DNA from: a virus | DNA length: 64,000 bases | Direction: 5' to 3' (one strand) | IMG/VR virus record: IMGVR_UViG_3300044732_000704 | Location: 29,435 to 93,434 of that record | Shown: positions 1 through 64,000 of the stretch, one piece after another | Layout: the number at the start of each line of letters is the position of its first letter | Numbering within the stretch: position 1 is the stretch's first letter | Notes under the pieces: model-generated | The model's input: the letters and a program-made list of their open reading frames with translations, nothing else | The model's database searches: none | Told to the model about the DNA's origin: nothing | Made by a program: the position numbers and the translations under genes

Positions 1-35
1 AGAACTTCTGTAATATTTCTGGCAAGCTGTTGAAA

Positions 36-245
36 TCAATCATTCTTGTTCCAAATGTGTTCAGCAAACAACAATGTACCTAACACGACAATAAACTCAA
101 AACATCCATACCACAGATAATATCCATGCACTTCAGGAATATCTGGATTAGGGAACGTAAAGTTAAATCCTGATACAGCCATGATGATAGCAACCATCAC
201 GTTCATAATTAGAAAAAACACTGTACTATAAGCTAAATTCTTCAT
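36..245 (-). CDS. Small membrane protein, hypothetical
   Basis: 69 aa ORF with two hydrophobic stretches; GGAGG RBS upstream. Confidence 0.6.
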   Translation of the reverse strand: MKNLAYSTVFFLIMNVMVAIIMAVSGFNFTFPNPDIPEVHGYYLWYGCFEFIVVLGTLLFAEHIWNKND

Positions 246-275
246 TTCAATTCCTCCAATTCTTTCTCAACATTA

Positions 276-430
276 GCTAACTGTTCTTTCTGTTATGACA
301 CCCTTCTCCTCTAATCAAGGAGAATTCCTTCTTCAAGACGGCGGTGCCCCGCCGCAGCAATGTTCTTAGACGCATTCACATCCCTATCGTGTTCTGCTCC
401 GCACTCAGAACAAACCCATTGCCGTATTCC
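276..430 (-). ncRNA. Putative TnpB omegaRNA/reRNA (IS200/605-type right end plus about 20 nt guide); 5' boundary approximate
   Basis: Minus strand reads GGAATTCTCCTTGATTAGAGGAGAAGGGTGTCA|TAACAGAAAGAACAG: hairpin followed by TGTCA, like the typical ...GGAGGATGTCAA right end overlapping the tnpB stop. Confidence 0.6.
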
Positions 431-1363
431 AAGACCTGCTCTACCTTTCGGACTACTGTCTGGGATAATCCCGCAGCACGAACAAGTCTGGGTGGAGTAT
501 GCTTCATTAATAACTTCAAAAATCACACCTGCGTTAGCGCATTTATATTCCAATGTAGATTTAATCTGTCCCCAAGAAGCGTCTAAAACAGATTTTGCCA
601 TTTTAGTTTTAATAAGCTTCCGAGAACTAATGTTACCAACAAAGATTGCAGCACTGGAATCTACCAAACTGCGTGTAAACTTATGAATAGCGTCCTTACG
701 TCTATTCTTTATCTTTAAGTGAATCGACCTCACTCTGTCTTTCTTATTAGCTCTTTGCGCTAATTTGAGCTTAGATTCTAACTCACGATACCAACCATTG
801 TCAAGCTTTATTCCTGTTGATGTCACAGCAGCATCTTTACAACCTAAATCTATACCGATTAACTGAGTTCCCTTAGATTTTACAGCCTCGCATTCAACAG
901 CAATGTTAAGATACCACCGACCTTTAGAATCTTCGTTAAATGAACCTGATTTAAGTTTGTATTGCGATATATTATGACAATCCCAAAAGCTAAACAAAAC
1001 ACTATTAAATCTAATTTTACTATCAACCAACTTAATTGTTTGTGGTTGAAAAGGAATCCAACCTAACGATCTACCACTTCCTTTGGTTTTCCTCCAACGT
1101 AGTCGACGTTTCTTAAATTGCCTACGTCGGGTGACATACTCTTTACTTACTTCTTGTATTGTTTGAGCAGGAATCCCAAGCTCTTTACTTGAACCTGCTG
1201 TGTATTTGTTTATATCAAATTCGGATAAAAACACCCCACGCTCTTTGATTGAGCGTGAGCTAAGTTCATTGATATAGTTCCAGACAAAATTCACATTAGC
1301 TGCAACCTTATTCAAATGTTTAATGTGTTTATCTTTCACCCTGAACTTTAATGTTTTTATCAA
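311..1363 (-). CDS. tnpB: RNA-guided endonuclease TnpB (IS200/IS605/IS607 OrfB family), no tnpA
   Basis: RuvC-I GIDLG, rearranged RuvC-II (VGNI ... NEAYSTQ), zinc ribbon CSCC...CSECG, RuvC-III HDRDVNASKNI; likely TTG start at 1363 after GGAGGAG. Confidence 0.93.
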   Translation of the reverse strand: MIKTLKFRVKDKHIKHLNKVAANVNFVWNYINELSSRSIKERGVFLSEFDINKYTAGSSKELGIPAQTIQEVSKEYVTRRRQFKKRRLRWRKTKGSGRSLGWIPFQPQTIKLVDSKIRFNSVLFSFWDCHNISQYKLKSGSFNEDSKGRWYLNIAVECEAVKSKGTQLIGIDLGCKDAAVTSTGIKLDNGWYRELESKLKLAQRANKKDRVRSIHLKIKNRRKDAIHKFTRSLVDSSAAIFVGNISSRKLIKTKMAKSVLDASWGQIKSTLEYKCANAGVIFEVINEAYSTQTCSCCGIIPDSSPKGRAGLGIRQWVCSECGAEHDRDVNASKNIAAAGHRRLEEGILLD

Positions 1364-1367
1364 TTTG

Positions 1368-1583
1368 TTACTCCTCCACTTGAATAAAATGTTCATCAAC
1401 AACACTCTTATACATGTAATGACAAGATTGTTGATTGTTTTTAGGTGTATACAGCTCAGGGACGTAGGCAGATTCTTTTCCTACGTAGAAATCATACACA
1501 TCTCCAGCCTTAAACGCTGGAATATTCCCACTTTCCTCAGATTCATTGAGCATCCAGAAATCTTCAATACATTTAAATTTCAT
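1368..1583 (-). CDS. Hypothetical protein
   Basis: 71 aa ORF overlapping the denV stop; its 3' end carries the RBS for tnpB. Confidence 0.6.
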   Translation of the reverse strand: MKFKCIEDFWMLNESEESGNIPAFKAGDVYDFYVGKESAYVPELYTPKNNQQSCHYMYKSVVDEHFIQVEE

Positions 1584-1974
1584 TGTTTGTCTCCAAATCT
1601 TTCTGCTATACGTTCACGGTTTAATCGCAATGCTTCTTGTGTAACAGTATACCCACCTAAGAATTTATTGTCAATACCTTCAATTAAATCTTTACGTTCT
1701 ACTTGCTGAATTTTATATCCACGATTACGCCACTCACCACACAGTAATTCGTATCTATCAGCGAGCCATTGTAACTTATCAGCGAAATGAGTCATGTGTC
1801 CTGTACCAAGCGTATACTCTTGTGGTTGTTTCTTCAGACGTTTGAAGTTGTAGTAATTTACACCAGTACCTTTCCAATTCTTTACAAGAGTGAATACACG
1901 GGGTAATTCACGTATTCGGCAAGTAAATGTTGTCTGGCCAACTCTACTGGTTCTACGGTGTTTATACGTGTAAT
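1580..1974 (-). pseudogene. denV: Endonuclease V / pyrimidine dimer glycosylase, frameshifted, with ATT start
   Basis: N-terminus (I)TRINTVEPVELARQHLLAEY then, after a 1-nt deletion near 1912, ELPRVF...GHMTHFADKL...RGYKI, matching T4 DenV motifs; span 395 nt = 3n+2. Confidence 0.85.
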
Positions 1975-1984
1975 AAATCTCTCC

Positions 1985-2803
1985 TTATTTAATCCAATTA
2001 TTTACTATTTCTTCGTAGAAAGGTTGCCAAGTTACCTCATCGAAGAAATCATCTATTTCAGTGAGTATAACAAAGTTTTCGTGATGTTTCAATCCAGCAT
2101 CAATCTTTACATCATTCGGATATACATTTAAAAGTGAGATAGGTTTTATTTCCACTATTGTATGGTAATTAGGTAAATAAAAATCCGGAAAGTAATGGTG
2201 AATTCTCCCATCAGCGGCCATGTAAGGCACTGCAAATTCTTTATTCGCTGCTGATATTACCTCAATATTAAACTTTTTACAAAACAACAAGAATTTTTCC
2301 TCATAAGATGACCTGAAGTAGATAGCGTCAACCCTGCCGCTCTTGTGCCAAGATTTTATATCAACTGCAACGTGAATACTCCTATCTAAATCTGGGTCAG
2401 AGTAACGTCTTAGCATAGTCTCTCTTAACCAATCTTTGGTCTTTTGAGTATGTTTATTAGTGCCATTTATTTTCCTGTTTTCGGCAATCTTCTTACTATG
2501 TTCTGCACTTCTTGGGTCTTTTGGTCTATTTTTAGCAGCTAAAGAAATAGCTTCTTTTACTTCAAGCAATTGTGCTACATTTTCTACACCATACCTCTCA
2601 AGCATAGTGGATCTCAACTTTGCTTGTTTTGCTTTCTGGTCTGTATTCCTTATCCTTTTCTCTATTGTCTCTTTTGATTGTTTTCTACCAAGACAGGGGT
2701 TAGGTTTTGATTTTCTATATAGTGATCTGCACTCATCCGAACAAAACCTAGAGCGTGGTTTAAAATGCTCAGTGCCACACCATTCACAGAAATACTTTTT
2801 CAT
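1985..2803 (-). CDS. Free-standing homing endonuclease (NUMOD3-like DNA-binding repeats plus TnsA-like PD-(D/E)xK domain)
   Basis: GRKQSKETIEKR NUMOD3-like motif; RSSYE...YFPDFYL...IVEIKP nuclease motif; N-terminal CxxC. Confidence 0.75.
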   Translation of the reverse strand: MKKYFCEWCGTEHFKPRSRFCSDECRSLYRKSKPNPCLGRKQSKETIEKRIRNTDQKAKQAKLRSTMLERYGVENVAQLLEVKEAISLAAKNRPKDPRSAEHSKKIAENRKINGTNKHTQKTKDWLRETMLRRYSDPDLDRSIHVAVDIKSWHKSGRVDAIYFRSSYEEKFLLFCKKFNIEVISAANKEFAVPYMAADGRIHHYFPDFYLPNYHTIVEIKPISLLNVYPNDVKIDAGLKHHENFVILTEIDDFFDEVTWQPFYEEIVNNWIK

Positions 2804-2913
2804 TTAAACCCCTTAATTTTAAAAAGGTATTCAACAATCATTTTGACTTGATGCACTTTGTTATGATCATAGGCAGCTTCAATTGGACATTTGTTGGTGT
2901 AAAACACGTTCAT
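2800..2913 (-). pseudogene. 5' remnant of a second pyrimidine-dimer glycosylase-like (Pyr_excise) gene, truncated at the endonuclease
   Basis: MNVFYTNKCPIEAAYDHNKVHQVKMIVEY resembles the MNIFxL..P..AA..H.DKHVVKMILE N-terminus; the frame ends in a TGA overlapping the endonuclease ATG. Confidence 0.65.
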
Positions 2914-2945
2914 AAGATTCTCCACAATCTGCTTCAATAAGAGCT

Positions 2946-2973
2946 ATTTTACACGAATGAGTGGTGATGTCAA
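2946..2973 (-). promoter_or_regulatory. Sigma70-like promoter
   Basis: TTGACA-N16-TAAAAT on the minus strand. Confidence 0.65.
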
Positions 2974-2987
2974 TAGCAAATTGCAGA

Positions 2988-3016
2988 TAAAAGAAAGCCC
3001 AGCGAATGCTGGGCTT
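2988..3016 (-). terminator. Rho-independent terminator
   Basis: AAGCCCAGC-GAAT-GCTGGGCTT hairpin with U-tract on the minus strand. Confidence 0.8.
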
Positions 3017-3023
3017 GTGTGTG

Positions 3024-3389
3024 TTACTCTACTTTAGTATCAGCTTGGTTGATAGCACTCTGAATCTCAGCAACAAACTCTTTACACTTAATCAATGCTT
3101 GATGTTCCTTCTGTTTCATCAAAGCTAAAGCACCTTCCTGAACAGTGTCAATGTTTGCTACAATCCATTCCAGCAAACACTTATTAAAAGCTGCGTCAGT
3201 CTCCCAGTAATTTTGACCACCCGTTTGATATTGACCACAACGAACAAGCTTGATTGCTGAATGGTCAACAGAGATAGCGAAACTGTCTCCGCCCATACGA
3301 CCACCACCACGTTTCTGCATAGTAGCCCAACGATCCGCTGTCTCGTAATTCCGTTTTGCTTCCAAATAATCTTGATATACTTTACTCAT
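3024..3389 (-). CDS. Hypothetical protein
   Basis: 121 aa ORF with AGGAGG RBS. Confidence 0.7.
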   Translation of the reverse strand: MSKVYQDYLEAKRNYETADRWATMQKRGGGRMGGDSFAISVDHSAIKLVRCGQYQTGGQNYWETDAAFNKCLLEWIVANIDTVQEGALALMKQKEHQALIKCKEFVAEIQSAINQADTKVE

Positions 3390-3404
3390 TTAAAACCTCC
3401 TACA

Positions 3405-3530
3405 ACAGCCTATCGGCTGGCAGCAAACATTGCTACAATCGTCTACAATCAATTATCTGTGTTCACCCACATCAACACACCCTTTCACCTAAATAATCGC
3501 TTAGAATGAACCCTAGAGCGTTTTAGAGAG
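3405..3530. repeat. Dispersed intergenic repeat with about 10-12 bp phased CTA/TAG arms (copy A)
   Basis: Shares CTACAATCAATTAT, AAATAATCGCTTA and CCTAGAGCGTTT, at near-identical spacing, with 31594-31673. Confidence 0.7.
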
Positions 3531-3556
3531 GAATAGGGTGCTTGTCGGAATGTTTA

Positions 3557-3787
3557 TCATTCCACCTCCATCAAAGTGTCTTTCCAATCCATCCCTTCAA
3601 GGTCTACTTTAACCACTAAATGACTCCACTGCTCCCAATCGTAACACCACCCAAGATCATCATAGAACATAGGTTTCTGGTTGGAAGCATAAACATTACC
3701 TTCTTTTGATGTAACTAAATATTTAGTATCGTCGGTGACGTTAATCAGAACACCGAAGTAGTTTACTGTTTTTCCTAGTAATTTCAT
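3557..3787 (-). CDS. Hypothetical protein
   Basis: 76 aa ORF with GAGGAG RBS and upstream TTGACG promoter. Confidence 0.7.
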   Translation of the reverse strand: MKLLGKTVNYFGVLINVTDDTKYLVTSKEGNVYASNQKPMFYDDLGWCYDWEQWSHLVVKVDLEGMDWKDTLMEVE

Positions 3788-3873
3788 CTCAATCTCCTCA
3801 TTTGTTTCAATAGATACATTCTAATGCACATTATCTTGTGCGTCAAGCATTATTTCACTTTATTTTAGGCAAT

Positions 3874-3898
3874 AAAAAGCCCAGCGAATGCTGGGCTT
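3874..3898 (-). terminator. Rho-independent terminator, same hairpin as 2995-3016
   Basis: AAGCCCAGCGAATGCTGGGCTT. Confidence 0.8.
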
Positions 3899-3904
3899 AG
3901 GTGT

Positions 3905-4129
3905 TTATAAATTTGGATCAGTTAAAGCAGCTAGTGTTCGATCTAGCTCATAAGCTGTAATCAACTCACACAGTTTAATTCTAGGGCAATAACTGTAATA
4001 AGCTACAGTGAACCCCGTCTGTCTAGACATGAGGGATACACAGTGTTGTACATGGTCTAAATCCATGTCAGCAATCAGTAGCTTTCTCCCATCACGAGTG
4101 TTCCAGTATGTGTTTTGTGGGGTGTTCAT
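3905..4129 (-). CDS. Hypothetical protein
   Basis: 74 aa ORF coupled to the upstream gene by an ATGA overlap. Confidence 0.6.
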   Translation of the reverse strand: MNTPQNTYWNTRDGRKLLIADMDLDHVQHCVSLMSRQTGFTVAYYSYCPRIKLCELITAYELDRTLAALTDPNL

Positions 4130-5424
4130 AGCTCAGCACCTTTCGTTCTAACAACACAATTATTCCCACCAACAACCACTTCGTAAGCACGTTCCATAAT
4201 CTTCACTGCCTTATCCTTGTATTTCTCCTGAACAATGATACTATCATGTATTGGGATCATGATCTGGTCGTCAGACAACACACGTTCAATAATATAATCC
4301 ATCATCGTAGATTCTATAGCCATGAGGTCTAATGCACTATCACTAAAGAAATACGTGTTCACATAATCATTTCTTTCAAGTAATGCTTCCACAACACGTC
4401 TTGCTACAGGGAAGTCAGGCCATTGACCTTCGTCCTTCGCTTGGTCAATCTGTTCTTTCAACCACTTCTGGTTCATTTCTTTGATTAGAGCAAACGTAGC
4501 ACCTTCTTCGTCTTTACAGTTGAATAAACACATCAGACCAACCTTAGCCAATGAACGTACCACAGAAGGTTTATAACCTGATATAGTGATTCCATACGGG
4601 TCAAAGGACTTATCCAGTGTAACACCAACTAAATCAGCGGCAATCCGAGGAAACAATTGTCCATAATCGCACTCAACTGTAGGTTCTCCGTTTATTTCCA
4701 GTTTAATACGTTGCTCACGATTAATCATATCACTTAATCCTGCACCAGACATATACACCCTCCCACCTTCGTTAAAAGAACCATTGTTGTAAATCTTCTT
4801 AACTTGCACAGAATACTTATTATCCTCGATTCTAAACTCAGAGTCAACAAGTTTATAGTTAAATTTAGTTAAGAGTCTTACTAACTCTTTCTGTCTTTCC
4901 GGTAAACGTTTAGCTAACACATTACCTTTAGAATCTCTTACCTCAAGAACTGATTCATTTACAATATCAATCTTATTCACAATAGAGTCTATCTCACTAA
5001 TCCAGTGATCAGGGATCTCAATGTAGCTTGTCTCCCATGTCTTAGCTACCACTTTCTTTATAACACCATCCCATTCCCAAGAGGTAACACCACCTTTGTA
5101 GAGGTTAAAATCATCCTGAGATGTAATGAAGTTAATCAGCACCTTCATATACGTGTAGCTAACCTTTCTACCTGTGTTGTTACCATTGTAGATAGCCGGT
5201 AATGAGTATACTGTCTGATCTAGTGCAACAGAGAACTTAGTCTGTTTCCTCTTAACTGCGTTGGCTATGTTCAACACAAAGCACTTACACACCTTGTCTA
5301 TTAAATCAAGCTTGTGTTTAGTAATCTTTATACCACTGAACTGGGTTAAGTATTTAACTAAACCATTCTTTATCTTATCACTAAATGGTAGTAATTTCTT
5401 GTTAATCTTGTAGTCTAATATCAT
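4126..5424 (-). CDS. Minimal family-A DNA polymerase / T7-RNAP-like palm protein (TV-Pol-like)
   Basis: GGRVY, motif A ECDYGQLFPRI, motif B RSLAK, motif C IPIHDSIIV; no exonuclease domain. Confidence 0.7.
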   Translation of the reverse strand: MILDYKINKKLLPFSDKIKNGLVKYLTQFSGIKITKHKLDLIDKVCKCFVLNIANAVKRKQTKFSVALDQTVYSLPAIYNGNNTGRKVSYTYMKVLINFITSQDDFNLYKGGVTSWEWDGVIKKVVAKTWETSYIEIPDHWISEIDSIVNKIDIVNESVLEVRDSKGNVLAKRLPERQKELVRLLTKFNYKLVDSEFRIEDNKYSVQVKKIYNNGSFNEGGRVYMSGAGLSDMINREQRIKLEINGEPTVECDYGQLFPRIAADLVGVTLDKSFDPYGITISGYKPSVVRSLAKVGLMCLFNCKDEEGATFALIKEMNQKWLKEQIDQAKDEGQWPDFPVARRVVEALLERNDYVNTYFFSDSALDLMAIESTMMDYIIERVLSDDQIMIPIHDSIIVQEKYKDKAVKIMERAYEVVVGGNNCVVRTKGAEL

Positions 5425-5789
5425 TAAATAACCCTTCTAATACTCCAATAAAAAGACAAAGGCTTCGCCTTTCAAGCTACAGCTTCTCTGTATAAGTGAA
5501 AACTTAATAAAAATACCCCTACAAGCCTTGTCCTGTAAGGGTTTTATACATAGTTTAGCTTCTAATTTTCCTCAAACACTTCCCACATCGTTTCAAGATG
5601 TTCGATTACTTCTTCCAGATGTTCCTGACTATCAATTTCCAGATAGATACTTCCATCAATAAACATCAAAGTTTTCACCACATCATCAATACGAATCTTC
5701 ATAGTATTCCTCCATTACTTGCTAATACACCCTTAAGTGTAACATAGATACCTTGTTTGTCTAATAACGTTTTGGAATAAGAAAACGTG

Positions 5790-6008
5790 TTAACTAAACA
5801 AATATTCCTCAATATCACAAGTTAATATGTCACAAAGATAACTCTTAATCTCTGTCATCTCACTCCACAACTTCTTAGCTTTATGTTTATCATTAGCTAA
5901 AATAGCTCCTGAAAGCTTAGACACCAATCCAAGCTGTACACGATACATCCCAGACAGGATGATTAGTTCTTCTAATGCTTCAGCAGGAGCTTTGTTATTA
6001 TTCAACAA
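5790..6008 (-). CDS. Hypothetical protein
   Basis: 72 aa ORF in an overlapping gene string. Confidence 0.55.
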   Translation of the reverse strand: MLNNNKAPAEALEELIILSGMYRVQLGLVSKLSGAILANDKHKAKKLWSEMTEIKSYLCDILTCDIEEYLFS

Positions 6009-6411
6009 TATCTACCCAATTCATAGTTGATACATTTTGACCATAGACACCACCGTAGAAGTAGTTATCATCCGGCCAAGATAAATTACCTCCGTAATAA
6101 CCGTTTGACGAGTTTCGATAGTCAATCACTATTTCACCTTTGGTTGTCGTGATGGAGCAACCATATACTTGTAAACAATCATATTCTGGGTGATTGTCGT
6201 CTGAGCCAGATAACTCTAAATCAGCAAAACCTAACACTAATGCAGGAAAGCCCAGCGCAGGTAACTCAACGTGTTCTATCCAAGTATGTGAACAACAACC
6301 AGCATCAACTTTAACAATATGGTCTCCATCGACACACTTAAACAACAACGCTTCCTTATCGTCAGCAATCATAATTTTGACAATTGTCTTACCAACCAAG
6401 AAATCACTCAT
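5998..6411 (-). CDS. Conserved phage hypothetical protein (CC..W and SNGYYGG motifs)
   Basis: 137 aa ORF with motifs typical of a common phage family. Confidence 0.7.
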   Translation of the reverse strand: MSDFLVGKTIVKIMIADDKEALLFKCVDGDHIVKVDAGCCSHTWIEHVELPALGFPALVLGFADLELSGSDDNHPEYDCLQVYGCSITTTKGEIVIDYRNSSNGYYGGNLSWPDDNYFYGGVYGQNVSTMNWVDIVE

Positions 6412-6698
6412 TCCACTTTCTCCTTCTCTAATTGATCAATCTGTTCATAATTATACATATCTTCGTCGTAAGAGTCAATACGTAAAAGATTACATTCTCT
6501 ATTAAAGTACCGCTCTCCATCAAGAACACCAAAAGCATTATCAAACTTCATTGGCTTATCCACTCGCCAATAATCTTTTAATCGGCTATCGGGTAACTGT
6601 CCAACGAAGTCACCAACTCTCACCACTTTACCAATGTTCTCAGAGCAACGTCCAGCAACAACAATAGCTAAACAACCTTTCTCGATTTTGTTATTCAT
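6408..6698 (-). CDS. Hypothetical protein
   Basis: 96 aa ORF with GGAG RBS, first gene after a divergent promoter region. Confidence 0.65.
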   Translation of the reverse strand: MNNKIEKGCLAIVVAGRCSENIGKVVRVGDFVGQLPDSRLKDYWRVDKPMKFDNAFGVLDGERYFNRECNLLRIDSYDEDMYNYEQIDQLEKEKVE

Positions 6699-6853
6699 CT
6701 AAATTTCTCCATACGTTTGAACATGCAGCCACTTTACACACATGCACCTCTCATGTCAACCAGAATCGTTTACGAATTTATTTAAAATTCTTGTTGATAC
6801 AGGGAACAGATGAGCGTAGAGTTGTTCACATCGAAACGAATGAGGATTTACCG

Positions 6854-7228
6854 ATGACTACAAAGAAACCTGCAAATAAAACCACTAACCGGCATTCTGG
6901 CGATGACATCAAGATTGCTATGGCTTATGTAAGTAAAGCACGTTCCAGTAAAGATCGTGGTATTGATTTCAATATCTCTTTTGTTAGCTTTAAGAATATG
7001 TGCAAAGCTAAGAAATGTTATTTCACAGGGTTGACATTGACAGCAGATACGTTTACAATCGACCGTATTGATAGCAACAAGCCTTATGAAGCAGGGAATG
7101 TTGCAGCTTGTCATACAACGTTCAATAGTTTAAAGAGCATGATTGAGAATCCTGTAAATGACTTAGATTTAGCTAAAACATTAAGAGGATTACAACGTAC
7201 AGCGAAGCGGATTAAGGAGAACAAGTAA
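6854..7228 (+). CDS. HNH-like (beta-beta-alpha-metal) nuclease-fold protein
   Basis: CYFTG...TIDRIDSNKPYEAGNVAACHTTFNSLK; ATG at 6854 after GAGGA. Confidence 0.65.
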   Translation: MTTKKPANKTTNRHSGDDIKIAMAYVSKARSSKDRGIDFNISFVSFKNMCKAKKCYFTGLTLTADTFTIDRIDSNKPYEAGNVAACHTTFNSLKSMIENPVNDLDLAKTLRGLQRTAKRIKENK

Positions 7229-7491
7229 TGTTAATGCAAGAATACATTAAACTGAAGCATCAAGCTTGGAAAGCTGTTGAAGAAGGGAGATCTTATCATT
7301 ACCGTTATGGTCAATCAGTATGGAACTTGCTTCCTAAAGAAGTTTCTGATAAGATTTATTCAACCAGTTACGACTTCTTTTATTGGCCTGACACTAACGC
7401 TTTTGAAATTGATAATATCTGTCATCGTTTGTGTGAAGATTGGGTAGATAAAGAAACATCGTTACTAATTGAGATTGGACATTCAATTTAA
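7228..7491 (+). CDS. Hypothetical protein
   Basis: 87 aa ORF, RYGQ motif, RBS. Confidence 0.6.
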   Translation: MLMQEYIKLKHQAWKAVEEGRSYHYRYGQSVWNLLPKEVSDKIYSTSYDFFYWPDTNAFEIDNICHRLCEDWVDKETSLLIEIGHSI

Positions 7492-7622
7492 ACGCTCTAG
7501 GACTGTTCTTCCAGAACAGGCAGACAAAGCCATGCTTTGCTGTATTCATTCTAAGACGTTTTAACAGCTAAGCTATACGTTGGCTTAGGATAACATAAAT
7601 AATCGCTCATAGAGCGTTGTAG
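7490..7622. repeat. Dispersed intergenic repeat (copy B)
   Basis: AACGCTCTAG at 7491 inverted to TAGAGCGTT at 7610; AAATAATCGCT at 7597. Confidence 0.6.
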
Positions 7623-7631
7623 GAGGAATAA

Positions 7632-8051
7632 ATGAGTGTAGATGCTAAACTGTTTGTATGTGCTGGTAAAGAAGTGGCTTTGGATTTGTTAAGTAATGTA
7701 TTGACTGTCATTAAAAATGAGTCTTTAGGGTTTTACGGTGGTCGTAGTAATGAGTATGAACCACATTTTATGGGCAGTATTGCTAGTTTCTACATTGGTT
7801 TTAAATATCGTCCAGTAGGGTTAGACACCAGCTTTCAGAAGCGTCAATTATCTATCCACTTCGGTTGTGACTCTGATTATTCAGACACATATGAAGGTGA
7901 TAAAGTAATCCTCAGCTTAGGTTGTTGGGGTAGTAGCGATGAAATTATGAAAACTTTAGCAAAAGAGCTTGCACAGTTTGGTGATGTGTATTATGATCAT
8001 AACGATTGTGATACAGAAGATTTTGTTAAATTGTACAGCAAAGGAGAATAA
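7632..8051 (+). CDS. Hypothetical protein
   Basis: 139 aa ORF with AGGAGG RBS. Confidence 0.7.
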   Translation: MSVDAKLFVCAGKEVALDLLSNVLTVIKNESLGFYGGRSNEYEPHFMGSIASFYIGFKYRPVGLDTSFQKRQLSIHFGCDSDYSDTYEGDKVILSLGCWGSSDEIMKTLAKELAQFGDVYYDHNDCDTEDFVKLYSKGE

Positions 8052-8197
8052 ATATGATTACCTTTACATGGATTCTAATGATTGCAAATTTTTGGATCTC
8101 TTTAATACCTGAGAACACTTCCATGACCTTAAAAGTTGTTAACTTAATATGTGGGTTAAATTGCATGGTGATGTTACTAAGCCATTACAAATTAATT

Positions 8198-8300
8198 TAA
8201 ACGCAATAGGAAGCGTTCTAGGCCACGATAATTTATCCCAATACATTCGGATAGGATTAAGGAGAAAGTGGCTTAGAATTAATTGTAGAGCGTTATAGAG
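8198..8300. repeat. Dispersed intergenic repeat (copy C)
   Basis: AATACATT-N21-TGGCTTAGAATTAATTGTAG, as at 34818-34866; TAGAGCGTT. Confidence 0.65.
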
Positions 8301-8309
8301 CATGTTTGG

Positions 8310-8525
8310 ATGAGGAGAGGGATCGTGGTTAGATGTTTTCTAATACTGGTGGCTACATTATCATGTTTCACTGCAAACACAGCAACAACTGATTTTAAAT
8401 ATAAGAAAGTGGTTGACAAAGAGCTGAGAAGTCAGTACTATCGTGAATGTAAATTAGACAAGGGTGAAAACTGTCATATGTTTTCATTCAACAAAGCTGT
8501 TAAACTTGAAATTGTGGAGGGATAG
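8310..8525 (+). CDS. Hypothetical protein, possible signal peptide
   Basis: 71 aa ORF with hydrophobic N-terminus. Confidence 0.45.
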   Translation: MRRGIVVRCFLILVATLSCFTANTATTDFKYKKVVDKELRSQYYRECKLDKGENCHMFSFNKAVKLEIVEG

Positions 8526-8528
8526 AGA

Positions 8529-8927
8529 GTGAAGAAAGATAAATTGATTGCACTCTTACAACAGATTGACGGTAATCCTGACATCTACCTGTGGAATGGT
8601 TTTGTTGATGATTGGGTTGACATTGAACCAAATCTGGTTAAAACAGAATTTGTCAAGCATAGTAAAAGTCACGTCGCAGGTTTAATTCGATTTCAGTATA
8701 TGCAGCAAGTTGGGACGTTTGAATTAACTGAGCAACAAGAAGTGGAAGTATCTGTTATTGTGGAGAATAGTTATAATAAACATTACAAAGCTTGGGATTT
8801 ACCTAATCGTTTTGTAAGTGATGAACAGTTCAAACAGTGGTATGATAAAAAGAAAGTTGTCTATCTGATGAACACTAAAACCAAAGGTGTCACGTATTCC
8901 GATAGGATTGGAGACATGAGGTATTAA
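8529..8927 (+). CDS. Hypothetical protein
   Basis: 132 aa ORF with GGAGG RBS. Confidence 0.7.
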   Translation: MKKDKLIALLQQIDGNPDIYLWNGFVDDWVDIEPNLVKTEFVKHSKSHVAGLIRFQYMQQVGTFELTEQQEVEVSVIVENSYNKHYKAWDLPNRFVSDEQFKQWYDKKKVVYLMNTKTKGVTYSDRIGDMRY

Positions 8928-9131
8928 CATGAACAGAAAGAATACAATTAAATACATTCATCCCATAGTAGGTGAAGTGTGGATTGATAAGAAAACAACA
9001 GCAGTTGAATTGTATTCTGAAAAAGAATATGATAAACTGAATGAGTTGATTCAGACGGAATACAAGAAATGTTATGGGAACTTAGTTCCTGTTGTTGAAC
9101 GATAGAATATTTAAACTTAAAGGAGAATATT

Positions 9132-9761
9132 ATGAAACCATTTAATACATTAAACCAAATCGAACTGGCTACTCTGACAGATGAACAAGTGCAAGAATAT
9201 GTTGACTATGCTTGTGCTGAGAAAGGAATTCCGTCAGTGTTCACAGTGATTGAACAACCAGAATCGTTGAAATCGCAATCTGACATTACACTGATGAGTT
9301 TTTCAGAATTTGTTGTAGACGAAGAAACTGGTAAGAAGATTGCTCAAATCTTGGCTGATTCTAATCAGTATAGGAAAGAATACAATAGTAATGCTTATGA
9401 AATTACAACAGCGGATTACTACACTGTTAAACCAAAGCTAATTCGCACTAAGTCACCACAGCTTGTTGCTAAAGAGGCTGTTGAGAATGCTAAACTTACT
9501 CGTGAGTGGAAAGCATATAATGAAGCTTCTGAAGTTCAGAGCCAAGCCATGAATGACCGTCAGAAATTGATTGATGAATTATATGATACGATTTACGAAG
9601 CACGTTCATTTGTTAATAAGAAAGACTCACTGATTTCTGCATACGATAAGTATCTGTCTATGGCAGGCGGTGATCGAGAAATCGCTACACGATTCTTTGA
9701 GAACACGTATAGTGCTACACAATATGAATTAATCCGAGATTACATTTTAGGAAATGTTTAA
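9132..9761 (+). CDS. Hypothetical protein
   Basis: 209 aa ORF with AAGGAG RBS, followed by a terminator. Confidence 0.75.
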   Translation: MKPFNTLNQIELATLTDEQVQEYVDYACAEKGIPSVFTVIEQPESLKSQSDITLMSFSEFVVDEETGKKIAQILADSNQYRKEYNSNAYEITTADYYTVKPKLIRTKSPQLVAKEAVENAKLTREWKAYNEASEVQSQAMNDRQKLIDELYDTIYEARSFVNKKDSLISAYDKYLSMAGGDREIATRFFENTYSATQYELIRDYILGNV

Positions 9762-9782
9762 ATTTATATCTAATATTCCAAT

Positions 9783-9808
9783 AGCCCGCATTAGCGGGCA
9801 TTGTTTTA
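9783..9808 (+). terminator. Rho-independent terminator
   Basis: GCCCGC-ATTA-GCGGGC followed by a T-rich tract. Confidence 0.65.
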
Positions 9809-10104
9809 TGTAGGAAATGATCAATCCGTCATTTCAATCTGCACGGATAAATTTAGAAATTGAGAATAATTTAGTTGGAATGTTGACAGATGCAGGTAGA
9901 ACTCGTTAAGGAATTCAGTGCAAAACTCGACCATTAAAATACGCATCGGCAACTTTTTCATTCTATCCTCGACACGAAAATAGTTGGAAAATCAACAAGT
10001 AATGATTGAAATCCCATTCAATATCCCACACGATCACTAACCCAGTGATTGCATCACTATCAATTCAGCCAGCAACACAGCCAGAAAATTCCAGCAAACG
10101 CAAA

Positions 10105-10119
10105 TGGGAATGATTCTCA
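10105..10119. promoter_or_regulatory. Fur-box-like 7-1-7 palindrome
   Basis: TGGGAAT-G-ATTCTCA versus consensus TGATAAT-N-ATTATCA. Confidence 0.45.
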
Positions 10120-10398
10120 ATAACAAACAACACTGTCGATAAATTTTACACACGCTGTAATGAAAGTTGACATAGCCTGTCAAAATAATTTACACGATAA
10201 ATAAATACATAAAAGCTATTGACAAAGCTTGTTAGCTTGTGTTATTCGCGTATACGTTCATTTACAAGGCGTCAAATAAATTGACAAACAATTCAGCCAG
10301 TGGAAATAATTTAAAATAAATAGAAATAAAGCTTGTGTTATGTTTTAGCTGTGATAGATTGAACGTATTGAAACAACACAAAGCAAGGTAGAAACAAG

Positions 10399-10707
10399 AT
10401 GAAAGATAAATTCAGAAACAAAGACGGCTCATTGACAGTATATTCTCTGCGTTGTGGGAATATCCAACGTTATGAGAAAAATCAATTTAGTGTTGAACTG
10501 TATCACGAAGATTGTGTTTACCATGTACGTTATTTTAACCGCAATGGTGATTTTGGTAAACCGTTTAACGACTTATCCGGCGGTCGATTCTGGTTAAGCT
10601 TTGACGATAACAATTTAACGCAAGCGAAAAAAGTATATAATAAGCTTGCAAAAGCTGTTGAATGCGGTTATTTTGATTCTAATGTTTTAAATTATGGTGG
10701 TGTTTAA
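10399..10707 (+). CDS. Putative pre-early protein
   Basis: 102 aa ORF with leader AAGGTAGAAACAAG-ATG. Confidence 0.7.
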   Translation: MKDKFRNKDGSLTVYSLRCGNIQRYEKNQFSVELYHEDCVYHVRYFNRNGDFGKPFNDLSGGRFWLSFDDNNLTQAKKVYNKLAKAVECGYFDSNVLNYGGV

Positions 10708-10708
10708 G

Positions 10709-10921
10709 ATGATTAAACAAGGTGATTATTACAAAGCCAAACAAGCGCTTGTTATTGGTCGTTGCAAACCAAAACAAGGTGATATATTCTGGATTACTAG
10801 CCCGTCATATTCTAATAATGAATTTGTGACGATTGCCAGAAAGGGTAAAACCGCAGCAAACGGGTATAGTGTACCAGTCCAACAATTTTTAGAATTCTTC
10901 GATAAGGTAGAAACAAGATGA
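10709..10921 (+). CDS. Putative pre-early protein
   Basis: ORF in the tightly packed plus-strand island; second Met chosen as start. Confidence 0.6.
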   Translation: MIKQGDYYKAKQALVIGRCKPKQGDIFWITSPSYSNNEFVTIARKGKTAANGYSVPVQQFLEFFDKVETR

Positions 10922-11130
10922 AAGCATCAAAAGAAATCCGCGATCAATTGCATCCGGTGATCCGGCAATTATTCCCAGTGTTTGCAGAGTTGGATATTGA
11001 TGATCAATTCATGGTAAACGGCAATACTTACAAAAAGATCAGTAGTCGGACCGCTAGAATTGTTGCACCGGTGGAATACTCGAATCGTTGGTTTTATTTT
11101 GGACAGAATGACAAGGTAATGAAAGTATGA
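10918..11130 (+). CDS. Putative pre-early protein
   Basis: 70 aa ORF with the same AAGGTAGAAACAAG-ATG leader. Confidence 0.65.
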   Translation: MKASKEIRDQLHPVIRQLFPVFAELDIDDQFMVNGNTYKKISSRTARIVAPVEYSNRWFYFGQNDKVMKV

Positions 11131-11241
11131 AATTATCAAAGCAATCTGTTGACAACGCAATATTCCTTGTTGTAAGCTTTACGTGTTCTTTAATTGGTGG
11201 GTTTATGGCCTTGGCTGGATTCTGAATTAATAGGTGATAAT

Positions 11242-11388
11242 ATGAGCTTAGATAAATTTGTTACAATGTATCTTGATTGGGTAAATAATTTTATATCGGT
11301 TCAACGTTTTGCAGATCATTATCAGATCAGCGTTGATACTGCTTGGAAAATTATTGAGATTGGTCACAGTATCGGAGAATTAAAATGA
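11242..11388 (+). CDS. Small phage protein (YLDWVNNF motif)
   Basis: MSLDKFVTMYLDWVNNFISVQRFADHY, a common small early phage family. Confidence 0.6.
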   Translation: MSLDKFVTMYLDWVNNFISVQRFADHYQISVDTAWKIIEIGHSIGELK

Positions 11389-11643
11389 ATCGTTTACAAT
11401 TAATCGCACAAGCTGCTAAAGTAGTTCAATCTGAGAACAAAAACAGCTTTAAGGGTATTGAAAGACAAGTGCTGTCAATCGTTGATCGGGAATATGTCAA
11501 CAAACAAAAAGACGTTGACAATGTGACAGAACTCGATTTTAATAATTAAAGCTTGTTTCTTTATATACTACTGGCTTATAATTTGAGTCAGTAGCAATAA
11601 GCAAACAATCGGCAATATTGCCAACAAAACAAGGTAAAACATC

Positions 11644-12051
11644 ATGCAATTATCAAGCGTAGAATATTGGAAAGAAGTTTCAGCACTGGCGCAAATGATT
11701 GTCAGCGAAGCAGCAGACTATGCTGGTTGTAATACGGCGGATACTTTTGATCGGGATACTGTTTTAGAAAAAATACATGACTTTGTATTACCTGAAACAA
11801 TCGACGGCCATCAGTGGGTTGTTTACTACGCATACAATCTTTCAGTGTTGGAAAATTCCGACAATTCAGATTACATGGTTGATAACTTAGGTGCTGAAAG
11901 TGCTGGTGAAGTGCTGAAAGAATCTGGTTTATCTGGTTTGCATTCTGCCTTAGCTTTTTGGGCTTTGTATGCTGACGTTCAAGATCGTATTGAGTCAGCG
12001 TTAGATCAATACGAAAGCAATTTAGAATCAGAAGAAGGGGATCAGGAATGA
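11644..12051 (+). CDS. Ocr-like acidic DNA-mimic anti-restriction protein
   Basis: IHDFVLPETIDGHQWVVYYAYNLSVL resembles T7 Ocr [24 protein letters not shown]; highly acidic with an acidic C-tail. Confidence 0.6.
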   Translation: MQLSSVEYWKEVSALAQMIVSEAADYAGCNTADTFDRDTVLEKIHDFVLPETIDGHQWVVYYAYNLSVLENSDNSDYMVDNLGAESAGEVLKESGLSGLHSALAFWALYADVQDRIESALDQYESNLESEEGDQE

Positions 12052-12299
12052 TCCCAGTAATCCAAGCAATCGAAGCAACAGCACAAAGCGATTTAGACCT
12101 TATTCTGGCTATCAAGGCATTAAGCTTTGAGGAAATTGAACAATTGACAGACCATTTGATTATCTGTCATAAAACAGGTAATCAGTTTACAGTGAAAGCA
12201 ACACGGAAAAGTTTTATAAATATTCTTGCTGAGCTGTTGACAGGCAAGTTAAGATCTTGCTACTCTTTACGCATTGAACGTTTTCAATATAAATTCTAA
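12048..12299 (+). CDS. Putative pre-early protein
   Basis: 83 aa ORF coupled by an ATGA overlap. Confidence 0.6.
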   Translation: MIPVIQAIEATAQSDLDLILAIKALSFEEIEQLTDHLIICHKTGNQFTVKATRKSFINILAELLTGKLRSCYSLRIERFQYKF

Positions 12300-12320
12300 T
12301 TCAATTACAAGGGCTTTATC

Positions 12321-12680
12321 ATGAACAAACAAGCAATCAAAACAGCATTACAACAGCAAGTGGACAGCCTGATCAATCGTGGTCGTATTCCTTGCTTTGA
12401 ATTTGAACGCATGATCGATAACGAAAAAGAATGGTTTGTTGTTGACTTCGAAGTCACAGATAAAGGCGTAGAATTCAGCTTTGACCAAGCAAACCTTGCT
12501 GTTTCTTTTGACGGGAACATCGAACAATTATCAGAAAACTATTTTCTCATCCCGTTTGACAATGCGGAATATCTGGTAAATAATGTTGAAAGTTTAGATG
12601 AATATCTGTATGTTATTTCAGATAACATCCGTGACGGGTATTTGTATTCGAATGGTATTGCAACAGATTCTGAGGAATAA
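12321..12680 (+). CDS. Acidic putative pre-early protein
   Basis: 119 aa, strongly D/E-rich. Confidence 0.7.
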   Translation: MNKQAIKTALQQQVDSLINRGRIPCFEFERMIDNEKEWFVVDFEVTDKGVEFSFDQANLAVSFDGNIEQLSENYFLIPFDNAEYLVNNVESLDEYLYVISDNIRDGYLYSNGIATDSEE

Positions 12681-13044
12681 ACAAGATGTCAAAAAGTTTT
12701 AAATTCAATCCAGACAACACAAAGCAGGATAACAAGCAAACCAAGCTCAAAGCAAAAGAGCAAGGCAAGCAAACTAAGCAATTTTGGCGCAATGTAGCAA
12801 GCCAACAACACAAGGATACAATCTAATGGTTATTTACTTCCGTACAAGAACTCAAGCTCGGGTTCATGCTGTAAAGACGGGCAACAAAGCCACGACAACC
12901 AAGGCGGAAAAGGGCTGGGCTGTTAGCTTGAAAAAGAAATAAATAATTTTATAAAAAGGGCTTTACAGCCCTTTTGTTTTGTTCTAAGATTGTTTTATCA
13001 AGTGCTGAAATTGGTTCAGCGCTAGAATCTGAAAGGGTAGAACC

Positions 13045-13305
13045 ATGTTAGTATTAATTTTCGTTTTTATTGCTGTAGCTTTACCGATTATTGTTATCTG
13101 GACAAGCCATGCAATTATCGCTTGGCAAGATGAGAAGCAATCAACAAGCTTTTCAGCAATTTATGCTGAAATGCAACGGGAAATTAAATTGAAAGAGATT
13201 CACCGCCAAGCTTCAGCTGTAGCAATGACAAAGAAATTAGACTGGCAACAAGATAGAGCATACAAAGACGAATACCGCCGTTTATTCTTGGAAAATTGCT
13301 TATAA
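13045..13305 (+). CDS. Membrane-anchored putative pre-early protein
   Basis: N-terminal TM helix; GGGTAGAACC-ATG leader. Confidence 0.65.
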   Translation: MLVLIFVFIAVALPIIVIWTSHAIIAWQDEKQSTSFSAIYAEMQREIKLKEIHRQASAVAMTKKLDWQQDRAYKDEYRRLFLENCL

Positions 13306-13313
13306 AATATCGG

Positions 13314-13348
13314 TTGACAGCATAACGCCAGCATTCTAAAATGCTGGC
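13314..13348 (+). promoter_or_regulatory. Sigma70 promoter with a palindrome over the -10
   Basis: TTGACA-N17-TAAAAT; GCCAGCATT-CTAA-AATGCTGGC inverted repeat. Confidence 0.65.
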
Positions 13349-13651
13349 TATTCCTAACAAAGTAAGGGTTTTAAAATGAAAATTGACAATGCATTAATCG
13401 TTTTATCTGTTGCACTGGGTACGTTTGGTATCTATAGCGTAGAATCTGCAATTACTTGGTTTTGTGGTGCTGTAATGGCTGGCGTTTTAATTGCTTTAAA
13501 TGATTAAGGGATAGAACCAATGACAACAAACGATTATATCATCTTAGGGATGATCATCTATGCGGTAGTGCTGGCATTCTTGATTGGCGCTATTGCTAAC
13601 AATGTAAGAAATAATAAGGACTAAAGTATAAACATCAAATATAACACACTC

Positions 13652-13680
13652 AAAAGCCCGCATAGCGGGCTTTGTTGTTT
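13652..13680 (+). terminator. Rho-independent terminator ending the island
   Basis: AAAGCCCGC-ATA-GCGGGCTTT plus T-rich tract. Confidence 0.8.
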
Positions 13681-13926
13681 ATGTAGGGTTATCCTACAGT
13701 GTGCACACTGAAAGCGAATAAACTCTGCTTATGAGCGTTATTTACTACTAATTACATTCCAATAATATCCCTCAAATTATCATCAGGCGAAGTGGTAGCA
13801 ATCGCAAGATTGTCTAACACGAAGCAAAGCTTGTTCCTAATCAATAAAATCAATTAGTCAAATCCACTAACTATTAGTCTATCTCACCACTACAATTATG
13901 CCTGTCAATATAAACATAAATGATAG

Positions 13927-14058
13927 TGATAATTATTCTCATTCAGCTAATCAATAATACTAATATTAAAGTAAATAATAATTATTCTCATTCTCATTCA
14001 TTCTGTAATTTTCCTACAATGCAATTGATAATAGAAATACAAATGAGAAGCATTATCA
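13927..14058. promoter_or_regulatory. Cluster of three Fur-box-like palindromes
   Basis: TGATAAT-T-ATTCTCA (13927), TAATAAT-T-ATTCTCA (13976), TGAGAAG-C-ATTATCA (14044). Confidence 0.55.
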
Positions 14059-14464
14059 GTGATATTTCAAAGGATTCGGAGGTTTTAGTTGGGAGGTAGT
14101 GGTCGTGTTAAACCATCACATAGCTCTAAACTGATTTTAGAATACCCTTATAGGGTGTATATTTTGGGTATGATATTTTCGATGTTAAATTAACAGGAAG
14201 GGACACTGATATTTGCACTATAATTTTTACAAATAAATTCTAATTAAATGAAGTATTTATAGTATTTTTACAAGGATATTTCATACACAAGGTAGAAACA
14301 GGAAGTATACAGGAAGATGTTACAAGGATAGGGGATATTTGAGGTAGAACACTGAGGTTGATATTTGATAAGAGAATGGCTCACTTCTGGGTCAAAATGA
14401 GCCATGTATTTAGTCTAATATTTCTAGGGGAAATCCTAAAAAGTGTGACATTGTGTGACATTGC

Positions 14465-15247
14465 TCACACAGCATTAATCCATCTACTAACTGTTTCTCT
14501 CCTTACACCTAACTTCTTAGCTATTTGAGTGTTGTTATATCCATCAGCTTTTAGTTTTAGGGCGGCTACCTTGTTGGCATCCGTTATACTAAGTTCTGCA
14601 CCTAGGTTATCTAATCTAAATTCAGTGATAGTTTGTCTCATCTCTAATTCACTCACCCTGCTTCTAAGAGAATCTAGTTCTCCTAATATTTTCATTGTAG
14701 TGTATGTGTTATCAAACATACTGTTGATTGTAGTCTTACTTGTAATCATGGAATATAAACCCTCATCTGCAATCTTAGTTATTTCCGCTGGTAATAGCTT
14801 CTCGGTACTTTCTATAATTTCGTGACGATTGTAGTGTTCCTTGGTGGACATTTCTTTCAGGGAATTTAATCCTTTGTTGTGTTTCTCTGCCACTACATTA
14901 TAAGCATCCTCTACAGTTCCTTTATCCCTTATTATATGCACCATACCATCTACACCCATCTCGGTAGTAAATCTTTCTATAGGGACATAGTCAGGGTCTA
15001 GTTTATTAGCTTCCTTGATATTTTGTGCAGCCTCAATCCTGAAATCTTTACTGAACTTAGCTACCTCATAATAGTTAGAGAATGAAGTAGCAGCTTCTTG
15101 CTTGATAAAGCGTAGCTTATCTTCTGGGGCTAATAGGTTTAACTTCTCGGATAATTCTATCTCTAAGTCTATAACACTATCGAGATATTCCTGTGTTGTT
15201 TGTGTAATACAAAAAGCCCCTGACGGGGCTAATTCTTTTTCTTCCAT
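14465..15247 (-). CDS. Coiled-coil protein with C-terminal HTH DNA-binding domain
   Basis: GYNNTQIAKKLGVRRETVSRWI HTH. Confidence 0.75.
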   Translation of the reverse strand: MEEKELAPSGAFCITQTTQEYLDSVIDLEIELSEKLNLLAPEDKLRFIKQEAATSFSNYYEVAKFSKDFRIEAAQNIKEANKLDPDYVPIERFTTEMGVDGMVHIIRDKGTVEDAYNVVAEKHNKGLNSLKEMSTKEHYNRHEIIESTEKLLPAEITKIADEGLYSMITSKTTINSMFDNTYTTMKILGELDSLRSRVSELEMRQTITEFRLDNLGAELSITDANKVAALKLKADGYNNTQIAKKLGVRRETVSRWINAV

Positions 15248-15259
15248 TCGTATTTCTTC

Positions 15260-16489
15260 CTATGAGATATTCAAGTAAAATTCTTTTACGTGTTCACTGG
15301 TTTTGATATTCTTCTCTCCTACGTGAGTAACGAAGCTGATATTGTTTAAATCCTTCAGTCTTGATAGGGCTACATACAACTGACCATTGCTGAAACATCC
15401 TTTACCGACATCAATAGCTGCTTTCTCTAAAGTCATCCCTTGTGATTTATGAATACTGATAGCCCAACCTAATTTCAGAGGTAATTGGATATACACACTG
15501 TCGATAACGTGTTTGTATTTACCGTCCACTTTCTGTAGCTTGTATTTCTCCCATGTGAAAGGGATAACATTTACTAAATCTCCGTTATCTTTTCTCACTT
15601 CAACAGCATTGGGGAACAGACGTTCCACTGTACCGCGTTCTCCGTTCGTGTAACCACTCTCATTATCGTTGGCTGAGATAATCACCTTTGTCCCTACCTT
15701 CAATTTCAGCAGTTCTGATACACCACAGCCGTTCTCTTTACCTACTGCCTTATATACCTTTTCTGGAGACATTATCTGACTATACCAGTGATGGTTGATT
15801 GCTTCTGCATCTTGGTTATAAGCGCACAGGTGCAACGTAGAGGCTTCGTTTACATAAGGCAGTGCGTTAGCTTGGATTGTAGCTAAAGCTTCTCCTGCTG
15901 TGTCTGAGCCTTTCCTAATTGCGTTTAGTAATTCCACCTGTGTCTTGTCTGATTGACGCACTACATCTGTGAGTTCAACGGTCTTGAAGTTCCATGCACG
16001 GCTATGGAAACAGAACGGAGACTGGTATTCATTATCTAACAACAGTTTGTCTTGCTTACTTACAATTGGTTCTAATTGGAAGAAGTCCCCTACCAACACC
16101 AATTGTAAACCACCGAAGGGTTTCTTGTTTCGTCTTACCAGCTTCAAACGATGGTCAATAATGTCCAACTGCTCCGCTCGTAACATACCAGCTTCATCAA
16201 TAATGATGCGTTTGATATTTGAGCCAAGACCGAATATCTCCTTGAATGCTTTACCCACCTTTCCCCAGTCAGATAACAGAGGGTAATGTAAAGGTAAAGC
16301 GAATGTCGAGTGGCATGTAACACCACCAATGTTAATTGCTGCAATACCTGTTGGGGCACACAGTATAGTGTCGTCATCCAGCACTTGTCGGATTACGTGG
16401 GACTTACCCACGCCACCGCTTCCTGTCAGGAACAAATTAACTCCATCTCGGATTAGTTTTAGTGCATACTCTTGTTTTTCAATGATCAA
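15260..16489 (-). CDS. PIF1-family (SF1B) DNA helicase
   Basis: TGSGGVGKS, APTGIAA, IIDEAGM, GDFFQL, AISIHKSQGMTL, GQLYVALSR; likely TTG start at 16489. Confidence 0.93.
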   Translation of the reverse strand: MIIEKQEYALKLIRDGVNLFLTGSGGVGKSHVIRQVLDDDTILCAPTGIAAINIGGVTCHSTFALPLHYPLLSDWGKVGKAFKEIFGLGSNIKRIIIDEAGMLRAEQLDIIDHRLKLVRRNKKPFGGLQLVLVGDFFQLEPIVSKQDKLLLDNEYQSPFCFHSRAWNFKTVELTDVVRQSDKTQVELLNAIRKGSDTAGEALATIQANALPYVNEASTLHLCAYNQDAEAINHHWYSQIMSPEKVYKAVGKENGCGVSELLKLKVGTKVIISANDNESGYTNGERGTVERLFPNAVEVRKDNGDLVNVIPFTWEKYKLQKVDGKYKHVIDSVYIQLPLKLGWAISIHKSQGMTLEKAAIDVGKGCFSNGQLYVALSRLKDLNNISFVTHVGEKNIKTSEHVKEFYLNIS

Positions 16490-16624
16490 TAGCTTTCCCC
16501 TTATTATAATCCTTCGGAATCCCCAGATATTCCCCAATCTCATCTGCTGTTCGCTTTACGTGTATCTTATTGAAGGCTTTCATAGCTGCTTCAAATGTGC
16601 CTGTTTGTTCTTGTGTTGGTTTCA

Positions 16625-16834
16625 TTAATTCCCCCTGAACAAAACATACTCTGTTGATTCTTTATCTTGCCGATAGTTCTGTACCCAACCATCTGGTCTA
16701 GGGAGACATAACCTCGTTACACTAATATCTTTAGGTGTAACAAGATATTGTTCGCTATACATCTCCGCAGCCACTAACATATGTGGCGGATATGTCTTTA
16801 ATAACTCAATCAATTCATTTACTGTCATTCCCAT
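16625..16834 (-). CDS. Hypothetical protein
   Basis: MTVNELIELL N-terminus typical of small phage proteins. Confidence 0.6.
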   Translation of the reverse strand: MGMTVNELIELLKTYPPHMLVAAEMYSEQYLVTPKDISVTRLCLPRPDGWVQNYRQDKESTEYVLFRGN

Positions 16835-17058
16835 TTCACTCCTGCATCATCTAATGCTTCTTTTAAAGCATCCATCATCTGTCTTGTGCAATCATACTCA
16901 TCCCAAGATGGAAGCTTCACCACTAAACCTTCGGTGTACTTCTCATGCGATGCCATCCAACCATCCCAAGCACCTTCTTCATCTAGGTAGACCAGCTTGT
17001 CGTGTGATAGAGACACCAACCATTTCTCAAAGTCTTCTTTGGTTTGTTCTTGTGTCAT
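16825..17058 (-). CDS. Hypothetical protein
   Basis: 77 aa ORF in an overlapping gene string. Confidence 0.6.
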   Translation of the reverse strand: MTQEQTKEDFEKWLVSLSHDKLVYLDEEGAWDGWMASHEKYTEGLVVKLPSWDEYDCTRQMMDALKEALDDAGVKWE

Positions 17059-17230
17059 TCCTTCTCCACCTCCCTACAAATAAACTCATCAGCTAATGTT
17101 GTACAGACAATTTTATCTTCTGTGTACATCTTGATAATCCCTGTGTCTCGAATGTGTACTGTGCTGAGAACTAATAATCCCATCACCATCATACCTAATA
17201 AGAATGTGATTACATTACTCTCAAATTTAC

Positions 17231-17473
17231 TCATAAATTCCCTCCATCAATAACCCTCTTAACATAAGCCAACATCTTTTCTTGTGTCTCTACACCACTC
17301 CAAAAGATTTCATCTGTATTGAAATAACGTTCATACACAACTGTTCTGTCTGGTGCCCACACCATCACTTGCTGGCTATATGTATCTGGACAACGTAATG
17401 TCTGTTCAATTGGATAGAAGCATATTTGATAATCTTTATACCAATGAGATTCTTGGTGTTTGTTGTTAGCCAT
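17231..17473 (-). CDS. Hypothetical protein
   Basis: 80 aa ORF. Confidence 0.55.
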   Translation of the reverse strand: MANNKHQESHWYKDYQICFYPIEQTLRCPDTYSQQVMVWAPDRTVVYERYFNTDEIFWSGVETQEKMLAYVKRVIDGGNL

Positions 17474-17658
17474 TAAGTAATACCTTTAATCTGTTCATAA
17501 CCCTGACGACTGATCTTGTATGAATCTCCATTCATCATTGTAATTACAAGGCTAAACTCATCTCTTAATCCATATTGGCGATACGGTCTAATAGAGCATA
17601 CAAGGTTCCTGTTAACTTCGATGACTCCGTGGTCTTTTGTTACAATCTCTACAAACAT
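17473..17658 (-). CDS. Hypothetical protein
   Basis: 61 aa ORF, translationally coupled. Confidence 0.55.
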   Translation of the reverse strand: MFVEIVTKDHGVIEVNRNLVCSIRPYRQYGLRDEFSLVITMMNGDSYKISRQGYEQIKGIT

Positions 17659-17895
17659 TTAATCCTTCCCTCCAAGTTCTAAGATACGTTTATTGTAATA
17701 ATAACTATCTTCCACTAACCACGTATTCCCATTATAATCTGTGTAATCGTAATCATCAAATCGCTCTCCTTTGAACTTCTCATATACTACTTCACCATAA
17801 GGACAATACGATGGTGCCGATTGTTGAATTCCTACATGAATCTCTGTGTCTTCTGGAAATTGTTCTAACCATTGTTGAAAGTCTTTTCTATTCAT
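17659..17895 (-). CDS. Hypothetical protein
   Basis: 78 aa ORF. Confidence 0.6.
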   Translation of the reverse strand: MNRKDFQQWLEQFPEDTEIHVGIQQSAPSYCPYGEVVYEKFKGERFDDYDYTDYNGNTWLVEDSYYYNKRILELGGKD

Positions 17896-18092
17896 TTATT
17901 CACCCTCCGACTTTCAGACCAACAATCCCACAATCTTTGTGTAAGGCTGTTCAAGTAGAACCCTTCTTCATCTGTGGATAAATCATAGTTCCACTTCTTA
18001 GCAAATTCCTCAAATTGCTTATTACTCTCAAAATGTTGCTGTGCTGAAGATAAGTCAATATTTACAGTATGTATTTCAGATAGATCGCTCAT
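17892..18092 (-). CDS. Hypothetical protein
   Basis: 66 aa ORF with GAGGAG RBS. Confidence 0.6.
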   Translation of the reverse strand: MSDLSEIHTVNIDLSSAQQHFESNKQFEEFAKKWNYDLSTDEEGFYLNSLTQRLWDCWSESRRVNK

Positions 18093-18112
18093 TTACTCTC
18101 CTCAAATTATTA

Positions 18113-18349
18113 CTATTTCTTTTTCCGAAGTGTTTTAGAGAATAATCCCCTCATACTGAGTTCATCCAAAACAGCCCATATTACGAAAAGAATATTAAAT
18201 ATAGGTATTACAGCAAGTATTACAGTACCTACCACCTCACCAACCGTCACGGCACCTCTCCGGTAGAAATCAATACCACATATTACGAGTGTAAGTAAAG
18301 CAGGTAGAACATATAAAATAAATAATTCCATATCATTACTCCACATCAA
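18113..18349 (-). CDS. Small membrane protein
   Basis: Two TM segments. Confidence 0.6.
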   Translation of the reverse strand: MMWSNDMELFILYVLPALLTLVICGIDFYRRGAVTVGEVVGTVILAVIPIFNILFVIWAVLDELSMRGLFSKTLRKKK

Positions 18350-18536
18350 TAATCTTTAAGATTTTATCATAACCTTCTTGGTCTGTAATTAGCCAGCAGT
18401 TTCCATCCAAGATAACTTTATAATTACCGTCACCATATTCTGTAATGCTTGAAATTGTAGATACTCTAAGCAGTGCTAATGGAGACATTTCTTCCCCAAA
18501 CTTCTCAATAGATTTAACTTTTACAAACATAATCAA
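18336..18536 (-). CDS. Hypothetical protein
   Basis: 66 aa ORF. Confidence 0.55.
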   Translation of the reverse strand: MIMFVKVKSIEKFGEEMSPLALLRVSTISSITEYGDGNYKVILDGNCWLITDQEGYDKILKIIDVE

Positions 18537-18748
18537 TTCTCCTCTTGTTCAAATACTGGAATTAAGAATACCCCACCTTCACCTAATCTGTCAATGTCTT
18601 TCTGTGCAGCTTATTGTGTTTCGTAGCAGGGTGTATAACACTTGTCAGGAGAAGCATAGCACACCCACTCATCGACTTCCTCATCAAGAAAGATGTCATA
18701 ATAATCATCTGGACTATGTTTCTGTTTGACATGCCACATATCTACTCC

Positions 18749-19171
18749 CTAGTTTATCTTATGACCATTCTTACGCCAATAGTCAAGAACATTAGATTGT
18801 TGTTGTGTCAACAATAACTCACTACCGGATTTACTCAGCTGGTAAATGTTTCTTAACGTGTACCATTTCTCTGTATAACCAATATAGAACACTTCACTTG
18901 GTGGACGATCATCGTTGTATGGATAAAACCAAGGGTAGCAAGGCTGAAGCCATTCAGAGATTTCATCTTTCAGAACACCTGTGACATCCACATATTCCTC
19001 TTTACGTATCCACAATAGCCACCAAACCCTCACCTGCTTGTATGTCTGGATAGTTTTCCAAATAGACGCACAGGTGGTTAGTTCTTTTGTCTTTTCTAAG
19101 AACTCTTTAATGCGTTGCTTTTCCAGATCAGACATCACAACTTTTACAGCTCCAGCAAAACAATCACTCAT
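18749..19171 (-). CDS. Hypothetical protein
   Basis: 140 aa ORF. Confidence 0.65.
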   Translation of the reverse strand: MSDCFAGAVKVVMSDLEKQRIKEFLEKTKELTTCASIWKTIQTYKQVRVWWLLWIRKEEYVDVTGVLKDEISEWLQPCYPWFYPYNDDRPPSEVFYIGYTEKWYTLRNIYQLSKSGSELLLTQQQSNVLDYWRKNGHKIN

Positions 19172-19374
19172 TAGTTAGTCTCCTTCTCAATATCATTAGA
19201 CCAAGCAATAAGCTCGTCAGTGTTGTAAGCGTATTCGTTTGGTGCTTTCTCATCTGTTTTGATGATGTACAACAACGTACCAAATCCCGAATTCATCACT
19301 TTCAGAACATAACCGTTAGAAAGGAAAGGTTTATCTTTCCATTTCACTCTATCCCTTACTTTGAATCTAGTCAT
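19171..19374 (-). CDS. Hypothetical protein (SH3/KOW-like)
   Basis: FKVRDRVKW N-terminus. Confidence 0.55.
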   Translation of the reverse strand: MTRFKVRDRVKWKDKPFLSNGYVLKVMNSGFGTLLYIIKTDEKAPNEYAYNTDELIAWSNDIEKETN

Positions 19375-19594
19375 AATAATCTCCGTCGAATTCTATATGA
19401 TAACCTTCATGCTCAAGGAATTGCATTAACACATCTTTTAGTGATGTATTTTCGCAACCAAAACAGTAAGCATGTGCCTCATTACCGATCACAACGTCCT
19501 TGTAAAATAACTGGTAGGATTCTTCCCAAGTACCACCACAAGTTTCACAATCATGTTCGTCTGTTGTATATTTGATAACTATTTTCTTGGTCAT
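19367..19594 (-). CDS. Hypothetical protein with CxxC
   Basis: HDCETCG motif. Confidence 0.6.
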   Translation of the reverse strand: MTKKIVIKYTTDEHDCETCGGTWEESYQLFYKDVVIGNEAHAYCFGCENTSLKDVLMQFLEHEGYHIEFDGDYYD

Positions 19595-20496
19595 TTCACT
19601 TCTCCTAATTTCTTCATCAGAGCATTAATAGCATTCTTTGTGTATTGTTTGTTATCCTGTGCTTTACGCATAACATCCAACCCTTCCACTTTCTTCAGGA
19701 TAGCTTGTAAATCAGCAAAGATTTCAGCAGCAACAAACTTACCAATCACTGTCATGTTAAACTTAGCAGCAAGATACTCATGTAGCTCGCTACGAATATC
19801 GTCTTCGTATTTCTGTGCATCTTGTAACGATGGAAAATACTTGAAACTGTTTTCTGATTGTTTTTCCCATTTGCTTCCACTACCAATAACATATTGGTCT
19901 TTAATCTTAGCGTATTTATAACCGCTATGAGTACCGTTGACGAATGGTAACTCAGCTTCAGCAGCGAACTTCTTCAACGTATCACCAATTACTTCTGATA
20001 CACTCAGTTTAAAGAAACTATTATCACTTGTAGAGAAACGACCTTTGCCGTATGACACAGCAGTTTCTACAAATGGATTACCTGTGTCTTTCAATTCGCC
20101 GACGATTGTATATTCTACTGGAGTAAGAATAGCTTCTTCTTCCAGATATACTTTCTCACCCTCGCCAAGTTCTAATAGACGTTCCCGATGTGCAAATTCT
20201 TCTTTCAGAGAAGGATACACTATCTTTTCTTCATCAACATCATAATACTGATTGTGAATTGCATTCACTTCTTGTGCAGAAAGCTCTGTACCATCTTTCA
20301 GGATTGTTTTAACCCATGTGCGTTTAGGTGCTGTGTATGTGTATAAGGTTTCATCTTTATTGATTGTGATTTGTGTACCATTTAATTGACGATTACCAAC
20401 CATGTAACCACCCCAACGATGAGGTAGTTGAATGATTATTGTATCACCAGCTTGTACCGCTTCAAAATCTTTTAAGTTATCAATTTTAAATGTCAT
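19591..20496 (-). CDS. Hypothetical protein
   Basis: 301 aa ORF with phage-like codon usage. Confidence 0.75.
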   Translation of the reverse strand: MTFKIDNLKDFEAVQAGDTIIIQLPHRWGGYMVGNRQLNGTQITINKDETLYTYTAPKRTWVKTILKDGTELSAQEVNAIHNQYYDVDEEKIVYPSLKEEFAHRERLLELGEGEKVYLEEEAILTPVEYTIVGELKDTGNPFVETAVSYGKGRFSTSDNSFFKLSVSEVIGDTLKKFAAEAELPFVNGTHSGYKYAKIKDQYVIGSGSKWEKQSENSFKYFPSLQDAQKYEDDIRSELHEYLAAKFNMTVIGKFVAAEIFADLQAILKKVEGLDVMRKAQDNKQYTKNAINALMKKLGEVK

Positions 20497-21017
20497 TGTT
20501 TCTCTCCATTAATTACACGTTTCACTGAATTGTATTCGTTGACACAGGTTGTGTTGCTAAGTCTGAGCGAGTCAGCTTCTCTCGATAAATCTTGAGCTGC
20601 TCGGAGACTCCATCGGAGCAACTCTTGCTGCACAATAAGATTGGTTTCTTTGGTTGCGCTCTGTCTGTCAACTCCGGCACTACCATCTTCTCCACCTTCG
20701 GGCATTGGATCGAGCTGTTTGACGAGCAGCTCGTATTCATTAGACAGCTCAGTAAAAGCAACGTCAAGCTTAGCTTGTTCTTGTTTGTGATATTGTTCAT
20801 TTTTTGTTTTCTCCTCAACCAGTTGTTGTTGTTTATCAAGTTCTCTTTTCTGTTCTTCAATTGTTGATTTTAAGGCATCTACACGAGCTTCTGACCACTT
20901 CAATTCCCAAGCAGTGTTCACATGCAAGGATGTTCGCTGATATGTCGCTACGTTCGTTAGAACGAGCAATAGCACAATAGCGATAGCCTTCCAATATTTT
21001 TGCAATAGTAATAACAT
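20493..21017 (-). CDS. Inner-membrane spanin (Rz-like)
   Basis: N-terminal TM, coiled coil, C-terminal ADSLRLSNTTCVNEY; contains a nested lipoprotein ORF. Confidence 0.8.
   Translation of the reverse strand: MLLLLQKYWKAIAIVLLLVLTNVATYQRTSLHVNTAWELKWSEARVDALKSTIEEQKRELDKQQQLVEEKTKNEQYHKQEQAKLDVAFTELSNEYELLVKQLDPMPEGGEDGSAGVDRQSATKETNLIVQQELLRWSLRAAQDLSREADSLRLSNTTCVNEYNSVKRVINGEKQ
20522..20800 (-). CDS. Outer-membrane spanin (Rz1-like lipoprotein) nested in Rz
   Basis: MNNITNKNKLSLTLLLLSCLMNTSC signal/lipobox followed by a Pro-containing segment, in an alternative frame inside the i-spanin. Confidence 0.7.
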   Translation of the reverse strand: MNNITNKNKLSLTLLLLSCLMNTSCSSNSSIQCPKVEKMVVPELTDRAQPKKPILLCSKSCSDGVSEQLKIYREKLTRSDLATQPVSTNTIQ

Positions 21018-21265
21018 TTCTTTCTCCCAAATAATTAAGCCGTAAAGACATATTAATCTTTACGGCTATTGTTGTCAAGCGTTATCTTTCTTAAATTCTT
21101 CCCATTGAGCTTTTGTGCTGTAAAACTTAATCACTTGATACAAAGCTTTCTTCACTTTATCATCCTCTACAGGACAACGATACATCTCAATTAAATCATT
21201 ACGAACAATTGATTCCACTTGGTCTGGGTCTAACTTTAAAAATACGTTCATTTGTTTCTCCTTTG

Positions 21266-22129
21266 TTATTTAATGATTCGTTCTTTTGCAATTTTGAAAT
21301 AACCTTCATCCATCTCGATACCTATAAACTTCCGGTTTAGATTTACACAAGCCACACCTGTTGTACCGCTACCCATGAACATATCCAAAATTGTTTGATG
21401 CTCAGAAGACACAAGTTTTATTAAAACCTCCATTAATTCTACAGGCTTTTGTGTTTCATGCTCTTTTTCTTGTACTGAAGAAGATATACTTAATTTGTTT
21501 GACTGTAAAACACTACAATCAAATACACCAAGATTATCTTTGATAAAACAATCAGTAACTGTTGTTCCAACAGGGTACGGTTTGAATAACCAAACTATAG
21601 GTTCACACACCGGAGCTAGATTACCTAAACGGATGTTATCACTCACTTCGCAGATGCCTCTTTTATTTAAGACACAGTTTATTTTCTGTGCCCTAAAAGG
21701 AGCTTTCTGTTTATCCCAAGTGATGTAATCTTTAAAGATAAACCCAACATTTTCAGCAGCACAAGTAAACCTGTGCTGTAATTGCCTACCACACATGACC
21801 ATCACAGGACTACAAGGCTTAGTTACTCTGTAAACCTCTGTCAACCATTTAGTGCAAAAATCTTCAAACTCCTTACCACGCTGTTTATCAGCAGAAGACC
21901 AACCATTAAGCGGTTTACCTCTGGACTTAAACAACTTAGATTCTTTTTGAGCAGGAGAACTTCCAAGTAGTGCTGAATTTGTGTTGTTATGGGTAACGTC
22001 CCAGTGTGAAAAATCAATACCGTAGGGTACGTCTGAGATAACCACATCAACGGAACTATCTGGAATTGCTTTCATTCGTTCCAGACAATCGCCTTGCATA
22101 AGCCACAAATTGTCTGTTTTAAAATCCAT
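21266..22129 (-). CDS. Orphan beta-class DNA adenine methyltransferase, M.HindIII-like (predicted AAGCTT)
   Basis: SDVPYGID..WD..H.NTNSALLG.S.AQ...LFKSRGKPLNGWS.ADK and KAPFRAQ closely match M.HindIII as recalled; FMGSGTTG SAM motif. Confidence 0.85.
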   Translation of the reverse strand: MDFKTDNLWLMQGDCLERMKAIPDSSVDVVISDVPYGIDFSHWDVTHNNTNSALLGSSPAQKESKLFKSRGKPLNGWSSADKQRGKEFEDFCTKWLTEVYRVTKPCSPVMVMCGRQLQHRFTCAAENVGFIFKDYITWDKQKAPFRAQKINCVLNKRGICEVSDNIRLGNLAPVCEPIVWLFKPYPVGTTVTDCFIKDNLGVFDCSVLQSNKLSISSSVQEKEHETQKPVELMEVLIKLVSSEHQTILDMFMGSGTTGVACVNLNRKFIGIEMDEGYFKIAKERIIK

Positions 22130-22132
22130 TAT

Positions 22133-22345
22133 TCATTTTCTCCTGTGTTGTCGTTTAATAAATCTAACTAATCTTCCTGTCAGTATTAAGACATTAATCC
22201 ACCACGTTACAATATTAACCAGTAAGTATCGCCAATATGCTTTTGGATTGTCGGCATCTTCTGAATATTCAAAGTCTAGTACACTAACAAATGCAGCACA
22301 ACTAAAATAAAAGATTAGGATACTTATGTTAGAACTCAAGAGCAT
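22133..22345 (-). CDS. Small membrane protein
   Basis: Two hydrophobic segments. Confidence 0.5.
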   Translation of the reverse strand: MLLSSNISILIFYFSCAAFVSVLDFEYSEDADNPKAYWRYLLVNIVTWWINVLILTGRLVRFIKRQHRRK

Positions 22346-22529
22346 TGTAGTACCCTGTCTCTAATCTGTGTTCAGCTAGAATTATAATGTCGTCTTCACT
22401 CATATGCGGATTCTCTTGTCGAATTAAACTCTCAGCCCACTCCTGTAAGAATATGGCATCCCAAGCTAACTGACCAACTACGTCTGTTGTTAACCAATCA
22501 TCGTATACATCAATATTAAAACTACCCAT
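22329..22529 (-). CDS. Small acidic hypothetical protein
   Basis: MGSFNIDVYDDW after AAGGAG RBS. Confidence 0.55.
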   Translation of the reverse strand: MGSFNIDVYDDWLTTDVVGQLAWDAIFLQEWAESLIRQENPHMSEDDIIILAEHRLETGYYNALEF

Positions 22530-22659
22530 TACTACTCCTTCTCTAAACTTAATAAAGCTAATGCTGCACCAAGTGCTGCCCACCCTGAGTTATGCTCAAA
22601 ACAAAACCATGTGAGACCTAAGCATACCACAGCGCAACATACATTGTAAACACTATTTT

Positions 22660-22971
22660 TCATAATTTCTCTCCATACCAAACGTTATTCCTAATCAATG
22701 TCTCAGCATCCCTGACAATAAACATTGGATACTGATTCGACTTCACATCAAACAAACTACCAGCAGACATCCTATCGTCTGTTATTAAGTGCGATAATAG
22801 CTTATGCTTAATATTCTTGTCAATAACTAATTTGCATAGCTTGTCAAATACTTCATCGGATAAGAATGATTCCGACCTTATATAATACCCATAACTGGAT
22901 AATACTATAAAATAAATCACACTGGAAGCAGATTCTTTGTATGATTTACGTGCTTGATTGTCGAGGTTCAT
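22660..22971 (-). CDS. Stand-alone protein resembling the NAD-dependent DNA ligase N-terminal (Ia) domain
   Basis: YY..SES.LSDEVFDKLC, similar to the YY..D.P.ISD.EYD motif. Confidence 0.55.
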   Translation of the reverse strand: MNLDNQARKSYKESASSVIYFIVLSSYGYYIRSESFLSDEVFDKLCKLVIDKNIKHKLLSHLITDDRMSAGSLFDVKSNQYPMFIVRDAETLIRNNVWYGEKL

Positions 22972-22973
22972 AA

Positions 22974-23420
22974 TTATTCTTTCACAAGGTCAGCAGCATC
23001 ACTCAGTAAATCTAACTGGCGACTATACTTCTGAATACGTTTATAATCCACATCCACAGCAGACTGTGAAAGATTAGCCAATGTGTCACAATACTTCACT
23101 TTCAGTGCAATCTCATTGGACTTTACTTTCTCGATATACTCTTTGTAGGTTTGATTGAACTGTGGGTATTTTGTCAGTGTATCCACAGCACCTAATACAT
23201 CACCACCAAACAACTCAAGTAGTATAGCAGGGTCACAATTAGTATCTTCTAGAATATCATGCAGATATGCCACACATACAATTGTTTCATCGTCACCATA
23301 GTACATTCTACAATTATCTACTACATCGTTCAAGTGAACAGTGTATGGATTGTTCCCGTATTTCTGATCTTTGTGATAATGAAAAGCTAATGCTTTTGCT
23401 AAATTTACTAATGTACTCAT
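22974..23420 (-). CDS. HD-domain (p)ppGpp hydrolase-like protein (SpoT/Mesh1 small alarmone hydrolase)
   Basis: H..QKY...PY..H, AYLHDILEDT, VKYCDTLANL. Confidence 0.85.
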   Translation of the reverse strand: MSTLVNLAKALAFHYHKDQKYGNNPYTVHLNDVVDNCRMYYGDDETIVCVAYLHDILEDTNCDPAILLELFGGDVLGAVDTLTKYPQFNQTYKEYIEKVKSNEIALKVKYCDTLANLSQSAVDVDYKRIQKYSRQLDLLSDAADLVKE

Positions 23421-23421
23421 A

Positions 23422-23925
23422 TCAAAACCCCTCTCTCAAATAAAACGGATCAGTAATTACAGGAACATCGCCACGAAACATGATATTAGTAAAACGTAGA
23501 TCCCATTCTAAGTCTTGTTTCAAATACTTCTCGTAATAATATTCCAAATAATCTAAAGTTGTGTCAAAACTTTTAGAATAAACACCTTTCCAAAGTTCGT
23601 TGTTATACGTTTGCCAACCTTGACTTTCTGCATAAAACTGAACCTCGCTGTGAACATCATCCCCAAAAGATAGTCGTTCCATCAATACATAATGACAGTC
23701 GTTTATTACGACAACATCATACACTGTTGGAAAATGTTCTGAGTTACTAGATAACACATATTCTAAGAATTTTAAATAGGCTTCGTCTTCAGTTTCTTTT
23801 ATTACCAAGTCTTCATCCAGTAAGTACACTGTGGAAAATGACCCACGAAATTTAGTGTTGTGTCCACGAGATTCTAACCAATCAGCTAAGCCGTCTTCAT
23901 CTTTAAATATATCAAAAATCTTCAC
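23422..23925 (-). CDS. Ser/Thr protein kinase-like protein (T7 gp0.7-like fold)
   Basis: GSFSTVY glycine loop, VIK, LMERL, WDLRFTNIM catalytic loop, ITDP. Confidence 0.75.
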   Translation of the reverse strand: MKIFDIFKDEDGLADWLESRGHNTKFRGSFSTVYLLDEDLVIKETEDEAYLKFLEYVLSSNSEHFPTVYDVVVINDCHYVLMERLSFGDDVHSEVQFYAESQGWQTYNNELWKGVYSKSFDTTLDYLEYYYEKYLKQDLEWDLRFTNIMFRGDVPVITDPFYLREGF

Positions 23926-23940
23926 ATTACACCTCCCGAA

Positions 23941-24180
23941 TTATTCATCTGGGTTCCAAACCCATAAGGTAGTAGTTTTATTTCCTTTAAACTCTGTCCA
24001 ACCTAAAGGAATATCACCAACCCTACCTGCTGCTCTCGCTTGAGACTTAGACCTAAACAGCTTTAATTCAACTACTAAATCTGTGATGTTATTGGCTTCA
24101 CTAAAAATAACATCTTCGTCACCGAACAAACAACGTAAATCTCTTTTTGTCCACTTAGAGTTCTTTATTACAACGTTCAT
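23941..24180 (-). CDS. S4-like RNA-binding protein (TyrRS C-terminal-like)
   Basis: DLVVELKLFRSKSQARAAG motif. Confidence 0.55.
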   Translation of the reverse strand: MNVVIKNSKWTKRDLRCLFGDEDVIFSEANNITDLVVELKLFRSKSQARAAGRVGDIPLGWTEFKGNKTTTLWVWNPDE

Positions 24181-24383
24181 ACACACCTCAACCCATACAT
24201 ACCATCATAATTGTCCTTGATATATTTCTCAGCAGCTTCCCGCTTCTGTACTTTGATGAAAACGAAATCTCCATTAGCATCTCTAAACATCCACTTACTC
24301 GGAAAACAAAATTCGGGGCTATGATATTGCTCTAACGTCACAACAACAGTCTCAATCACTTTCTCTTTCTTTTGCTTAGTCAT
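24177..24383 (-). CDS. Hypothetical protein
   Basis: 68 aa ORF with AAGGAG RBS. Confidence 0.6.
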   Translation of the reverse strand: MTKQKKEKVIETVVVTLEQYHSPEFCFPSKWMFRDANGDFVFIKVQKREAAEKYIKDNYDGMYGLRCV

Positions 24384-24414
24384 TCATTACGCTCCTTCCT
24401 GATAAGATGAAACA

Positions 24415-24485
24415 AGTGTACAGGTGATTCTGTTTGGTGTCAACATAAATTTCCTATTTACAAATTATTAATGTTCGTGTATACT
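24415..24485. promoter_or_regulatory. Back-to-back sigma70 promoters
   Basis: Minus strand TTGACA-N17-TACACT (24443-24415); plus strand TTTACA-N17-TATACT (24457-24485). Confidence 0.65.
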
Positions 24486-24517
24486 GATGGAAGGGATGTA
24501 CCCTGTCAAGGAATAAA

Positions 24518-25066
24518 ATGAAAGTAATAGAATATTTCCATGAACTCGTTTCTCTTGGAAAGAAACAAATCAAGCGTAGCTTAGACAACTTGTTTTCTCA
24601 AGGTGACTGGCAGTTCTTACAACTAAACAATTACACTTCTGCTTCTCCTTTAGTGGTGAATCAGGGTAGTACAACAAAGTTGCAATTCCAACCTGCTGAT
24701 ATATTCTTTCAGGCAGGAAGGGATTTGTCTCTGAACTATAACTTCGTGTCTCAGAAGTTTCAACCACAAACATTAAATGATGTGTTCTTAGTGGAAGTGC
24801 GTATGAAGATGAAGTGTTCATCTCAAAACGGATATGGAGACTTGTTGTTAGAGTCTCCTTCGTTCCTGTATAATCCTATACAAGCTCGCACAGTAACTTC
24901 ACCGAAACTAGCTAACACTGAGCAATTCATTTCCATTGCTGCTCCAGTGTTTATTGGCCCTGATGTGTTAACGAATGGACTTGAAGTTAAGTTTGCTGCT
25001 GGAACCGGTAATTTTAGTTTGTATGACGTGAGTTATATGATTACAAGATTAGCTTCTGGATTGTAA
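24518..25066 (+). CDS. Hypothetical beta-rich protein, lone plus-strand gene
   Basis: 182 aa ORF with its own promoter, RBS and terminator. Confidence 0.75.
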   Translation: MKVIEYFHELVSLGKKQIKRSLDNLFSQGDWQFLQLNNYTSASPLVVNQGSTTKLQFQPADIFFQAGRDLSLNYNFVSQKFQPQTLNDVFLVEVRMKMKCSSQNGYGDLLLESPSFLYNPIQARTVTSPKLANTEQFISIAAPVFIGPDVLTNGLEVKFAAGTGNFSLYDVSYMITRLASGL

Positions 25067-25076
25067 ATTGCACATA

Positions 25077-25105
25077 AAACAAAGCCCGCATTTAGCGGGC
25101 TTTTT
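25077..25105. terminator. Bidirectional rho-independent terminator
   Basis: AAAGCCCGC-ATTTA-GCGGGCTTTTT between convergent genes. Confidence 0.85.
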
Positions 25106-25267
25106 CATTTGTATCATATGTTCCTTTATACACTTCTTGCATACACTCCTCAATCTCTTTAGGAGACAGAAAGCTACATAAGATGACATACAATGCGTTA
25201 CGTTCTGCTAATAGATCAGGAACGCGCATAGGCGGTCTATCGTCGATGTCTGTGTAGTGGTATGACA

Positions 25268-25552
25268 TTATTTATTCCTCTCACTAATTAAATCTGCAAC
25301 ATATACCCCACCTAATGCACCAACACTTGCACCAATAGCTAAGATGAAGATGGGCCATGTAGACGATGTAACAATAGCTGTTCCCACAGCAGTAGAATAT
25401 ACTGTCAGTTCAAGAACAGCAATTAGATAACTGATAAATGGAATTGCTTTGTAATTGCGTAATGCGATTGTTCTGGATTGCATCGTTTTCAGAGAGGTAG
25501 AGACTGCGAACGCTGCCGTTGTAGCAATTAAACTAAAACTCAAGATGCTCAT
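25268..25552 (-). CDS. Small multi-pass membrane protein
   Basis: Three hydrophobic helices, GASVGALGG. Confidence 0.6.
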   Translation of the reverse strand: MSILSFSLIATTAAFAVSTSLKTMQSRTIALRNYKAIPFISYLIAVLELTVYSTAVGTAIVTSSTWPIFILAIGASVGALGGVYVADLISERNK

Positions 25553-26159
25553 CTCCTGTAATTATAAACCTTTTTCGTAAGGCATCCGCCACCCTAGGGT
25601 CAGTCACCTTTTCCGCCAACAGTTGACTATATTCGTGTTTTCTAACTTTCCAAGCAAGATGCGCTTCGAGAGCTGTGTCAAACGCCCCTATAAATTTTTT
25701 AGATTGATTGTCATCTAGCAGTTTAGGGCGTCTACATACAGCGTTAAATCTTCCATTTCTTTTATCATACTCTACCCCTGTGTGTTTTCCGTTTCTTTTG
25801 TAGGAAAACCAAAGATTAATACTCTGATCCACAAAACAACACGTCTCTGGTGAGTATATCTTATTGTTCATCACTAAAATATCCTTGTCTAGTTGAAGTC
25901 TCTCCCAATCTTTTTCTACTTGGATATCTAAAACCCATTTTTTAAAATTAGAGAAAATCAACCACTCATCACATACAGTGGTTCCGACATAGGTCGGCTG
26001 TCTATCCTGATAATATTTTCCATAACTTCTACTGAGCATGTCTTTCCACTTTGAATACACTGGGCAAACCCACACTACATGTCTCTTACCTTCAATATAT
26101 TCATGTTTATAATTTTGACCAACATCGTTTACCCCTACCCCACATACAGTCTTAGTCAT
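25533..26159 (-). CDS. HNH homing endonuclease with AP2-like C-terminus
   Basis: GVGVND, WKDMLSR, VCDEWLIFSNF, QLDKDIL..NKIYSPETCCF, FIGAFDTALEAH. Confidence 0.85.
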   Translation of the reverse strand: MTKTVCGVGVNDVGQNYKHEYIEGKRHVVWVCPVYSKWKDMLSRSYGKYYQDRQPTYVGTTVCDEWLIFSNFKKWVLDIQVEKDWERLQLDKDILVMNNKIYSPETCCFVDQSINLWFSYKRNGKHTGVEYDKRNGRFNAVCRRPKLLDDNQSKKFIGAFDTALEAHLAWKVRKHEYSQLLAEKVTDPRVADALRKRFIITGDEHLEF

Positions 26160-26743
26160 ACCACCCCTCCACTTGTTCCACTGATTCCTACCACATCATC
26201 CACAATATTTCCCACTTTATTCAAGAACTGTTCCAATGTTCCATTGTTATTCACCAAGAATGTGTGATATAATGGTGATGTCGGTAAATAGTTTCGACTA
26301 TCACCGGCAAAAGTATAACCTTCACGTTCAATACGGATAACACAAACGTAATGTCCAGCTTCCAGTAGTGGAACAATCTCTGATTCAAAACCACTGTCGG
26401 AGATCACCACTAAGTCAGATGTAATTGACTGAGCTAATTGCTTACCGAAGAAGTCTTTACCTAATAATGGCTTTACAATATTCTCAGAGCAATGGATCAG
26501 CCATTGTCGAGGACTAGCTTGTTCACCCCCTACTGAGAAATAGTGAGATGGTGTTTCCTTGGTTGGTCGGAATGTAGCTAACTGCTTCATTTGAAACTCG
26601 GTAATCCCTGCCACCATAGCAGCCACTTTGTACAAGCCATCTTTGAATCGAAGATGTTGTGCATCATACTTCTCAGCAATATAGTCAGCAGCAGTATCCT
26701 TCCCACTAAAAGCGGGAGAATTCATTACGATAATTTTAGCCAT
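26156..26743 (-). CDS. Deoxynucleoside monophosphate kinase
   Basis: P-loop SGKDTAA, FKDGLY, SPRQWL, VISDSGFESE. Confidence 0.85.
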   Translation of the reverse strand: MAKIIVMNSPAFSGKDTAADYIAEKYDAQHLRFKDGLYKVAAMVAGITEFQMKQLATFRPTKETPSHYFSVGGEQASPRQWLIHCSENIVKPLLGKDFFGKQLAQSITSDLVVISDSGFESEIVPLLEAGHYVCVIRIEREGYTFAGDSRNYLPTSPLYHTFLVNNNGTLEQFLNKVGNIVDDVVGISGTSGGVV

Positions 26744-27023
26744 TTTGTTTCTCCTCTCTGATCATACTATTTAAAGCTTCATTTAAATCACCATCAATAA
26801 ACCCAGCCATATTCGTAACTCCGTACCACTCTCTACCACGTAGCTTCGGGATACTTGACCAGTGATTATTAATATAGACATATTTCACTTGCTTTGTTAA
26901 ATCTACCATAGCTTCTGCGACAGTTTTGTATGGCAGATTCTCCTTAGAAAGTGTAAACTGTAATGTGTCTACGAACAACCTCCATTCGGTACGGTTGTTA
27001 CACAAAACTGCAATATTTCTCAC
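26736..27023 (-). CDS. Hypothetical protein
   Basis: 95 aa ORF with GTG start overlapping the HNH stop. Confidence 0.6.
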   Translation of the reverse strand: MRNIAVLCNNRTEWRLFVDTLQFTLSKENLPYKTVAEAMVDLTKQVKYVYINNHWSSIPKLRGREWYGVTNMAGFIDGDLNEALNSMIREEKQNG

Positions 27024-27829
27024 AAATCACCCCCGTAAGCATTCATATAGTAATCTACATAAATTTCTGTACCGGTATATAATTTAAAGAATAAATCAGG
27101 AGGTAACTGCTCTTGATATTTAATGACAGTTTCTTTTACGTGATTTATTTTAGCCACCTTGTAAACACTAGAAGCTTCCACATACGAGTCAAATTGCCCT
27201 AAATTTTTTGATTTTCTATTGCCTTTGCTTGTTATAGTCCCTTTGTGTATTTGCGCTATGAATTTTCTTCTTGACTTTGAGAAACAGACACCAGTTATGT
27301 GTTTAGATGTACCTGAAAACAAGACATTTACTGCTTTGGGTATATATCTTGCTGTTTCTGGGCTATAGTGTTTGTTCCCCAAATGTAGTAAATCCTTATC
27401 TACACAACCACCTTTACCATATAGTCTTTCTTGGTCATAATACCACTTAGCGAAATTCTGAAAATTGTGCCACTCTTCACAAATTGTTGCGTTTATGTAT
27501 AGATGTTTAGATTTAGTATCCGTATAACAATCTTTTATTCTATTGCGCCAAGCTGTATATGCCGATGTTGTCCTAGATTTACCAAGCCTCGTATAACTCG
27601 GAGAATAAGGTCCGACACCGCAGAATCCCACCCCGCACACTGTAGGGAAATACGGGTCTCTTATACTTCCCCTTTTAACATCAGAAAAATCAGTTCTTAT
27701 GCAAAACCCTGTTTTTAAGAATTTTACTACTACATCGTCATAATTATGGTATTCTGATATTACGAATTCACCACATCTTTTACTTTTGAAAATTTTACCT
27801 TCATATAAAGTTTTATTCTTTACTAGCAT
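27020..27829 (-). CDS. HNH homing endonuclease with AP2-like C-terminus
   Basis: ICEEWHNFQNFAKW, VDKDLL..NKHYSPET, NLGQFDS. Confidence 0.85.
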   Translation of the reverse strand: MLVKNKTLYEGKIFKSKRCGEFVISEYHNYDDVVVKFLKTGFCIRTDFSDVKRGSIRDPYFPTVCGVGFCGVGPYSPSYTRLGKSRTTSAYTAWRNRIKDCYTDTKSKHLYINATICEEWHNFQNFAKWYYDQERLYGKGGCVDKDLLHLGNKHYSPETARYIPKAVNVLFSGTSKHITGVCFSKSRRKFIAQIHKGTITSKGNRKSKNLGQFDSYVEASSVYKVAKINHVKETVIKYQEQLPPDLFFKLYTGTEIYVDYYMNAYGGDL

Positions 27830-27946
27830 GACTGACGAGTCTCCTTATCTTACAAATTACCGCAATATTTCTCATACATCCTCCACATAAAATAAAAGCC
27901 GCCTACACCAGTAGAGCGGCTATCATATCAAACTAATTGTCTATTG

Positions 27947-28693
27947 TCAATGTAATTTTGGAGGTTCTTCATCTTCGATTTCAATAATCTCAAATGTCTC
28001 GCCGTCCTCTCCGACTTCAACAATAATATCACCTTGAATATAAGCGATTAGTTGAAGCTTAGATAGTTTCTTCAGAATTGCTTCTGGTAATTCATCAGCT
28101 TCCATTGAGGCTAGGAAGTCTTGTTGAGCTTTATCTACAGCTTCTTTGTGTTGTTTCTGAAGTTTCTCAGCACGAGATTCAAGACGTTTGATAATTTCCG
28201 GATCATTCAGCCAAAAGTCTTTACCTTCCAACACAGAATCAATTTCTTCCTGTGTCAAGAAAAATTCAAACACATCGTTGTATAAACTCTTAGTTCTTGC
28301 CAACTCTGCCTGAATACGAGAAGGTGCATCACTGAGCTTCCCATAATTTCCTCCAATTGCTTGGTGGATCATTAACATTGTATGCTGACCAACTTCCTGA
28401 GAATGGCAAGCCATGAAGATAATACCAGCAGCACTACATGCTTCACCTGCAAGAACACCAATTACATGACCTTTACATTCACGAATTGTATTCACAATCT
28501 GAACACACGTACCGGCTTCACCACCGTAGTTATTAATAATAATACGGATTGTATCATTCTCTGTGGCCGTATCAAGAAGCTGTAAGAATTCATGGTACTC
28601 ATGCGAGTCTTGCACGATGTCAGACAGGTAATACGTGAACTCGAAAGCTAAAGGTTTAGCGTATACAACATCTTTATTTGGTTTATCACTCAT
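27947..28693 (-). CDS. ClpP-like serine protease
   Basis: INNYGG, GEACSAAG (catalytic Ser), MIHQ, DFWL. Confidence 0.85.
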   Translation of the reverse strand: MSDKPNKDVVYAKPLAFEFTYYLSDIVQDSHEYHEFLQLLDTATENDTIRIIINNYGGEAGTCVQIVNTIRECKGHVIGVLAGEACSAAGIIFMACHSQEVGQHTMLMIHQAIGGNYGKLSDAPSRIQAELARTKSLYNDVFEFFLTQEEIDSVLEGKDFWLNDPEIIKRLESRAEKLQKQHKEAVDKAQQDFLASMEADELPEAILKKLSKLQLIAYIQGDIIVEVGEDGETFEIIEIEDEEPPKLH

Positions 28694-29496
28694 TGTGTTT
28701 CTCCTTCTTCCCAGTGATTAGCATAATTACCTGTATCGTTCTCACGAGCCTGCACAATGCGTTTAACGAACTCTGAACGAACAATATCTTCGCTGTCACC
28801 TTCAATGAACTCTACAGTGTCCCACAGGTTGTGCCTTGCAACAAACTCGCGCAACCAAGTAAGACCGTCTTTACCTTTCACATCAGATTGTGTCTTATCT
28901 CCAAGGAGAATCAACTTACCGTCTTCAGTAATACGTGTAAGAATTGAATATAATTCTGTAGCACTACACCCTTGCACTTCATCAACTACAGCCCAGCCTG
29001 AAATATTGCGACCGCGCAGGTATTCAAAAGGCAGTAGTTCAATCGTTCCTGTGTTCAGACCTGATTCGTATACACCGATACCGTATCGGTCTTTAACAAC
29101 CTCAATCAGCGGCATTAGATATGGTTCATATTTCTGACGTAAATCCCCTTTAAGGAAACCTAATGTGTTCCCCATACCAACAGCAGGACGAGCAAGGAAT
29201 AACTTGTTTGTTTTACCTTGCATTAAAGCGTCAGATGCTGTAGCAACACTTAGTAAACTTTTACCGGTTCCTGCTGGGCTACTAATTACAATAACTTGTT
29301 TCGTAGCTAACGCACGAAGAACTTTCTTTTGGAATTCGTTCTTAGCTTGAACAGGTTTCACTTGTTTACGTTCTTCTAAGAACTTTTCCTTAATCTGACG
29401 CTGACCCTCGTTCACTCGGTCTGCACGAACATCATCTTTGGATTTGCGTGTACGACGAACACGTTGTTTAGCATTCGTGCTATGCTCTAAAGTCAT
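28690..29496 (-). CDS. phoH: PhoH-family ATPase
   Basis: PAGTGKS, ARPAV, GFLKGD, YLRGRN, VDEVQ, GDKTQSD, DIVRS. Confidence 0.93.
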   Translation of the reverse strand: MTLEHSTNAKQRVRRTRKSKDDVRADRVNEGQRQIKEKFLEERKQVKPVQAKNEFQKKVLRALATKQVIVISSPAGTGKSLLSVATASDALMQGKTNKLFLARPAVGMGNTLGFLKGDLRQKYEPYLMPLIEVVKDRYGIGVYESGLNTGTIELLPFEYLRGRNISGWAVVDEVQGCSATELYSILTRITEDGKLILLGDKTQSDVKGKDGLTWLREFVARHNLWDTVEFIEGDSEDIVRSEFVKRIVQARENDTGNYANHWEEGETQ

Positions 29497-29674
29497 TCAA
29501 CTACTCCTTATTTGAAATAAATATCTTCTTTCATTTCTGATACCAAATGTTTTGCGTAGGTAATAATTGATTCTCTGTCACTCCACAGAATCAACTTAAT
29601 AAGTAGCCCAGCAGGTACGTATACAAATAACACCAATAAAACACATAAAGTAAAACGTAGATGATTTAACCACA

Positions 29675-29905
29675 TCATAAAAACTCCTGTAACGTTTCTA
29701 ATTCAAAATCAGATAATAAAACCTTAGTAGGTTTTGTCTTAGCTCGCAGAACTGATTCATACTGCCTTGATAAATGAACATAAGCTAAATAATCTGGGTC
29801 AATTTGTGTTAACAAATTATCATCCACAGGATTACCTCCACGAAATTGCTCAAGCCATTGTTCTACAGCAAGAATGAATGAATCTGTTTGATATTCATAG
29901 AGCAT
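29675..29905 (-). CDS. Hypothetical protein
   Basis: MLYEYQTD start after GGAG RBS; shorter than the ORF-track call. Confidence 0.5.
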   Translation of the reverse strand: MLYEYQTDSFILAVEQWLEQFRGGNPVDDNLLTQIDPDYLAYVHLSRQYESVLRAKTKPTKVLLSDFELETLQEFL

Positions 29906-30098
29906 TATGCTTTCTCCCCAAAGTAAACCCCAGCCAGATAAGCAGCCCCTAGCACCATACCTGCTGCAAAATACCAACCAAGTTTTAATGCCATTAATTG
30001 CACAATACCTAGCGGAATCATAATACATAAATTTTTAATCATAATTTCTCTCCTCAATAATTAATCATTATTCAATACTACCACTAAATTCCTATTTG

Positions 30099-30314
30099 TC
30101 AATAGACTGCGCCGAAATTATCCAGATATGCTTCCAGATCATCAATAATCTCTTGTCTACAACGTTCTCCATTCCAGCGTATTGGTGTTCTGTATTTAAG
30201 ATTATTCTTATAATACACATATCCAACATAAGCTGTTTCTTCGTAATTACCTGCAACTTCTACAACAAGGTCAAATCCGTTGTGATTGTCGTAGGAATAA
30301 ATGTTGTCTTGCAT
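30099..30314 (-). CDS. Hypothetical protein
   Basis: 71 aa ORF with AAGGAG RBS. Confidence 0.55.
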   Translation of the reverse strand: MQDNIYSYDNHNGFDLVVEVAGNYEETAYVGYVYYKNNLKYRTPIRWNGERCRQEIIDDLEAYLDNFGAVY

Positions 30315-30897
30315 GTTGTTCTCCTTTAGTTAACCAGTGTAATCGGGGTTGACCACAGTATTTATTATCAAACCGATACCAAGCATAGCACACACTATTT
30401 GCGGTTTCTTCACGATATACACCTTTAGGACAACTCACTCTGTAAGTAAATACATAAACATCCGATAATTTACCTAAATTAAATAAGTTATCAAATCGCT
30501 TCTGTCCTTCTAAAAACGATAGTCTTAAAAAGTGCCATTGAACGGCTGCATGTTCAAAGCCTTTCAGGATAAACTCCGCAGCTTTGTTATAAGGCGGATT
30601 TGTTACAATAAGATCGTGTTTGCCTATACCGTTATCTTCGGATAAGAAATCTACAGTGTTGTCGTAATAAACCCCTTTAACTGGATGTAATTCGTTCACA
30701 TATATTTTCGCATCAATCACTTGACTCTCTAAATAATCAGCAATATCTAACATACCAGCGCAAGGTTCTAATACTGATTTACTTCGTAAAACATCTTTCA
30801 GCATGTGTGACCAAATAGCATCCAAAGCTTCTTCAGGTGTAACATATAAATCATTAGATGATTGTTTCTCATCTCGTTTTGTATTTGGTGTTGCCAT
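30271..30897 (-). CDS. DNA adenine methyltransferase (small phage type)
   Basis: DLYVTP, LEPCAG, VTNPPY, LRLSFLEGQKR. Confidence 0.85.
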   Translation of the reverse strand: MATPNTKRDEKQSSNDLYVTPEEALDAIWSHMLKDVLRSKSVLEPCAGMLDIADYLESQVIDAKIYVNELHPVKGVYYDNTVDFLSEDNGIGKHDLIVTNPPYNKAAEFILKGFEHAAVQWHFLRLSFLEGQKRFDNLFNLGKLSDVYVFTYRVSCPKGVYREETANSVCYAWYRFDNKYCGQPRLHWLTKGEQHARQHLFLRQSQRI

Positions 30898-31244
30898 TAT
30901 TCCAATTCCTCCAATAGTTCTGTCAACAATTGCATCTGACGTTTAATTCTCGCTACAGGACATTTAGGGTTAGGCATAGTAGAGAACCCTCTAAATGTTA
31001 CTTCCTCGCACCACCAATCAGCAATATCAAATAATTCAATGACTTCGTTCTCAGTCAGTCGCATTACATTGCCGAAATCAGTTAACACATGGAACAAGTG
31101 AAATGTTTCTACACCACCGTAATTCTCATCTTCTTCTTTAATAATAAAAGCATTCCCACAACGCTGACCATCTTTAGTTGCTAAAGCCATACCTACTTCT
31201 GGGGTAAATTTACGATTAATTGGTTTCATTCTCATCCCCCTCAA
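30897..31244 (-). CDS. Hypothetical protein
   Basis: TKDGQRCGNA and TDFGN motifs. Confidence 0.6.
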   Translation of the reverse strand: MRGMRMKPINRKFTPEVGMALATKDGQRCGNAFIIKEEDENYGGVETFHLFHVLTDFGNVMRLTENEVIELFDIADWWCEEVTFRGFSTMPNPKCPVARIKRQMQLLTELLEELE

Positions 31245-31546
31245 AAACTTGGTTTCTTAAATTTAATAGTCAAGCGTTCATACTCGGCTTTCTCTTTTTC
31301 TTCTAGCATTTTAACATAATACGCTTCTCTCCCCAGTCTCCCTTGATATTCTTCATCAGTTTCTTCTCTGTTGTGATAAACTACAAATTCTTTATACTCA
31401 TCACCCCAAGAATACCGTGTTTCAACCTCGTAGTCCAATGTGTTACCGTACTGTGTAACTAACTCTTGCAGTTCAAGAATTAAATCCGGAACATTGCCCT
31501 CTGTTTGAAGTGTTGTCAGCTCTACTCGAACCATCTGTTTACTCAT
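31241..31546 (-). CDS. Hypothetical protein
   Basis: MSKQMVRV start after GAGGT; REETDEEY motif. Confidence 0.6.
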   Translation of the reverse strand: MSKQMVRVELTTLQTEGNVPDLILELQELVTQYGNTLDYEVETRYSWGDEYKEFVVYHNREETDEEYQGRLGREAYYVKMLEEKEKAEYERLTIKFKKPSF

Positions 31547-31559
31547 TACCTCAATCCTC

Positions 31560-31676
31560 CTGTTAAAATCAATTATAACCGCCCTATAAACGCCTACAAT
31601 CAATTATATTCATAAAGTCATACATACGTAGCCATAAATAAAATAATCGCTTATAATCGTTCCTAGAGCGTTTAAA
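31560..31676. repeat. Dispersed intergenic repeat (copy D)
   Basis: Matches 3443-3523 in three conserved words with spacings of 47-48 and 21 nt. Confidence 0.7.
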
Positions 31677-31687
31677 TGTGGATTACG

Positions 31688-32329
31688 TCAGTATCCACTA
31701 CTACAACTAACTTTACGCGGTTTAATCTTACGATAAACACTGCTGATAACTTCGATTGGTGATTCGATGAAGTCATTAAACCCAACCGTAGGTTTACCAA
31801 CACACTTAAAGTCTGGAAACTTACGTTGCATTCTGTCAAATCGTTCAATCATGCGGTATTTGTCGTACTTATGATAACAGCGGATCTCTTTAGCTGCAAC
31901 ATCTTTCTTAAAATTCTCAGATACGTAGAATTTACCAGAGAAAATGTGATACATGATTTGACAAATACCAATATCCATGTCTTCAGTGAGTTCTTCTGCT
32001 GTCAACGTTGTCCCATACACGATAAACTGAAGCTCAGGCACCGCTAACGATGGAGTTTTAAAACCAATCAGTTGTTCAACACCTCGTTGATACAGAGATT
32101 GTGTCTCGTTTGTTTCCATTCGATAACTATACTGTAAGTTACGATGTGTGTCATATAACAAGTATTGAGGTGCATTCTCAACTGGGACAAAGAATAAATC
32201 AATGTCCTTTGGTTTTACACCAAGATACACATCGCGGCAAAGACCGCCCCCAAGATACACTTCGTAACCAATCGTATTCTCAGCAATACTCTCAATTGTC
32301 GCTAAGATGTCTTCATCAATTTTGATCAT
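31688..32329 (-). CDS. Nucleotidyltransferase (CCA-adding/poly(A) polymerase head-like)
   Basis: LGGGLCRD...PKDIDLF, DMDIGICQ. Confidence 0.8.
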   Translation of the reverse strand: MIKIDEDILATIESIAENTIGYEVYLGGGLCRDVYLGVKPKDIDLFFVPVENAPQYLLYDTHRNLQYSYRMETNETQSLYQRGVEQLIGFKTPSLAVPELQFIVYGTTLTAEELTEDMDIGICQIMYHIFSGKFYVSENFKKDVAAKEIRCYHKYDKYRMIERFDRMQRKFPDFKCVGKPTVGFNDFIESPIEVISSVYRKIKPRKVSCSSGY

Positions 32330-32916
32330 TTTAATAACTCCTGTAGTTCTAACTCTGTTGCTGCTCGACGTTTTTCTTCATTTTCTTCACATAAGGTTCT
32401 CAGACGATAGTGGAAATACTGACTAATCCAGAAATGTTCGTCTTGCGTTAAGAAATTCAAACTTTCTGGGAACCGAATAGGGCAATTCACGTACACTAAG
32501 TCATTACTGAAACGCAGGAGCGAGGATTCTGTACTAAACACCAAATCTAACAACCGTTTCTCTTTGTACTTTACCGTAACTGTTCCAGTTTCCAGATCTC
32601 TTGTTGGAAAGTAAATACCGCCATCGTCAAAAGCTTGCTTGATTACTTTCAGCAGTGTAGCTACTGGGACATTAAGTTGTCTATCAAGTAATTCATTATT
32701 GTTACCATATAGACTGAAAGTATCCACACCTAGTTTAATGCGTAAATAAAATTCCTCACCTTTGAGACTACTACCCAAATATTGAGATTTAGTTAGTACA
32801 TTCTCAGGTAAGTCTGGCAGTGTAGCTTTAACACTTACATCTTCCTGATACTTAATTTGACTCTCACCTTCAGCAAGAAATTGATTTTTCCACCACGAAA
32901 TAATTGATTTAAACAT
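32326..32916 (-). CDS. Hypothetical protein
   Basis: MFKSIISWW start after GAGGAG. Confidence 0.65.
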   Translation of the reverse strand: MFKSIISWWKNQFLAEGESQIKYQEDVSVKATLPDLPENVLTKSQYLGSSLKGEEFYLRIKLGVDTFSLYGNNNELLDRQLNVPVATLLKVIKQAFDDGGIYFPTRDLETGTVTVKYKEKRLLDLVFSTESSLLRFSNDLVYVNCPIRFPESLNFLTQDEHFWISQYFHYRLRTLCEENEEKRRAATELELQELLK

Positions 32917-33178
32917 TAATTTTCTCCTCATATGTGTTAATGTCTGCACAGATTACAGTGTTGTTGATTGGTTGTCAATAGGTATTTGTGGAATTTGTCA
33001 AATGAGAAATAGGTTGACAACATTATTTATTCGGTGTAATGTGTATAGCTGTTGAGGTAAACGCAATTTTAGAGATTTGCGTTTGGTCTTGTGGAATCGG
33101 TTGTTCATCGCATCTGAGTGGACATGATATACAGGTGTGGTAAGATATTAGAGTAAAGGTTAACAAAGGAGATTGACA

Positions 33179-33337
33179 ATGAAAGATGAAGAAATGATTA
33201 AACAGATTGCTGAGCATTACGAGCTTCCTGTTGAGCAGGTTGCTTTGATTTGGAGTGTTATCGACTGGTCGGAGTGGGCGGATAGTGAGCATATAGCACT
33301 TCTTGTTGATGAGTTTATTCAGGAAAAGATGAGGTAA
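33179..33337 (+). CDS. Small acidic protein (52 aa, not in ORF track)
   Basis: AAGGAG RBS; MKDEEMIKQIAEHYELP... Confidence 0.55.
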   Translation: MKDEEMIKQIAEHYELPVEQVALIWSVIDWSEWADSEHIALLVDEFIQEKMR

Positions 33338-33340
33338 TGA

Positions 33341-33500
33341 GGACTTTTTGTCCTTTCTGGAATAGACTTTTTGTCTTCATAGAAAAGACATTCTGTCACC
33401 ACAGGTAGGACAATTTGTCCACAGAGATAAGACATTTTGCACCTTCCATTAGTAAGATAGAAGTAAGATAAAAAGAAACAAAGAAAAGAAAGATAGAATA
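33341..33500. repeat. Five phased GAC-N5-GTC iterons plus purine/AT-rich tract; putative replication origin
   Basis: GAC starts at 33342, 33365, 33387, 33409 and 33431 (23/22/22/22 bp); fifth copy degenerate. Confidence 0.7.
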
Positions 33501-33534
33501 ATTAATTTAATCAAGTAGAGAGTAGGAGATTATT

Positions 33535-33654
33535 ATGGAATTATTACTACCTAAACACGTTCTTGTGTGGATAGATAGTCGTAGGGGTGAGCTTAGCCGT
33601 CAGGCTTTTATTGTTAACTGTTTGGTTAAGCTTAGAGAAATAGAAAAGATGTAG
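33535..33654 (+). CDS. Small ribbon-helix-helix (CopG/Arc-like) protein (39 aa, not in ORF track)
   Basis: MELLLPKHVLVWIDSRRGELSRQAFIVNCL; AGGAG RBS. Confidence 0.5.
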   Translation: MELLLPKHVLVWIDSRRGELSRQAFIVNCLVKLREIEKM

Positions 33655-33681
33655 AGATACATTAGAACTTTAGGAATAGAA

Positions 33682-34152
33682 ATGAAAAAGAAAGAAGATA
33701 AAGAACCAAGCTTCGTACAACTTCACCACAACATACTGAAACAGAGGCACACTCTGTCTCGTTGTGTATTCATTGATGGAGATCCAGAAGAAGTAGAGAT
33801 CACAATTCTTGATAAGGTTTTGTTTGTGTACATGAGATCTAGGTATGTATATTTCATCACAAAGAACGGTTACTATGAAACTTATCAGCAGATAGCTGAT
33901 GCTGTTGGTGTAGATAAAAAGACTGTAACTCGTTTCGTGCAGAAATGGAAAACACATGGATACATTGACTACTTCAACGGTGGTGGCAACAGGCTGAACT
34001 ACACAAAGTTTGATTCTATATTTGATGTGGTTAATACCGGTAAGGAATCAGTACCAAGTCATTTGTTGGATGTTCCTGTGGACATGAGTGGTTACATACC
34101 TGAATTCAGCGAACCTGATTATGAGTATGAAAGAAGTATTGGTTTAATTTGA
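33682..34152 (+). CDS. Winged-HTH protein, putative replication initiator
   Basis: ETYQQIADAVGVDKKTVTRFVQKWKTHGYI; next to iterons. Confidence 0.65.
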   Translation: MKKKEDKEPSFVQLHHNILKQRHTLSRCVFIDGDPEEVEITILDKVLFVYMRSRYVYFITKNGYYETYQQIADAVGVDKKTVTRFVQKWKTHGYIDYFNGGGNRLNYTKFDSIFDVVNTGKESVPSHLLDVPVDMSGYIPEFSEPDYEYERSIGLI

Positions 34153-34166
34153 GATAGGAAAATAGA

Positions 34167-34736
34167 ATGACTAAATATTATGTTTATTGTCTTAAAAATA
34201 AAGGCGAGTTAGTGTACATTGGTTCTACCACTAAAATTATAGATAGGTTGAAAACTCACAAACGGGACAAGGAATTTGATGAGGTAGTTTACTGTGAGTT
34301 ACCAGACAAAGAAACCATGCTGGAAGTTGAAGCTTTTGGTATTTCTAAAAAGAACCCTTTACTGAACAAAGACAAACCGAACTTTTCCATAAAAGAGCTA
34401 CCAGAGTTTATCAAATGGAAATGCGCTGATCTGAATTTTCTCAGGCATGATGATGTTGACTGGGATTATGGTTTTGAAGTGGATGCCAGTTGGGGGTATT
34501 ACAGTAATGCTATGGATGAGCTTGGGATACCGATTGAATTGGCTACGACAGGGCTTTGTCTGAAACAAATAGATCGGCAAATAGTGGCTGTTTTTGATGG
34601 GTCAGGTAAGCAGCTCATTGATTTTATCGAAGGACAAGGGTATGCTGATGTGGATTCTTACGTTAAAGAGTATTTTCAGACTCATGGTAAAATTTCAATA
34701 GAAAGTTACGAAAAATCCATGAATCAGTTTAATTAA
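34167..34736 (+). CDS. GIY-YIG nuclease-domain protein
   Basis: YYVYCL..LVYIGST...RLKTH...E...I...NPLLN. Confidence 0.8.
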   Translation: MTKYYVYCLKNKGELVYIGSTTKIIDRLKTHKRDKEFDEVVYCELPDKETMLEVEAFGISKKNPLLNKDKPNFSIKELPEFIKWKCADLNFLRHDDVDWDYGFEVDASWGYYSNAMDELGIPIELATTGLCLKQIDRQIVAVFDGSGKQLIDFIEGQGYADVDSYVKEYFQTHGKISIESYEKSMNQFN

Positions 34737-34794
34737 CAAAATAATTCTTGACAACAACACAAACATAGCTTAGTATTAGCTCATAGGACACACG

Positions 34795-34868
34795 GATAGC
34801 CATTTTAGATGTTATGGAATACATTTAGACACAATGATGTCTAAAATGGCTTAGAATTGATTGTAGGA
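34795..34868. repeat. Dispersed intergenic repeat (copy E) with AGCCATTTTAGA/TCTAAAATGGCT inverted repeat
   Basis: 19/20 identity to 8269-8288 and the same AATACATT offset. Confidence 0.6.
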
Positions 34869-34875
34869 GGTTTAA

Positions 34876-35166
34876 ATGTATAAGAGTAAGACGTTAGCTA
34901 TGCCGTTTGGCCATGACAATTGGGATATTACCTCTTTTGAAGTTAATATCCCAATCAATGTATGTAAACTAATTTCTGGGCATTATGTTGGTCCGTATCA
35001 GGTTATTCCTGTTACTGAAATAATTCATAGAAACAACACCAGAGCTTTCTTGGTTATGGTAGAAACACACATAGATGATTACTTTGACTGCATCACTGAG
35101 TCCGATCTAGTATCGGATGACTTAGGTAAGTTAAAAACTTTAATGAAAAAGTACTTGAAGTTATAG
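34876..35166 (+). CDS. Hypothetical protein
   Basis: 96 aa ORF with AGGAGG RBS. Confidence 0.6.
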   Translation: MYKSKTLAMPFGHDNWDITSFEVNIPINVCKLISGHYVGPYQVIPVTEIIHRNNTRAFLVMVETHIDDYFDCITESDLVSDDLGKLKTLMKKYLKL

Positions 35167-35175
35167 GAGAGAATA

Positions 35176-35448
35176 ATGAACACAAAACAATTAGCTTTAT
35201 ATGAATTAAATAAGAAGTCTACTGGTGTAGCATACATATTAGGTTTTCTATTTGGCGTGGTAGGCTTACACTGCTGGTATGTAGGAGAAGAAACACACTT
35301 TGTATTTCGAGCATTAGTGTTTGTATTAGGTTTGTTCATTCCACCTTTGGTGGTGATTAGTGCCATTATCTACTTCGTAGATTTCTTCCTGACATATGGC
35401 TGGGTGAAGGAATACAACAAGAAGATGTTAGAAGTTTATTCAGAATAA
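35176..35448 (+). CDS. TM2-domain membrane protein
   Basis: KKSTGVAYILGFLFGVVGLHCWYVG. Confidence 0.8.
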   Translation: MNTKQLALYELNKKSTGVAYILGFLFGVVGLHCWYVGEETHFVFRALVFVLGLFIPPLVVISAIIYFVDFFLTYGWVKEYNKKMLEVYSE

Positions 35449-35522
35449 CTCTTGACAATAAGAATTAAATCAGTAGAATATACACCACAGCAATAACGCT
35501 GTTAACTTAAAGGAGAAAGTAA

Positions 35523-35780
35523 ATGAGTAAGAAAACACAAACAATCCAACAGATTCTGGATTTCCAAGATGTAACTCCAAAGCTGAAAGCTGATGCTTTG
35601 ATGGACTTAGCTAAAGCAGCCATTGCTGAAGCGGAAGTTTTAGCAGAAACACATCGTTTCGATTTACGTTTCAGTTTAACATACGGTATGGGTGGTACAT
35701 TCACAGAAGACTGGGATGCTTCTAGTGATGAGGAAAGTGAAACACCTTACGCTTGGATGGCTTCCAGCCAACATTGTTAA
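35523..35780 (+). CDS. Hypothetical acidic protein
   Basis: YGMGG and WMASS motifs; RBS and promoter upstream. Confidence 0.7.
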   Translation: MSKKTQTIQQILDFQDVTPKLKADALMDLAKAAIAEAEVLAETHRFDLRFSLTYGMGGTFTEDWDASSDEESETPYAWMASSQHC

Positions 35781-35799
35781 TCTGAAATAGAAGGAGAGG

Positions 35800-36705
35800 T
35801 TGATGTTACAAGAAATCACTGTAGGAAGTCGTTTATTGGATGGTGCATCAGGTGTACGTCAACCTTCCTTTAAGTCAGATTACGATATTATTTGTACAGA
35901 AGAAAGATTTGCAGAAATATTAAAAGAACATCAATGGTCCACAGCACAGGTGATTGACGGTGGTCATCCTGTAAGAAAGTCGTTTGTATTAAAACATCCG
36001 TCAGGTGATATACTTGAAGTTGAGTTAGCTGTGAAAGGTAGTGTTGCTGAGAGCTTGTTGAAGATATTAACACAACATCAAGTAAGTAAGATTGACTTAG
36101 CTTACACATTGAAGATGTCACATAGGTTTTTACGCAACAGCCCGCATTTTGAGAAGACTTGGAAAGACATTCAAGACTTACGTAGGGTAGGAGCTAAAAT
36201 CCCACCAGAGCTTTCTGAGTGGTTTATAGAGCGTGAGAAAGAAACGTATTACTACAATCATCCGAGCTTGGATAAAAGCAAGGAAGAATTCTTCGACACA
36301 AAAGGTGTTGAATATATTTACGACCATGATAGTATCCATGAAGCTGTGGCAATTGAGAATGAGCCAGCTTATAAGAGCTTTCTGGTTGGAGAAGTTAAAA
36401 CCTGTAAGAAGTTGTTTGAACAACAATCATTGGATACAAAGCTCAATGCAGTTCTGGAAGAAGCTATGGTTTTGGCTATTGAACGCAGCTTAATTCATAT
36501 TGATGATCCAGAAGTGAAAGAACATGAAGTGTGGCGTTATAGCTTGATGAAAGTGTGTACGAGCATTACTTCTGGTTGGTTTAGAGAATTTGCTTGGGAG
36601 CATTACGGGTTGTGTTGTAAGCTGTATTACTCTCGTGTGCAAGGTTTCTGGAATAAGTTTCAAACAGCGTTAAATGATGGTAAGATTTTACCTCATGTAA
36701 AATAA
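35800..36705 (+). CDS. Putative nucleotidyltransferase-fold phage protein
   Basis: VGSR...SDYDII; LKMSH, YDHDSIH, TSGWFR motifs. Confidence 0.65.
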   Translation: MMLQEITVGSRLLDGASGVRQPSFKSDYDIICTEERFAEILKEHQWSTAQVIDGGHPVRKSFVLKHPSGDILEVELAVKGSVAESLLKILTQHQVSKIDLAYTLKMSHRFLRNSPHFEKTWKDIQDLRRVGAKIPPELSEWFIEREKETYYYNHPSLDKSKEEFFDTKGVEYIYDHDSIHEAVAIENEPAYKSFLVGEVKTCKKLFEQQSLDTKLNAVLEEAMVLAIERSLIHIDDPEVKEHEVWRYSLMKVCTSITSGWFREFAWEHYGLCCKLYYSRVQGFWNKFQTALNDGKILPHVK

Positions 36706-36774
36706 TTTCAAATTAGCTATTGACAAATAAGAATCATGTGTTATTCTTTTTTATATCACAAATAAGGAATACAC

Positions 36775-37005
36775 ATGAATTTGAAAAAGCTAAGCAAGAC
36801 ACAGATTCGTAAACTTGCTAATAAAATTAGAATGTTGTTGACGCATCCGTCATATCAACGCTACAATGAACACAATTGGGGGATTGAACATAACGAAATG
36901 ATTGCTCGTGTTTGTTCTCTCAATTATGAACAATTACGTGAAGTGCTTAACTTGCATTATCGTAATCAGTGTGGTAGTTATTTTAAAGTAAAATTTGGAA
37001 TGTGA
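36775..37005 (+). CDS. Hypothetical basic protein
   Basis: 76 aa ORF after TTGACA-N17-TATTCT. Confidence 0.55.
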   Translation: MNLKKLSKTQIRKLANKIRMLLTHPSYQRYNEHNWGIEHNEMIARVCSLNYEQLREVLNLHYRNQCGSYFKVKFGM

Positions 37006-37024
37006 AATTCGATTAATTAACAAT

Positions 37025-37355
37025 GAGTCCCTAATGTTATGATGCCGCTGCTAACCACAGCGTTGGTAACATTGGCGTAGTATCCGAGTAGAGCAACTTT
37101 CGACGGATATTGCGTTAGCTGAGAAGCACTAAAGGAGTTGCCGGAGTCACAACCGTAAGTAAGTGGTTCTTACTGTGAGTTTATTCGCATATAGACTTGC
37201 TCAACAGATCAACACAGTTTGCTGCTGTGGAACGCCAGAGTGAGAGGTAAGCACAAGTCTATAGTCGAATGAGCTGAATGCGCAAGTAACGTTGCAAAGT
37301 AAGCCCGAAGGTTTTCCGGCTTAGCGTAACCGCTGAGGTTGCCAGCTCATTGCCT
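37025..37355 (+). ncRNA. Candidate structured non-coding RNA (about 330 nt)
   Basis: ORF-free, GC-richer than flanks, several long helices and a pseudoknot; strand inferred from neighbours. Confidence 0.55.
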
Positions 37356-37376
37356 ATTCAAACAAAAGGAAACATT

Positions 37377-37655
37377 ATGACCCCAGAGAATTTCTGTTAT
37401 TGGTTACAAGGATTATTAGAAATTGGTGATCCATCTATGCTGGATGCAAAGCAAGTATTAATTATTAAAGACCATTTGAATTTAGTGTTTAAGAAAGAAA
37501 CTACAACAATCAAGAATCCTACAATATCGGAGTGGTTACTATCGGATTCTCCTGTTCTTGATAAATTTAAAATAACCCAAGACCGAATTGATGTTGGTAA
37601 ACCATTACCAGATTACTTACGTCCTTGGTCAAGCCCTTTAACAATCACATGCTAG
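37377..37655 (+). CDS. Conserved phage protein (MTPENFCYWLQG family)
   Basis: Typical N-terminal motif; AAGGA RBS. Confidence 0.7.
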   Translation: MTPENFCYWLQGLLEIGDPSMLDAKQVLIIKDHLNLVFKKETTTIKNPTISEWLLSDSPVLDKFKITQDRIDVGKPLPDYLRPWSSPLTITC

Positions 37656-37667
37656 AAGAATAACAAT

Positions 37668-37919
37668 ATGACAAATAGATCAATCACAGGGTTTATAAGC
37701 CGCTGCATGGCTTGTAATCGCTTATTAGATACAGGCGAACAGAAACGTACATACCCCAATTCAGATGAGCTTGTAGGGCTTTGTAATAGCTGTATCAACG
37801 CATCAAAAGAAAAGCAATACTCTCCTACGTTTACATTAGAAAACTGCTCTGAAGGGGCAAGCCCATCGTTACATTCTGAGAGTCATTCTGACTTCTATTA
37901 TTCATATTTTGATAATTAA
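37668..37919 (+). CDS. Small zinc-finger protein
   Basis: RCMACN...LCNSC. Confidence 0.65.
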   Translation: MTNRSITGFISRCMACNRLLDTGEQKRTYPNSDELVGLCNSCINASKEKQYSPTFTLENCSEGASPSLHSESHSDFYYSYFDN

Positions 37920-37983
37920 ATTAAATATCTCTTGACAAATCAAGAAGTCAATGATACATTAGTGGATGTAAGAGGAATATAAT

Positions 37984-38346
37984 ATGACAGACGAAATTCG
38001 TGATGACAAAGGCAAGTTCCGCAAAGGAGTTAGCGGAAATAGAAATGGGAGACCTACTGGCAGTAAAGGTAAGCATTCTAAGGCTAAATTAGAATCTATG
38101 TTGTCACTAGCCGGTCCCCAATCCTTAAAGAAATTACAAGAGCTTGCAGCTACGTTAGAAGAACGCGGTGATGTTGGAGCAGCTATCAAGATTCACGTTT
38201 ACCTCAGCGGTAAATGGTTTGAGCTTCTTATCCACAATGAGAAAGTGGAGCTTCAACGAGCTAAGCAATCAGATGTCGATGACATGGCTGATACACAAGA
38301 AGAAACATACGAAGGTGTAGTTGTTAAATTTGGCGCTGTAAGCTAA
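37984..38346 (+). CDS. terS: Putative terminase small subunit
   Basis: GKFRKGVSGNRNGRPTGS (DUF5681-like) N-terminus; position upstream of terL. Confidence 0.65.
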   Translation: MTDEIRDDKGKFRKGVSGNRNGRPTGSKGKHSKAKLESMLSLAGPQSLKKLQELAATLEERGDVGAAIKIHVYLSGKWFELLIHNEKVELQRAKQSDVDDMADTQEETYEGVVVKFGAVS

Positions 38347-38379
38347 TTCAATTACATTCCCGCAAGTAACCAATTTTCA

Positions 38380-38513
38380 TTACTTCTCTCCTCCAGCTAT
38401 CACCATAAGGTAGCGATTAAAATAAAACACAGTGATGTGTTCCCTCCTTCCCCGTTACGATGGTGCATCCTCCTCTGCACACCTCTCCTCGTCGTAACGG
38501 GGCTTTTATTTTT
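38380..38513 (+). ncRNA. Candidate small RNA/3' element displaying repeated anti-Shine-Dalgarno (CUCCU) motifs, ending in a terminator
   Basis: Four CTCCT-containing tracts; CCCCGTTACGA/TCGTAACGGGG stem plus U-tract. Confidence 0.5.
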
Positions 38514-38542
38514 AAGAGAATGTAATTTACACAGGAAACACA

Positions 38543-38989
38543 ATGAAGAATTTAACTTATCATGGCGTGAGTAGCTTCTTGCCAGCAATTTATGAAGCAG
38601 TGAAGAATGGAACATATGCTGATTTCTGGAAAGAAATTAATGGAAAAATGTTTACCAATGTTAGCACCGATTATAGTGTTGGTGGTAATACTATTCGATT
38701 TGCTCAGTTACATGAAGTAGTAGATTACGTTGTAGCCAATGCAAAAGATTTGACAGAAGATGATATTCGTAGTATTGTTAGCACATTACTTCGTGTAACA
38801 TTTATCTTCGATAGAAAGTATGTATTTATGATGTCTGTAATCGAAAAAGATTTGACAGACGTAGTAGAAGCAGCTACAATTGAAGCAGAACAGGCTACGG
38901 AAGTAGTGGTTGACACAACAGTAGAAGCCCCTGTTCAAGAAGCTAAGCCTGTTGTGAAGAAGGCTGCTGCTAAAGCTAAGAAATCATAA
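38543..38989 (+). CDS. Hypothetical protein with Lys/Ala-rich tail
   Basis: 148 aa ORF. Confidence 0.7.
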   Translation: MKNLTYHGVSSFLPAIYEAVKNGTYADFWKEINGKMFTNVSTDYSVGGNTIRFAQLHEVVDYVVANAKDLTEDDIRSIVSTLLRVTFIFDRKYVFMMSVIEKDLTDVVEAATIEAEQATEVVVDTTVEAPVQEAKPVVKKAAAKAKKS

Positions 38990-38998
38990 GGAGGAATT

Positions 38999-39115
38999 AT
39001 GAAAGAACAAGATTGGGGTTTAGACCTTGACGTTGGTTATGGTGAAGGTATCTCTGATGAGTGGCCTCCAGTAATTAATGATGGTTGGTTAGATGTGGAT
39101 ATTGTTGGTCCTTAA
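38999..39115 (+). CDS. Very acidic 38 aa peptide (not in ORF track)
   Basis: AGGAGG RBS; MKEQDWGLDLDVGYGEGISDEWPP... Confidence 0.5.
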   Translation: MKEQDWGLDLDVGYGEGISDEWPPVINDGWLDVDIVGP

Positions 39116-39124
39116 TATTTAAAA

Positions 39125-39630
39125 GAATTCAGCATCCTCACATGGGATGTGGTTTGCTGATAGCCCTCGAATACGTTCCCTAGGGCTTTAAATACAGATG
39201 GAATCCGTGCAAGCGCCATAACACATGGACAACTATAAGAGTGAATAATGTGTTGGTCTGGTAGCGGCAGACTCCCTAATTTAGCATTCTGTAGATTCCA
39301 CTAGGAATGAATACCGGTGTTAACAAAAAGGCTGACCCAACCCTACACATAGAGCAATTAGAGCTGGACTGTTTAGGTTGCCTACTTCCCTGTAATAAGG
39401 TTTCCCTCGTGGGGAGTAAAAGTTTAATTGTGGGATAGATATAACACGATTGATGCTATCGATGGCTACGGTTAACGTGTATAAATAAAGTGAAACAATC
39501 GACGGAATGTGTCGTTGGGGCACTTAGAGCAGTCCGTTAATCTGTTATTGCTTAAAAGCACTTAAGTTGTTTGGCTCATTGAAGCCTTATAATATGTAAC
39601 CAACCTCTGCGTAAGTACGTTGGTTATTTC
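39125..39630 (+). ncRNA. Candidate large structured non-coding RNA (about 500 nt)
   Basis: No credible ORF; serial hairpins and nested long-range helices; strand inferred. Confidence 0.55.
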
Positions 39631-39777
39631 ATTTTGTTGTACAGGCTATTGGCGTGGCTTGGTGCTTCGGCACGAAAAATTGTTCACAGAGATTCTATTA
39701 ACAAATATTCTCTGTGCTGGGTTTGTGAACAGACCCGCGCCAATGCGCGGGGAGTATTTGATTAATAGGATTTTAAA

Positions 39778-40740
39778 TTGAAAGAGAAGCGGAAAGGTAA
39801 ATATCGTCGTCTTACACAAGAACAATTTATTGAAAAATGTAAAGAGAACCAGAAAATAGAGTTAGACTATTCTAACCTTGTTTACCTGACTCAGCACGAG
39901 AAGTGCGAAGTGACTTGTATCAAGCACGGCAACACATATTGGCAAGATGCTCAATCAATGATGTTAGGTGGGATTGGATGCTGTGACTGCCTAAGAGAAT
40001 ATAAATCTAAAGTGGCTTCAAGTAATCTGCACGAGTTTATTAAAAAGTTGGACGCTAAATTCCCTGCACATGGTTTTGATTTTAGTAATGCAAAATACGA
40101 GAGAGCTTCTGTACACATAGAGGTGACTTGTAAGGAAGGTCATACTTTCAGAGCAAAGCCAAATAATTTAATGTCTGGGCATGGTTGTCCAAGTTGCTTC
40201 AATATAAGAAAAGGTCATCTTCACAACAAAGGTCGTGAAAGTTATATTCTTAAATTCAAAGCAGTTCACGGCGATTTATACGACTATTCTACTGTTTCAG
40301 AATTCAAGAACTGTAAACAAAAAGTGATTGTCACCTGCCCTACACATGGTGAATTTAGTATAACACCAGACAATCATGTTCAAGGTAAAGGTTGTCCTCT
40401 ATGTGGTGGAAGTGGTTTTCAACCACAGAAATCAGGAACATTCTACATACTTAAAGTAACTGACGATGTTATAAAGTTTGGTGTTACAAATAATATGGAA
40501 AGGCGTTTGAAGGAAATCAGACGCTACTCTACCTTTGATATAGAGCCTATGTATTTGTTCAATTTTGCTAGTGGTTATACAGCACTGGACATTGAGAATA
40601 AAGTCTACAGAAGTAAAGATATTATAAGAAAGGTAGTTTCGAAAGTAGATATGAAGCACGGTTATGTAGAGACAACGTACCTCTCTAATTTATCTAAGAT
40701 ATTATCTATAGTGTATGAATATGAAGACCAGCTTTTATAG
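39778..40740 (+). CDS. Free-standing homing endonuclease (DUF723-type zinc repeats plus C-terminal GIY-YIG/T5orf172-like domain)
   Basis: Three repeats ending C..HG...GC..C; FYILKV...IKFGVT...RR. Confidence 0.8.
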   Translation: MKEKRKGKYRRLTQEQFIEKCKENQKIELDYSNLVYLTQHEKCEVTCIKHGNTYWQDAQSMMLGGIGCCDCLREYKSKVASSNLHEFIKKLDAKFPAHGFDFSNAKYERASVHIEVTCKEGHTFRAKPNNLMSGHGCPSCFNIRKGHLHNKGRESYILKFKAVHGDLYDYSTVSEFKNCKQKVIVTCPTHGEFSITPDNHVQGKGCPLCGGSGFQPQKSGTFYILKVTDDVIKFGVTNNMERRLKEIRRYSTFDIEPMYLFNFASGYTALDIENKVYRSKDIIRKVVSKVDMKHGYVETTYLSNLSKILSIVYEYEDQLL

Positions 40741-40792
40741 CTGGCTCTTTTCTATAGTGCATTTAATTAGTGCATTATAAAAAAGGAGAAAT

Positions 40793-42610
40793 ATGAGTAA
40801 CAAAAGACCTAAAGTAACGAACAAGGCTCCTCCAAAAGAGATTGTAGAGATTGGACCTTGTTCTCCAATGCAAGAACTTGTATTCAAAAGAGCTACCGAA
40901 GTAGATTTCATGATCATCGGTGGTTCGCGTGGTAAATAGACCGCTGCCACGTAACCCTGCTAAGTCGGTGAAACCCTAACGTATAGACGAGGGCAATACC
41001 GAGCCGAACGATTAGATTCGTGGGTGTAGAGACTAAAGTAATGTCAAGCGACATGAAAACGTAGGGATGCTTTATTGCATAAGATATAGTCCGACAACAC
41101 CGGAAACGGTGGAAGTGCCTAGCGAACACATAACTGAGACTTGGGCGGCAAGTCTGAAGTAATAACTCAGATACCTCTAATGTGGCGAGATGATCCACGA
41201 TTCAACGGAATGTTTGTCCGTGTTCAGTATGACCAATTGACAGGTGCTGGTGGTTTGTGGGAGACTGCATACAAATACTACCCTCTCCTTGGTGCAAGAC
41301 CTATCAAATCTCCACCACCATATTATCAATTTCCTTCTGGTTGTAAGATTCGATACAAAGCTATTTCAAATCTTTCTGACGCTGAAAAAATGCGCGGCTT
41401 GCAACTTAGCTATTTGGGTGTGGATGAAATCACCCAAGTCCCGAAAGAGGCTCTTTTATTTTTACTTACAACTTTGCGCTCGGAAGCGAACATGAACTCT
41501 GTTTGCATCGGAACGTGTAACCCCCACAGGGAGAACTGGGTATATGACCTAGTTAAGTGGTATCTCGATGATGAGGGTTTTGTTGATAAGGCTAAGAATG
41601 GACAAATTCGTTGGTACGTAGTAAAAGATAATGACTTTATATTTGCCGATAGTGAAGAATGGTTTAGTGAAAACATGCCGGAGACGGTGTATATAACCAA
41701 CCCGTCCACTAATGAGCAAATGTATGTACCACCTAAAAAGTTTTGCTTTGTGCAACTAACAATTTTTGATAACCCAATACTCATCCGACTCAACCCGCGC
41801 TATCTGTCTGAACTTCAAAATTTACCTGAGCATGAAAGAGCCAGCCAGCTTTTCGGAAATTGGCACAGCGAGAGTGACAAGATAAAATTCTTCGACAGAA
41901 AATGGCTCAGGGGACAACATGGGGAAAGGGTCAAAAAATCCTTACCGGAAGGTTGTCAAAGAGTAGTAGCTTGGGATAAAGCTAACACAGAGTATAGTCC
42001 TAAGATTAAAAATACAGACGCAGACTTTACCGCTTGTATTCACATGGCTAAAGACAGTAATGGATTTTACTACATATATGGTGACTTTGCTAAAACTACT
42101 TTCGATGAACACGAACAAGTTTATGGGAAGTTTAGAAAAGCTGCCGGTGAGCGAGACCAATTAATGCTACTGCAAGCCAAACATGATGGTAGAGAGACTA
42201 AAGTAGTATTAGCTCAGGATGCCGGAGCAGACGGAAAGCAAGTGTTTCAAGAGATTGCCAAGAAGTTTGTTGCCGAAGGATTTAAAATATACCCTTCTGC
42301 CGCATCTGGTACAAGAAGTAAATCTTCTCGCTTTGAACCTTTCTTATCTGCGGCACAATCTGGTCTGGTGTTTATAGTAGAAGATAGTTTTCCTGATACT
42401 AGGACGCTGAATGCTTTCTACAGAGAGCTTGAACAATTTCAACCAAACGAAGACGGTAAGTGGCGCAGCAGCAGAAAAATCAAAGATGATTGGGTTGATA
42501 CAACAGCAGATTGTTTTAATTTCCTGTGCCGTGTCAAAACTTACACAGTCCCAAAACTAACCGCTCTCAACGATCCCACAATCAAAGCGCAATATGACCT
42601 TAATTCATAA
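40793..42610 (+). CDS. terL: Terminase large subunit, spliced: join(40793..40933,41144..42610)
   Basis: Splicing restores Walker A GGSRGGGKS; Walker B GVDEITQ, GTCNP, nuclease AWDKA and DDWVD. Confidence 0.9.
40934..41143 (+). mobile_element. Group I intron in terL (210 nt, no ORF)
   Basis: Exon ends in U, intron ends in G; IGS GCCACG pairs with CGTGGT; AAGTCGGTGAAA/AATACCGAG, GAGACTA and AAGATATAGTCC core. Confidence 0.9.
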
Positions 42611-42622
42611 TCTGAGGGGATA

Positions 42623-44396
42623 ATGTCAGAAACAATTCAAATTGAGAAAGCTGAATCTAATCCCTCTAGCTCAGACAGTCGTCTTCGCTTAGGGGAGATC
42701 GGCAATCCATATCTAAAAGCCATCGGGGGCTACATTGAAGAATCTGCTAAGAAAGAATTGCAGTTTCCTCATAGCCTCACCACATACGATAAGATGGCTT
42801 CTACCTCTGCTGTTAGCCAAGGCTTAACCGCTGGTGAAGTATTCCTTACGAAGTCCCTACTTGCTACAAAGTTTATCGCAGGTGTATCAGGAAGTCAAGA
42901 GTCAAAAGATTTTGCTGCCTTCCTCAACTGGAACATCAAGAACTTCGTCGGTAACAGTTGGTACGATGCCATCACAAATATTATCACATTCCGTAAATAT
43001 GGATTCGCTTGGCTTGAGAAAGTCTTTGCAAAGAATGATAGTATTAAGTGGTCTGGTAAATATAAATACAAATACGCAAAGCTTGCTCCTCGCGCTCAAA
43101 AGAGTGTTCGTGAGTGGGTGTTTGATGATGCTGTATTGAAGCGAGACTTAGTTGGTTTACATCAATGGATGCCAGCTACAGTTATTGGACAAAGTAATAT
43201 CAACCCTTTCACTGTACAAAACTTAACAGATAAATTTGTTCGTAGAGAAAAGTTTATGTTGTTTAGTTGGAACAGTACAGGTAACAACCCTCAAGGTAAA
43301 TCAGATCTATACGACTGCTTTAAATCTTGGAAAGAGCTTGAAATGATTACAAGCTATGAGGTTGTTGGGGTGAGCAAGGACTTGGGTAGAACTGCCCCCT
43401 TGTGTAGTAATGCACATTGAATAACTTTTCTAATTCGGTGAAACTCTTACCAAGTAATGTTGGAGACAATACCGAGCGAAGCTCAGTAATGAGAACGTGT
43501 AACGACTAGGCGTAAGCCGTAGGGCTAAGTAGCTCGAAATGGGAAGCATCCTTATAGGATGAAGATATAGTCTGAACTTTATGGAAACATAGAGAAGCGA
43601 ATAATGTCGCTGGAGTGAATTAACGACTCACTTTGAACAAATGGGTGTCCTTGTATTACGTGTCCCGAATGACCACATCAATAAAGCTGCTGAAGATGAT
43701 CAGAGCTTAGAAGCAAAAACACTCAGAGCATTACAAAAGAATGCTGCTGCTATTCATGCTGGCGATCAAACATATATCCTCTTAGGATCAGATACACATG
43801 GTGAAACAGGTAACGGTAAATACGTTTACGATGTTGAACTGAAGGGTGTCGATGGTGGCAGTAAAGCCTATAAAACCTCTGAACTAATCGAAGCTCGTAA
43901 GAAAGATATTCTTAACGTATTAGGTGCTTCCTTCCTTCTGGTTGGTCAAGGTGATACAGGTTCACACAGTCTATCAGATAGTTCTCGCAGTGTCCATGCT
44001 TTCTACATGGAACGTATGCTGATGTATATTAAAACAGTATTTGAGCGTGAGTTTGTTAAGTCTCTTGCAGACATTAATGAACTGAAACTTGAAGAAGATG
44101 ATATGCCAGTGATGACGTTTGGTGAGCTGGATGAAGCTGACCCAGAGAACAATGCTAAAGTGGTTCAGTTGATGGCTGGTGTTGGTATGATGGTTAAAGA
44201 TAAGTCAATCATTATTCAAGCACACAAGATGACTGGGTTCGATACAACAGAGATCGAGAAGCTCACTGAAGAAGAACTGTTAGCTAAGCTCACCCCTGAC
44301 ACAGCCCGTGTTGGTGAGAGTGGTGGTTCTAGTGGTACAGGTACAAGTCAGTTGAAGAATCCTAACTCTACAAGAAATATGGCAAATTCTGCATGA
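42623..44396 (+). CDS. Portal protein, spliced: join(42623..43387,43644..44396)
   Basis: DUF935-like portal after terL (YGFAWLEKV, GNNPQGKS, GSHSLS); splicing gives SKDLG|GVLVL in frame. Confidence 0.88.
43388..43643 (+). mobile_element. Group I intron in portal gene (256 nt, no ORF)
   Basis: AATTCGGTGAAA/AATACCGAG, AACGACTA and AAGATATAGTCT core; U at 5' exon end; terminal G. Confidence 0.9.
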
Positions 44397-44920
44397 ACAA
44401 AGAAAAACTAATCAAAATGTTTACTGACTTGTTGGACATGGCTATCGGTGATAGTGAAAACCATAAGCAAGTTATTGAGAGCGATGTCACTACACCAGAA
44501 GGTGTTCAGGTACGTAAGTCTGTGGACGTTGAAGAACGTCGAGCATTGTTCGTTGTATTAGCTCCACAAGAGTCTGAGGCAGAAACAGAAGACTTACATG
44601 GTGATGTTTACTTTGACCAAGACGTTATCGAAGCTTGTCGCTCATTCAACGTTCACTGCATGAAAGCTAATCTGATGCACAGCGTAATGCTTGATTCTGA
44701 CTTAGCCATTATCGAGCAGTCTTATACTTCTCCAGTTGAATTTATTATCGAGAATCCAGAAGGTGAGCAAGTGACTATTCGCAAGAACACTTGGTTGCAA
44801 GAATGGTACTTCCCTGAACCAGATGAATTAGCTGAAGATGTAATTTGGCCTAAAGTGAAGGATGGTACGTTCACAGGCTTGAGCGTTTATTGTGAAGCTT
44901 ACGGGCAGGAAATTAAATGA
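44393..44920 (+). CDS. Prohead serine protease (XkdF-like)
   Basis: DLHGD, NLMH, FTGLSV motifs; synteny. Confidence 0.8.
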   Translation: MNKEKLIKMFTDLLDMAIGDSENHKQVIESDVTTPEGVQVRKSVDVEERRALFVVLAPQESEAETEDLHGDVYFDQDVIEACRSFNVHCMKANLMHSVMLDSDLAIIEQSYTSPVEFIIENPEGEQVTIRKNTWLQEWYFPEPDELAEDVIWPKVKDGTFTGLSVYCEAYGQEIK

Positions 44921-45855
44921 CAATTAGCAAACAGAAAGCAAAGCGTAAGCTTTTCAACTTTGACTTCGATACACATGGTGCTCATGTAGCCCTTGTGTCT
45001 AAAGACCAAGGAAATGCCGCGAATGGGTACAAACTAATTTGTACAAAAGGGACCAATGTTGGTATCCAACCAACTGACGTAGTGAAAGTACAGAAAGCAT
45101 TAGAACAGATTACTGTAACAATGTCAATGGAAGAATTCTTACGTAAGTTCTTTGATATGTGGAGTTCTGACGCGGAAACCCTTACAAAGCTGTTAGGTTT
45201 TGAAACAGAGTTTGAAGCAAACAAAGCTGAACGTGAATCTTCTGATGGTGAATACGATTGGGAGAAAGAACATGAGAAGTGGATTACAGAGCGTGTAGCT
45301 CAGTTCACTATTATGAAGTCTCTCAGCGAAAACCCAAACCAAACAATTAGTGATGAAGACTTTATTGCTATCACTACTATCCAGTCTCAAATCGAGAAAT
45401 CTTTACAACAACAAAACGAGGAAGACCCCTTGAAAATCCAAGTAGAAAAAGCTCGCTACGAGCAATTAGAACAAGTCGAGCAAGCTCACGAAGCTGCCGT
45501 AGCAGAAGCTACTCAACTCAAAGTTGAGAAATCTGCTCTGGAAGTGGAAGTAGTTGAACTGCGTAATCAAGTACAGAAAGCTAAAGAAGAAAAAGAAGCT
45601 GCTGAATTTGAAGCATTCCAAGAAACTCTGAAAGACTTAGTATCTGCTGAAGAATTAACTACTGTTGCTAAATCATTATTCGTAATGAAAGCCACCAGCC
45701 CAGAAGCGGCTGAAGTAGTGATTAAATCTCTGCAAGCTAAAAAAGAACTGGTAGAAAAATCTGACCTGTTCGAAGAAACCACATCTGGTGATGAAGTGTC
45801 TCCAGAACAAGTTAAGAAAGCTGCATTCGCAGCAGAATTAAACAAACCTTACTAA
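44917..45855 (+). CDS. Capsid scaffolding/maturation protein
   Basis: HVALV..AANG N-terminus; acidic coiled-coil C-half. Confidence 0.7.
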   Translation: MTISKQKAKRKLFNFDFDTHGAHVALVSKDQGNAANGYKLICTKGTNVGIQPTDVVKVQKALEQITVTMSMEEFLRKFFDMWSSDAETLTKLLGFETEFEANKAERESSDGEYDWEKEHEKWITERVAQFTIMKSLSENPNQTISDEDFIAITTIQSQIEKSLQQQNEEDPLKIQVEKARYEQLEQVEQAHEAAVAEATQLKVEKSALEVEVVELRNQVQKAKEEKEAAEFEAFQETLKDLVSAEELTTVAKSLFVMKATSPEAAEVVIKSLQAKKELVEKSDLFEETTSGDEVSPEQVKKAAFAAELNKPY

Positions 45856-45874
45856 TTATAAAGGATAAACAATA

Positions 45875-46369
45875 ATGGCTGTTATTGCAACTTCTAGTCC
45901 AGTTCTGTCAGATGTTCTGATGCAGGACATCTTCCCATTGGTTGAAAACTTCAACTACCAACATAACGTAAACGTTGATGAAGCTTCTACCAAAACCTAC
46001 CGTGTAGGTCAAGTTGTTATTTGGGACAACACTCTGGTAGCTTACCGTCAACCTGTTGCTGGTGATTTCACTGGTGATGCAGTCAACGTTCCAGCGAACG
46101 ATGGTGCTGTAGCTAACGGCGCTAAATTTGGTGTCGTAGTTGGCTTCGATGCTCTGGGTGATGTTCGTGGTGACGTATCTGTTACTACTGCTGGTGACAA
46201 AGTGGTTCTGCTGTTCCGTGGTGCTGCTTCTGTTAAGAAATCAGGCTTACGTTTTGATGCTGGCTTAAACGCAGCTAAACAGAACTCTCTGATTGCACAA
46301 CTCGAAAAACAAAACATCGCTGTCAAGTCTGTACTGGGCGCTGTTACTTCTACTTTCTACGGCGTCTAA
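45875..46369 (+). CDS. Head decoration protein
   Basis: Between scaffold and MCP; high-expression codon bias. Confidence 0.75.
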   Translation: MAVIATSSPVLSDVLMQDIFPLVENFNYQHNVNVDEASTKTYRVGQVVIWDNTLVAYRQPVAGDFTGDAVNVPANDGAVANGAKFGVVVGFDALGDVRGDVSVTTAGDKVVLLFRGAASVKKSGLRFDAGLNAAKQNSLIAQLEKQNIAVKSVLGAVTSTFYGV

Positions 46370-46404
46370 TAGCCGTTATTATTTCTCAATAAGGATTCTA
46401 AATA

Positions 46405-47481
46405 ATGGCTCAATTCGGTCGTTTCCAAATTCAAAAATCTGTAACTCGTGATCTGGGTAACTTGAACAGTCTGCATGACTTCTCAAGCACTCTGTTAGAG
46501 AACAGCCCTAACATCCCTTCTCTGCTGACTGAGTTAATCCCTCTGGATGTAGAGTATATGAATACCTCTACTTGGGAACATGACGACAAAGTAATGCGTG
46601 TTGCTTTACCAAGTGACAAGTCTTACTCTGACCGTGGTGATAACTTTGATGCTCGTGAGAGTTCAAAAACTCACTTATTCAAAATCCCTTCATTCGGTAT
46701 TCAAACACACATTCGTCCACAAGACGCTCTGCGTAGCCGAGTGCCGGGTACTAAAGACACTCTGGACTCAATGGATCGTCTGGTAGCAAATGACATTCGT
46801 GACATTCGCCGTTCATTCGCCCTGTTACAAGAGAAGTGTTTAGCTCACCTGATCACCACTGGTACTTCATACGTCCCTAACGGTTCAGCTCCAGTAACTG
46901 ACTTCTATACTGAATACGCAGGTACTTCTGCTGCTGCTCGCCCAACAGTTAACTTCCAACTGTCTGACGCTACTAAATATCCAGCAGAAGTTGGTGAAGA
47001 TGCTCGTGCATTAATCAACGAAAACCTGTTAGATGGTCAAACCGTTTCCGGTTATGTTGCCCTGTGTGGTCGTAACTTCTTCAAAGATCGTATCCATCAC
47101 CCGAAAGAAGAACAAGCTCGTGTGGACCGTACCGACATGTGGGGTCAAGACCCACTGCTGAAACGTCTGGCTAACTTCTCTAAACAGTATCGCATGTACG
47201 TTGGCGCTGATGACATCGTTTACATCCAGTACGATGCTAAGATTGGTGGTGTTGACCTGATTAACACTAACGAAGCATACATCATGCCAGCCGGTGTTGA
47301 AGGTATGTTTGCTCGTCGCTATGCTCCAGCGGAAACTATGTCTTACGTTAACACTGTAGCTCTGCCAGAATACGCATGGCGTTCAGACAATGAACACACT
47401 GGTACTCACATCATGTACGAAAGTAACTTTGGTGATTACCTGTTGTCTCCATTGACAATCATCAAGGCTACCAAGTCTTAA
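46405..47481 (+). CDS. Major capsid protein (phage capsid E family)
   Basis: 358 aa, strong codon bias, YAPAETMSYVNT motif, followed by a terminator. Confidence 0.88.
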   Translation: MAQFGRFQIQKSVTRDLGNLNSLHDFSSTLLENSPNIPSLLTELIPLDVEYMNTSTWEHDDKVMRVALPSDKSYSDRGDNFDARESSKTHLFKIPSFGIQTHIRPQDALRSRVPGTKDTLDSMDRLVANDIRDIRRSFALLQEKCLAHLITTGTSYVPNGSAPVTDFYTEYAGTSAAARPTVNFQLSDATKYPAEVGEDARALINENLLDGQTVSGYVALCGRNFFKDRIHHPKEEQARVDRTDMWGQDPLLKRLANFSKQYRMYVGADDIVYIQYDAKIGGVDLINTNEAYIMPAGVEGMFARRYAPAETMSYVNTVALPEYAWRSDNEHTGTHIMYESNFGDYLLSPLTIIKATKS

Positions 47482-47489
47482 TTGGGGCG

Positions 47490-47515
47490 GGAGGGCTTGT
47501 CCCTCCCTTCTTTCT
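47490..47515 (+). terminator. Terminator after MCP
   Basis: GGGAGGG-CTTGT-CCCTCCC followed by TTCTTT. Confidence 0.75.
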
Positions 47516-47532
47516 CACAGGAACAATATTAG

Positions 47533-47958
47533 ATGGCAATTGATTTAGACTTTAACTGTGAGTTAGCTCAAGTCAGGGTTAACATAGGCGACCCTTCAGG
47601 TGAACATATCACCGACAATGCAATTTCTTCTGCTTTGGTTAAATACAATAATGATGTGGTTAAAGCATCCATTCTTTGTATGGAAGCAATCAAGGCACAT
47701 TTTAGTACACTTGCTGACAGAGAGAAAGTTGGTGAAGTGGAAATCGAATACAAACGTCTGTATGAGCGCTACAAGCAATTACTAGACGACTTCGTTAAAG
47801 CTAATACATCACGATACAGTGCTGGTATTTATATCGGTGGCGTGTCTCTCAGTGAGCGTAATCGTGTCATTGAAGACCAAGATGTATTCACAGGCTATGA
47901 CCAACAAGATTGGACAGACATTATGCAATCTCGCAGAGGTCTGGTGGAGATTAAGTAA
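47533..47958 (+). CDS. Head-tail adaptor
   Basis: QVRVNIGDP, IYIGGVS; synteny. Confidence 0.7.
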   Translation: MAIDLDFNCELAQVRVNIGDPSGEHITDNAISSALVKYNNDVVKASILCMEAIKAHFSTLADREKVGEVEIEYKRLYERYKQLLDDFVKANTSRYSAGIYIGGVSLSERNRVIEDQDVFTGYDQQDWTDIMQSRRGLVEIK

Positions 47959-48101
47959 TGGCTATTATTAAAGTGGTGGATAACACTACTGGTGAAGTTA
48001 AAGAATGGAGTACCGATGACGAGCAAAGTAACGTTCAAGAGAAACGGAAACCTCGCAAAGCTGGTAGCAAAACTCCAGAAACTGAACAGACAGAAGATTG
48101 A
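47958..48101 (+). CDS. Small hydrophilic protein (47 aa) overlapping the next gene
   Basis: TAATG coupling and GGAG RBS; MAIIKVVDNTTGEVKEW... Confidence 0.45.
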   Translation: MAIIKVVDNTTGEVKEWSTDDEQSNVQEKRKPRKAGSKTPETEQTED

Positions 48102-48504
48102 AGTAGGTTATTTCCAGTCACAGGGAATACACACTTCATCTAAATTACATTACACAGAATTGATGCGTATACACGAACATGGTGTTGGTGTGTATGTCAG
48201 ACCTGTACTCGGCTCTGAGAAATCATATAACTACTCAGATACAATTGTAGGTCAAATGGAAGCAGGAAGCTTCAAGAAATTATTAAAAGGTTGGTTGTGT
48301 GATTATGTGAAGAATCCTAATTTCACTAATGACCACCTAGCTGACAAGTTCGGTATGTGGGCTGTTCATTCCGCTAATGAAATCTTCGGTAATCCAGATG
48401 TCCTCTGGGTAACTACTAATGAAACACCATTGATTGATACATCTGAGTTAGCTGATAACTTCGCTTGGAAAGTTAGTTGGAGAGGGACGGTGCATACACT
48501 ATGA
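48016..48504 (+). CDS. Neck/tail completion protein
   Basis: IHEHG, RPVL, TPLIDTSEL motifs. Confidence 0.7.
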   Translation: MTSKVTFKRNGNLAKLVAKLQKLNRQKIEVGYFQSQGIHTSSKLHYTELMRIHEHGVGVYVRPVLGSEKSYNYSDTIVGQMEAGSFKKLLKGWLCDYVKNPNFTNDHLADKFGMWAVHSANEIFGNPDVLWVTTNETPLIDTSELADNFAWKVSWRGTVHTL

Positions 48505-48866
48505 GACTACTTAATACAAGCTCTGTTAAAGTTACACGTTATGGTGAACAAGCTCTTGATGACAATGGTAACGTTGTAGTGACACAGAAACAAACATTCA
48601 CCGTTACCGGTAATTGGCAACCAGTACCTAACGTACAGAAAGGTGAAGTAGCTAAAGTATTACCTGAAGGTGTTAAGATTGAAGATGTATTAGTATTCTT
48701 CACTAAATCAGAGCTAAAACCGGATAACGAAAAGACTGGTGTTACTGGTGATGAAGTAGAGCTAGACGGTTGGCGATACAAAGTAATTCAAGAGCGTAAT
48801 TGGTCAGTGCAACTTCCACGTATTCGACACAGAGAATTCTTGTTGGTAAGGAAGACTAAGCTATGA
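48501..48866 (+). CDS. Head closure protein
   Basis: GNWQP, LPEG motifs; synteny. Confidence 0.65.
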   Translation: MRLLNTSSVKVTRYGEQALDDNGNVVVTQKQTFTVTGNWQPVPNVQKGEVAKVLPEGVKIEDVLVFFTKSELKPDNEKTGVTGDEVELDGWRYKVIQERNWSVQLPRIRHREFLLVRKTKL

Positions 48867-49504
48867 GTTATACAAACAGTCTTAATATCAACACACAACA
48901 AAATGGTATTATCAACTTAGTAAAACAAGTTGTTGGTACACGATTAGCTCAAATCAAATCATCTTCTAATGTTGGACAATTAGTTCCAGCAGTAATAAAG
49001 AAACGTTCTACAGACAGAGCATCTACAAATCAACCAGCCGTTGATTTACCTTACCCTTACTGCTTAGTTGATTTCCTCAATGCTTCCTTCTGGGGTGGTG
49101 CTGAGCTAGTCAATGAGAAGTATGCAGATAATGGTAACAGATTATACGAGACTGATTACATTGTCAAGTTCGTAATAGATTTTGTCGGAAGACAGACAGA
49201 CGATGTTCACAGTATAGCGTTAAGTCTTCATAAAGCCCTTACAACATCATTCTTCAGAAACAAAGTATCTGACCTCACAGGAGGAAGATTGTTTAAGATT
49301 TCTAATGATGTTAAGCGAGGGATGATACAGCGTCAAACAGAGTGGGTTGATTTATCCACAATAGTTATTGACATTACATTCAGAGATGTTCTTGAAATTG
49401 ATTCTGAAGGTAATATCGTACAAATCATTCTCAACGGGGAACTACATGATCATTTCATTGACCCTGATCCTATTTTAATAAACATAAACACTAACGAGGT
49501 TTAA
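48863..49504 (+). CDS. Tail terminator/neck protein
   Basis: PYPY motif; directly before sheath. Confidence 0.6.
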   Translation: MSYTNSLNINTQQNGIINLVKQVVGTRLAQIKSSSNVGQLVPAVIKKRSTDRASTNQPAVDLPYPYCLVDFLNASFWGGAELVNEKYADNGNRLYETDYIVKFVIDFVGRQTDDVHSIALSLHKALTTSFFRNKVSDLTGGRLFKISNDVKRGMIQRQTEWVDLSTIVIDITFRDVLEIDSEGNIVQIILNGELHDHFIDPDPILININTNEV

Positions 49505-49506
49505 TA

Positions 49507-50853
49507 ATGGCTGGTGCTATTACCGACATTGCAAATGTCACCATCTCTTTACAAGGTGTTACTGTTAGCCGTCAGGGTTATGGTACTCCGGTATTCTTAG
49601 CGAAACACCGCTTCACTCAGGAAGTAGTTACCGCTTATTCTAATCTTTTATCTGTTGGTCAAGTATTCCCTACTACTCACAGTGTATACAAAGCTGCTAC
49701 TCAATTCTTCGCTAACACCCCAGTTGGTAAAGCGTTTAAAGTTGGTCAGATTGAAGCTGATTTAAAGCTGACTCCTTCCGCTGTTGCTACTGGTAAGATT
49801 TATAGCTTCACAATCGCTTCAGGTGCTGTATCGGCTAATATCTCTGTTACAGCTACTGGTTCAGATACAACTACTACAATCGCTACAGCTATTGCTGCTG
49901 CTGTTGAAGCATCTACTGTAGGTGCATTAGTTGCCGCTACAGCAGCTACTGGCGTTGTTACAATCGCTCCTACAGGTACTAACAAGTTTGCTGTAACTGC
50001 TCTACTGAACGTAACAGATTCTTATACCTCTACAGCTACTGCTCCACAAGCTCTGCAACGTGTATTAGACGCTGACTCAGATTGCTACTTCATTGCATCA
50101 GAAGACCATTCAGAAGCATGGGTATTAGCTATGGCTGCTGATGTAGAAGCCCGTAGTAAACTGTATGCTGTTGCTGTTGAAGGTGCTACTAACTACGGTA
50201 CTTACGTTAAAGGTGCTGCTGTATCAGGTGACATCTTAGGTAAGCTGTCAGATGCTGGTTACTTCCGTACATTCGGTTTGTATCATCAACGTGCTGATGA
50301 AGACTTCGTGGAATTAAACTACGTAGGTCACAATGCTCCGTTTGATGCTGGTTCAGTAATTTGGACTAACAACGTAGTTGCTCTGGCTGCTTCTCAGAAT
50401 GTAGACGGTAATGTCCTGACACAAACACAACAGAATAATTTGTCTGCTCGTAATGCTACATTCATTCGTTTAGAAGGTGGTCAGAATGCTACTCGTGGTG
50501 GTCTGGTTGCTGGTGGTGAGCGCATTGACAACATCCGTGGTCGTGATGCTTTAGAGAATGAAATGAAAGCTAACCTGACTGCTCTGTTACTGTCTCAGAA
50601 AGGCGGTAAGCTGCCATACAACAACAACGGTATCAACGCTGTTCGTTCTACCATTGCTAAAACTCTGGATCTGTTTGTTCGCCGTAGCTTCATCAATGAC
50701 AACTACTTAATCACTTTACCTGATGAGCGTGACGTATCCGCTGCGAAGAAAGGTTTAGGTCTGTTGGACGAAGGTTACTTCAAAGCTGAGTTGTCTGGTT
50801 CAATCGAATTGATTGACATCACCGGTACACTGGCAATTTCTTTTAACGCTTAA
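49507..50853 (+). CDS. Tail sheath protein (DUF3383-like)
   Basis: IDNIRGRDAL, KLPYNNNGI motifs; 448 aa. Confidence 0.88.
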   Translation: MAGAITDIANVTISLQGVTVSRQGYGTPVFLAKHRFTQEVVTAYSNLLSVGQVFPTTHSVYKAATQFFANTPVGKAFKVGQIEADLKLTPSAVATGKIYSFTIASGAVSANISVTATGSDTTTTIATAIAAAVEASTVGALVAATAATGVVTIAPTGTNKFAVTALLNVTDSYTSTATAPQALQRVLDADSDCYFIASEDHSEAWVLAMAADVEARSKLYAVAVEGATNYGTYVKGAAVSGDILGKLSDAGYFRTFGLYHQRADEDFVELNYVGHNAPFDAGSVIWTNNVVALAASQNVDGNVLTQTQQNNLSARNATFIRLEGGQNATRGGLVAGGERIDNIRGRDALENEMKANLTALLLSQKGGKLPYNNNGINAVRSTIAKTLDLFVRRSFINDNYLITLPDERDVSAAKKGLGLLDEGYFKAELSGSIELIDITGTLAISFNA

Positions 50854-50865
50854 TTGGAGTAAACA

Positions 50866-51360
50866 ATGGCTTATATTAAAACTTACTCACCTCAAAGTGT
50901 GCGCATCTCTTGGGGTGGGGTTATGATCACGGGTTACGCAGATGGTGAATTCGTTACTATCACCCCTAACTCCGACTTAACTGACGAGGTTGTGGGCGCT
51001 GCCGGCGATGTGGCACTTACAAAGATTGCCAACTACACAGCAATGGTAACAATCACTCTGTTACAGAATGCTGAGTGTAACTTATACTTATCAAACATCT
51101 ATGCTGCACAGCAACGTGCTGACGATATTGTTCGTGAGAACATGACCATTGTAGACCCATCTGGTTCAACCCTGTATGAATGCCGTGACGCACACCTAAA
51201 AACTGCTGCTCCGGTAACATTATCGGATGGTCAGAACGCGAAAAGCTGGCAATTCTTTGTCTCTAACATGATTCCTGTTTCTTCTAACAGTGAAATCACT
51301 CAAGCCCTCGGCATTGCGTCCCAAGTCGCAGCCGCAGCCGAACTTCTTGGTGTAGGCTAG
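50866..51360 (+). CDS. Tail tube protein
   Basis: TYSP..V, ITGYADG, ITLLQ motifs. Confidence 0.85.
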   Translation: MAYIKTYSPQSVRISWGGVMITGYADGEFVTITPNSDLTDEVVGAAGDVALTKIANYTAMVTITLLQNAECNLYLSNIYAAQQRADDIVRENMTIVDPSGSTLYECRDAHLKTAAPVTLSDGQNAKSWQFFVSNMIPVSSNSEITQALGIASQVAAAAELLGVG

Positions 51361-51368
51361 TAATGATT

Positions 51369-51392
51369 AGCCCCGCTTTGTCGGGGCTTTTT
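51369..51392 (+). terminator. Terminator after tail tube
   Basis: AGCCCCG-CTTTGT-CGGGGCT-TTTT. Confidence 0.8.
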
Positions 51393-51402
51393 ACTTTAAG
51401 AG

Positions 51403-51975
51403 GTGATTGTGTTGAACTTTAACGGTAGTGGTTGGTCACTATTCAAAGATAGGTCGGTTGCCGTATACAACCCAAGGTTAGTTTCTTTAGTATTAGGAAG
51501 TCAACCTATCACTGAATTTGCTCCTGACCAGATGGTTAACATTTCCTACGCTGCTGAGAATATCGGCGTAGTAAAGGGTATCGATGGTAACACGGCATTA
51601 CAGAGACAAACAAACAAAGACGCTATTGTAACATTCACTCTACTTCAGATGAGTCAGAACAATAAGTGGTTGTTAGATATTCAGCGTAATATGCAAGACC
51701 CTAGAAAACCTATTGAGCTTCCTCAATTAGTGTTTACAGATTATAACTTAATGGTGAGTTGGAAGTCAACATCATCATTCATTCAGAAGCATCCAGACCA
51801 ATCCTATACGAATATGGCTGGTGCTACAACATGGTCGGTGTACTGTATTGACATGCAGCCTAACCAGAACATTAAACTAGATGATTCATTATTGACGAAT
51901 GAGCAAATCCTATTCCGTAAAGTAGGTGAAGCGGTGAAGTCTGTTGGGAAACAGATTACATCAGTATTCTCGTAA
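51403..51975 (+). CDS. Tail tube paralog / tube initiator
   Basis: VYNP, ITEFAPD, GIDG, FTLLQMS motifs parallel the tail tube. Confidence 0.7.
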   Translation: MIVLNFNGSGWSLFKDRSVAVYNPRLVSLVLGSQPITEFAPDQMVNISYAAENIGVVKGIDGNTALQRQTNKDAIVTFTLLQMSQNNKWLLDIQRNMQDPRKPIELPQLVFTDYNLMVSWKSTSSFIQKHPDQSYTNMAGATTWSVYCIDMQPNQNIKLDDSLLTNEQILFRKVGEAVKSVGKQITSVFS

Positions 51976-51996
51976 TGAACAAAGGAGAACTTTCAA

Positions 51997-52440
51997 ATGC
52001 AAATGCCAGCAAATAATTTTCGTATGACAGAGATTGACGGAAGTCAATATCAAATTAAACTCTTAGATGGTATGAGTGGTTTCAAAACCTCAGTAGAATT
52101 ATCTAAAGTGTTGTTACCGTTAGTGGGTGAATCATTCGATGCTTCACGACATGATGATGTGTTTCATGGAGCACCTAAAACATTCCGTGAGATGGCACTT
52201 TTACTGTTACAACAATTAGACCAAATCAATTTAGAAGATATGATCTTCAATCGTCTGTTAGCTTATTTAGTTAAAGATGGTGTTCAAGTTAAGTTGGCTG
52301 ATATTATCATGGGCCAATATGAAGTGTTGATTGAATTAGTAGCCTTTGCTATTGAACAGAACTTCGGGAGTCTTTTCAAGGGAAAGGGTTTAATTTCTCG
52401 TTTTCAAGAGAAGTTTCAGAGCATGACCAGCCCTACTTAA
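51997..52440 (+). CDS. Tail assembly chaperone (G-like)
   Basis: Upstream of tape measure; contains G GGA AAG slippery site. Confidence 0.8.
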   Translation: MQMPANNFRMTEIDGSQYQIKLLDGMSGFKTSVELSKVLLPLVGESFDASRHDDVFHGAPKTFREMALLLLQQLDQINLEDMIFNRLLAYLVKDGVQVKLADIIMGQYEVLIELVAFAIEQNFGSLFKGKGLISRFQEKFQSMTSPT

Positions 52441-52655
52441 ATCAAGTATTGGCTGCGATAAAGAAAGGCACCCTTCTTGATGATGAAGATTGGTTCTTTT
52501 ATCAAATATCTGAAATGACTGAATTCAAAGTGAGTGCATGGGAATTAATGAACGTGTACACATATATTGAATGCTTGAAACTACGAGAATATCTGACAAT
52601 CAAATATACAAAAGAAGAAGCATATCGAAAGGATGCTAAACTGCGGGAGAAATAA
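52380..52655 (+). CDS. -1 frameshift extension of the tail assembly chaperone (GT-like)
   Basis: GGGAAAG at 52380-52386 in X XXY YYZ register; -1 frame open to 52655. Confidence 0.8.
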   Translation, partial: GKGFNFSFSREVSEHDQPYLNQVLAAIKKGTLLDDEDWFFYQISEMTEFKVSAWELMNVYTYIECLKLREYLTIKYTKEEAYRKDAKLREK

Positions 52656-55600
52656 TGTCCAGCCCAATTGAAGATTTTATTGTCAGCTTGGGATTTGATA
52701 CATCAAAAGTCAAATCTCAAATTCAAGATTTACACAAATCGTTAGAAAAGTTGGCTGTTGGAGTAGATGCTAAACGTGTTAAAAACGGATTAAAAGCTGA
52801 GAAGCAAATATCCGATAACGCTGTAAAAGTTGCTGAAACAACAGCTAAGAAAAAAGAAGACATTGAAAAGAAAACTGTAAAACAATCTATTGCGTTACAG
52901 GATAGTCATGTCAAAGCTCAAATTAAACTGCAAGAAAAACTAGCTAAACAAAAAGCTAGAGACTTCAATCTTGTTGAAAAAGCTTTACAGAAGACACAGA
53001 AGAAAGCGATTGAACGACAAGAAGCGTTGTATCGTTTAAACAATAAAGCCAAACCAGCACAGAATCCATCACAATCTTTTATAGAATCAGCAAAGAGACA
53101 ACAAGCTGTTCGTGGATTATTGAATAATGAACAGAACCCTCAGCTTAAAGCTATGGGCAATTACTATCGTAAGATGCAATCTGACCAGTCGGCTTTAGGT
53201 ATTGCAAACGAACGATTACGTAAACGCAGGTCACTAGGTACTCTCACTAACCTACAAGCTTTCCGTGATCTGAAGTCTAGTGGACCCGAAGGAAGACAAC
53301 ACGCATTACAAGCTCTATTGTCAGCAAGACAAGCTGCTCGTGGTGGTTCATTAGAAAAGATTAAATCCATTCGTGCTACTGTAATTAAACTGAATAGAGA
53401 TTTGAAAGAATCTAATGCTCGTGTAGCTACATTGCTGACAGCACCAACAGGTTCTGCTACTAACAACACATTCAACGCTATCAAGAAGGGTGGTGGTTTT
53501 CAGAACTACACTTCTCAACAACAGTCGATGTTAGTACAAGGCGCTCAGAAACAAACCACACAGAAAGGTGCTGACGCATTTGTTCGCGCAGCAAGAGATG
53601 TAGAACGCTATCGTCCTCTTGGTGGTGCTAAGATTGATGCAGCTATTGCATCAGGTAATATAGATCAGCTTAGAACAGTGACGAAAGAACTGTCTAGGAT
53701 GAACCACGAGCTTGAGAAACAGCGTAGGCATAGTATGGGTGCTGCTGCTGCAATGAGTAGCTTACAGGACTCTACACGCAATATGGTGCGAGAGTATGCT
53801 AGTTTGTATGCTTTGTTTGCAGGTACTACGTATTTCAAAGAACAGATTAAAGCATTAGATTCAATGAATGCTTCTGTATTAGCTGTGTCAGATAATTCTG
53901 AGCAAGCTGCCGCTACAGTAGGTTATCTGAAAGATGTTATTGTACAAAATGGTTTGTCGTTAAAAGATACGACTAAAGACTTTGTTAAACTTCGTGCTGC
54001 AATGCAAGATAAATATTCTCTTGACCAAACTAAGCAAGCATTTGAATCATTAACTAAGTCTGGTATTATTCTTCAGTTGTCACAAGATGATATGGCTGGT
54101 ACAGTAAAAGCTGTAGCACAAATGTTCTCTAAACAACAAGTAATGGCTCAGGAACTTAAAATTAGGTTCGCTGCATAGAAATGTGCAGAAAAATATATTC
54201 CTTTAATTGCGGGGAAATCTTGACAGGTGTTGACTACCGTGTATAATATACAAAGCAAACAGTAATGTGTTTGTGATGGTAAAAACGTCAACAATAGAGA
54301 CAATCCGCAGCGAAGCAGAAAATTCTCTGAAAATCAGTAGGAGCAGAAATGTTTGTAAATAAGATAAAAGTTATAGTATTGAAAGATTACCCAAATTATG
54401 CAGTAAGTGCTTGTGGTAAAGTTTTTAATATAAAAAGAAACAAAGAGATCGCACAATCAATTAAGGTGATAAATAATTATCCTAGTTGTTATGTGAGATT
54501 GTCCGTAGAAGGTGTCGTGTACAATAGAAAAGTACACAGATTAGTTCTTGAAGCATGGCAAGGTTGTCCAGACAAAAAGCTGCAAGTCAACCACAAAGAC
54601 GGTAACTCTTTAAACAATAACGTTGAAAACCTTGAGTGGGTAACAGCCAGTCAAAATCAACGACACGCAGTTTCTACAGGACTTAAAGGTAAAGGCTCAG
54701 ACTTATACAATGCGAGTCTAACTGAAGACGCTGTACATAAAGTTTGTCAAATGCTTGTCAACGGACACAGAATCTGTGATATAGCTAAGGAAGTTAACAC
54801 ATCCAAAGGTGTTATAAGATTGATACGTGCCGGCGACTGTTACTTCCACATAAGGCAGCTTTACAAAATAGAACATAACTATCCCAATGACTTCTCTGTG
54901 AATACTGTCAAGTGGGTTTGTTATAGAATTTTAGACGGATTGGGTGATAAAGAAATTGCGAAACTCAGTAGCAATGACAAGCTCAGTACGATAGAGATAA
55001 AACGAATTAGATATAAGATTCGTTATAAAAACATTTCTGATGAATTTTTCTGAACGTTCAACGGCCAGTCGAAAGACGTAGACTCAAGTGAGTCGAAATG
55101 GGGAACCCTTAACATTAAGTTGAAGGTGAAGATATGGTCTGATCTTACAGGAGACTGTAAGCAGCTTGAATAAAGCGGGGAAGGGTTAACGACCCTTCCT
55201 GAACATAATGTAAAGAACAGCTAGGCGACAGATTACCAATAGCAATGAGAGCCTTAGAAAAATCCACAGGTAAAACAGCTAAAGAGTTGTTTAAAATGAT
55301 GGAGCAAGGACAACTTGGTGCCGAATATATTCTTCCGTTCGTATTACAAATGGAGAAGTTGGTAAACGTCAATGACGCTTATACTAAATCTCTTGATAAG
55401 CTTGGTATTGTAGAGAACAGAATGAAAGCAGCTTTCTCTGTAACTGCTGCTGAGAACTTAGATAAAGGTGGTTTTACTGAAGGTCTGAAAAACTTCTTCA
55501 AAACAATAACTGATCTGGTTAACAATAATGAAGATACACTACAGCGTCTTGGCAGAATATACAAGAAAGTGTTTGATGTACTGTCAGTTGTAGTGAGAGG

Positions 55601-56240
55601 TGCTACACAATGGTTTGCTTCTTTCTTACGTTCTGTAGAAACGGTAGGTCAGGCAATAGGATGGTTTGTTGATAACCCTCTGGCGGCTTTAATAGTGGCT
55701 ATGCCTATTCTGATTACTAATATGAAGAATTTAGGTTTAGTGATGGCTGCTGCTTTCAAAACACCTCTCGTTATTCTGACTACAATCGTAGGTGTACTTG
55801 ATGAAATCAGAGCATACTTTGATGATGATGTAGTTGGTTTGTTTGATGATAAGGGTTGGTCTGAAGAAAAGAGTAAGAAAGTACACGCCCAACGACGAAT
55901 GATGATGGGTATGGGTAGTGCTGAAGACGCTAAACTTGTTGGCGGTGATTTCACAGTAGGGCCATTAGCTCAATTTGGGCAAGACATCGCTAAGAATATG
56001 CCCGTTGCTTCTCAGACAGAACACGGTTCAGTAATACTTTCGGCACTGGAAGGTTTTGCTAAAACATCCTTCGATTATACTATGGCTGGATTGAAAGACT
56101 TTACATCTTGGTATTCACAAAATACTGTTGGTGGTAATATCAGTATCACAATCAATTCACCTGACCCAGAAAAAGCTGGTGAAAGTGTGAAGAAGGAATT
56201 AGAGCGTATGACTGGCATGCAATCTGTTGGAGTAAGGTAA
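52655..56240 (+). CDS. Tape measure protein, spliced: join(52655..54156,55211..56240), 843 aa
   Basis: Splicing restores the QMFSK..VMAQELKEQLGDRLP tape-measure motif. Confidence 0.88.
54157..55210 (+). mobile_element. Group I intron in tape measure gene (1054 nt) carrying an HNH endonuclease
   Basis: P1 GAACT/GGTTC; AATTGCGGGGAA/AATCCGCAG; AACGGCCA and AAGATATGGTCT; terminal G. Confidence 0.9.
54349..55053 (+). CDS. Intron-encoded HNH homing endonuclease (NUMOD4-HNH type)
   Basis: YAVSACGKV, VHRLV, VNHKDGNSLNNNVENLEWVTASQNQRHA. Confidence 0.92.
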   Translation: MFVNKIKVIVLKDYPNYAVSACGKVFNIKRNKEIAQSIKVINNYPSCYVRLSVEGVVYNRKVHRLVLEAWQGCPDKKLQVNHKDGNSLNNNVENLEWVTASQNQRHAVSTGLKGKGSDLYNASLTEDAVHKVCQMLVNGHRICDIAKEVNTSKGVIRLIRAGDCYFHIRQLYKIEHNYPNDFSVNTVKWVCYRILDGLGDKEIAKLSSNDKLSTIEIKRIRYKIRYKNISDEFF

Positions 56241-56875
56241 TGGCTGTATTCTACATCAAAACAAAAGCTGGTGATGTCTTTGAATTGACAGCCACCACTG
56301 ATGTAGGGTTTCAACATAGAAATACTAATACGAAGTTCCCCGTTGAATCGGGGGCTTCTATTACAGATCATTCTGTTGTTGAAAATTCTACGTTTACATT
56401 ATCTGGTGTGATCACTGAAGTTGTCAATCTCACTAAGAACTCTCCACAGAAAGGTATCAAAGATTACATTCAAGGTTTAGATACTTTACGTAAATCTCGT
56501 GAACTATTTACGGTGTTCTTAGACAACCGTTTATCTCCATACAAGAACTGTTTGTTTACAGACTTCAGTGGACAGAAAGGTGTTGTTGAAGGGCTTGGGA
56601 GTTGGCGTATTAATATGTCAATTGAACAAGTACGTATCGTAGACAAAGCTAAAGCTTCTTTAGTTGAAGTAGCTGGGGAATCTTCTGATGATACAGTAAA
56701 CGCAGAAAAAGCTAAAGCTGATGCACTTGCTGGAAAGAAAGACAGCGGTAGTAAGTCTAATACTAAACCTGAAAGTTTATTTCGGGCCGGTGCGGATGCG
56801 GTATTACCTGAAGAACAAATTAATAAGTGGTTGGGTGGTGCGAGATTACCTGATGGTATCACAGGAGCAGGTTAA
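56240..56875 (+). CDS. Baseplate/distal tail (Dit-like) protein
   Basis: TKFPVESGASITDH motif. Confidence 0.75.
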   Translation: MAVFYIKTKAGDVFELTATTDVGFQHRNTNTKFPVESGASITDHSVVENSTFTLSGVITEVVNLTKNSPQKGIKDYIQGLDTLRKSRELFTVFLDNRLSPYKNCLFTDFSGQKGVVEGLGSWRINMSIEQVRIVDKAKASLVEVAGESSDDTVNAEKAKADALAGKKDSGSKSNTKPESLFRAGADAVLPEEQINKWLGGARLPDGITGAG

Positions 56876-57210
56876 TGGCTTTATCTATATTTGTTCCAAC
56901 AGACGCTTATTCTGAAACACGTATCAGCTTGAACAATCAAATCCTCTACTCCGTAATGAAATGGAACACAAGAGAATCCTCTTGGTATTTTAGTTTACTT
57001 GATGTGAACAAGAATACGTTAATGGATGGTGTTAAACTTTGTTTTGGTGTATGTGCTACAAGTAAGCTATCTAATAACCCTCTGGGTGGTAATATCTATA
57101 TTGTGAATAATACAGATAGTATTGAAGACCTTGGACGTAATAACTTTGGACAGGGTTTGAAGTATGAGTTTGTTTATCTCACTAACGCAGAAGAAGCAGG
57201 AGTGTTCTAA
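56875..57210 (+). CDS. Baseplate plug-like virion protein
   Basis: WNTRESSWY motif; synteny. Confidence 0.65.
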   Translation: MALSIFVPTDAYSETRISLNNQILYSVMKWNTRESSWYFSLLDVNKNTLMDGVKLCFGVCATSKLSNNPLGGNIYIVNNTDSIEDLGRNNFGQGLKYEFVYLTNAEEAGVF

Positions 57211-58292
57211 TGTCACTGGTGTTTGACCGCAGTTACCGATTGAGTGTAATTGAACAAAAAGTTACGTATACGGGTGGGTCTGCACCAGCGAATATTAAAC
57301 AAGGCTATTCTACAGCATGGAAAGCCTCACCAAACGCTTCAGGAAGCCCTCTGAGCGCTTTACAGCAGACATACCACCCTACCGTATTCTTACAACAAGA
57401 TAATGCAACAGGGAACCTTGTAGGCGTTTCTACAGACACTGCCAATCAGACGAAGACAACATCCGGTGGTGATAGCGTAATGATCACCAACTTACACATG
57501 ACTGCTGAGATTAATAGTGCAGCTAAAGAAGGTGACGTATCTACATCAGTTATCAGAGTATACAACGCTTCAAAAGAAACAAGAGCTAAACTTGAAAGAA
57601 AGAATGCTTACGTAATCCTTGAAGCTGGGTACGGTGAAGATGTTGGTATCGTATTCACTGGAACATCTCAAAGAGCTTTCAGTAGAAAACAAGGTACGGA
57701 TATTGTCACTGAGATACAGTGTGTAGATAGTAACGTGCAATTAAAGACTTCGAGAGTATCTTTTGCTTGGCCTCCAAATACAAAGTATTCTCAAATACTT
57801 ACGGATATTGCTGGCGCAATGAAAGAGCAAGGGATTGCCACTGGCTTTCTGGAAACAAAAGCTAAGAACTTAGATTCGTTACCGTCCCCTGAAGAAACTG
57901 TAGCTAAAGGTGGTTATAGTTTCCAAGGATTATCTTCTCAGTTGTTGGACAAAGTATGTGAGCAATTTGCGTACAATTGGTACATCACACTAAACGAGCT
58001 ATACATTCATCCTCGTACATTCAATAAGTTCACTGTGCAGTATGATATTAATGCTGACCTGATGAAGTCAATGGAACCAGAACAAGAATCAAAGCAAGAG
58101 GTTCCTTCAGTTGAAACTCCTGCACGATTCAAGTTGGTAACATTCTTAGACCATCGTATTAAGATAGGTCAGCTTATCAGAATCACACAAGGTCAATACA
58201 AAGGTTTATATAAAGTAATTTCAGTTGATACACGACTATCTTATTTAGATGGCGGTGGTTGGGATAGTGAAGTAGTATTGGAGATAGCATGA
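57210..58292 (+). CDS. Baseplate hub protein
   Basis: IRVYN, LEAGY, VFTG motifs. Confidence 0.8.
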   Translation: MSLVFDRSYRLSVIEQKVTYTGGSAPANIKQGYSTAWKASPNASGSPLSALQQTYHPTVFLQQDNATGNLVGVSTDTANQTKTTSGGDSVMITNLHMTAEINSAAKEGDVSTSVIRVYNASKETRAKLERKNAYVILEAGYGEDVGIVFTGTSQRAFSRKQGTDIVTEIQCVDSNVQLKTSRVSFAWPPNTKYSQILTDIAGAMKEQGIATGFLETKAKNLDSLPSPEETVAKGGYSFQGLSSQLLDKVCEQFAYNWYITLNELYIHPRTFNKFTVQYDINADLMKSMEPEQESKQEVPSVETPARFKLVTFLDHRIKIGQLIRITQGQYKGLYKVISVDTRLSYLDGGGWDSEVVLEIA

Positions 58293-58933
58293 GCTTAAAA
58301 GCTTTTATGAAAAGTCATTTGGAATCATTGCAGTCACAAATCTTCACTGGACTTCCAGCTATTGTAACTGACAATTCTGAATACGAAAGTAAAAATATTA
58401 TTTCTGTTCGTCCTACAATTGACATGCAGCATTCTGATGGACAAGTGAGTGAATGTCCTGAGATATTCAATGTTCCCGTGATTAACCCTTCTGCTGGTGG
58501 AGGGTTATTATCATTTCCAATTCAGATTGGTGATACAGTTTGGATTGAGTTCTCAATGCGTAACATTGAAGAATGGTTGGAAGGTGATGGTGGCTCTGTT
58601 ACTGAACCAACGCAACGTATGCACGACATGAGTGATGCTGTTGCTATTGTTGGATTGTACACAAAGAATAGTCATTTACAACCAGACAAGAAAGATGTTG
58701 TTCTTAAGTTTAAAGACAATAAGCTGGTACTGAAAGAAGATGGTAATGTAGAGATACATAGTAAGTCTAAATATTCTGTGTACAATGACCAAGAAGAACT
58801 GGTTGCTTTACTCAGTGACATTGTTGACACAATAGCTAACACCACAGTCAACACTATATTCGGCCCTACACCTTTAAACAGTAAAGCACAGATAATGCAA
58901 CTGAAGGCCAAGCTTGACACATTTAAAAAATAG
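58289..58933 (+). CDS. Baseplate spike (Gp138-like)
   Basis: NVPV..P.AGG, FP..GD, RMHDMSDAVAI. Confidence 0.82.
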   Translation: MSLKAFMKSHLESLQSQIFTGLPAIVTDNSEYESKNIISVRPTIDMQHSDGQVSECPEIFNVPVINPSAGGGLLSFPIQIGDTVWIEFSMRNIEEWLEGDGGSVTEPTQRMHDMSDAVAIVGLYTKNSHLQPDKKDVVLKFKDNKLVLKEDGNVEIHSKSKYSVYNDQEELVALLSDIVDTIANTTVNTIFGPTPLNSKAQIMQLKAKLDTFKK

Positions 58934-58980
58934 CTGTTGACAAAATAAGCCAATGGCTTTAATATATTAGGAGACTTAGA

Positions 58981-59172
58981 ATGGCAATGAGTGCTTCATC
59001 TCTTGCTGCTGCAATCAAATCCGCAGTAAATGCTATTGATGTTGATAATGGAGAAATCACAAATGATTCCGTTATTGACGCTTTAGCCTCCGCTATTGTT
59101 AATCACATCAAAGATAACGCCAAAGCAAATGTTACTGGCGGTAGCTCAGCAGGGCAGTGGCCCATCATCTAA
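58981..59172 (+). CDS. Small virion/baseplate protein
   Basis: 63 aa ORF with GGAG RBS and an upstream promoter-like TTGACA. Confidence 0.6.
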   Translation: MAMSASSLAAAIKSAVNAIDVDNGEITNDSVIDALASAIVNHIKDNAKANVTGGSSAGQWPII

Positions 59173-59181
59173 GGGTCTATA

Positions 59182-59541
59182 ATGGCAGACATTAAATTAA
59201 CATCAGCACACGATATAGACTGGAATGATTTTGTATTGACGACTGACAACTCCATGTCTGTAGCTCAGAAGATTAAGATTCGCTTATTACGTTATCGTGG
59301 TGAATACTTCAAAGATACAACGCTCGGTATTGATTACTTTGGGACTGTTCTGGGTAAGACGCAGAAAGAAGTAGTTGATACAATATTCATTGATGAAATC
59401 ACAGACACTGTTGGTGTCCTGACACTTGATGCTTATGAATCTATTCTGGATAGCACTGGTGTATATACAGCTTCTTTTGTAGCAACCACAGACGAGGGTG
59501 TTACATTCCAATTCAATATCCAGCCAATAGAATTACTGTGA
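59182..59541 (+). CDS. Baseplate wedge / sheath initiator (gp25/W-like)
   Basis: QKIKIRL...GEYFKDTTLGIDY. Confidence 0.78.
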   Translation: MADIKLTSAHDIDWNDFVLTTDNSMSVAQKIKIRLLRYRGEYFKDTTLGIDYFGTVLGKTQKEVVDTIFIDEITDTVGVLTLDAYESILDSTGVYTASFVATTDEGVTFQFNIQPIELL

Positions 59542-59551
59542 GGATAAGAGA

Positions 59552-60967
59552 TTGTCAATTACAACAACTGGGTATGACCTGAAGCGTTATCAAGACATTA
59601 TTGCAGAAGTGCAAAGTGATTTCATTACAGCAACGGGTAATCCTAATTTTGATATGAGTGATGACTCACTCATTGGTATTTTAAATAGAATCTGGTGCTT
59701 GAAAGTATCAGAACTTTATGAATTAGCAGCAGCACAATGGAGTGCTGGCGATCCTGATACAGCTACAGGTGTTGCATTAGAACGTATTGTTCGTAGAGCA
59801 AGAATGACTCGCTTACAAGCTGTGAAAGCTTATGGTACATTAGAGTTCACTGGTACGTTAGGTGCTAACATCAACTCAGGTACACAAGTAAAAGATTTAG
59901 CCGGTAATGTTGTCCAGACATTAGCTCAACTGACATTGAATAGTGCTACACTGAAAGCTGTGAACATCAACATCACCGTAGCTAATAACTTCACATATTC
60001 TTTGTCCGTCAATGGCGTAGTTTATTCTGTTATCTCAGATGCTACAGCAACAGAAGCTGAAATAATTTCTCTGTTTCAAACAGTATTGTCATCTCTGACT
60101 ACAATCTCAGTAAGTAATAATGCTAACAGACTTCAGTTAACAAGTCAAACAGATTTCTCTGTGTCTGTATCAACAAACTTAGCTATCTTCAATGTAACAA
60201 ATTCTGTTGCTTCTGAAGCGCTGATTGCTAATACAGAAGACTATGAAGCAAACACATTAAACTACTTAGTCACCACGTTACCATCTATTGTTGTAACCAA
60301 CAATCAGAAGTGGGTGACAGGTAGAGCTGAAGAAACTGACGCTGAACTACGTAGCCGTTTCTATGGTAGTGTTGGCGGGCAAGGTAAAGCTACAGTGAAT
60401 GCTATCTTCGCAGCACTATCGTCTACTGAAGGTGTAGTGAGTGCGGTAGTAGAAGAAAACTGGACGAACACAACAAACTCAAACGGTTTACCAGCTAAGA
60501 GTATTGAATGTACCGTTAAAGGTGGTAGTGACTTAGCTGTAGCTAATACGGTATGGAACACTAAACCGGCGGGTATTCAACCTTTCGGTAATACATCCAC
60601 AAACATTGTTGATAGCCAAAACCAAACACAAACAATCTTCTACTCCCGTCCTGTTGACCAGTATATTCATGTTCGTGTGGAATATCAACTATACAGCGAA
60701 GAATTATTCCCGTCAGATGGTGCTGTGCAGATTGCTAACGCAGTGAAATCTTATGGTGACTCATTAGGATTGAATGAAGATGTAATCCCTCAACGTATTA
60801 TGGGTGCTATCTATTCTAAAGTAAGTGGTATCAGTAACCTCGCTGTCACTGCTGGTAAGACATTAACTCCCACTGATACCCCTGTATTGTCTAGCGGCAT
60901 TACTACTATTGGTAGAAAGGATGAAGCTGTATTTGATATTAGTCGTATCACAGTAATTGCGGGGTAA
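59552..60967 (+). CDS. Baseplate J-like wedge protein
   Basis: ATGVALE, GRAEETDAELRSR, KPAGI motifs. Confidence 0.88.
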   Translation: MSITTTGYDLKRYQDIIAEVQSDFITATGNPNFDMSDDSLIGILNRIWCLKVSELYELAAAQWSAGDPDTATGVALERIVRRARMTRLQAVKAYGTLEFTGTLGANINSGTQVKDLAGNVVQTLAQLTLNSATLKAVNINITVANNFTYSLSVNGVVYSVISDATATEAEIISLFQTVLSSLTTISVSNNANRLQLTSQTDFSVSVSTNLAIFNVTNSVASEALIANTEDYEANTLNYLVTTLPSIVVTNNQKWVTGRAEETDAELRSRFYGSVGGQGKATVNAIFAALSSTEGVVSAVVEENWTNTTNSNGLPAKSIECTVKGGSDLAVANTVWNTKPAGIQPFGNTSTNIVDSQNQTQTIFYSRPVDQYIHVRVEYQLYSEELFPSDGAVQIANAVKSYGDSLGLNEDVIPQRIMGAIYSKVSGISNLAVTAGKTLTPTDTPVLSSGITTIGRKDEAVFDISRITVIAG

Positions 60968-60971
60968 TATC

Positions 60972-61589
60972 ATGTACCCAGTTAAGATAACAAATCATGT
61001 GGAGCAAGCGAAAGCTTTGCTCCTCTATCAATTTAGAAATAGTCCTAACATTCAGAAAGTAGTTGAAGTATTCCATACACAAATACAGAACGTAGAGAAT
61101 GAATACTTCACTTTACTTGAATCCCTCGGTATTGATACAGCGTATGGCTACGCTTTAGATGTTATCGGGAAAGAAGTACAAGAAGCTCGACAGAGTAGAA
61201 CTGATGAAGAGTATAGAAGTGCTATTCTCACTAAAGTATTCATAAACAATTCATCGGGTACGCCAGAAGAAGTTATTGCTGCCGCCAAACAAATTACTGG
61301 AGCAACAACAATTAAGTATTCTGAGCAATATCCTGCTGCTGTTGTGTTAGAGATTCTTGGAGCAGAGTATGTTTCCAAGGCAACAACTATCCGTAAAACA
61401 ATACCCGCTGCTGTAGATTTAGTGTTCGGTAATACAATGGAAATTGATACAGCACAATCTTATTCCGGTGCTGCCTACACACAGCAAGTGTTGTTTGAAA
61501 GCAATCCGGTTTATACAGATCTAATAGTTGGTGGGTATTTAGTCTCTACAGGACAATTATCAGAAGATACCATATTGTACCAACCATAA
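60972..61589 (+). CDS. Baseplate wedge subunit (DUF2612-like)
   Basis: IDTAYGYALDVIG, DEEYR motifs. Confidence 0.75.
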   Translation: MYPVKITNHVEQAKALLLYQFRNSPNIQKVVEVFHTQIQNVENEYFTLLESLGIDTAYGYALDVIGKEVQEARQSRTDEEYRSAILTKVFINNSSGTPEEVIAAAKQITGATTIKYSEQYPAAVVLEILGAEYVSKATTIRKTIPAAVDLVFGNTMEIDTAQSYSGAAYTQQVLFESNPVYTDLIVGGYLVSTGQLSEDTILYQP

Positions 61590-61601
61590 CAGAGGAAAGA
61601 A

Positions 61602-63548
61602 ATGAGTATTACAAAATTATATGCTGGTGTGGTTGGTGATCCATTAAATACATCAGGCCCACAACTCGCGGCCTCAGTTAACCAGTTAATTGATACACAC
61701 GTATCGCATTTGAAAGCACTGCCTACGGCGGCAAATGCACAGACTAACACTGTGTATAAAGTTATATCTTTCTACGATGGTTGGGCCGCACTTACCTCTA
61801 CCCCAAGTGGCGGTGGTTTATTTGTATGGAATCCTACCGCAAATAAAGCACTACATAACGGGATTACACACTATTCTCCAGAATCAATATTAGCTTGGGA
61901 TGGTACTCAAGCTGATTTACCTACACTACTAGACTGGACTGGTTCTGGTACAGGGGTATTTGTACGTATTCGTGGTGAGAGTTTGAATGTAGAGATGGCT
62001 GGTGCTGTGCAGAGCAATGCAATTAATAACGCAGCAGCTATCACAAAGACATTAAATGTGGCAGCTAGTTTACAATGTATGGTATCAGGTACTAAAGGTA
62101 TCTGGTATGGAGTTAGCGGAAACATCACAACTCCGACTTGGGTTTGGTTAGAAAGTATTAAACTAAAACAATTAACCCCCGCTAGTGTAAGCCGTAGAAC
62201 ATTATTCCAAGCATCTGGTACTAAATTTCACCTTAAAGATGTTACTGTAGATAGAAACGGGGACGGCTCTAGCGGCTCATTAACTGATGCTGCTGGAGTT
62301 TGGGTGAATGACTGTCCTGACGTCAATCTTGAAGATGTAGAAGTATTTGGTAATGACTTTGGTTCTGGTATTGCTGTTATTCGTTGTGATAATGCAGTAA
62401 TCAAAAGTATCTTTGTTCACGATATTGCCGGAGGTACTAATGTGTCTGCTGCAATTACAGATGACTCTATTCACGGTTTATGGGTACAGGGTGGTACTGG
62501 AGTTACTATTATCAACCCACGCATCAGGAACTTGCTGAACCGTTGGTCGGGTCAAGCATCATTCAACCGTTTTTCTAGGGGTATTGCTATAGGTGGGTCA
62601 AAGAGATTCTCCATCAGCAACCCTATGGTGGATAATGTTGACCAAGGTATTGATCTTACTGGAGACCAAAATCCAGAGTTCTTTGAAGTGACTGGAGGTA
62701 TAATTTCCAACTGTTATACTTGGGGAACTAAATGCGCTAACAGTGTACAAAACGGAGTCTTCACTGGGGTAGTGGCTTACCGTTGCGGTCAATCAGGTTT
62801 TGTGTCTAGCTCACCTAGCGTAGTGATGCCTGATAGAACTCAGAACATCACTTATACAGGATGTAAATCTATCCAAACTGGTTTTGGCGGGGTGTGGACC
62901 TCACTTGCTAACGTAGCTGGTTTTAGAGTGGCTAACACAGGTACTTATCCTGATTATCCTCGTTCTATTAAGTATGTGGGTTGTTCAGCAGATGGGGCTG
63001 ACGGAGCAATGGAGTATGGTTTCTTCAGTGACGCCACATTAGGTACAACTGACGGTGAACAATGGATTGAAGCGATTCACTGTGATGTTCAAGGAGCTAT
63101 AGTTAAAAACTACTATGGACTAAACAATGGATATGCAGACAGACAGCGTAGCACTGCACAATCTATCCCAAACAATGTTTGGACAGACCTTGAATATACT
63201 TCCACAACAGACTTCATGGGGGCATCTTCTGGGGTCGCATCTACTGAACTAAGTGCAACTCGATCTGGAATTTACACAATAGATGCAGGTATTACATGGG
63301 CAGGTAGTAATGTAGGAACTCGTTTCATTAGGTTAATGCTCAATGGTGTGGTAGTGAGAGGCTCTATAGTAAGAATTCCAGCGGTGACTGCTAATGAATT
63401 TAATATGAATACATCCATAACGATCCCAGTAAACACTGGGGGATTGCCAGTAAAAGTTCAAGTTTGCCAAGACAGTGGTGCTGCTTTGAATATCTTAGGT
63501 GGGGCTTTTAGACTTTCATTGGTATCGGCAGGTTATGGTGGAAACTAA
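61602..63548 (+). CDS. Tail spike with right-handed beta-helix (putative polysaccharide depolymerase)
   Basis: SFYDGW..GGGLFVW spike N-domain, parallel beta-helix repeats, C-terminal beta-sandwich. Confidence 0.78.
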   Translation: MSITKLYAGVVGDPLNTSGPQLAASVNQLIDTHVSHLKALPTAANAQTNTVYKVISFYDGWAALTSTPSGGGLFVWNPTANKALHNGITHYSPESILAWDGTQADLPTLLDWTGSGTGVFVRIRGESLNVEMAGAVQSNAINNAAAITKTLNVAASLQCMVSGTKGIWYGVSGNITTPTWVWLESIKLKQLTPASVSRRTLFQASGTKFHLKDVTVDRNGDGSSGSLTDAAGVWVNDCPDVNLEDVEVFGNDFGSGIAVIRCDNAVIKSIFVHDIAGGTNVSAAITDDSIHGLWVQGGTGVTIINPRIRNLLNRWSGQASFNRFSRGIAIGGSKRFSISNPMVDNVDQGIDLTGDQNPEFFEVTGGIISNCYTWGTKCANSVQNGVFTGVVAYRCGQSGFVSSSPSVVMPDRTQNITYTGCKSIQTGFGGVWTSLANVAGFRVANTGTYPDYPRSIKYVGCSADGADGAMEYGFFSDATLGTTDGEQWIEAIHCDVQGAIVKNYYGLNNGYADRQRSTAQSIPNNVWTDLEYTSTTDFMGASSGVASTELSATRSGIYTIDAGITWAGSNVGTRFIRLMLNGVVVRGSIVRIPAVTANEFNMNTSITIPVNTGGLPVKVQVCQDSGAALNILGGAFRLSLVSAGYGGN

Positions 63549-63566
63549 TATAATACAGGAAATAAA

Positions 63567-64000
63567 ATGGCTACAATTTTAACAGATGTAGGTAGGGCTA
63601 AATTATTAGTAGCCACTCCAATGGCGCCTGTTACTCTTTTAAGTATGGCATTTGGTGACGGCAGTGGGTCTCTCCCTGCCGTTGACCCTACCAGAACATC
63701 TCTGGTAAATGAAGTAATTAGGGTTAATTGCTCTAATCCAATTAAAGATACTGCAGACCCCACAGTGATTGCAGTAAGTGGGTACATTCCGAGAACGTTC
63801 GGTGGTGTAACATTACGTGAAGTTGGCATCTATGATAGTACTGGTGTTTTGATTGCTTACGGTACAATTAACAACCAAGTAATTCAAACACCGACAACAG
63901 AATATGGTTTCACTTATGTTGGTACTATCAGGGTAAAACTTGATAACACCGCAATGACAACTGTAATCAATTCTGATGCCCCTGCTTTTGACCACAGAGG
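63567..64000 (+). CDS. Tail fiber/collar protein, N-terminal part (runs off the window)
   Basis: ILTDVGRAK, MAFGDGSG, LVNEV, GGVTLREVGIYD (DUF3751-like). Confidence 0.82.
   Translation, partial: MATILTDVGRAKLLVATPMAPVTLLSMAFGDGSGSLPAVDPTRTSLVNEVIRVNCSNPIKDTADPTVIAVSGYIPRTFGGVTLREVGIYDSTGVLIAYGTINNQVIQTPTTEYGFTYVGTIRVKLDNTAMTTVINSDAPAFDHR

Follow-up and report, generated by a model that had tools for sequence, protein, structure and literature searches.

The locus studied here raises the question of what a tnpB gene does in a phage genome once it has lost the means to move. It lies near the beginning of the window (the whole stretch of DNA analysed, 64,000 nt in length), with all of its features on the minus strand. 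TnpB is the most abundant family of RNA-guided nucleases, and its demonstrated natural role is the retention of transposons after excision, together with a drive effect in plasmids. An initial annotation of this DNA proposed that the gene encodes an immobile RNA-guided nuclease aimed at the intact allele of a gene in related phages, serving for homing or competition between phages. The alternatives range from an inert leftover to some other function in the service of the phage, and the choice among them depends on the state of the protein, of its RNA, of the two junctions and of the predicted target.

The tnpB Gene and Its Product

The gene was delimited by Pfam, phmmer and an alignment of homologues:
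311–1363, minus strand: tnpB, 350 aa, TTG start codon, TAG stop codon

The product contains the Pfam domains OrfB_IS605 (PF01385, 4.5e-08) and TNB zinc finger, Cas12f1-like (PF07282, 4e-24), and is matched by phmmer to the ISDra2 TnpB structures at 2e-20. Its start residue agrees with those of close homologues (MIKTLK), and the reading frame runs without a frameshift or internal stop. In the phmmer alignment, G243 is placed opposite the catalytic RuvC-II Glu of ISDra2, leaving the canonical D-E-D triad incomplete, with D172 (RuvC-I) and D328 (RuvC-III) kept and Gly at the Glu position. An alternative Glu, E287, is found within the motif N-E-A-Y about 44 residues downstream of G243, and a CxxC...CxxC zinc finger is also present. 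All four residues (D172, G243, E287 and D328) are invariant across 121 homologues.

As judged from these residues, the protein is a member of the “RuvC-II rearranged” (RIIr) class. TnpB proteins with Gly for Glu and a compensating Glu have been described and are predicted to be active, the largest RIIr group has Gly at the RuvC-II Glu position, and viruses are enriched in some of the rearranged branches (PMC10691335). The window TnpB resembles the RIIr proteins of that account (Altae-Tran et al. 2023) both in the Gly and in the invariant alternative Glu about 44 residues downstream; cassettes lacking a left end (LE) and fused into phage operons, and their guides, are not described there. The rearranged-site nuclease of the window is likewise predicted to be active. 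A literature search found no cleavage assay for any rearranged-RuvC-II TnpB of its clade.

Full-length homologues that are 94–96% identical to the window TnpB occur in other samples (P0001, P0002, P0028). Compared with its nearest relative, the 81%-identical gene of contig L098, the window tnpB gives a dN/dS of 0.06–0.2 (about 0.1), a purifying selection much of which may predate the loss of mobility.

The Left Junction and the Loss of Mobility

The upstream side of tnpB comprises the following features:
1361–1370, minus strand: left junction, where backbone TAACAAAT joins element TGATAAAA within the start codon
1368–1583, minus strand: upstream 71-aa phage gene, intact, 90% identical to that of contig L007
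1371–1377, minus strand: GGAGGAG, Shine–Dalgarno (SD) sequence of tnpB, within the last codons of the 71-aa gene
1646–1674, minus strand: second promoter-like site (consensus scan only)
2946–2973, minus strand: promoter-like TTGACA-16-TAAAAT, after a terminator (3016–2995), common to L007 (consensus scan only)

The stop codon of the 71-aa gene (TAA, 1370–1368) is followed by CAAA and then by the TTG of tnpB (1363–1361), and the ribosome-binding site lies inside the upstream gene, exactly as the initial annotation had described. Its view that no room is left for an IS left end also holds, as the homology of the backbone to five tnpB-less contigs extends to within 1–2 nt of the tnpB start codon. 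The closest element, that of L098, has DNA in common with the window only from 1362 to 322, and none beyond the start codon on its 5′ side. By comparison with the tnpB-less relatives and L098, no left end, 5′UTR or promoter of its own remains at the 5′ side of tnpB, and the left-end motif of the clade (TTAY, 6–8 nt, GCGCCG/GCGCG, hairpin, GATATAAG) is absent there. The sequence TTGAT, which is the TAM of ISDra2, is found in AAATTGATAAAA at the left junction, and was rejected as a candidate: it lies inside the start of tnpB and cannot precede a left end.

In the tnpB-less relatives the same SD serves an 87-aa gene (GGAGGAATAACA(A/C/T)ATGCCAGC, versus GGAGGAGTAACAAATTGATAAAA in the window). The junction falls inside the start codon, and tnpB is therefore predicted to be translated from the SD of the gene it replaced and transcribed as part of the phage operon. 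Transcription of the operon, tnpB now included, probably starts from the site at 2946–2973. The same operon includes a protein-type endonuclease gene (1985–2803), 0.6 kb from tnpB.

A search of the complete 93,434-bp phage genome, extending the earlier observation that no tnpA is nearby, gave no match to Y1 transposase (PF01797) or serine recombinase (PF00239). At the level of sequence, these comparisons show that the window carries the tnpB–omegaRNA half of an IS200/IS605-family element, fixed in the phage genome, and that the left end, the element's promoter and 5′UTR and any transposase are gone. In this state the element cannot excise, and no excised copy needs to be ‘restored’; it was rightly called immobile, since neither a left end nor a transposase is present anywhere in the genome.

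An ordinary non-autonomous IS200/IS605 element, mobilised in trans by a host TnpA, is for these reasons a very improbable reading. Most natural tnpB genes are solo and have TnpA supplied in trans, and the right end is intact. A host TnpA would, however, find no left end to act on, given the homology that reaches the start codon, the absence of any shared upstream DNA in L098 and the missing clade motif, and the reading is already contradicted by the sequence of the left junction.

The Right End and the omegaRNA Scaffold

Two features were defined at the 3′ side of tnpB by alignment within the clade:
295–300, minus strand: most likely right-end terminus, TGTCAT
295–524, minus strand: omegaRNA scaffold region, overlapping the tnpB 3′ end and the right end (27-member alignment, RNAalifold)

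The scaffold alignment consists of the window and 26 other clade members. Its helices include GCGGCGG/CCGCCGT (355–338), the terminal hairpin TTCTCCT/AGGAGAA (324–304) and a GATGT–GTGTC closing pairing at the 3′ end. Over the 23 pairs, 98.4% of cells are paired, compared with 44–58% in slid controls, and none of 500 shuffles was equally high. Compensatory changes are seen in 10 of the scaffold pairs, including window-specific ones in the terminal hairpin, and the single-sequence fold of the window omegaRNA has a z of −3.7. Every conserved omegaRNA helix is present in the window. No Rfam model matches the omegaRNA, the sole match being a chance one to COG2908 (E = 0.38).

The right-end hairpin and the TGTCA that follows it, both reported earlier as retained, align with the 26 clade members. 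The exact terminus needs revision. About 33 other clade members have TGTCAA, and the window and its closest element, L098, have TGTCAT; the right end most likely terminates as TGTCAT (300–295), which would place the start of the flank and of the guide at AACAG (294) and not at CAG, as first read. A pattern search of viral contigs for further right ends of the sub-branch returned only clade members of the TGTCAA type, at 58–59% identity.

The Displaced Genes and the Predicted Guide

Beyond the right end, the phage sequence resumes with these features:
36–245, minus strand: downstream 69-aa membrane-protein gene, conserved in all relatives
242–292, minus strand: orphan tail of the displaced 156-aa gene, 16 codons and TGA, product QKEQLANVEKELEELK*
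275–294, minus strand: predicted guide, the first 16–20 nt of the flank, AACAGAAAGAACAGTTAGCT

The tnpB-less relatives comprise five contigs with four distinct sequences, and their flanks are 93% (left) and 80% (right) identical to those of the window. The interval between the same two flanking genes contains, in these relatives, an 87-aa gene, a middle gene in some of them, and a 156-aa gene, which in all five ends in ...LLEQKEQLAKQLADIEKELE(S/N)LK* and is followed immediately by the shared downstream gene. The bases after the right end had been read as an orphan C-terminus, and the matching tails in the five contigs prove, by sequence comparison, that they are a genuine remnant of the 156-aa gene. 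The comparison also shows that the cassette replaced the 87-aa gene, usually a middle gene, and the 156-aa gene except for its last 16 codons. This is a replacement of two to three genes and not a simple insertion.

Compared with all relatives, the orphan tail is missing 12 nt between 273 and 272. An origin of this deletion as a scar of TnpB cleavage was discarded, as GCTAA/GCTGA microhomology is present and no nuclease is needed. The tail also holds the SD of the next gene (GGAGGA) and overlaps its ATG.

In TnpB systems the guide sits directly 3′ of the scaffold. The guide predicted on this basis matches the 156-aa gene at 20 of 20 positions in L010 and L011 and at 19 of 20 in L009 and L008, so that three of the four distinct sequences without tnpB show matches of 19–20/20, and the site is highly conserved among the relatives. 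The target is intact in the five contigs; in the window, its 5′ side is replaced by the right end. Taken with the complete set of helices and the covariation across the family, the matches uphold the proposal of an intact omegaRNA guided by the tail of a phage gene. The genome of the phage itself has no other good match to the guide. When 16 nt of the guide were compared with viral contigs at least 107 matches were obtained, mostly due to chance; among the matches listed, homologous context was found only in four known relatives, none of them flanked by TTAY. Neither the DNA nor either of the flanking proteins matched any cultured-phage record.

The TAM of the Predicted Target

Wherever a left end can be delimited in the clade of the window TnpB, it is preceded by TTAT or TTAC, including in multi-copy families and in an IS605-type element with tnpA. 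The sub-branch of the window is nested in this clade, on a long branch. In every known intact allele, AACAG is preceded by CTTCTGG or CTTCTTG, and TTAY is absent near the target on both strands. For the idea that the nuclease is aimed at the intact allele, this result is ambiguous: the guide match is there, but the 4–5 nt preceding it are not the TTAT/TTAC of the clade. Because CTTCT(G/T)G occupies the TAM position, cleavage of the known relatives is unproven and perhaps impossible. The five intact alleles are predicted to be resistant, unless the sub-branch of the window uses a different TAM.

One candidate for such a TAM was GGAA, which is suggested by TTGGAA before the left-end remnant of L098 and by CTGGAA directly before CAG in the intact alleles. 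It was set aside, as the L098 junction is probably secondary, L098 having lost the 5′ part of its own target gene. The 91-aa ORF upstream of the L098 element was considered as the 5′ half of a disrupted gene and turned out to be a complete gene. No relatives of the L098 flanks were found in viral contigs, nor was a homologue found for its orphan-looking tail.

Possible Functions of the Cassette

The favoured reading, put forward tentatively as quite possible but short of probable, is transposase-independent homing, or exclusion of a rival phage, by guide-directed TnpB. TnpB would trim the 3′ part of its own mRNA to an omegaRNA guided by about 16 nt of AACAGAAAGAACAGTT. The carrier phage itself would be immune, because in its copy the right end occupies the TAM position. 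During co-infection, cleavage would be directed at those tnpB-less relatives in which the intact 156-aa gene offers a TAM ahead of the guide match, and the break would be repaired from the tnpB-carrying genome, with the 71-aa gene (left) and the 69-aa gene (right) as homology arms. Such repair would install the cassette at the cost of two to three genes, which amounts to homing without a transposase; where repair failed, the rival would be excluded. The guide match in relatives, the homology arms, the intact nuclease residues and omegaRNA, and the exact fusion that keeps the SD all speak for homing. Against it stands the absence of the clade TAM at the target in all known intact alleles, and the junction is known from a single tnpB-carrying genome.

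TnpB homing after excision has been published (10.1101/2023.03.14.532601), as has a TnpA-independent TnpB drive in plasmids (PMC11870625), and ‘non-restorative homing’ into co-infecting phages has been proposed in theory (PMC13565253). Published work on TnpB-driven homing covers bacteria and plasmids, and for phages it is limited to theory. A bolder version of homing, which appears unlikely, is that the cassette is a natural transposase-free RNA-guided gene drive between co-infecting phages that swept the TAM-bearing 156-aa alleles. The surviving tnpB-less phages would then be the resistant ones, and the fusion an adaptation keeping the drive expressed after loss of the promoter and left end.

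The most serious competitor of homing is that the cassette is an inert relic, a possibility that must be entertained but is somewhat doubtful. An IS200/IS605 element would have inserted in the 156-aa gene of an ancestor, and an adjacent deletion would have taken the left end and the upstream genes, leaving a recent neutral remnant, with an ORF still open for want of time to decay and with no cleavable target for any ribonucleoprotein it forms. In favour of a relic, no canonical TAM is found beside the target in any known intact allele. The lost genes are dispensable because this phage lacks them entirely, the orphan tail is itself decaying (the 12-nt deletion as well as substitutions), and the SD and overlapping start codon of the next gene account for part of that tail. 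In addition, LE-degenerate tnpB genes in other phage contigs (L098, L002) suggest that decay of the ends is common in phages. What a relic explains poorly is the precision of the cassette: its junction lies exactly in the start codon with a strong SD, which random deletion rarely yields, and the right end is complete to the last nucleotide with all omegaRNA helices intact. The undamaged ORF with its catalytic and zinc-finger residues, and the intact homologues of 94–96% identity elsewhere, also argue against it. Selection, and not decay, is suggested by the exact start-to-start fusion with its strong SD, by the low dN/dS and by the intact state of the ORF and the RNA helices.

Selection could also have acted on a role other than homing: an RNA might guide TnpB to cut or bind host or competitor DNA elsewhere, or TnpB might regulate the downstream operon, with the tail guide incidental or another guide used. 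The position of tnpB, embedded in a phage operon and by prediction co-expressed with it, would suit such domestication, and TnpB has been exapted many times (PMC10691335). It is nevertheless improbable here: the nuclease residues are kept, so that the protein is not a dead repressor of the TldR type, the guide finds no other good match elsewhere in the phage genome, and the neighbourhood shows neither partner genes nor a CRISPR-like array or additional guide modules.

Comparison with Known Systems

The cassette belongs to the same protein family as the TnpB–omegaRNA modules of IS200/IS605 elements of the ISDra2 and IS608 type, with OrfB_IS605 and the TNB zinc finger (Karvelis 2021, PMC8612924; Meers et al. 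2023, 10.1101/2023.03.14.532601), for which ‘restorative’ homing is described. As in those modules, the omegaRNA region takes in both the gene's 3′ end and the right end, the right-end flank is the guide, and the element's own copy is protected by the element parting the TAM from the target. It differs from them in having no transposase, left end or promoter of its own, in the Gly in place of the RuvC-II Glu, in replacing genes instead of interrupting one, and in a predicted target that does not have the clade TAM. The proposed logic, in which IS-less replicons are cut independently of TnpA and inheritance is biased to those with the IS, is shared with the plasmid TnpB drive (Mears et al. 2025, PMC11870625) and with non-restorative homing (PMC13565253). 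Whereas the plasmid drive involves complete elements on E. coli plasmids, the window is a lytic-type phage genome with a truncated element, and its putative rival alleles belong to diverged relatives (80–93% flank identity).

Among phages, the free-standing homing endonucleases SegF, SegB and Mob of T-even phages carry out intronless homing and localised marker exclusion. In the window, too, a nuclease gene is lodged between conserved genes of the phage, with the target beside the insertion point in relatives that do not have the gene, and it would spread in the same way, through recombinational repair in co-infected cells that also converts the flanks. Recognition would differ in being by guide RNA and TAM and not by protein, and self-immunity would come from the physical replacement of the TAM side and not from sequence polymorphism. 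TldRs are nuclease-dead, TnpB-like RNA-guided repressors, some of which are encoded by prophages. Like them, the window TnpB is an immobilised member of the family that has no transposon ends and has kept its guide RNA, but TldRs have lost the RuvC catalytic residues and the window TnpB keeps D172, E287 and D328, and is therefore not a TldR.

Stand-alone, transposase-free TnpB homing in phages is a proposed idea, and this locus offers a clean, testable case of it: the bounds of the cassette are known to the nucleotide, and five relatives show which genes were displaced and what the target allele looks like. If the cassette is targetless, it would mean that phage genomes accumulate expressed TnpB relics without a target. 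If homing is true, it would represent RNA-guided intronless homing and a route to the immobilisation of TnpB, which would be a step toward Cas12- or TldR-like domestication.

Organisation of the tnpB cassette

The window covers bases 29,435-93,434 of an IMG/VR virus record that is 93,434 bp long and carries direct terminal repeats, and the tnpB cassette lies on its minus strand.

Features of the tnpB locus in the window
3016-2995: terminator preceding the operon, common to the tnpB-less relative contig L007 (consensus match only)
2973-2946: promoter-like TTGACA-16-TAAAAT preceding the operon, common to L007 (consensus match only)
1985-2803, minus: 272-aa endonuclease-like protein (DUF7487, weak Phage_endo_I, PHROG endonuclease and homing-endonuclease families)
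1795-1580, minus: pyrimidine-dimer glycosylase fragment, 71 aa
1674-1646: second promoter-like site (consensus match only)
1583-1368, minus: 71-aa phage gene, terminating ...QVEE-TAA
7-9 nt upstream of the tnpB start, minus: Shine-Dalgarno GGAGGAG, within the final codons of the 71-aa gene
TTG 1363-1361 to TAG 313-311, minus: tnpB, 350-aa ORF, starting 4 bases past the stop of the 71-aa gene
300-295, minus: right-end terminus TGTCAT; the 16 nt past the tnpB stop finish the hairpin and end there
Directly 3' of TGTCAT, minus: flank AACAGAAAGAACAGTTAGCTAATGTTGAGAAAGAATTGGAGGAATTGAAATGA, its TGA overlapping the ATG of the 69-aa gene
245-36, minus: 69-aa membrane-protein gene

The initial annotation had described a tnpB start 4 nt past the stop of the upstream gene, a ribosome-binding site inside that gene and a right-end hairpin followed by TGTCA, and these are all present. 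The ORF carries OrfB_IS605 and Cas12f1-like TNB zinc-finger domains (Pfam), and its product matches ISDra2 TnpB structures (phmmer, 2e-20). Close TnpB homologues begin at the identical residue (MIKTLK...), and the N-terminus is therefore native. Consensus matching gave no terminator between tnpB and its neighbour genes.

Residues D172, G243, E287 (in N-E-A-Y) and D328 are invariant in the window protein and 120 homologues, and G243 aligns opposite the canonical RuvC-II Glu of ISDra2 TnpB. Judged from this alignment, the protein has the 'RuvC-II rearranged' configuration of Altae-Tran et al. 2023 (PMC10691335), for which an alternative Glu is predicted from models to restore the site; viruses are enriched for some of these branches (same study). 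It does not belong with the dead repressor type, TldR. Since the literature searched reported no cleavage test of this clade, nuclease activity of the window TnpB is something that we infer.

The empty site and the displaced genes

The flanking proteins, used as queries against viral contigs, led to five tnpB-less relative contigs, representing four distinct sequences (L007/L008, L009, L010, L011, L012). Gene order is identical in all: a 71-aa-family gene terminating FIQV(E/K)E, an 87-aa gene that is highly conserved (MPATIIAVDFRG...), a middle gene that varies (70 aa, 107 aa or absent), a 156-aa gene ending ...LLEQKEQLAKQLADIEKELE(S/N)LK, and a 69-72-aa membrane gene. By blastn, the window is homologous to L007 at 1594-1363 (93%) and 294-1 (80%), with nothing in between, and, the tail excepted, the 87-aa, middle and 156-aa genes are missing from the rest of the phage genome too; tnpB therefore takes the place of about 0.9 kb that carried two or three genes. 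No known function was found for the displaced genes on look-up. The sequence after the right end, annotated initially as an orphan C-terminus, proved to be a leftover of the 156-aa gene that has lost 12 nt to a deletion. This deletion (four codons, KQLA/D, at 272-273, minus strand, relative to all five relatives) is bordered by GCTAA/GCTGA microhomology and starts exactly 22 nt past the right end, just outside the predicted guide.

The left junction reads GGAGGAATAACA(A/C/T)ATGCCAGC in the tnpB-less relatives, GGAGGAGTAACAAATTGATAAAAAC in the window, and ...GGTTATTTGTGATAAAAAC at the corresponding position of L098, the closest tnpB element with available DNA, which places the switch from backbone to element inside the tnpB start codon. 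DNA similarity to L098 spans window positions 1362 to 322, and in this comparison nothing is left of an IS 5' region. Elsewhere in the clade the left end consists of TTAT/TTAC, 6-8 nt, GCGCCG/GCGCG, a hairpin and GATATAAG, followed by promoter and 5'UTR, and IS605-type members have a divergent tnpA with TTAT at the outer boundary. The window has none of these left-end features and no divergent tnpA, and the complete genome encodes neither a Y1 transposase nor a serine recombinase. That the cassette is immobile, as first proposed, is thus well supported.

The right end and omegaRNA

The 230 nt up to the right-end terminus were aligned for the window and 26 clade members, and RNAalifold returned five helices, with 98.4% of cells paired (44-58% with partners slid) and compensatory changes in ten pairs; none of 500 shuffles matched the observed values. 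Every helix is kept in the window, so that the omegaRNA is intact, as had been claimed; the clade's terminal hairpin CCCCGNC/GNCGGGG occurs here in a compensated form, TTCTCCT/AGGAGAA, and the single-sequence fold of the window has z = -3.7. About 33 clade members terminate ...GGAGGATGTCAA, and the window and L098 terminate TGTCAT, on which basis the element boundary was set after T295 and the guide start at A294.

Guide, target and TAM

Compared with the intact gene of tnpB-less relatives, the flank matches over its first 20 nt at 20/20 positions in L010 and L011 and 19/20 in L009 and L008, with a weaker match in L012; within the phage's own genome no other good match occurs. The proposed guide-target relation thus exists. 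Where their left end is defined, elements of the clade use TTAY as target motif (TAM). In a 14-copy family of one Pseudomonadales genome, flanks diverge right before TTAC/TTAT, then CAGACACGCCG; in Endozoicomonas-type IS605 elements divergence precedes TTAT, then CGAATGAGC; and in eight further solo elements TTAT/TTAC is equally far from the left-end motif. In a maximum-likelihood tree, the window sub-branch (window, L098 and the homologues P0001, P0003 and P0004; support 100/100) is nested in the clade, where each other sub-branch includes TTAY users, and is sister to L099, L108 and L111 with a branch length of 0.33 changes per site.

The match in the relatives is, however, preceded by ...AAAAGCTTCTGG or ...CTTCTTG before AACAG, and TTAY is absent near the target on both strands in all intact alleles found. 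The TAM is the weak point of a cleavable-target reading. The sub-branch may have changed its TAM, just as its right-end terminus changed, or the invaded ancestral allele may have differed at this position: in an example allele, TTA CAA CAG for CTG GAA CAG would give TTAC directly before AACAG with the frame still open. The present guide may also be without a natural substrate.

Maintained element or relic

The most likely explanation, which we favour only tentatively, is that the cassette is fixed and expressed, and persists or persisted by a homing-type drive among related phages. A close rival, also quite conceivable, is an inert relic. Against a relic, random deletion is unlikely to give a start-codon-exact fusion to a strong Shine-Dalgarno, nothing is missing from the right end or the RNA helices, and the ORF is undamaged and encodes every catalytic and zinc-finger residue. 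Moreover, dN/dS against L098 is 0.06-0.2 (dS 0.7-2), although this selection may be older than immobilisation, and full-length proteins 94-96% identical, known as proteins alone, occur in other samples (one cluster has 15 members). Also on the side of caution, the tail is partly explained by its Shine-Dalgarno and start overlap with the next gene. Of the initial interpretation, immobility and the guide-target relation stand, while homing remains tentative given the TAM mismatch.

Related loci in phages

A second, 1.3 kb insertion relative to L007 (1595-2926, minus strand) separates the promoter region (3000-2927) from the 71-aa gene (1594 onward), which adjoin in L007. It carries the endonuclease-like gene and the glycosylase fragment, and selfish nuclease genes therefore have a hot spot at this locus.

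Three other phage loci point the same way as the window. The L098 tnpB (L098:2360-3665, JACCDZ010903533.1, a 94,953-bp contig; 81% aa identity) occupies another locus, in a distantly related phage, with a phage promoter directly in front of it. What remains of the left end retains GCGCCG...GATATAA without the hairpin, the terminal hairpin of the right end is shortened (terminus TGTCAT), and a 31-codon open frame resembling an orphan tail follows, ending TAATG at the next gene's start; a search for a homologue of this tail found none. A same-clade tnpB on viral contig L002 (L002:2900-4120, IMGVR_UViG_3300027365_000282; 62% identity) begins about 55 nt past the point where a baseplate-type phage gene stops, and all that lies between them is a scrap of tnpA-tnpB spacer, CATAGACCAAGT; the locus has no tnpA or recognisable left end, and would be a third copy apparently immobilised in a phage.

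The cultured Cimandefvirus Ralstonia phage Heva (L183, MT740742.1, 36617-37720; 54% identity) has a same-clade tnpB ending ...GGAAGTCAA. Directly after it comes AGGAGAGACGATATG, where the small terminase gene (terS) has its ribosome site and start; this sequence would be the guide. In tnpB-less Eline (L185) and Alix (L184), CATTGACC precedes the same terS site. The Heva block stands in place of about 1.8 kb of Eline, so that in a sister phage this locus has other genes; in phage GP4 the annotation shows an HNH homing endonuclease there. Hyacinthe, of another genome size (46 kb), has a tnpB 99.5% identical to that of Heva. Two short stretches of Eline (L185:949-1141) resemble the Heva tnpB 3' end and right end in opposite orientations, and may represent an omegaRNA without a protein, or what remains of a right end.

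TnpB cuts the empty donor site after excision, restoring the transposon (Meers et al. 2023), and drives IS+ plasmids to fixation without TnpA (Mears et al. 2025, PMC11870625). 'Transposon non-restorative homing' into co-infecting phages was raised as a theoretical possibility in a 2026 review (PMC13565253), and literature searches on the function of phage-encoded TnpB gave descriptive reports only. To these the present locus adds a variant: a gene-replacing cassette reduced to tnpB and omegaRNA and fused into a phage operon.

What the first reader, a model, noticed from the sequence alone, without database searches (positions are those of the whole stretch)
37025..37355. Unannotated pseudoknotted RNA candidate (about 330 nt)
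Seen: helices CTAATGTTA/TAACATTGG (37031/37067), GCGTAGTATCCG/CGGATATTGCGT (37075/37104), TATAGACTTG/CAAGTCTATA (37190/37254), AATGAGCTG/CAGCTCATT (37268/37343) and TAAGCC/GGCTTA. The loop GCAACTT (37093) can pair with GAGTTGC (37135) as a pseudoknot. G-T pairs favour a plus-strand RNA. It does not match tRNA, RNase P or group I cores that I can recognise. Inference: a novel phage ncRNA.
Basis: partly seen in the sequence, partly recalled or inferred. Interest (0 to 1): 0.7.

Follow-up and report, generated by a model that had tools for sequence, protein, structure and literature searches.

The report
Chain of phage tRNA-island RNA modules
The gene-free 370 bases are real folded RNA, but they are a string of separate modules rather than one knotted molecule. 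The right-hand half belongs to an uncatalogued family of tRNA-shaped RNAs that many phages carry beside their tRNA genes and whose job is unknown.

Summary
All six helices are at the stated coordinates. The 371-nt gap (37006-37376) has no ORF and no Rfam match, and it folds better than shuffles on the + strand only.

The reading as one ~330-nt pseudoknotted RNA is only partly supported:
- The proposed pseudoknot is no better than chance, and nothing comparative supports it.
- Relatives show that 37016-37367 is an accessory cargo slot. It is empty in one relative and holds tRNA-Met and tRNA-Arg plus RNA modules in others.
- The 3' half (37178-37352) is a cassette found in about 25 other uncultured phages. 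It has a ~22-bp stem (arms X and Y) capped by variable cargo, which is a real tRNA in one phage. A tRNA-shaped four-way junction (module E) follows.
- Module E shows strong covariation: 28 of 28 pairs are kept in three phages, and 10 pairs change on both sides.
- An E-like core is unannotated in 214 GenBank phage records, often abutting tRNA genes.
- Earlier notes of this scan met that core on other DNA, inside what they called a phage tmRNA-like RNA.
- The 5' half (37025-37177) is unique to this phage and rests on thermodynamics alone.

Best guess: small stable tRNA-like RNAs cut out of the transcript, like T4 RNAC and RNAD. Function unknown.

The parts
36720..36747 (+). Sigma-70-like promoter (TTGACA, 16 nt, TATTCT with TG) ahead of the 76-aa ORF. 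It is the likely start of the transcript that runs through the RNA modules.
   Evidence: A TTGACA box sits at the same place in L008 and L057. This is a consensus match only.
36775..37005 (+). 76-aa ORF of unknown function. It is the left anchor of the slot.
   Evidence: no family match. It is 92-97% identical in five relatives.
37016..37367 (+). Accessory cargo slot. This whole stretch is missing in relative L008, where the two flanking genes lie 9 nt apart.
   Evidence: junction ...AAATTCGATTA|GGGAAACATTATG in L008. Other fillings appear in L005, L007 and L057.
37021..37028 (+). Y' (CAAUGAGU), a window-specific second partner for arm Z. The Y'-Z helix would close the whole 330-nt domain.
   Evidence: pair probability about 1. 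It is absent from the other family members, so it has no comparative support.
37031..37075 (+). Hairpin A: a 9-bp lower stem, then 5 bp (CGCUG/CAGCG) with a 7-nt loop.
   Evidence: P 0.6-0.97. No homologue found.
37075..37115 (+). Hairpin B: a 12-bp stem with three G-U pairs and a 17-nt loop that carries the proposed pseudoknot strand GCAACUU.
   Evidence: P about 1. The pseudoknot partner is not above chance.
37116..37177 (+). Region C: weakly structured linker with a 6-bp hairpin at 37158-37174. It holds the other pseudoknot strand at 37135-37141.
   Evidence: A-C together give z=-2.15 on the + strand and -0.11 on the - strand.
37178..37275 (+). X-D-Y unit. Arm X (AGUUUAUUCG, 37178-37187) pairs with arm Y (CGAAUGAGCU, 37266-37275). 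This extends the D stem (37190-37199/37254-37263) to about 22 stacked pairs around a 54-nt apical cargo.
   Evidence: It is homologous to 24 other units whose arms read AGUUUAUUGGUUUGGUGUUU / AAACACC-A-AAARCCAAURAGCU. The inner stem is fully compensated in this window.
37264..37359 (+). Module E: a tRNA-shaped four-way junction.
- Closing helix Y-Z: 37268-37276 with 37343-37351.
- Hairpin 1: 37282-37295.
- Hairpin 2: 37300-37323, with conserved apex CGAAGG..UUCC.
- Hairpin 3: 37326-37342, with loop GCUGA, stacked on the closing 3' strand.
   Evidence: Model R1 finds L075 at 75 bits, E=1e-20. In three phages 28 of 28 pairs are kept and 10 pairs change on both sides.
37364..37655 (+). Ribosome-binding site (AAAGGAAAC) and 92-aa ORF (ATG at 37377; phrog_28500). 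It is the right anchor of the slot.

Best explanation
Position 37016-37367 is an accessory slot between two small phage genes. It is filled with a chain of independently folding RNA modules on the + strand, which are transcribed together with those genes.

Shown:
- The 3' half is one copy of a portable phage RNA cassette.
- Part (i) is a ~22-bp stem (arms X and Y) that carries a variable apical domain. It descends from the leader/trailer-extended acceptor stem of a phage tRNA, and the tRNA body has been replaced.
- Part (ii) is module E, a tRNA-shaped four-way junction. Its last hairpin stacks on the closing helix where a T-arm would sit.

Inferred:
- Like tRNAs and the T4 RNAs RNAC and RNAD, these modules are cut out of the long transcript by the host's tRNA/rRNA-processing nucleases.
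- RNase III would act on the two-turn stem. RNase P or RNase E would act at the acceptor-like helices.
- The products would persist as small stable RNAs that act in trans, most plausibly as tRNA look-alikes that engage a tRNA-binding host or defence factor.
- Arm Y can pair with X or with Z, and both pairings covary. So excision of D may free Y to close E.

The 5' modules A-C are lineage-specific additions of unknown standing.
For: The stretch is structured RNA, not protein-coding:
- No ORF of 30 aa or more, no tRNA and no Rfam hit.
- Structure is specific to the + strand.

Slot polymorphism:
- L008 is empty.
- L007 and L005 carry tRNA-Met and tRNA-Arg plus X-D-Y-E-Z.
- L057 carries a tRNA-like element.

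The X-D-Y family:
- 25 distinct units have outer stems of 18-28 pairs. Chance motif matches give 6-9 pairs.
- Inner-stem sequences are fully compensated in the window, L080 and L090.
- There are on average 3.5 G-U pairs per stem. The + strand is more stable in 24 of 25 units, mean -43.8 against -33.8 kcal/mol.
- The cargo is an ARAGORN-called tRNA-Leu in L073 and a class-II tRNA-like body with a T-arm in L005.

Module E:
- 100% of cells pair, and 10 of 28 pairs change on both sides. Slid controls pair in 23-43% of cells.
- The Y-Z pair is G-C or A-U in 12 of 12 units across three E subtypes.
- E of L093 has a canonical T-arm.

Link to tRNA genes:
- Same strand and abutting in 6 of 21 loci.
- In GenBank phages, E lies inside the 12-tRNA cluster of ZC03 and just upstream of tRNAs in HC6, swi2 and KP591P1.

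Analogy with T4:
- rnaC and rnaD lie at the end of the T4 tRNA cluster.
- rnaC folds as a closing helix plus hairpins plus a T-arm.
- Their roles are unknown (PMC3014915, PMC9697503).
Against: - No transcript or processing data exist for this or any family member. RNase III, RNase P or RNase E cleavage is inference from shape alone.
- This phage has no tRNA gene at all.
- The window has no terminator after E, although L052 has one.
- 15 of 21 family loci have no tRNA within 2 kb, and downstream genes vary: head protein, terminase, replication initiator, HNH endonuclease. A cis role in mRNA processing or stability fits equally well.
- Modules A-C have no homologue. They rest on a modest z-score of -2.15.
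- The E subtype of this window is known from only three sequences.
- The arms were partly used as search patterns, so their invariance is partly an effect of how members were found.
Confidence: 0.45

Rival explanations
1. Cis-acting punctuation of a polycistronic mRNA. The long X-D-Y stem would be an RNase III-type processing site, as between phage T7 genes. Together with the compact E fold it would protect the ends of the flanking messages, or set translation of the downstream 92-aa gene through the X/Y/Z alternative pairings. No trans-acting RNA would be involved.
For: - The element is embedded between two co-oriented ORFs, with a promoter upstream and no terminator of its own.
- Family units sit directly upstream of highly expressed or varied genes: major head protein, terminase, replication initiator.
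- The stems span two turns of dsRNA.
- Mutually exclusive helices are both kept.
- L052 ends with an intrinsic terminator right after E.
Against: - The apical cargo is long (40-130 nt), structured and conserved within sub-groups. It is a genuine tRNA in L073, which a mere cleavage site does not need.
- E occurs inside pure tRNA clusters with no mRNA to regulate (ZC03).
- The slot is dispensable in L008, where the same two genes lie side by side.
Confidence: 0.25
2. Selfish or decaying DNA. The slot would hold remnants of a former tRNA cluster, or a MITE-like mobile element with terminal inverted repeats (X/Y/Z). Its hairpins would matter at the DNA level, or not at all.
For: - The slot shows presence/absence and content polymorphism among close relatives.
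- The same arms occur in unrelated phages and gene contexts.
- X, Y and Z are alternating inverted copies of one 9-11-nt word.
- The tRNA body of D is replaced or degenerate in most units.
Against: - The stems carry 1-7 G-U pairs each (mean 3.5), and the + strand is more stable in 24 of 25 units. That points to RNA read from the gene strand.
- Compensatory changes keep 28 of 28 E pairs in three phages.
- Loop sequences are conserved while stems vary.
- No target-site duplication is visible at the L008/window junction.
- No transposase, reverse transcriptase or recombinase lies nearby.
Confidence: 0.12
3. A single closed ~330-nt RNA. Helix Y'-Z (37021-37028/37345-37352) would close one large multi-branched domain containing A, B, C, the X-D-Y hairpin and the three E hairpins. 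Tertiary loop contacts might be present.
For: - The thermodynamic ensemble gives Y'-Z and X-Y probabilities of about 1. It is 7.2 kcal/mol better than the Y-Z state.
- The loop of hairpin B is complementary to 37135-37141 and to the conserved apex of E hairpin 2.
Against: - Y' is found only in this phage.
- A-C have no homologues, so nothing tests the closing helix or the contacts.
- The loop complementarities are at chance level.
- In L052 and L075 the same E subtype closes on Y-Z, with covariation.
Confidence: 0.15

Closest known systems
Phage T4 small stable RNAs RNAC (species 1, rnaC, 139 nt) and RNAD (species 2, rnaD, 119 nt)
   Same: - They are non-coding RNAs encoded with phage tRNA genes on the same strand.
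- rnaC folds as a closing helix plus long hairpins, with a T-arm next to the 3' closing strand. That is the layout of module E, most clearly in L093.
- Their function is unknown (PMC3014915, PMC9697503).
   Different: - There is no sequence or profile similarity. Model R1 does not hit the T4 region.
- The window's E has a 6-bp/5-nt-loop hairpin instead of a T-arm.
- This phage has no tRNA genes.
- The conserved X/Y/Z arms and the swappable cargo have no described T4 counterpart.
Unannotated E-core RNA of cultured phages (E. coli HC6 and swi2, Klebsiella KP591P1, Pseudomonas ZC03 and others). Earlier notes of this scan met it as the 3' part of a phage 'tmRNA-like' RNA.
   Same: - Both have a 9-bp closing helix.
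- Both have the junction sequence GAAUGCGCA that starts hairpin 1.
- Both have a last hairpin stacked on the closing 3' strand.
- Both sit beside tRNA genes.
- R1 aligns HC6 at 21.9 bits, E=1e-5, with a fully compensated closing helix.
   Different: - The window subtype has other loops (GCUGA, CGAAGG..UUCC) and lacks the GCUGA/UCAGC loop-loop complementarity.
- The window has no tmRNA-like tag frame upstream, whereas HC6, swi2 and KP591P1 do.
- The similarity is weak. I treat the link as superfamily level, not as proven.
tRNA (Rfam RF00005) and leader/trailer-paired tRNA precursors
   Same: - Arms X and Y plus the GGUGUUU/AAACACC stem flank a real tRNA in L073 and a tRNA-like body in L005.
- E is a cloverleaf-topology four-way junction.
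   Different: - Neither ARAGORN nor the Rfam tRNA model calls anything in the window.
- The window's D or E has no anticodon loop, D-loop or T-loop.
RNase III processing stems (rRNA operon stalks; intergenic sites of phage T7). This comparison is recalled from general knowledge.
   Same: A two-turn, ~22-bp duplex is formed by sequences flanking a structured RNA that would be released by cleavage. Internal loops are tolerated.
   Different: Cleavage has not been tested. The arm sequence is conserved across unrelated phages, which known RNase III sites do not require.

Membership tests
Phage X-D-Y / E RNA cassette (uncatalogued; defined here) | Arms AGUUUAUU (X) and AAURAGCU (Y), on the gene strand, flanking a cargo of 40-130 nt | tested here: met
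   X lies at 37178 and Y at 37268.
Phage X-D-Y / E RNA cassette (uncatalogued; defined here) | Continuous stem of about 20 bp or more formed by the arms and their inward extension, kept by compensatory change | tested here: met
   The window has 20 outer pairs. Its inner stem UAUAGACUUG/CAAGUCUAUA replaces GGUUUGGUGUUU/AAACACCAAAACC.
Phage X-D-Y / E RNA cassette (uncatalogued; defined here) | Arm Z (CAGCUYAUU) downstream, closing a multi-hairpin module on Y, with Y-Z covariation | tested here: met
   Z lies at 37343. G-C or A-U in 12 of 12 units. 28 of 28 pairs are kept in the window subtype. L075 scores 75 bits.
Phage X-D-Y / E RNA cassette (uncatalogued; defined here) | Abuts tRNA genes on the same strand | tested here: not met
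   The whole 93-kb genome has no tRNA. The feature is met in 6 of 21 family loci, so it is frequent but not defining.
tRNA (RF00005) | Cloverleaf with anticodon loop and T-loop, recognised by ARAGORN or the Rfam model | tested here: not met
T4 rnaC/rnaD-type stable RNAs | Sequence or profile homology to T4 rnaC or rnaD | tested here: not met
   R1 finds nothing in the T4 tRNA region. Only the layout is alike.
T4 rnaC/rnaD-type stable RNAs | Accumulates as a discrete processed small RNA during infection | not testable with these tools
   No transcript data are available for this uncultured phage.
tmRNA / phage tmRNA-like RNA | Tag-template reading frame (ending ..AA-stop) and a tmRNA model match | tested here: not met
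   The six frames show no tag-like frame. There is no tmRNA hit at E<=10. HC6, swi2 and KP591P1 do have a tag frame.
Group I intron (RF00028) | P3-P9 core matched by the Rfam model; interrupts a gene | tested here: not met
   There is no hit at E<=10. The downstream ORF starts at its own ATG, as in homologues. The same genome has a true intron at 43374-43594.
Bacterial Y RNA (YrlA) | Ro60 (TROVE) partner gene and a YrlA model match | tested here: not met
   No TROVE domain in the genome. No YrlA hit.
Retron ncRNA | Adjacent reverse transcriptase | tested here: not met
   No RVT_1 domain in the genome.
   The 7-bp complement exists. However, 61.5% of shuffles give such a partner, and no homologue of this part exists to test covariation.

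The most novel reading that the evidence does not exclude
The conserved X/Y/Z arms would form a natural, horizontally mobile RNA display and processing cassette. A sequence-conserved two-turn stem presents interchangeable cargo RNAs: a tRNA in one phage, unrelated folded domains in others. Cleavage of that stem would free arm Y to re-pair with Z and close the neighbouring tRNA-shaped module. That would be a processing-coupled RNA switch shared by many unrelated phages.
Probability: 0.15. Interest if true: 0.75.

Novelty: new variant of a known kind. Interest (0 to 1): 0.5.

Why it matters
Phage tRNA islands hold more than tRNAs. T4's RNAC and RNAD have been known for decades without a function.

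This window adds a sequence-defined, covariation-supported family, made of the X-D-Y stem cassette and the tRNA-shaped module E. The family is absent from Rfam and unannotated in more than 200 sequenced phages, including E. coli, Klebsiella and Pseudomonas phages that can be grown and engineered. That makes the old question of what these RNAs do testable by deletion and end mapping in laboratory phages.

For this particular window, the practical result is an annotation. It is a modular accessory RNA slot, not a single new ribozyme-like RNA.

Tried and rejected
Searches that found nothing:
- Rfam at gathering and at E<=10 found nothing in the region.
- blastn of the region against 50,697 phage records gave only chance 29-nt hits.
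- An exact 26-mer from hairpin B had no match in IMG/VR.
- Modules A-C had no significant match in five relatives' full records or in 960 kb of fetched loci.

Matches rejected as chance hits inside coding regions:
- L056 and L055.
- Most genome-contig hits, from Shewanella, Psychrobacter, Rheinheimera baltica, Nocardia and others.

Pattern scans:
- The Y..Z pattern in bacterial genomes gave 0 hits.
- The last IMG/VR scan was wasted on a pattern with one N too many. It says nothing about family size.

Readings rejected:
- Y RNA (no Ro60).
- Retron (no reverse transcriptase).
- tmRNA-like (no tag frame).
- Group I intron.

Literature:
- The IMG/VR structured-RNA catalogue (PMC10690425) could not be checked for this family, because no supplement is held.
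- Searches found no description of the family.

Full report
**What is there**

The window is part of a complete 93,434-bp uncultured phage genome with direct terminal repeats. Its large terminase is at most 43% identical to that of any GenBank phage.

- Between a 76-aa ORF (36775-37005) and a 92-aa ORF (37377-37655, phrog_28500), 371 nt carry no ORF of 30 aa or more on either strand.
- G+C rises to 0.43-0.46 against 0.30-0.37 in the flanks.
- The + strand folds at -114.6 kcal/mol, z=-3.26, with 0 of 100 shuffles as good. The - strand gives z=-1.33.
- ARAGORN finds no tRNA in the window or in the whole genome.
- Rfam 15 finds nothing in the region even at E<=10.
- A sigma-70-like promoter precedes the 76-aa ORF, and no terminator follows the structured stretch. 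The RNA is therefore most likely transcribed with its neighbours.

**The pseudoknot**

GCAACUU (37093) and GAGUUGC (37135) are complementary. With hairpin B held fixed and the rest shuffled, 61.5% of shuffles offer at least one equally good 7-bp partner for that loop. The real sequence has three further partners. No homologue of this part exists, so covariation cannot be tested. The claim is unsupported, though not excluded.

**The slot in relatives**

Protein-anchored searches found syntenic relatives.

- L008: the two ORFs are 9 nt apart, so window 37016-37367 is missing precisely.
- L007 and L005: the same slot holds tRNA-Met(CAU) and tRNA-Arg(UCU), followed by further structured RNA.
- L057, the closest relative (about 95% identical downstream): the slot holds a hairpin and a tRNA-like element that neither ARAGORN nor Rfam calls. 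The 92-aa gene is absent.

The region is therefore a dispensable, fast-turning cargo slot for RNA genes.

**The 3' half is a recurrent cassette**

The window, L005, L007 and an unrelated 73-kb phage (L052) share this order:

- arm X (AGUUUAUU..),
- a hairpin D,
- arm Y (..AAUGAGCUGAAU),
- a multi-hairpin module E,
- arm Z (GCCAGCUCAUU).

In L052 an intrinsic terminator follows directly.

Two pattern scans of IMG/VR and one of bacterial genomes brought the total to 25 distinct X-D-Y units. They lie in about 22 phage contigs and one Rheinheimera MAG contig.

- The usual form is 5'-(C/U)AGUUUAUUGGUUUGGUGUUU-[40-130 nt]-AAACACC-A-AAARCCAAURAGCUG-3'. This is a stem of 18-28 pairs with one bulged A.
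- Chance motif matches form only 6-9 pairs.
- Units found incidentally, with other inner sequences, keep the stem through complete compensation. These are the window, L080 at 368 and 845, and L090 at 1548.
- Stems carry on average 3.5 G-U pairs. The + strand is the more stable RNA in 24 of 25 units. This is an RNA feature read from the gene strand.
- The inner 7 bp plus the bulged A look like an acceptor stem with its discriminator base. In L073 the cargo is an ARAGORN-called tRNA-Leu(CAA). In L005 and L102 it is a class-II-like tRNA body with a T-arm.
- In the window the acceptor sequence is gone and the cargo is unique.

**Module E**

The window's E (37264-37359) aligns without gaps to L052. 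A covariance model built from those two sequences finds L075 at 75.1 bits, E=1e-20, with no non-canonical pair.

On the three sequences:

- 28 of 28 pairs are standard in every sequence.
- 10 pairs change on both sides.
- With partners slid by 1-3 columns, only 23-43% of cells pair, and 0-2 pairs change on both sides.
- 0 of 500 shuffles reach the observed covariation score.

Loops are conserved while stems vary: AAUG after the closing helix, CGAAGG..UYCC, and GCWGA.

The closing helix Y-Z is G-C or A-U at one position in 12 of 12 units. The two states cut across three E subtypes.

Topologically E is a cloverleaf whose last hairpin stacks on the closing 3' strand, where a T-arm would be. In L093 that hairpin is a canonical T-arm, GCAGG-UUCGAAU-CCUGC.

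**Alternative pairings**

Arm Y can pair with X or with Z.

- X-Y is supported by a G-C to C-G exchange in the window (AGUUUAUUCG/CGAAUGAGCU against AGUUUAUUGG/CCAAUGAGCU). It is also supported by the contiguous compensated stem.
- Y-Z is supported by the G-C/A-U covariation above.
- In the window a third copy, Y' (37021-37028), can take Z. The ensemble then puts X-Y and Y'-Z at probability of about 1 and disfavours Y-Z by 7.2 kcal/mol.
- Y' is unique to this phage.

Whether this is a switch, a folding order tied to processing, or a by-product of repeated arms is open.

**A wider family**

A blastn search with a metagenomic unit matched 214 GenBank phage records, among them 62 from Pseudomonas, 61 from Klebsiella and 35 from Escherichia. 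The matches fall on two short blocks:

- GAAUGCGCAGGCUGAUGCGC,
- GCCGG-AGAUCAGCA-CCGGC.

In seven of the eight records I fetched, both blocks are enclosed by a closing helix of about 9 bp, and its sequence differs from phage to phage:

- HC6: GUUGUGGUG/CACCACAAC.
- ZC03: AAUGCAGGUG/CACCUGCAUU.
- AP1: GGGCGG/CCGCCC.

The elements are unannotated and unmatched by Rfam. Their positions:

- ZC03: between tRNA-Arg and tRNA-Leu in a 12-tRNA cluster.
- KP591P1: 13 nt before tRNA-Ser, tRNA-Arg(tct) and tRNA-Met(cat).
- HC6 and swi2: about 100 nt before a tRNA.

The window-subtype model aligns HC6 at 21.9 bits (E=1e-5), with a compensated closing helix. I take this as a superfamily link, not as proof.

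Earlier notes of this scan met the HC6-type region in 267 genomes and read it as a phage tmRNA-like RNA. I confirmed the tag-like frames ANDDVVLMAA and ANEEMYLAVA upstream of the E-core in HC6, swi2 and KP591P1. I found no such frame in the window.

**The 5' half**

Hairpins A and B and region C (37025-37177) are stable on the + strand only: z=-2.15 against -0.11. They have no homologue in GenBank phages, in five relatives' full records or in 960 kb of fetched loci. Their status rests on thermodynamics.

**How it probably works**

Shown:
- It is a strand-specific, selection-maintained RNA structure.
- D derives from a tRNA, and E has a tRNA-like shape.
- Family members often abut tRNA genes.
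- The cassette is portable between unrelated phages and gene contexts.
- The slot is dispensable.

Inferred:
- The modules are excised from the polycistronic transcript by host nucleases that mature tRNA and rRNA.
- They persist as small stable RNAs, as T4 RNAC and RNAD do.

T4 rnaC and rnaD lie at the end of the tRNA cluster. rnaC folds as a closing helix, long hairpins and a T-arm. Their roles are still unknown (PMC3014915, PMC9697503).

A trans-acting tRNA-mimic role is the most economical guess. I rate the full processed-small-RNA model at about 0.45. The rivals are cis-acting mRNA punctuation (0.25), a single closed 330-nt RNA (0.15) and selfish or decaying DNA (0.12).

**Novelty**

The family is not in Rfam 15, and I found no paper describing it. 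An anonymous entry in the IMG/VR structured-RNA catalogue cannot be excluded (PMC10690425).

As a kind, non-tRNA structured RNAs of phage tRNA islands have been known since T4, and this scan has met them repeatedly. The conserved arms with swappable cargo and the covarying alternative pairings are new variations on that kind.

Noticed in passing
window 43374-43594: Group I intron (Rfam RF00028, 80.6 bits) between two portal-like ORFs (42623-43420 and 43641-44396). The portal gene appears to be split by the intron.
   Followed up: no
window 39778-42610: An HNH endonuclease ORF (39778-40740) lies just upstream of the large terminase ORF. The terminase match to phrog_979 begins only at profile position 177, which suggests a split or intron-containing terL.
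   Followed up: no
L129:1490-1631, L130:1488-1612, L132:590-695, L135, L136, L131, L133: E-core RNA of cultured phages. The loop of hairpin 1 (GCUGA) is complementary to the loop of the last hairpin (UCAGC). In the L005/L105 subtype the pair is UGGUG/CACCA. This could be a loop-loop kiss that forms a tRNA-like elbow. The window's subtype lacks it.
   Followed up: partly
L129:1200-1500; L132:250-610; L135:250-610: tmRNA-like tag reading frames (..ANDDVVLMAA**..ANEEMYLAVA*) lie about 200 nt upstream of the E-core in E. coli phages HC6 and swi2 and Klebsiella phage KP591P1. Rfam gives a weak tmRNA_permuted hit at L129:1214-1323.
   Followed up: partly
L073:13090-13164 and L075:5680-5759: Directly after arm Z, ARAGORN calls a tRNA with anticodon UUA (listed as 'tRNA-Stop') in L073. 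In L075 it calls a tRNA with an 8-nt anticodon loop (tacc).
   Followed up: no
L057:2775-2860: In the closest relative the slot holds a tRNA-like element with acceptor UCGUAGG/CCUACGA plus CCA and a T-arm-like GUGG-UUUGAUU-CCAC. Neither ARAGORN nor Rfam calls it, and the 92-aa gene is absent.
   Followed up: partly
L052:886-1817: About 930 nt without an ORF of 60 aa or more lie upstream of the cassette in an unrelated 73-kb phage. The stretch ends in an intrinsic terminator (GGAACC-UUUAU-GGUUCC-U5) right after arm Z, and may hold further RNA modules.
   Followed up: no
window 37095-37102 and 37306-37313: The loop of hairpin B (AACUUUCG) is complementary to the conserved apex of E hairpin 2 (CGAAGGUU). 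This is 8 bp with one G-U, is not above chance and cannot be tested by comparison.
   Followed up: partly
L113 and L120 (one 191-kb contig of a Rheinheimera MAG): Two identical X-D-Y units lie in one contig binned as Rheinheimera. This is the only bacterial-genome occurrence found. It may be a prophage or a mis-binned phage, and it hints at the host range of the family.
   Followed up: no

Follow-up and report, generated by a model that had tools for sequence, protein, structure and literature searches.

The terL, portal and tape-measure (TMP) genes of a lake-water phage are each interrupted by an insertion, and we are highly confident that these are group I introns, self-splicing and of the phage IA type. 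The identification is based on matches to the group I family RF00028, a U at exon position −1, a terminal G in the intron, adjacent P1 and P10 pairings, uninterrupted alleles that align without gaps, and homology to ICP1 introns known to be spliced. The 64-kb window analyzed here comes from a complete 93,434-bp myophage genome from lake water in which terminal repeats are present. A whole-genome search for second copies found each of the three genes as a single copy and in the split form only. When the exons were joined by script, open frames of 535 (terL), 505 (portal) and 843 (TMP) amino acids were obtained, the sole stop in each being the terminal one. The phage is a lytic-type 93-kb freshwater myophage carrying introns in single-copy virion genes. 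Outside the window, nrdA is also split, by a fourth intron.

The phage sequence is retained in 10 lake-water runs at 0.99–1.00 of the sampled words, with its source possibly among them, and 37 of the 40 contigs aligned to it from another lake run, X11, are at least 99% identical. A search of 50,697 phage records for DNA nearly identical to either region yielded no close relative and only two short matches, both to intron cores, and single-protein locus searches found no related locus in viral contigs or metagenome contigs. Four loci with ~48% portal identity, all apparently uninterrupted, were recovered by an alignment-based scan of metagenomes.

Table 1. Interrupted virion genes, their introns and the associated endonuclease genes (positions refer to the window)
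Feature	Position	Strand	Description
Free-standing homing-endonuclease-like gene	39778..40740	+	320 aa counted from a TTG (true start uncertain); lies immediately 5′ of terL exon 1
terL exon 1	40793..40933	+	47 codons, last base T; ends within Walker A motif
terL group I intron	40934..41143	+	210 nt, no ORF; terminal G at 41143
terL exon 2	41144..42610	+	488 codons plus stop
Portal exon 1	42623..43387	+	255 codons, last base T
Portal group I intron	43388..43643	+	256 nt, no ORF; terminal G at 43643
Portal exon 2	43644..44396	+	250 codons plus stop
TMP exon 1	52655..54156	+	500 codons plus 2 bases; last base T, second codon base
TMP group I intron	54157..55210	+	1054 nt, endonuclease ORF in P6 loop; terminal G at 55210
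Intron-encoded HNH homing endonuclease ORF	54349..55053	+	234 aa, own AGGAG ribosome-binding site
TMP exon 2	55211..56240	+	1 base plus 342 codons plus stop

Identity of the introns and the proteins they interrupt

When both strands of the whole window were searched with RF00028 (E ≤ 0.1), exactly three matches were obtained, all of them at the terL, portal and TMP insertions, where the initial annotation had placed group I introns. The gathering score of the family is 50 bits, and the portal intron alone is above this cut-off (80.6 bits, E = 6.9×10−19, model matched over its full length). The terL intron is below it (47.7 bits, E = 5×10−9), as is the TMP intron, in which the ORF splits the model: its match among the three is that of the 3′ core up to 55161 (28.2 bits, E = 0.0035), and a further 20 bits are scored over P4–P6 (54208–54353). 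All three insertions follow an exon-end U and end in G, and a scripted search found in every one of them a P1 whose splice-site pair is U-G together with a directly adjoining P10, of 7 and 5 bp in the terL intron, 5 and 3 bp in the TMP intron, and 3 bp for P10 next to a short P1 of 4 bp in the portal intron. The exact junctions proposed earlier (40933/41144, 43387/43644 and 54156/55211) could be confirmed from the sequence, together with the internal guide sequences. Removal of the insertions restores the conserved reading frame, with spliced lengths equal to those of natural uninterrupted alleles and a gapless alignment between them. Among six family members including ICP1, compensatory changes occur at 17 of the 36 predicted pairs of the terL intron. 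The thermodynamic z-scores obtained by minimum-free-energy folding are weak, at −2.6 (portal intron) and −1.6 (terL intron), and carry no weight in the identification.

In the Rfam alignments, the portal and terL introns have inserted hairpins between P7 and P3′, two small ones in the case of the IA-type portal intron; given these and the likeness to Twort introns, the introns may belong to subgroup IA2. The portal and TMP introns had been thought to have a common ancestry from peripheral motifs that they share; the motifs are present and the introns are related, their 3′ ~150 nt aligning at z = 14.9 against shuffles, with much of this likeness found across phage IA-type introns in general. 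A 7-bp stem (54316–54322/55046–55052) encloses the ORF of the TMP intron and is flanked in the same way as P6 in the portal intron. Two other identities for the insertions, inteins and simple pseudogene formation, were rejected, as stop codons occur within the insertions, an RNA family is matched, and no exon frame is disrupted.

The exon pairs follow protein profiles across each junction. The terL start codon is preceded by a strong AGGAG, and exon 1 is identical to residues 1–47 of the uninterrupted 535-aa alleles P0001, P0123 and P0129; exon 2 contains Terminase_6N and Terminase_6C and matches phrog_979 from profile position 177 (E = 5×10−131). In the portal gene, which also gives a Portal_Mu match in exon 1, the portal profile phrog_113 is matched from 27 to 240 and phrog_30239 up to 267 before the intron, and they resume at 254 and 269, respectively, after it; residues 255/256 are gap-free in all 10 uninterrupted homologs. 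The corresponding values for TMP are 8–110 for TMP_3 and up to 416 for phrog_7817 in exon 1, followed by 116 and 418 in exon 2, and the junction is gap-free in six of six uninterrupted homologs.

Two endonuclease genes accompany the introns. The product of the gene upstream of terL matches phrog_681 “endonuclease” (E = 9.5×10−64) and the Pfam domains DUF4379 and DUF723 above their cut-offs, whereas CapR, MUG113 (17 vs. a cut-off of 22.3) and T5orf172 (PF10544; 16.6 vs. 20, E = 0.012) are below theirs. The protein encoded within the TMP intron carries HNH_3 (PF13392) at residues 60–105, where the score of 49.4 bits exceeds the cut-off (24.8), and matches phrog_59 (E = 3×10−47); NUMOD4 stays below its cut-off (19.1 vs. 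23.4). No endonuclease gene was found inside or beside the portal intron.

The practical consequence is one of gene prediction. Gene callers report terL as 48 + 476 aa and the portal gene as a 265-aa ORF plus a 251-aa ORF starting from the last ATG of the intron, and TMP is given as separate pieces, likewise in cultured relatives such as H101. Recognition of the introns recovers three essential virion proteins, and its main value is for annotation and population genetics.

Allelic variation and mobility

Presence and absence among close relatives was observed for all three introns. Since close relatives carry or lack each of them, the introns are, as judged from sequence comparison, mobile or recently mobile. 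The uninterrupted terL alleles are identical to the joined exons at 533 (P0001), 530 (P0129) and 523 (P0123) of 535 residues, and the 90% cluster of terL contains these three forms and three distinct 48-aa exon-1 calls running into the intron. Intron-less terL calls and intron-bearing portal calls come from contigs of matching sizes, 5733 and 31355, an observation that is suggestive only of the introns varying independently. The portal exon-1 cluster has 18 members; of the 15 that are listed, 11 run on into the portal intron and four stop exactly at the junction, the latter pointing to a putative second type of intron inserted there. Compared with an intron at the same site in a related genome, G001, the terL intron is 88% identical (184/210), whereas the flanking exons are 61–69% identical.

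The differences between alleles are unevenly distributed in portal and TMP. The uninterrupted portal allele P0130 (505 aa) is identical to the joined exons at 498 residues, and six of its seven differences are at residues 257–280, directly past the insertion site. In the uninterrupted TMP allele P0179 (843 aa), which is identical at 730 residues, 59 of the 113 differences are at residues 401–560, around the insertion site. These clusters beside the sites look like co-conversion. Near-identical alleles with and without introns in lake metagenomes, with changes clustered by the sites, offer a natural system for the study of homing and co-conversion.

In the TMP intron, the I-HmuI-like HNH gene in the P6 loop would serve as the homing enzyme. 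The terL intron has no ORF of its own, and together with the adjoining T5orf172-like gene it has the layout of ICP1-style “collaborative homing.” The portal intron, likewise without an ORF, probably spreads by recombination or through an endonuclease acting in trans. The TMP HNH enzyme and the endonuclease next to terL are predicted to cut intron-less alleles. The earlier proposal that the introns act as a weapon against intron-less relatives, a principle already published (PMC11620839), is reasonable where an endonuclease is present, i.e., for the TMP intron and the neighbor of terL, but does not extend to the portal intron, which has none. A bolder reading, possible but less likely than not, is that the introns and endonucleases form a device of competition between phages in a natural lake population. 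The two enzymes would cut the essential virion genes of co-infecting intron-less relatives, so that introns spread and flanking sequence is exchanged. On this reading the terL intron would also have moved by 6 nt from the ICP1-type site with its guide re-tuned, and would exemplify in nature how a phage group I intron comes to occupy a new site.

Splicing and alternative explanations

Splicing would begin after late transcription, when each intron folds and its internal guide sequence binds the end of the 5′ exon to form P1 with its U-G pair. Free guanosine would then start two transesterifications by which the intron is cut out, and the exons would be joined in frame, restoring the Walker A loop of terL and the conserved motifs of portal and TMP. 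These intron copies are expected to splice, and because terL, portal and TMP are each present in a single copy and only in the split form, packaging and head and tail assembly very probably depend on it. In the RNA runs, the portal junction was covered and the terL and TMP junctions were without cover. In two RNA libraries from a single study, X19 and X20, contigs derived from a ~95% identical relative join position 43387 to the start of exon 2, and their first 15 exon-2 bases differ synonymously from those of the phage. Because intron-less DNA alleles exist, this joint cannot separate splicing from an intron-less genome, and it may reflect the latter rather than spliced RNA. In X23, a contig keeps the 3′ part of the portal intron.

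If the insertions were kept, each protein would be assembled from two polypeptides, as is reportedly the case for the ribonucleotide reductase of an Aeromonas phage, whose split gene yields a protein from separate polypeptides. The last three intron bases before exon 2 form an in-frame TTG (41141) in terL and an in-frame ATG (43641) in portal, so gene callers predict separate ORFs. Such translation in pieces is nevertheless very unlikely, as these triplets lack the Shine-Dalgarno sequence while real starts have AGGAG, the terL break is inside the Walker A loop, and no start codon lies in frame where TMP exon 2 begins. Furthermore, the insertions show both covariation and a ribozyme-family match, and the homologous insertions of ICP1 are reported to be spliced (PMC10448857). 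It is still less credible that the introns are relics that no longer splice in a defective or mis-assembled phage, as might be read from the two of three Rfam scores under the gathering score: the genome is complete with terminal repeats, the same sequence recurs across the 10 lake-water runs and the X11 contigs, many distinct intron-bearing variants exist, and the intron cores, P1/P10, terminal G and exon frames are all intact.

A functional role has also been considered. The initial annotation raised the possibility of a checkpoint, in which the phage would draw on splicing in the three late genes to set the time of virion assembly or to gate it, beside any selfishness of the introns. The location of all three in essential single-copy late genes would fit such a role. 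However, near-identical relatives do without each intron, which is therefore dispensable, the presence of introns appears independent between genes, and the sequence holds no regulatory hint; the idea found no support and is improbable. The introns are best explained as selfish mobile DNA rather than regulators.

Comparison with known phage introns

Introns in portal and tape-measure genes had been described as less commonly reported than those in DNA-metabolism genes. For TMP and terL this is out of date: splicing of terL and TMP was shown in ICP1 by RNA-seq and RT-PCR (PMC10448857), and terL introns are reported for the rV5, LL-H, Moonbeam, KASIA and Jug phages (PMC3606486, PMC4299906, PMC8541194, PMC12880540). 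For a portal intron, no published description was found in the literature searched, which comprised main texts outside subscription journals. A literature search on introns of Rheinheimera phages gave nothing relevant.

The portal intron is ~73% identical to Twort-type introns over 75–91% of its length, including the orf142 introns of Staphylococcus phage Twort (~73% over 75% of the length). The Twort introns reside in another host gene and another host phylum, and a match of this type in MT151386.1 is under a gene annotated as “tail tube protein.” The closest cultured relative by terL is Pseudoalteromonas phage H101 (Shandongvirus; 43.5% identical), whose terL is uninterrupted. The hosts of related phages belong to Alteromonas, Pseudoalteromonas, Vibrio and Rheinheimera. 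H101 has seven RF00028 matches, of which five fall within the TMP region and one within portal; its annotation gives portal as two CDSs and breaks TMP up around an “HNH homing endonuclease,” with the introns left unannotated. The portal intron of H101 lies downstream of the position equivalent to residue 315 of the lake-phage portal, near a second site (about residues 327/329), and not at 255/256. In this phage group the portal gene emerges as one that introns have entered recurrently, at no fewer than two sites, a pattern for which our searches turned up no published account.

The HNH protein of the TMP intron shares the HNH_3 domain with I-HmuI (PDB 1u3e, “HNH homing endonuclease”), an enzyme of the SPO1 polymerase intron that nicks DNA, at a distance (phmmer E = 5×10−7, residues 15–112). 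It is closer to ORF80, the HNH gene at the TMP locus of ICP1, with 111 of 222 residues identical (50%). The TMP gene of ICP1 likewise has a group I intron with an HNH_3 gene in the conserved central TMP motif, and its last exon starts near residue 496–500 of the phage TMP; ICP1 TMP contains three introns (four RF00028 matches) whereas the phage TMP contains one.

The likeness to ICP1 extends to terL, which there also has a short N-terminal exon, an ORF-less intron in the Walker A region and an endonuclease directly upstream (Barth et al. 2023, PMC10448857). The terL introns of the two phages are identical at 170 of 210 positions, whereas the terL proteins are only 30% identical. The upstream endonucleases share 27% identity over 212 aa (E = 8×10−19) and the same domain order; the ICP1 gene passes the T5orf172 cut-off (20.5 vs. 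20), which its homolog at the same position in the phage, as given above, does not reach. By our own reading of the alignment, the terL insertion in the phage and in G001 is two codons (6 nt) downstream of the ICP1-type site, and the guide sequence differs to match. The ICP1-type pairs of terL intron with endonuclease and of TMP intron with HNH gene thus reach far past vibriophages into freshwater phages, and the introns described here add to a set of selfish elements whose splicing has been demonstrated in ICP1.

Splice junctions and intron structure

Exon ends of terL, portal and the tape-measure protein gene (TMP) were read from the sequence, and joining the exons in silico by script gave open frames of 535, 505 and 843 aa, respectively. 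P1 helices opening with a U-G wobble were found by a script search at all three sites (7 bp in terL, 4 bp in portal, 5 bp in TMP), and in the guide sequences P1 is directly adjoined by P10 pairings of 5, 3 and 3 bp. A search of the 64 kb on both strands with the Rfam group I intron model (RF00028, E ≤ 0.1) returned exactly three matches, all at the claimed introns, with the best score for portal (80.6 bits), followed by terL (47.7 bits) and the 3' part of the TMP intron (28.2 bits); a local search added a 20-bit P4-P6 match in the 5' part of the latter. The three introns of the initial annotation, with their junctions, exon-end U and terminal G, are thus upheld by sequence reading, P1 and P10 pairings and RF00028, and the covariance-model check it had proposed matches all three, terL and TMP scoring under the Rfam gathering score of 50, which only portal exceeds.

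Features read or predicted in the genome (window coordinates unless stated)
Feature	Position	Strand	Length	Remarks
Myovirus late module	39.8-63.5 kb			terminase, portal, XkdF-type protease, major capsid, sheath, tail chaperone, tape measure, baseplate
Upstream endonuclease-like gene	39778-40740		320 aa	5' of terL exon 1; homologous to ICP1 counterpart
terL exon 1	40793-40933			last base T; read from sequence
terL intron	after 40933		210 nt	terminal G at 41143
Portal exon 1	42623-43387			last base T; read from sequence
Portal intron	after 43387		256 nt	terminal G at 43643
TMP exon 1	52655-54156			last base T, two bases into codon; read from sequence
TMP intron	after 54156		1054 nt	terminal G at 55210
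HNH endonuclease ORF (TMP intron)	54349-55053		234 aa	own AGGAG five bases before ATG
nrdA intron	G000:C1:11392-11648 (this genome); locus L003 about 1450-1745	-		splits class I ribonucleotide reductase large-subunit gene

The ORF in the TMP intron has an HNH_3 domain (49.4 bits, cut-off 24.8) and matches PDB 1u3e, "HNH homing endonuclease". Since a perfect 7-bp stem (54316-54322 / 55046-55052), with flanking bases as in P6 of the portal intron, closes around this ORF, the ORF is placed in the P6 loop, its stop codon falling within the 3' strand of the stem. The 3' 150 nt of the portal intron align with the TMP intron (z 14.9) over a stretch that includes the terminal elements listed in the initial annotation, whose claim of shared peripheral elements therefore stands. 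The portal intron contains no ORF, and no endonuclease gene adjoins it. Outside the window, nrdA is split by a fourth group I intron of the genome (RF00028, 43.5 bits): the match to the Ribonuc_red_lgC profile breaks off at 212 and restarts at 218. At its 3' end this intron is similar to the portal and TMP introns.

Both the terL and the portal intron end in a triplet that is in frame with exon 2 (TTG, 41141-41143; ATG, 43641-43643), so gene callers begin false ORFs there; no ribosome-binding site precedes TTG 41141 or ATG 43641. By reading, introns of Vibrio phage ICP1 and of the related genomes G001 and G004 likewise end in a codon in frame with exon 2.

Intron-less alleles and mobility

Profile positions continue over the breaks (phrog_7817, 416 to 418; TMP_3, 110 to 116; phrog_30239, 267 to 269), and uninterrupted gene-called proteins on other contigs have exactly the lengths predicted for the spliced products. 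Three terL proteins (P0001, P0129 and P0123, 535 aa) have 2, 5 and 12 differences from the in silico spliced product and read unbroken over the Walker A loop, which the window intron splits. Portal protein P0130 (505 aa) is identical to the spliced window portal at 498/505 residues, and TMP P0179 (843 aa) at 730/843. Portal residues 255/256 are gapless in all 10 homologues examined (36% to 99% identity), as is the TMP junction in 6/6. Among 19 related viral loci, terL residues 47/48 are continuous in 13, split in one and uninformative in five, and portal residues 255/256 are continuous in 18 and split in one. The split terL (L006, G001) carries a 210-nt insert at exactly residues 47/48; sequence reading of the split portal (L015, G004) gives the same junction as in the window.

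These comparisons of sequence indicate that the introns are mobile, or recently were so. The terL cluster at 90% identity (n = 10) comprises three uninterrupted 535-aa proteins, three exon-1 calls, three exon-2 calls and one unrelated short piece; the exon-1 calls, all distinct and 48 aa long, extend one codon into the intron. Among 11 of the 15 listed members (of 18) of the portal exon-1 cluster, the reading frame runs ten codons into a window-type intron, and the remaining four break off precisely at the junction, implying that this site holds another intron in these four. Six of the seven differences between the window portal and intron-less P0130 are at residues 257-280, directly after the intron site, and none is in the 255 residues preceding it; in TMP, 59 of the 113 differences from P0179 are within residues 401-560, surrounding the site. 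Such clustering is as expected from co-conversion or from an exchange delimited by homing sites. The terL intron is identical to that of G001 at 184/210 positions, whereas the adjoining exons are 69% and 61% identical (DNA) and the proteins 60%; the intron has therefore moved between lineages.

Two observations allow other readings. Among the 28 next-closest terL calls (56-77% identity), nine are full length and 16 begin at residues 45-60, and one of the 28 aligns from exactly residue 48; this suggests that the terL site is often occupied in these relatives, although truncated contigs could look alike. In two RNA libraries from one study, contigs of a relative with about 95% identity connect 43387 with the beginning of portal exon 2; over the 15 bases that follow the joint they diverge from the window sequence yet encode the same five residues. 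Because there are intron-less alleles and RNA libraries may carry contaminating DNA, this joint may represent intron-less DNA.

The longest contigs of intron-less terL calls and of intron-bearing portal calls have equal lengths in two pairs (P0001 and P0194, P0129 and P0199; lengths 5733 and 31355). This is only suggestive of genomes that have the portal intron without the terL intron, and of introns that assort independently.

Genomic setting and proposed role

The 93,434-bp record, of which the window is bases 29435-93434, is rated complete and has direct terminal repeats. The window has about 38% G+C and no tRNA genes; the genome has no second copy of terL, portal or TMP. Ten lake-water metagenome runs, possibly including the source, contain window DNA at 0.99-1.00 of sampled words, and in another lake run (X11) 37 of the 40 contigs compared match the window at at least 99% identity. 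The nearest cultured relatives are distant: the portal of Alteromonas phage PT11-V22 is 51.8% identical and the terL of Pseudoalteromonas phage H101 43.5%. Two further nuclease-like genes were observed. A TnpB-like ORF (311-1405, minus strand; OrfB_IS605 and Cas12f1-like TNB domain, E 4e-24) represents either a domesticated nuclease or an element of the IS200/IS605 type, and a free-standing GIY-YIG endonuclease gene (34167-34736, plus strand; 27.9 bits, cut-off 22.6), distant from every intron, is a candidate trans-acting homing enzyme.

Under the proposed mechanism, late terL, portal and TMP transcripts would self-splice to give the intact genes, virions would require the splicing of all three, and the introns would persist as selfish elements. 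Homology and the clustered differences suggest that, during co-infection, the HNH enzyme and probably also the upstream T5orf172-like enzyme would cut intron-less alleles, whose repair would copy the intron and flanking exon sequence. A competitive benefit of intron-associated cutting is reported for another phage (PMC11620839). Nothing supports the checkpoint role for splicing put forward in the initial annotation.

Comparison with introns of other phages

Splicing of ICP1 terL and TMP was demonstrated by RNA-seq and RT-PCR (Barth et al. 2023, PMC10448857). As described there, the terL intron of ICP1 is ORF-less and follows a short N-terminal exon, which a T5orf172 endonuclease gene adjoins; the ICP1 TMP has three introns as well as HNH-3 endonuclease genes, and phage TMP genes are often interrupted. 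RF00028 gave five matches on ICP1: the TMP locus accounts for four, and the fifth lies immediately 5' of terL exon 2. The window terL intron is identical to that of ICP1 at 170/210 positions, and in a six-member alignment (window, G001, ICP1, two other Vibrio phages and Pseudoalteromonas phage PH357) 17 of the 36 predicted pairs of P3-P9 retain pairing through two-sided changes. By blastn, this intron type occurs in 118 phage records, 109 of them Vibrio phages, directly 5' of the annotated terL CDS in the records inspected; in Vibrio phage 424E50-1 it follows a "GIY-YIG nuclease" gene and a 114-nt "terminase" CDS. The window's upstream gene shares 27% identity over 212 aa (E 8e-19) with the ICP1 gene in the equal position, and both have the domain order zinc-finger/CapR then T5orf172, the nuclease domain of the window gene scoring under Pfam cut-offs. 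By reading of exon ends, the ICP1-type insertion precedes that of the window and G001 by two codons (6 nt) within the Walker A loop, and the guide sequences differ to match, whereas the cores are about 80% identical. The ICP1/Vibrio/PH357-type insertion point was compared in loci L042, L050, L051 and L052 with window 40934.

The TMP intron ORF is identical to ICP1 ORF80, the HNH gene of the ICP1 TMP locus, at 111/222 residues. Introns of relatives occupy several nearby points of one conserved TMP motif: residues 486/487 in G004, about residue 490 in H101 and about residues 498-500 in G001, the closest of the full-length relatives, where a 1146-nt insert (L028, 1511-2656) with 2-3 RF00028 matches may represent tandem or twin introns; the last ICP1 TMP exon begins near residues 496-500 of the window TMP. 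In H101 (G002; L027, L034, L048 and L049; 8019-9836 and 126220-126518) there are five tandem RF00028 matches in the tape-measure region and one in portal, and RefSeq annotates the tape-measure and portal pieces as separate CDSs with the introns unlabelled. The related genomes have 4, 7, 0, 4 and 5 matches.

The portal intron is about 73% identical to Twort-type introns, with matches in 524 phage records. Portal sites recur within the phage group, at 255/256 (window, G004) and at about 327/329 (G004 and locus L014, apparently also G005 (L021) and H101); G004 has introns at both (L015, 12324-12655 and about 12869-13240), and the two CDSs of the H101 RefSeq portal have a 77-bit match between them that overlaps the end of the first. 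A literature search found no published description of a portal intron. Introns are known in terL of LL-H, rV5, Moonbeam, KASIA, Twort-like and Jug phages and in capsid and tail genes of Cluster J mycobacteriophages (jointly, PMC4299906, PMC3606486, PMC8541194, PMC5618024, PMC12880540, PMC3706429). The three virion-gene introns are a clean, well-supported further case of this known type of element. What makes it most useful is the portal site, together with the natural presence/absence polymorphism.
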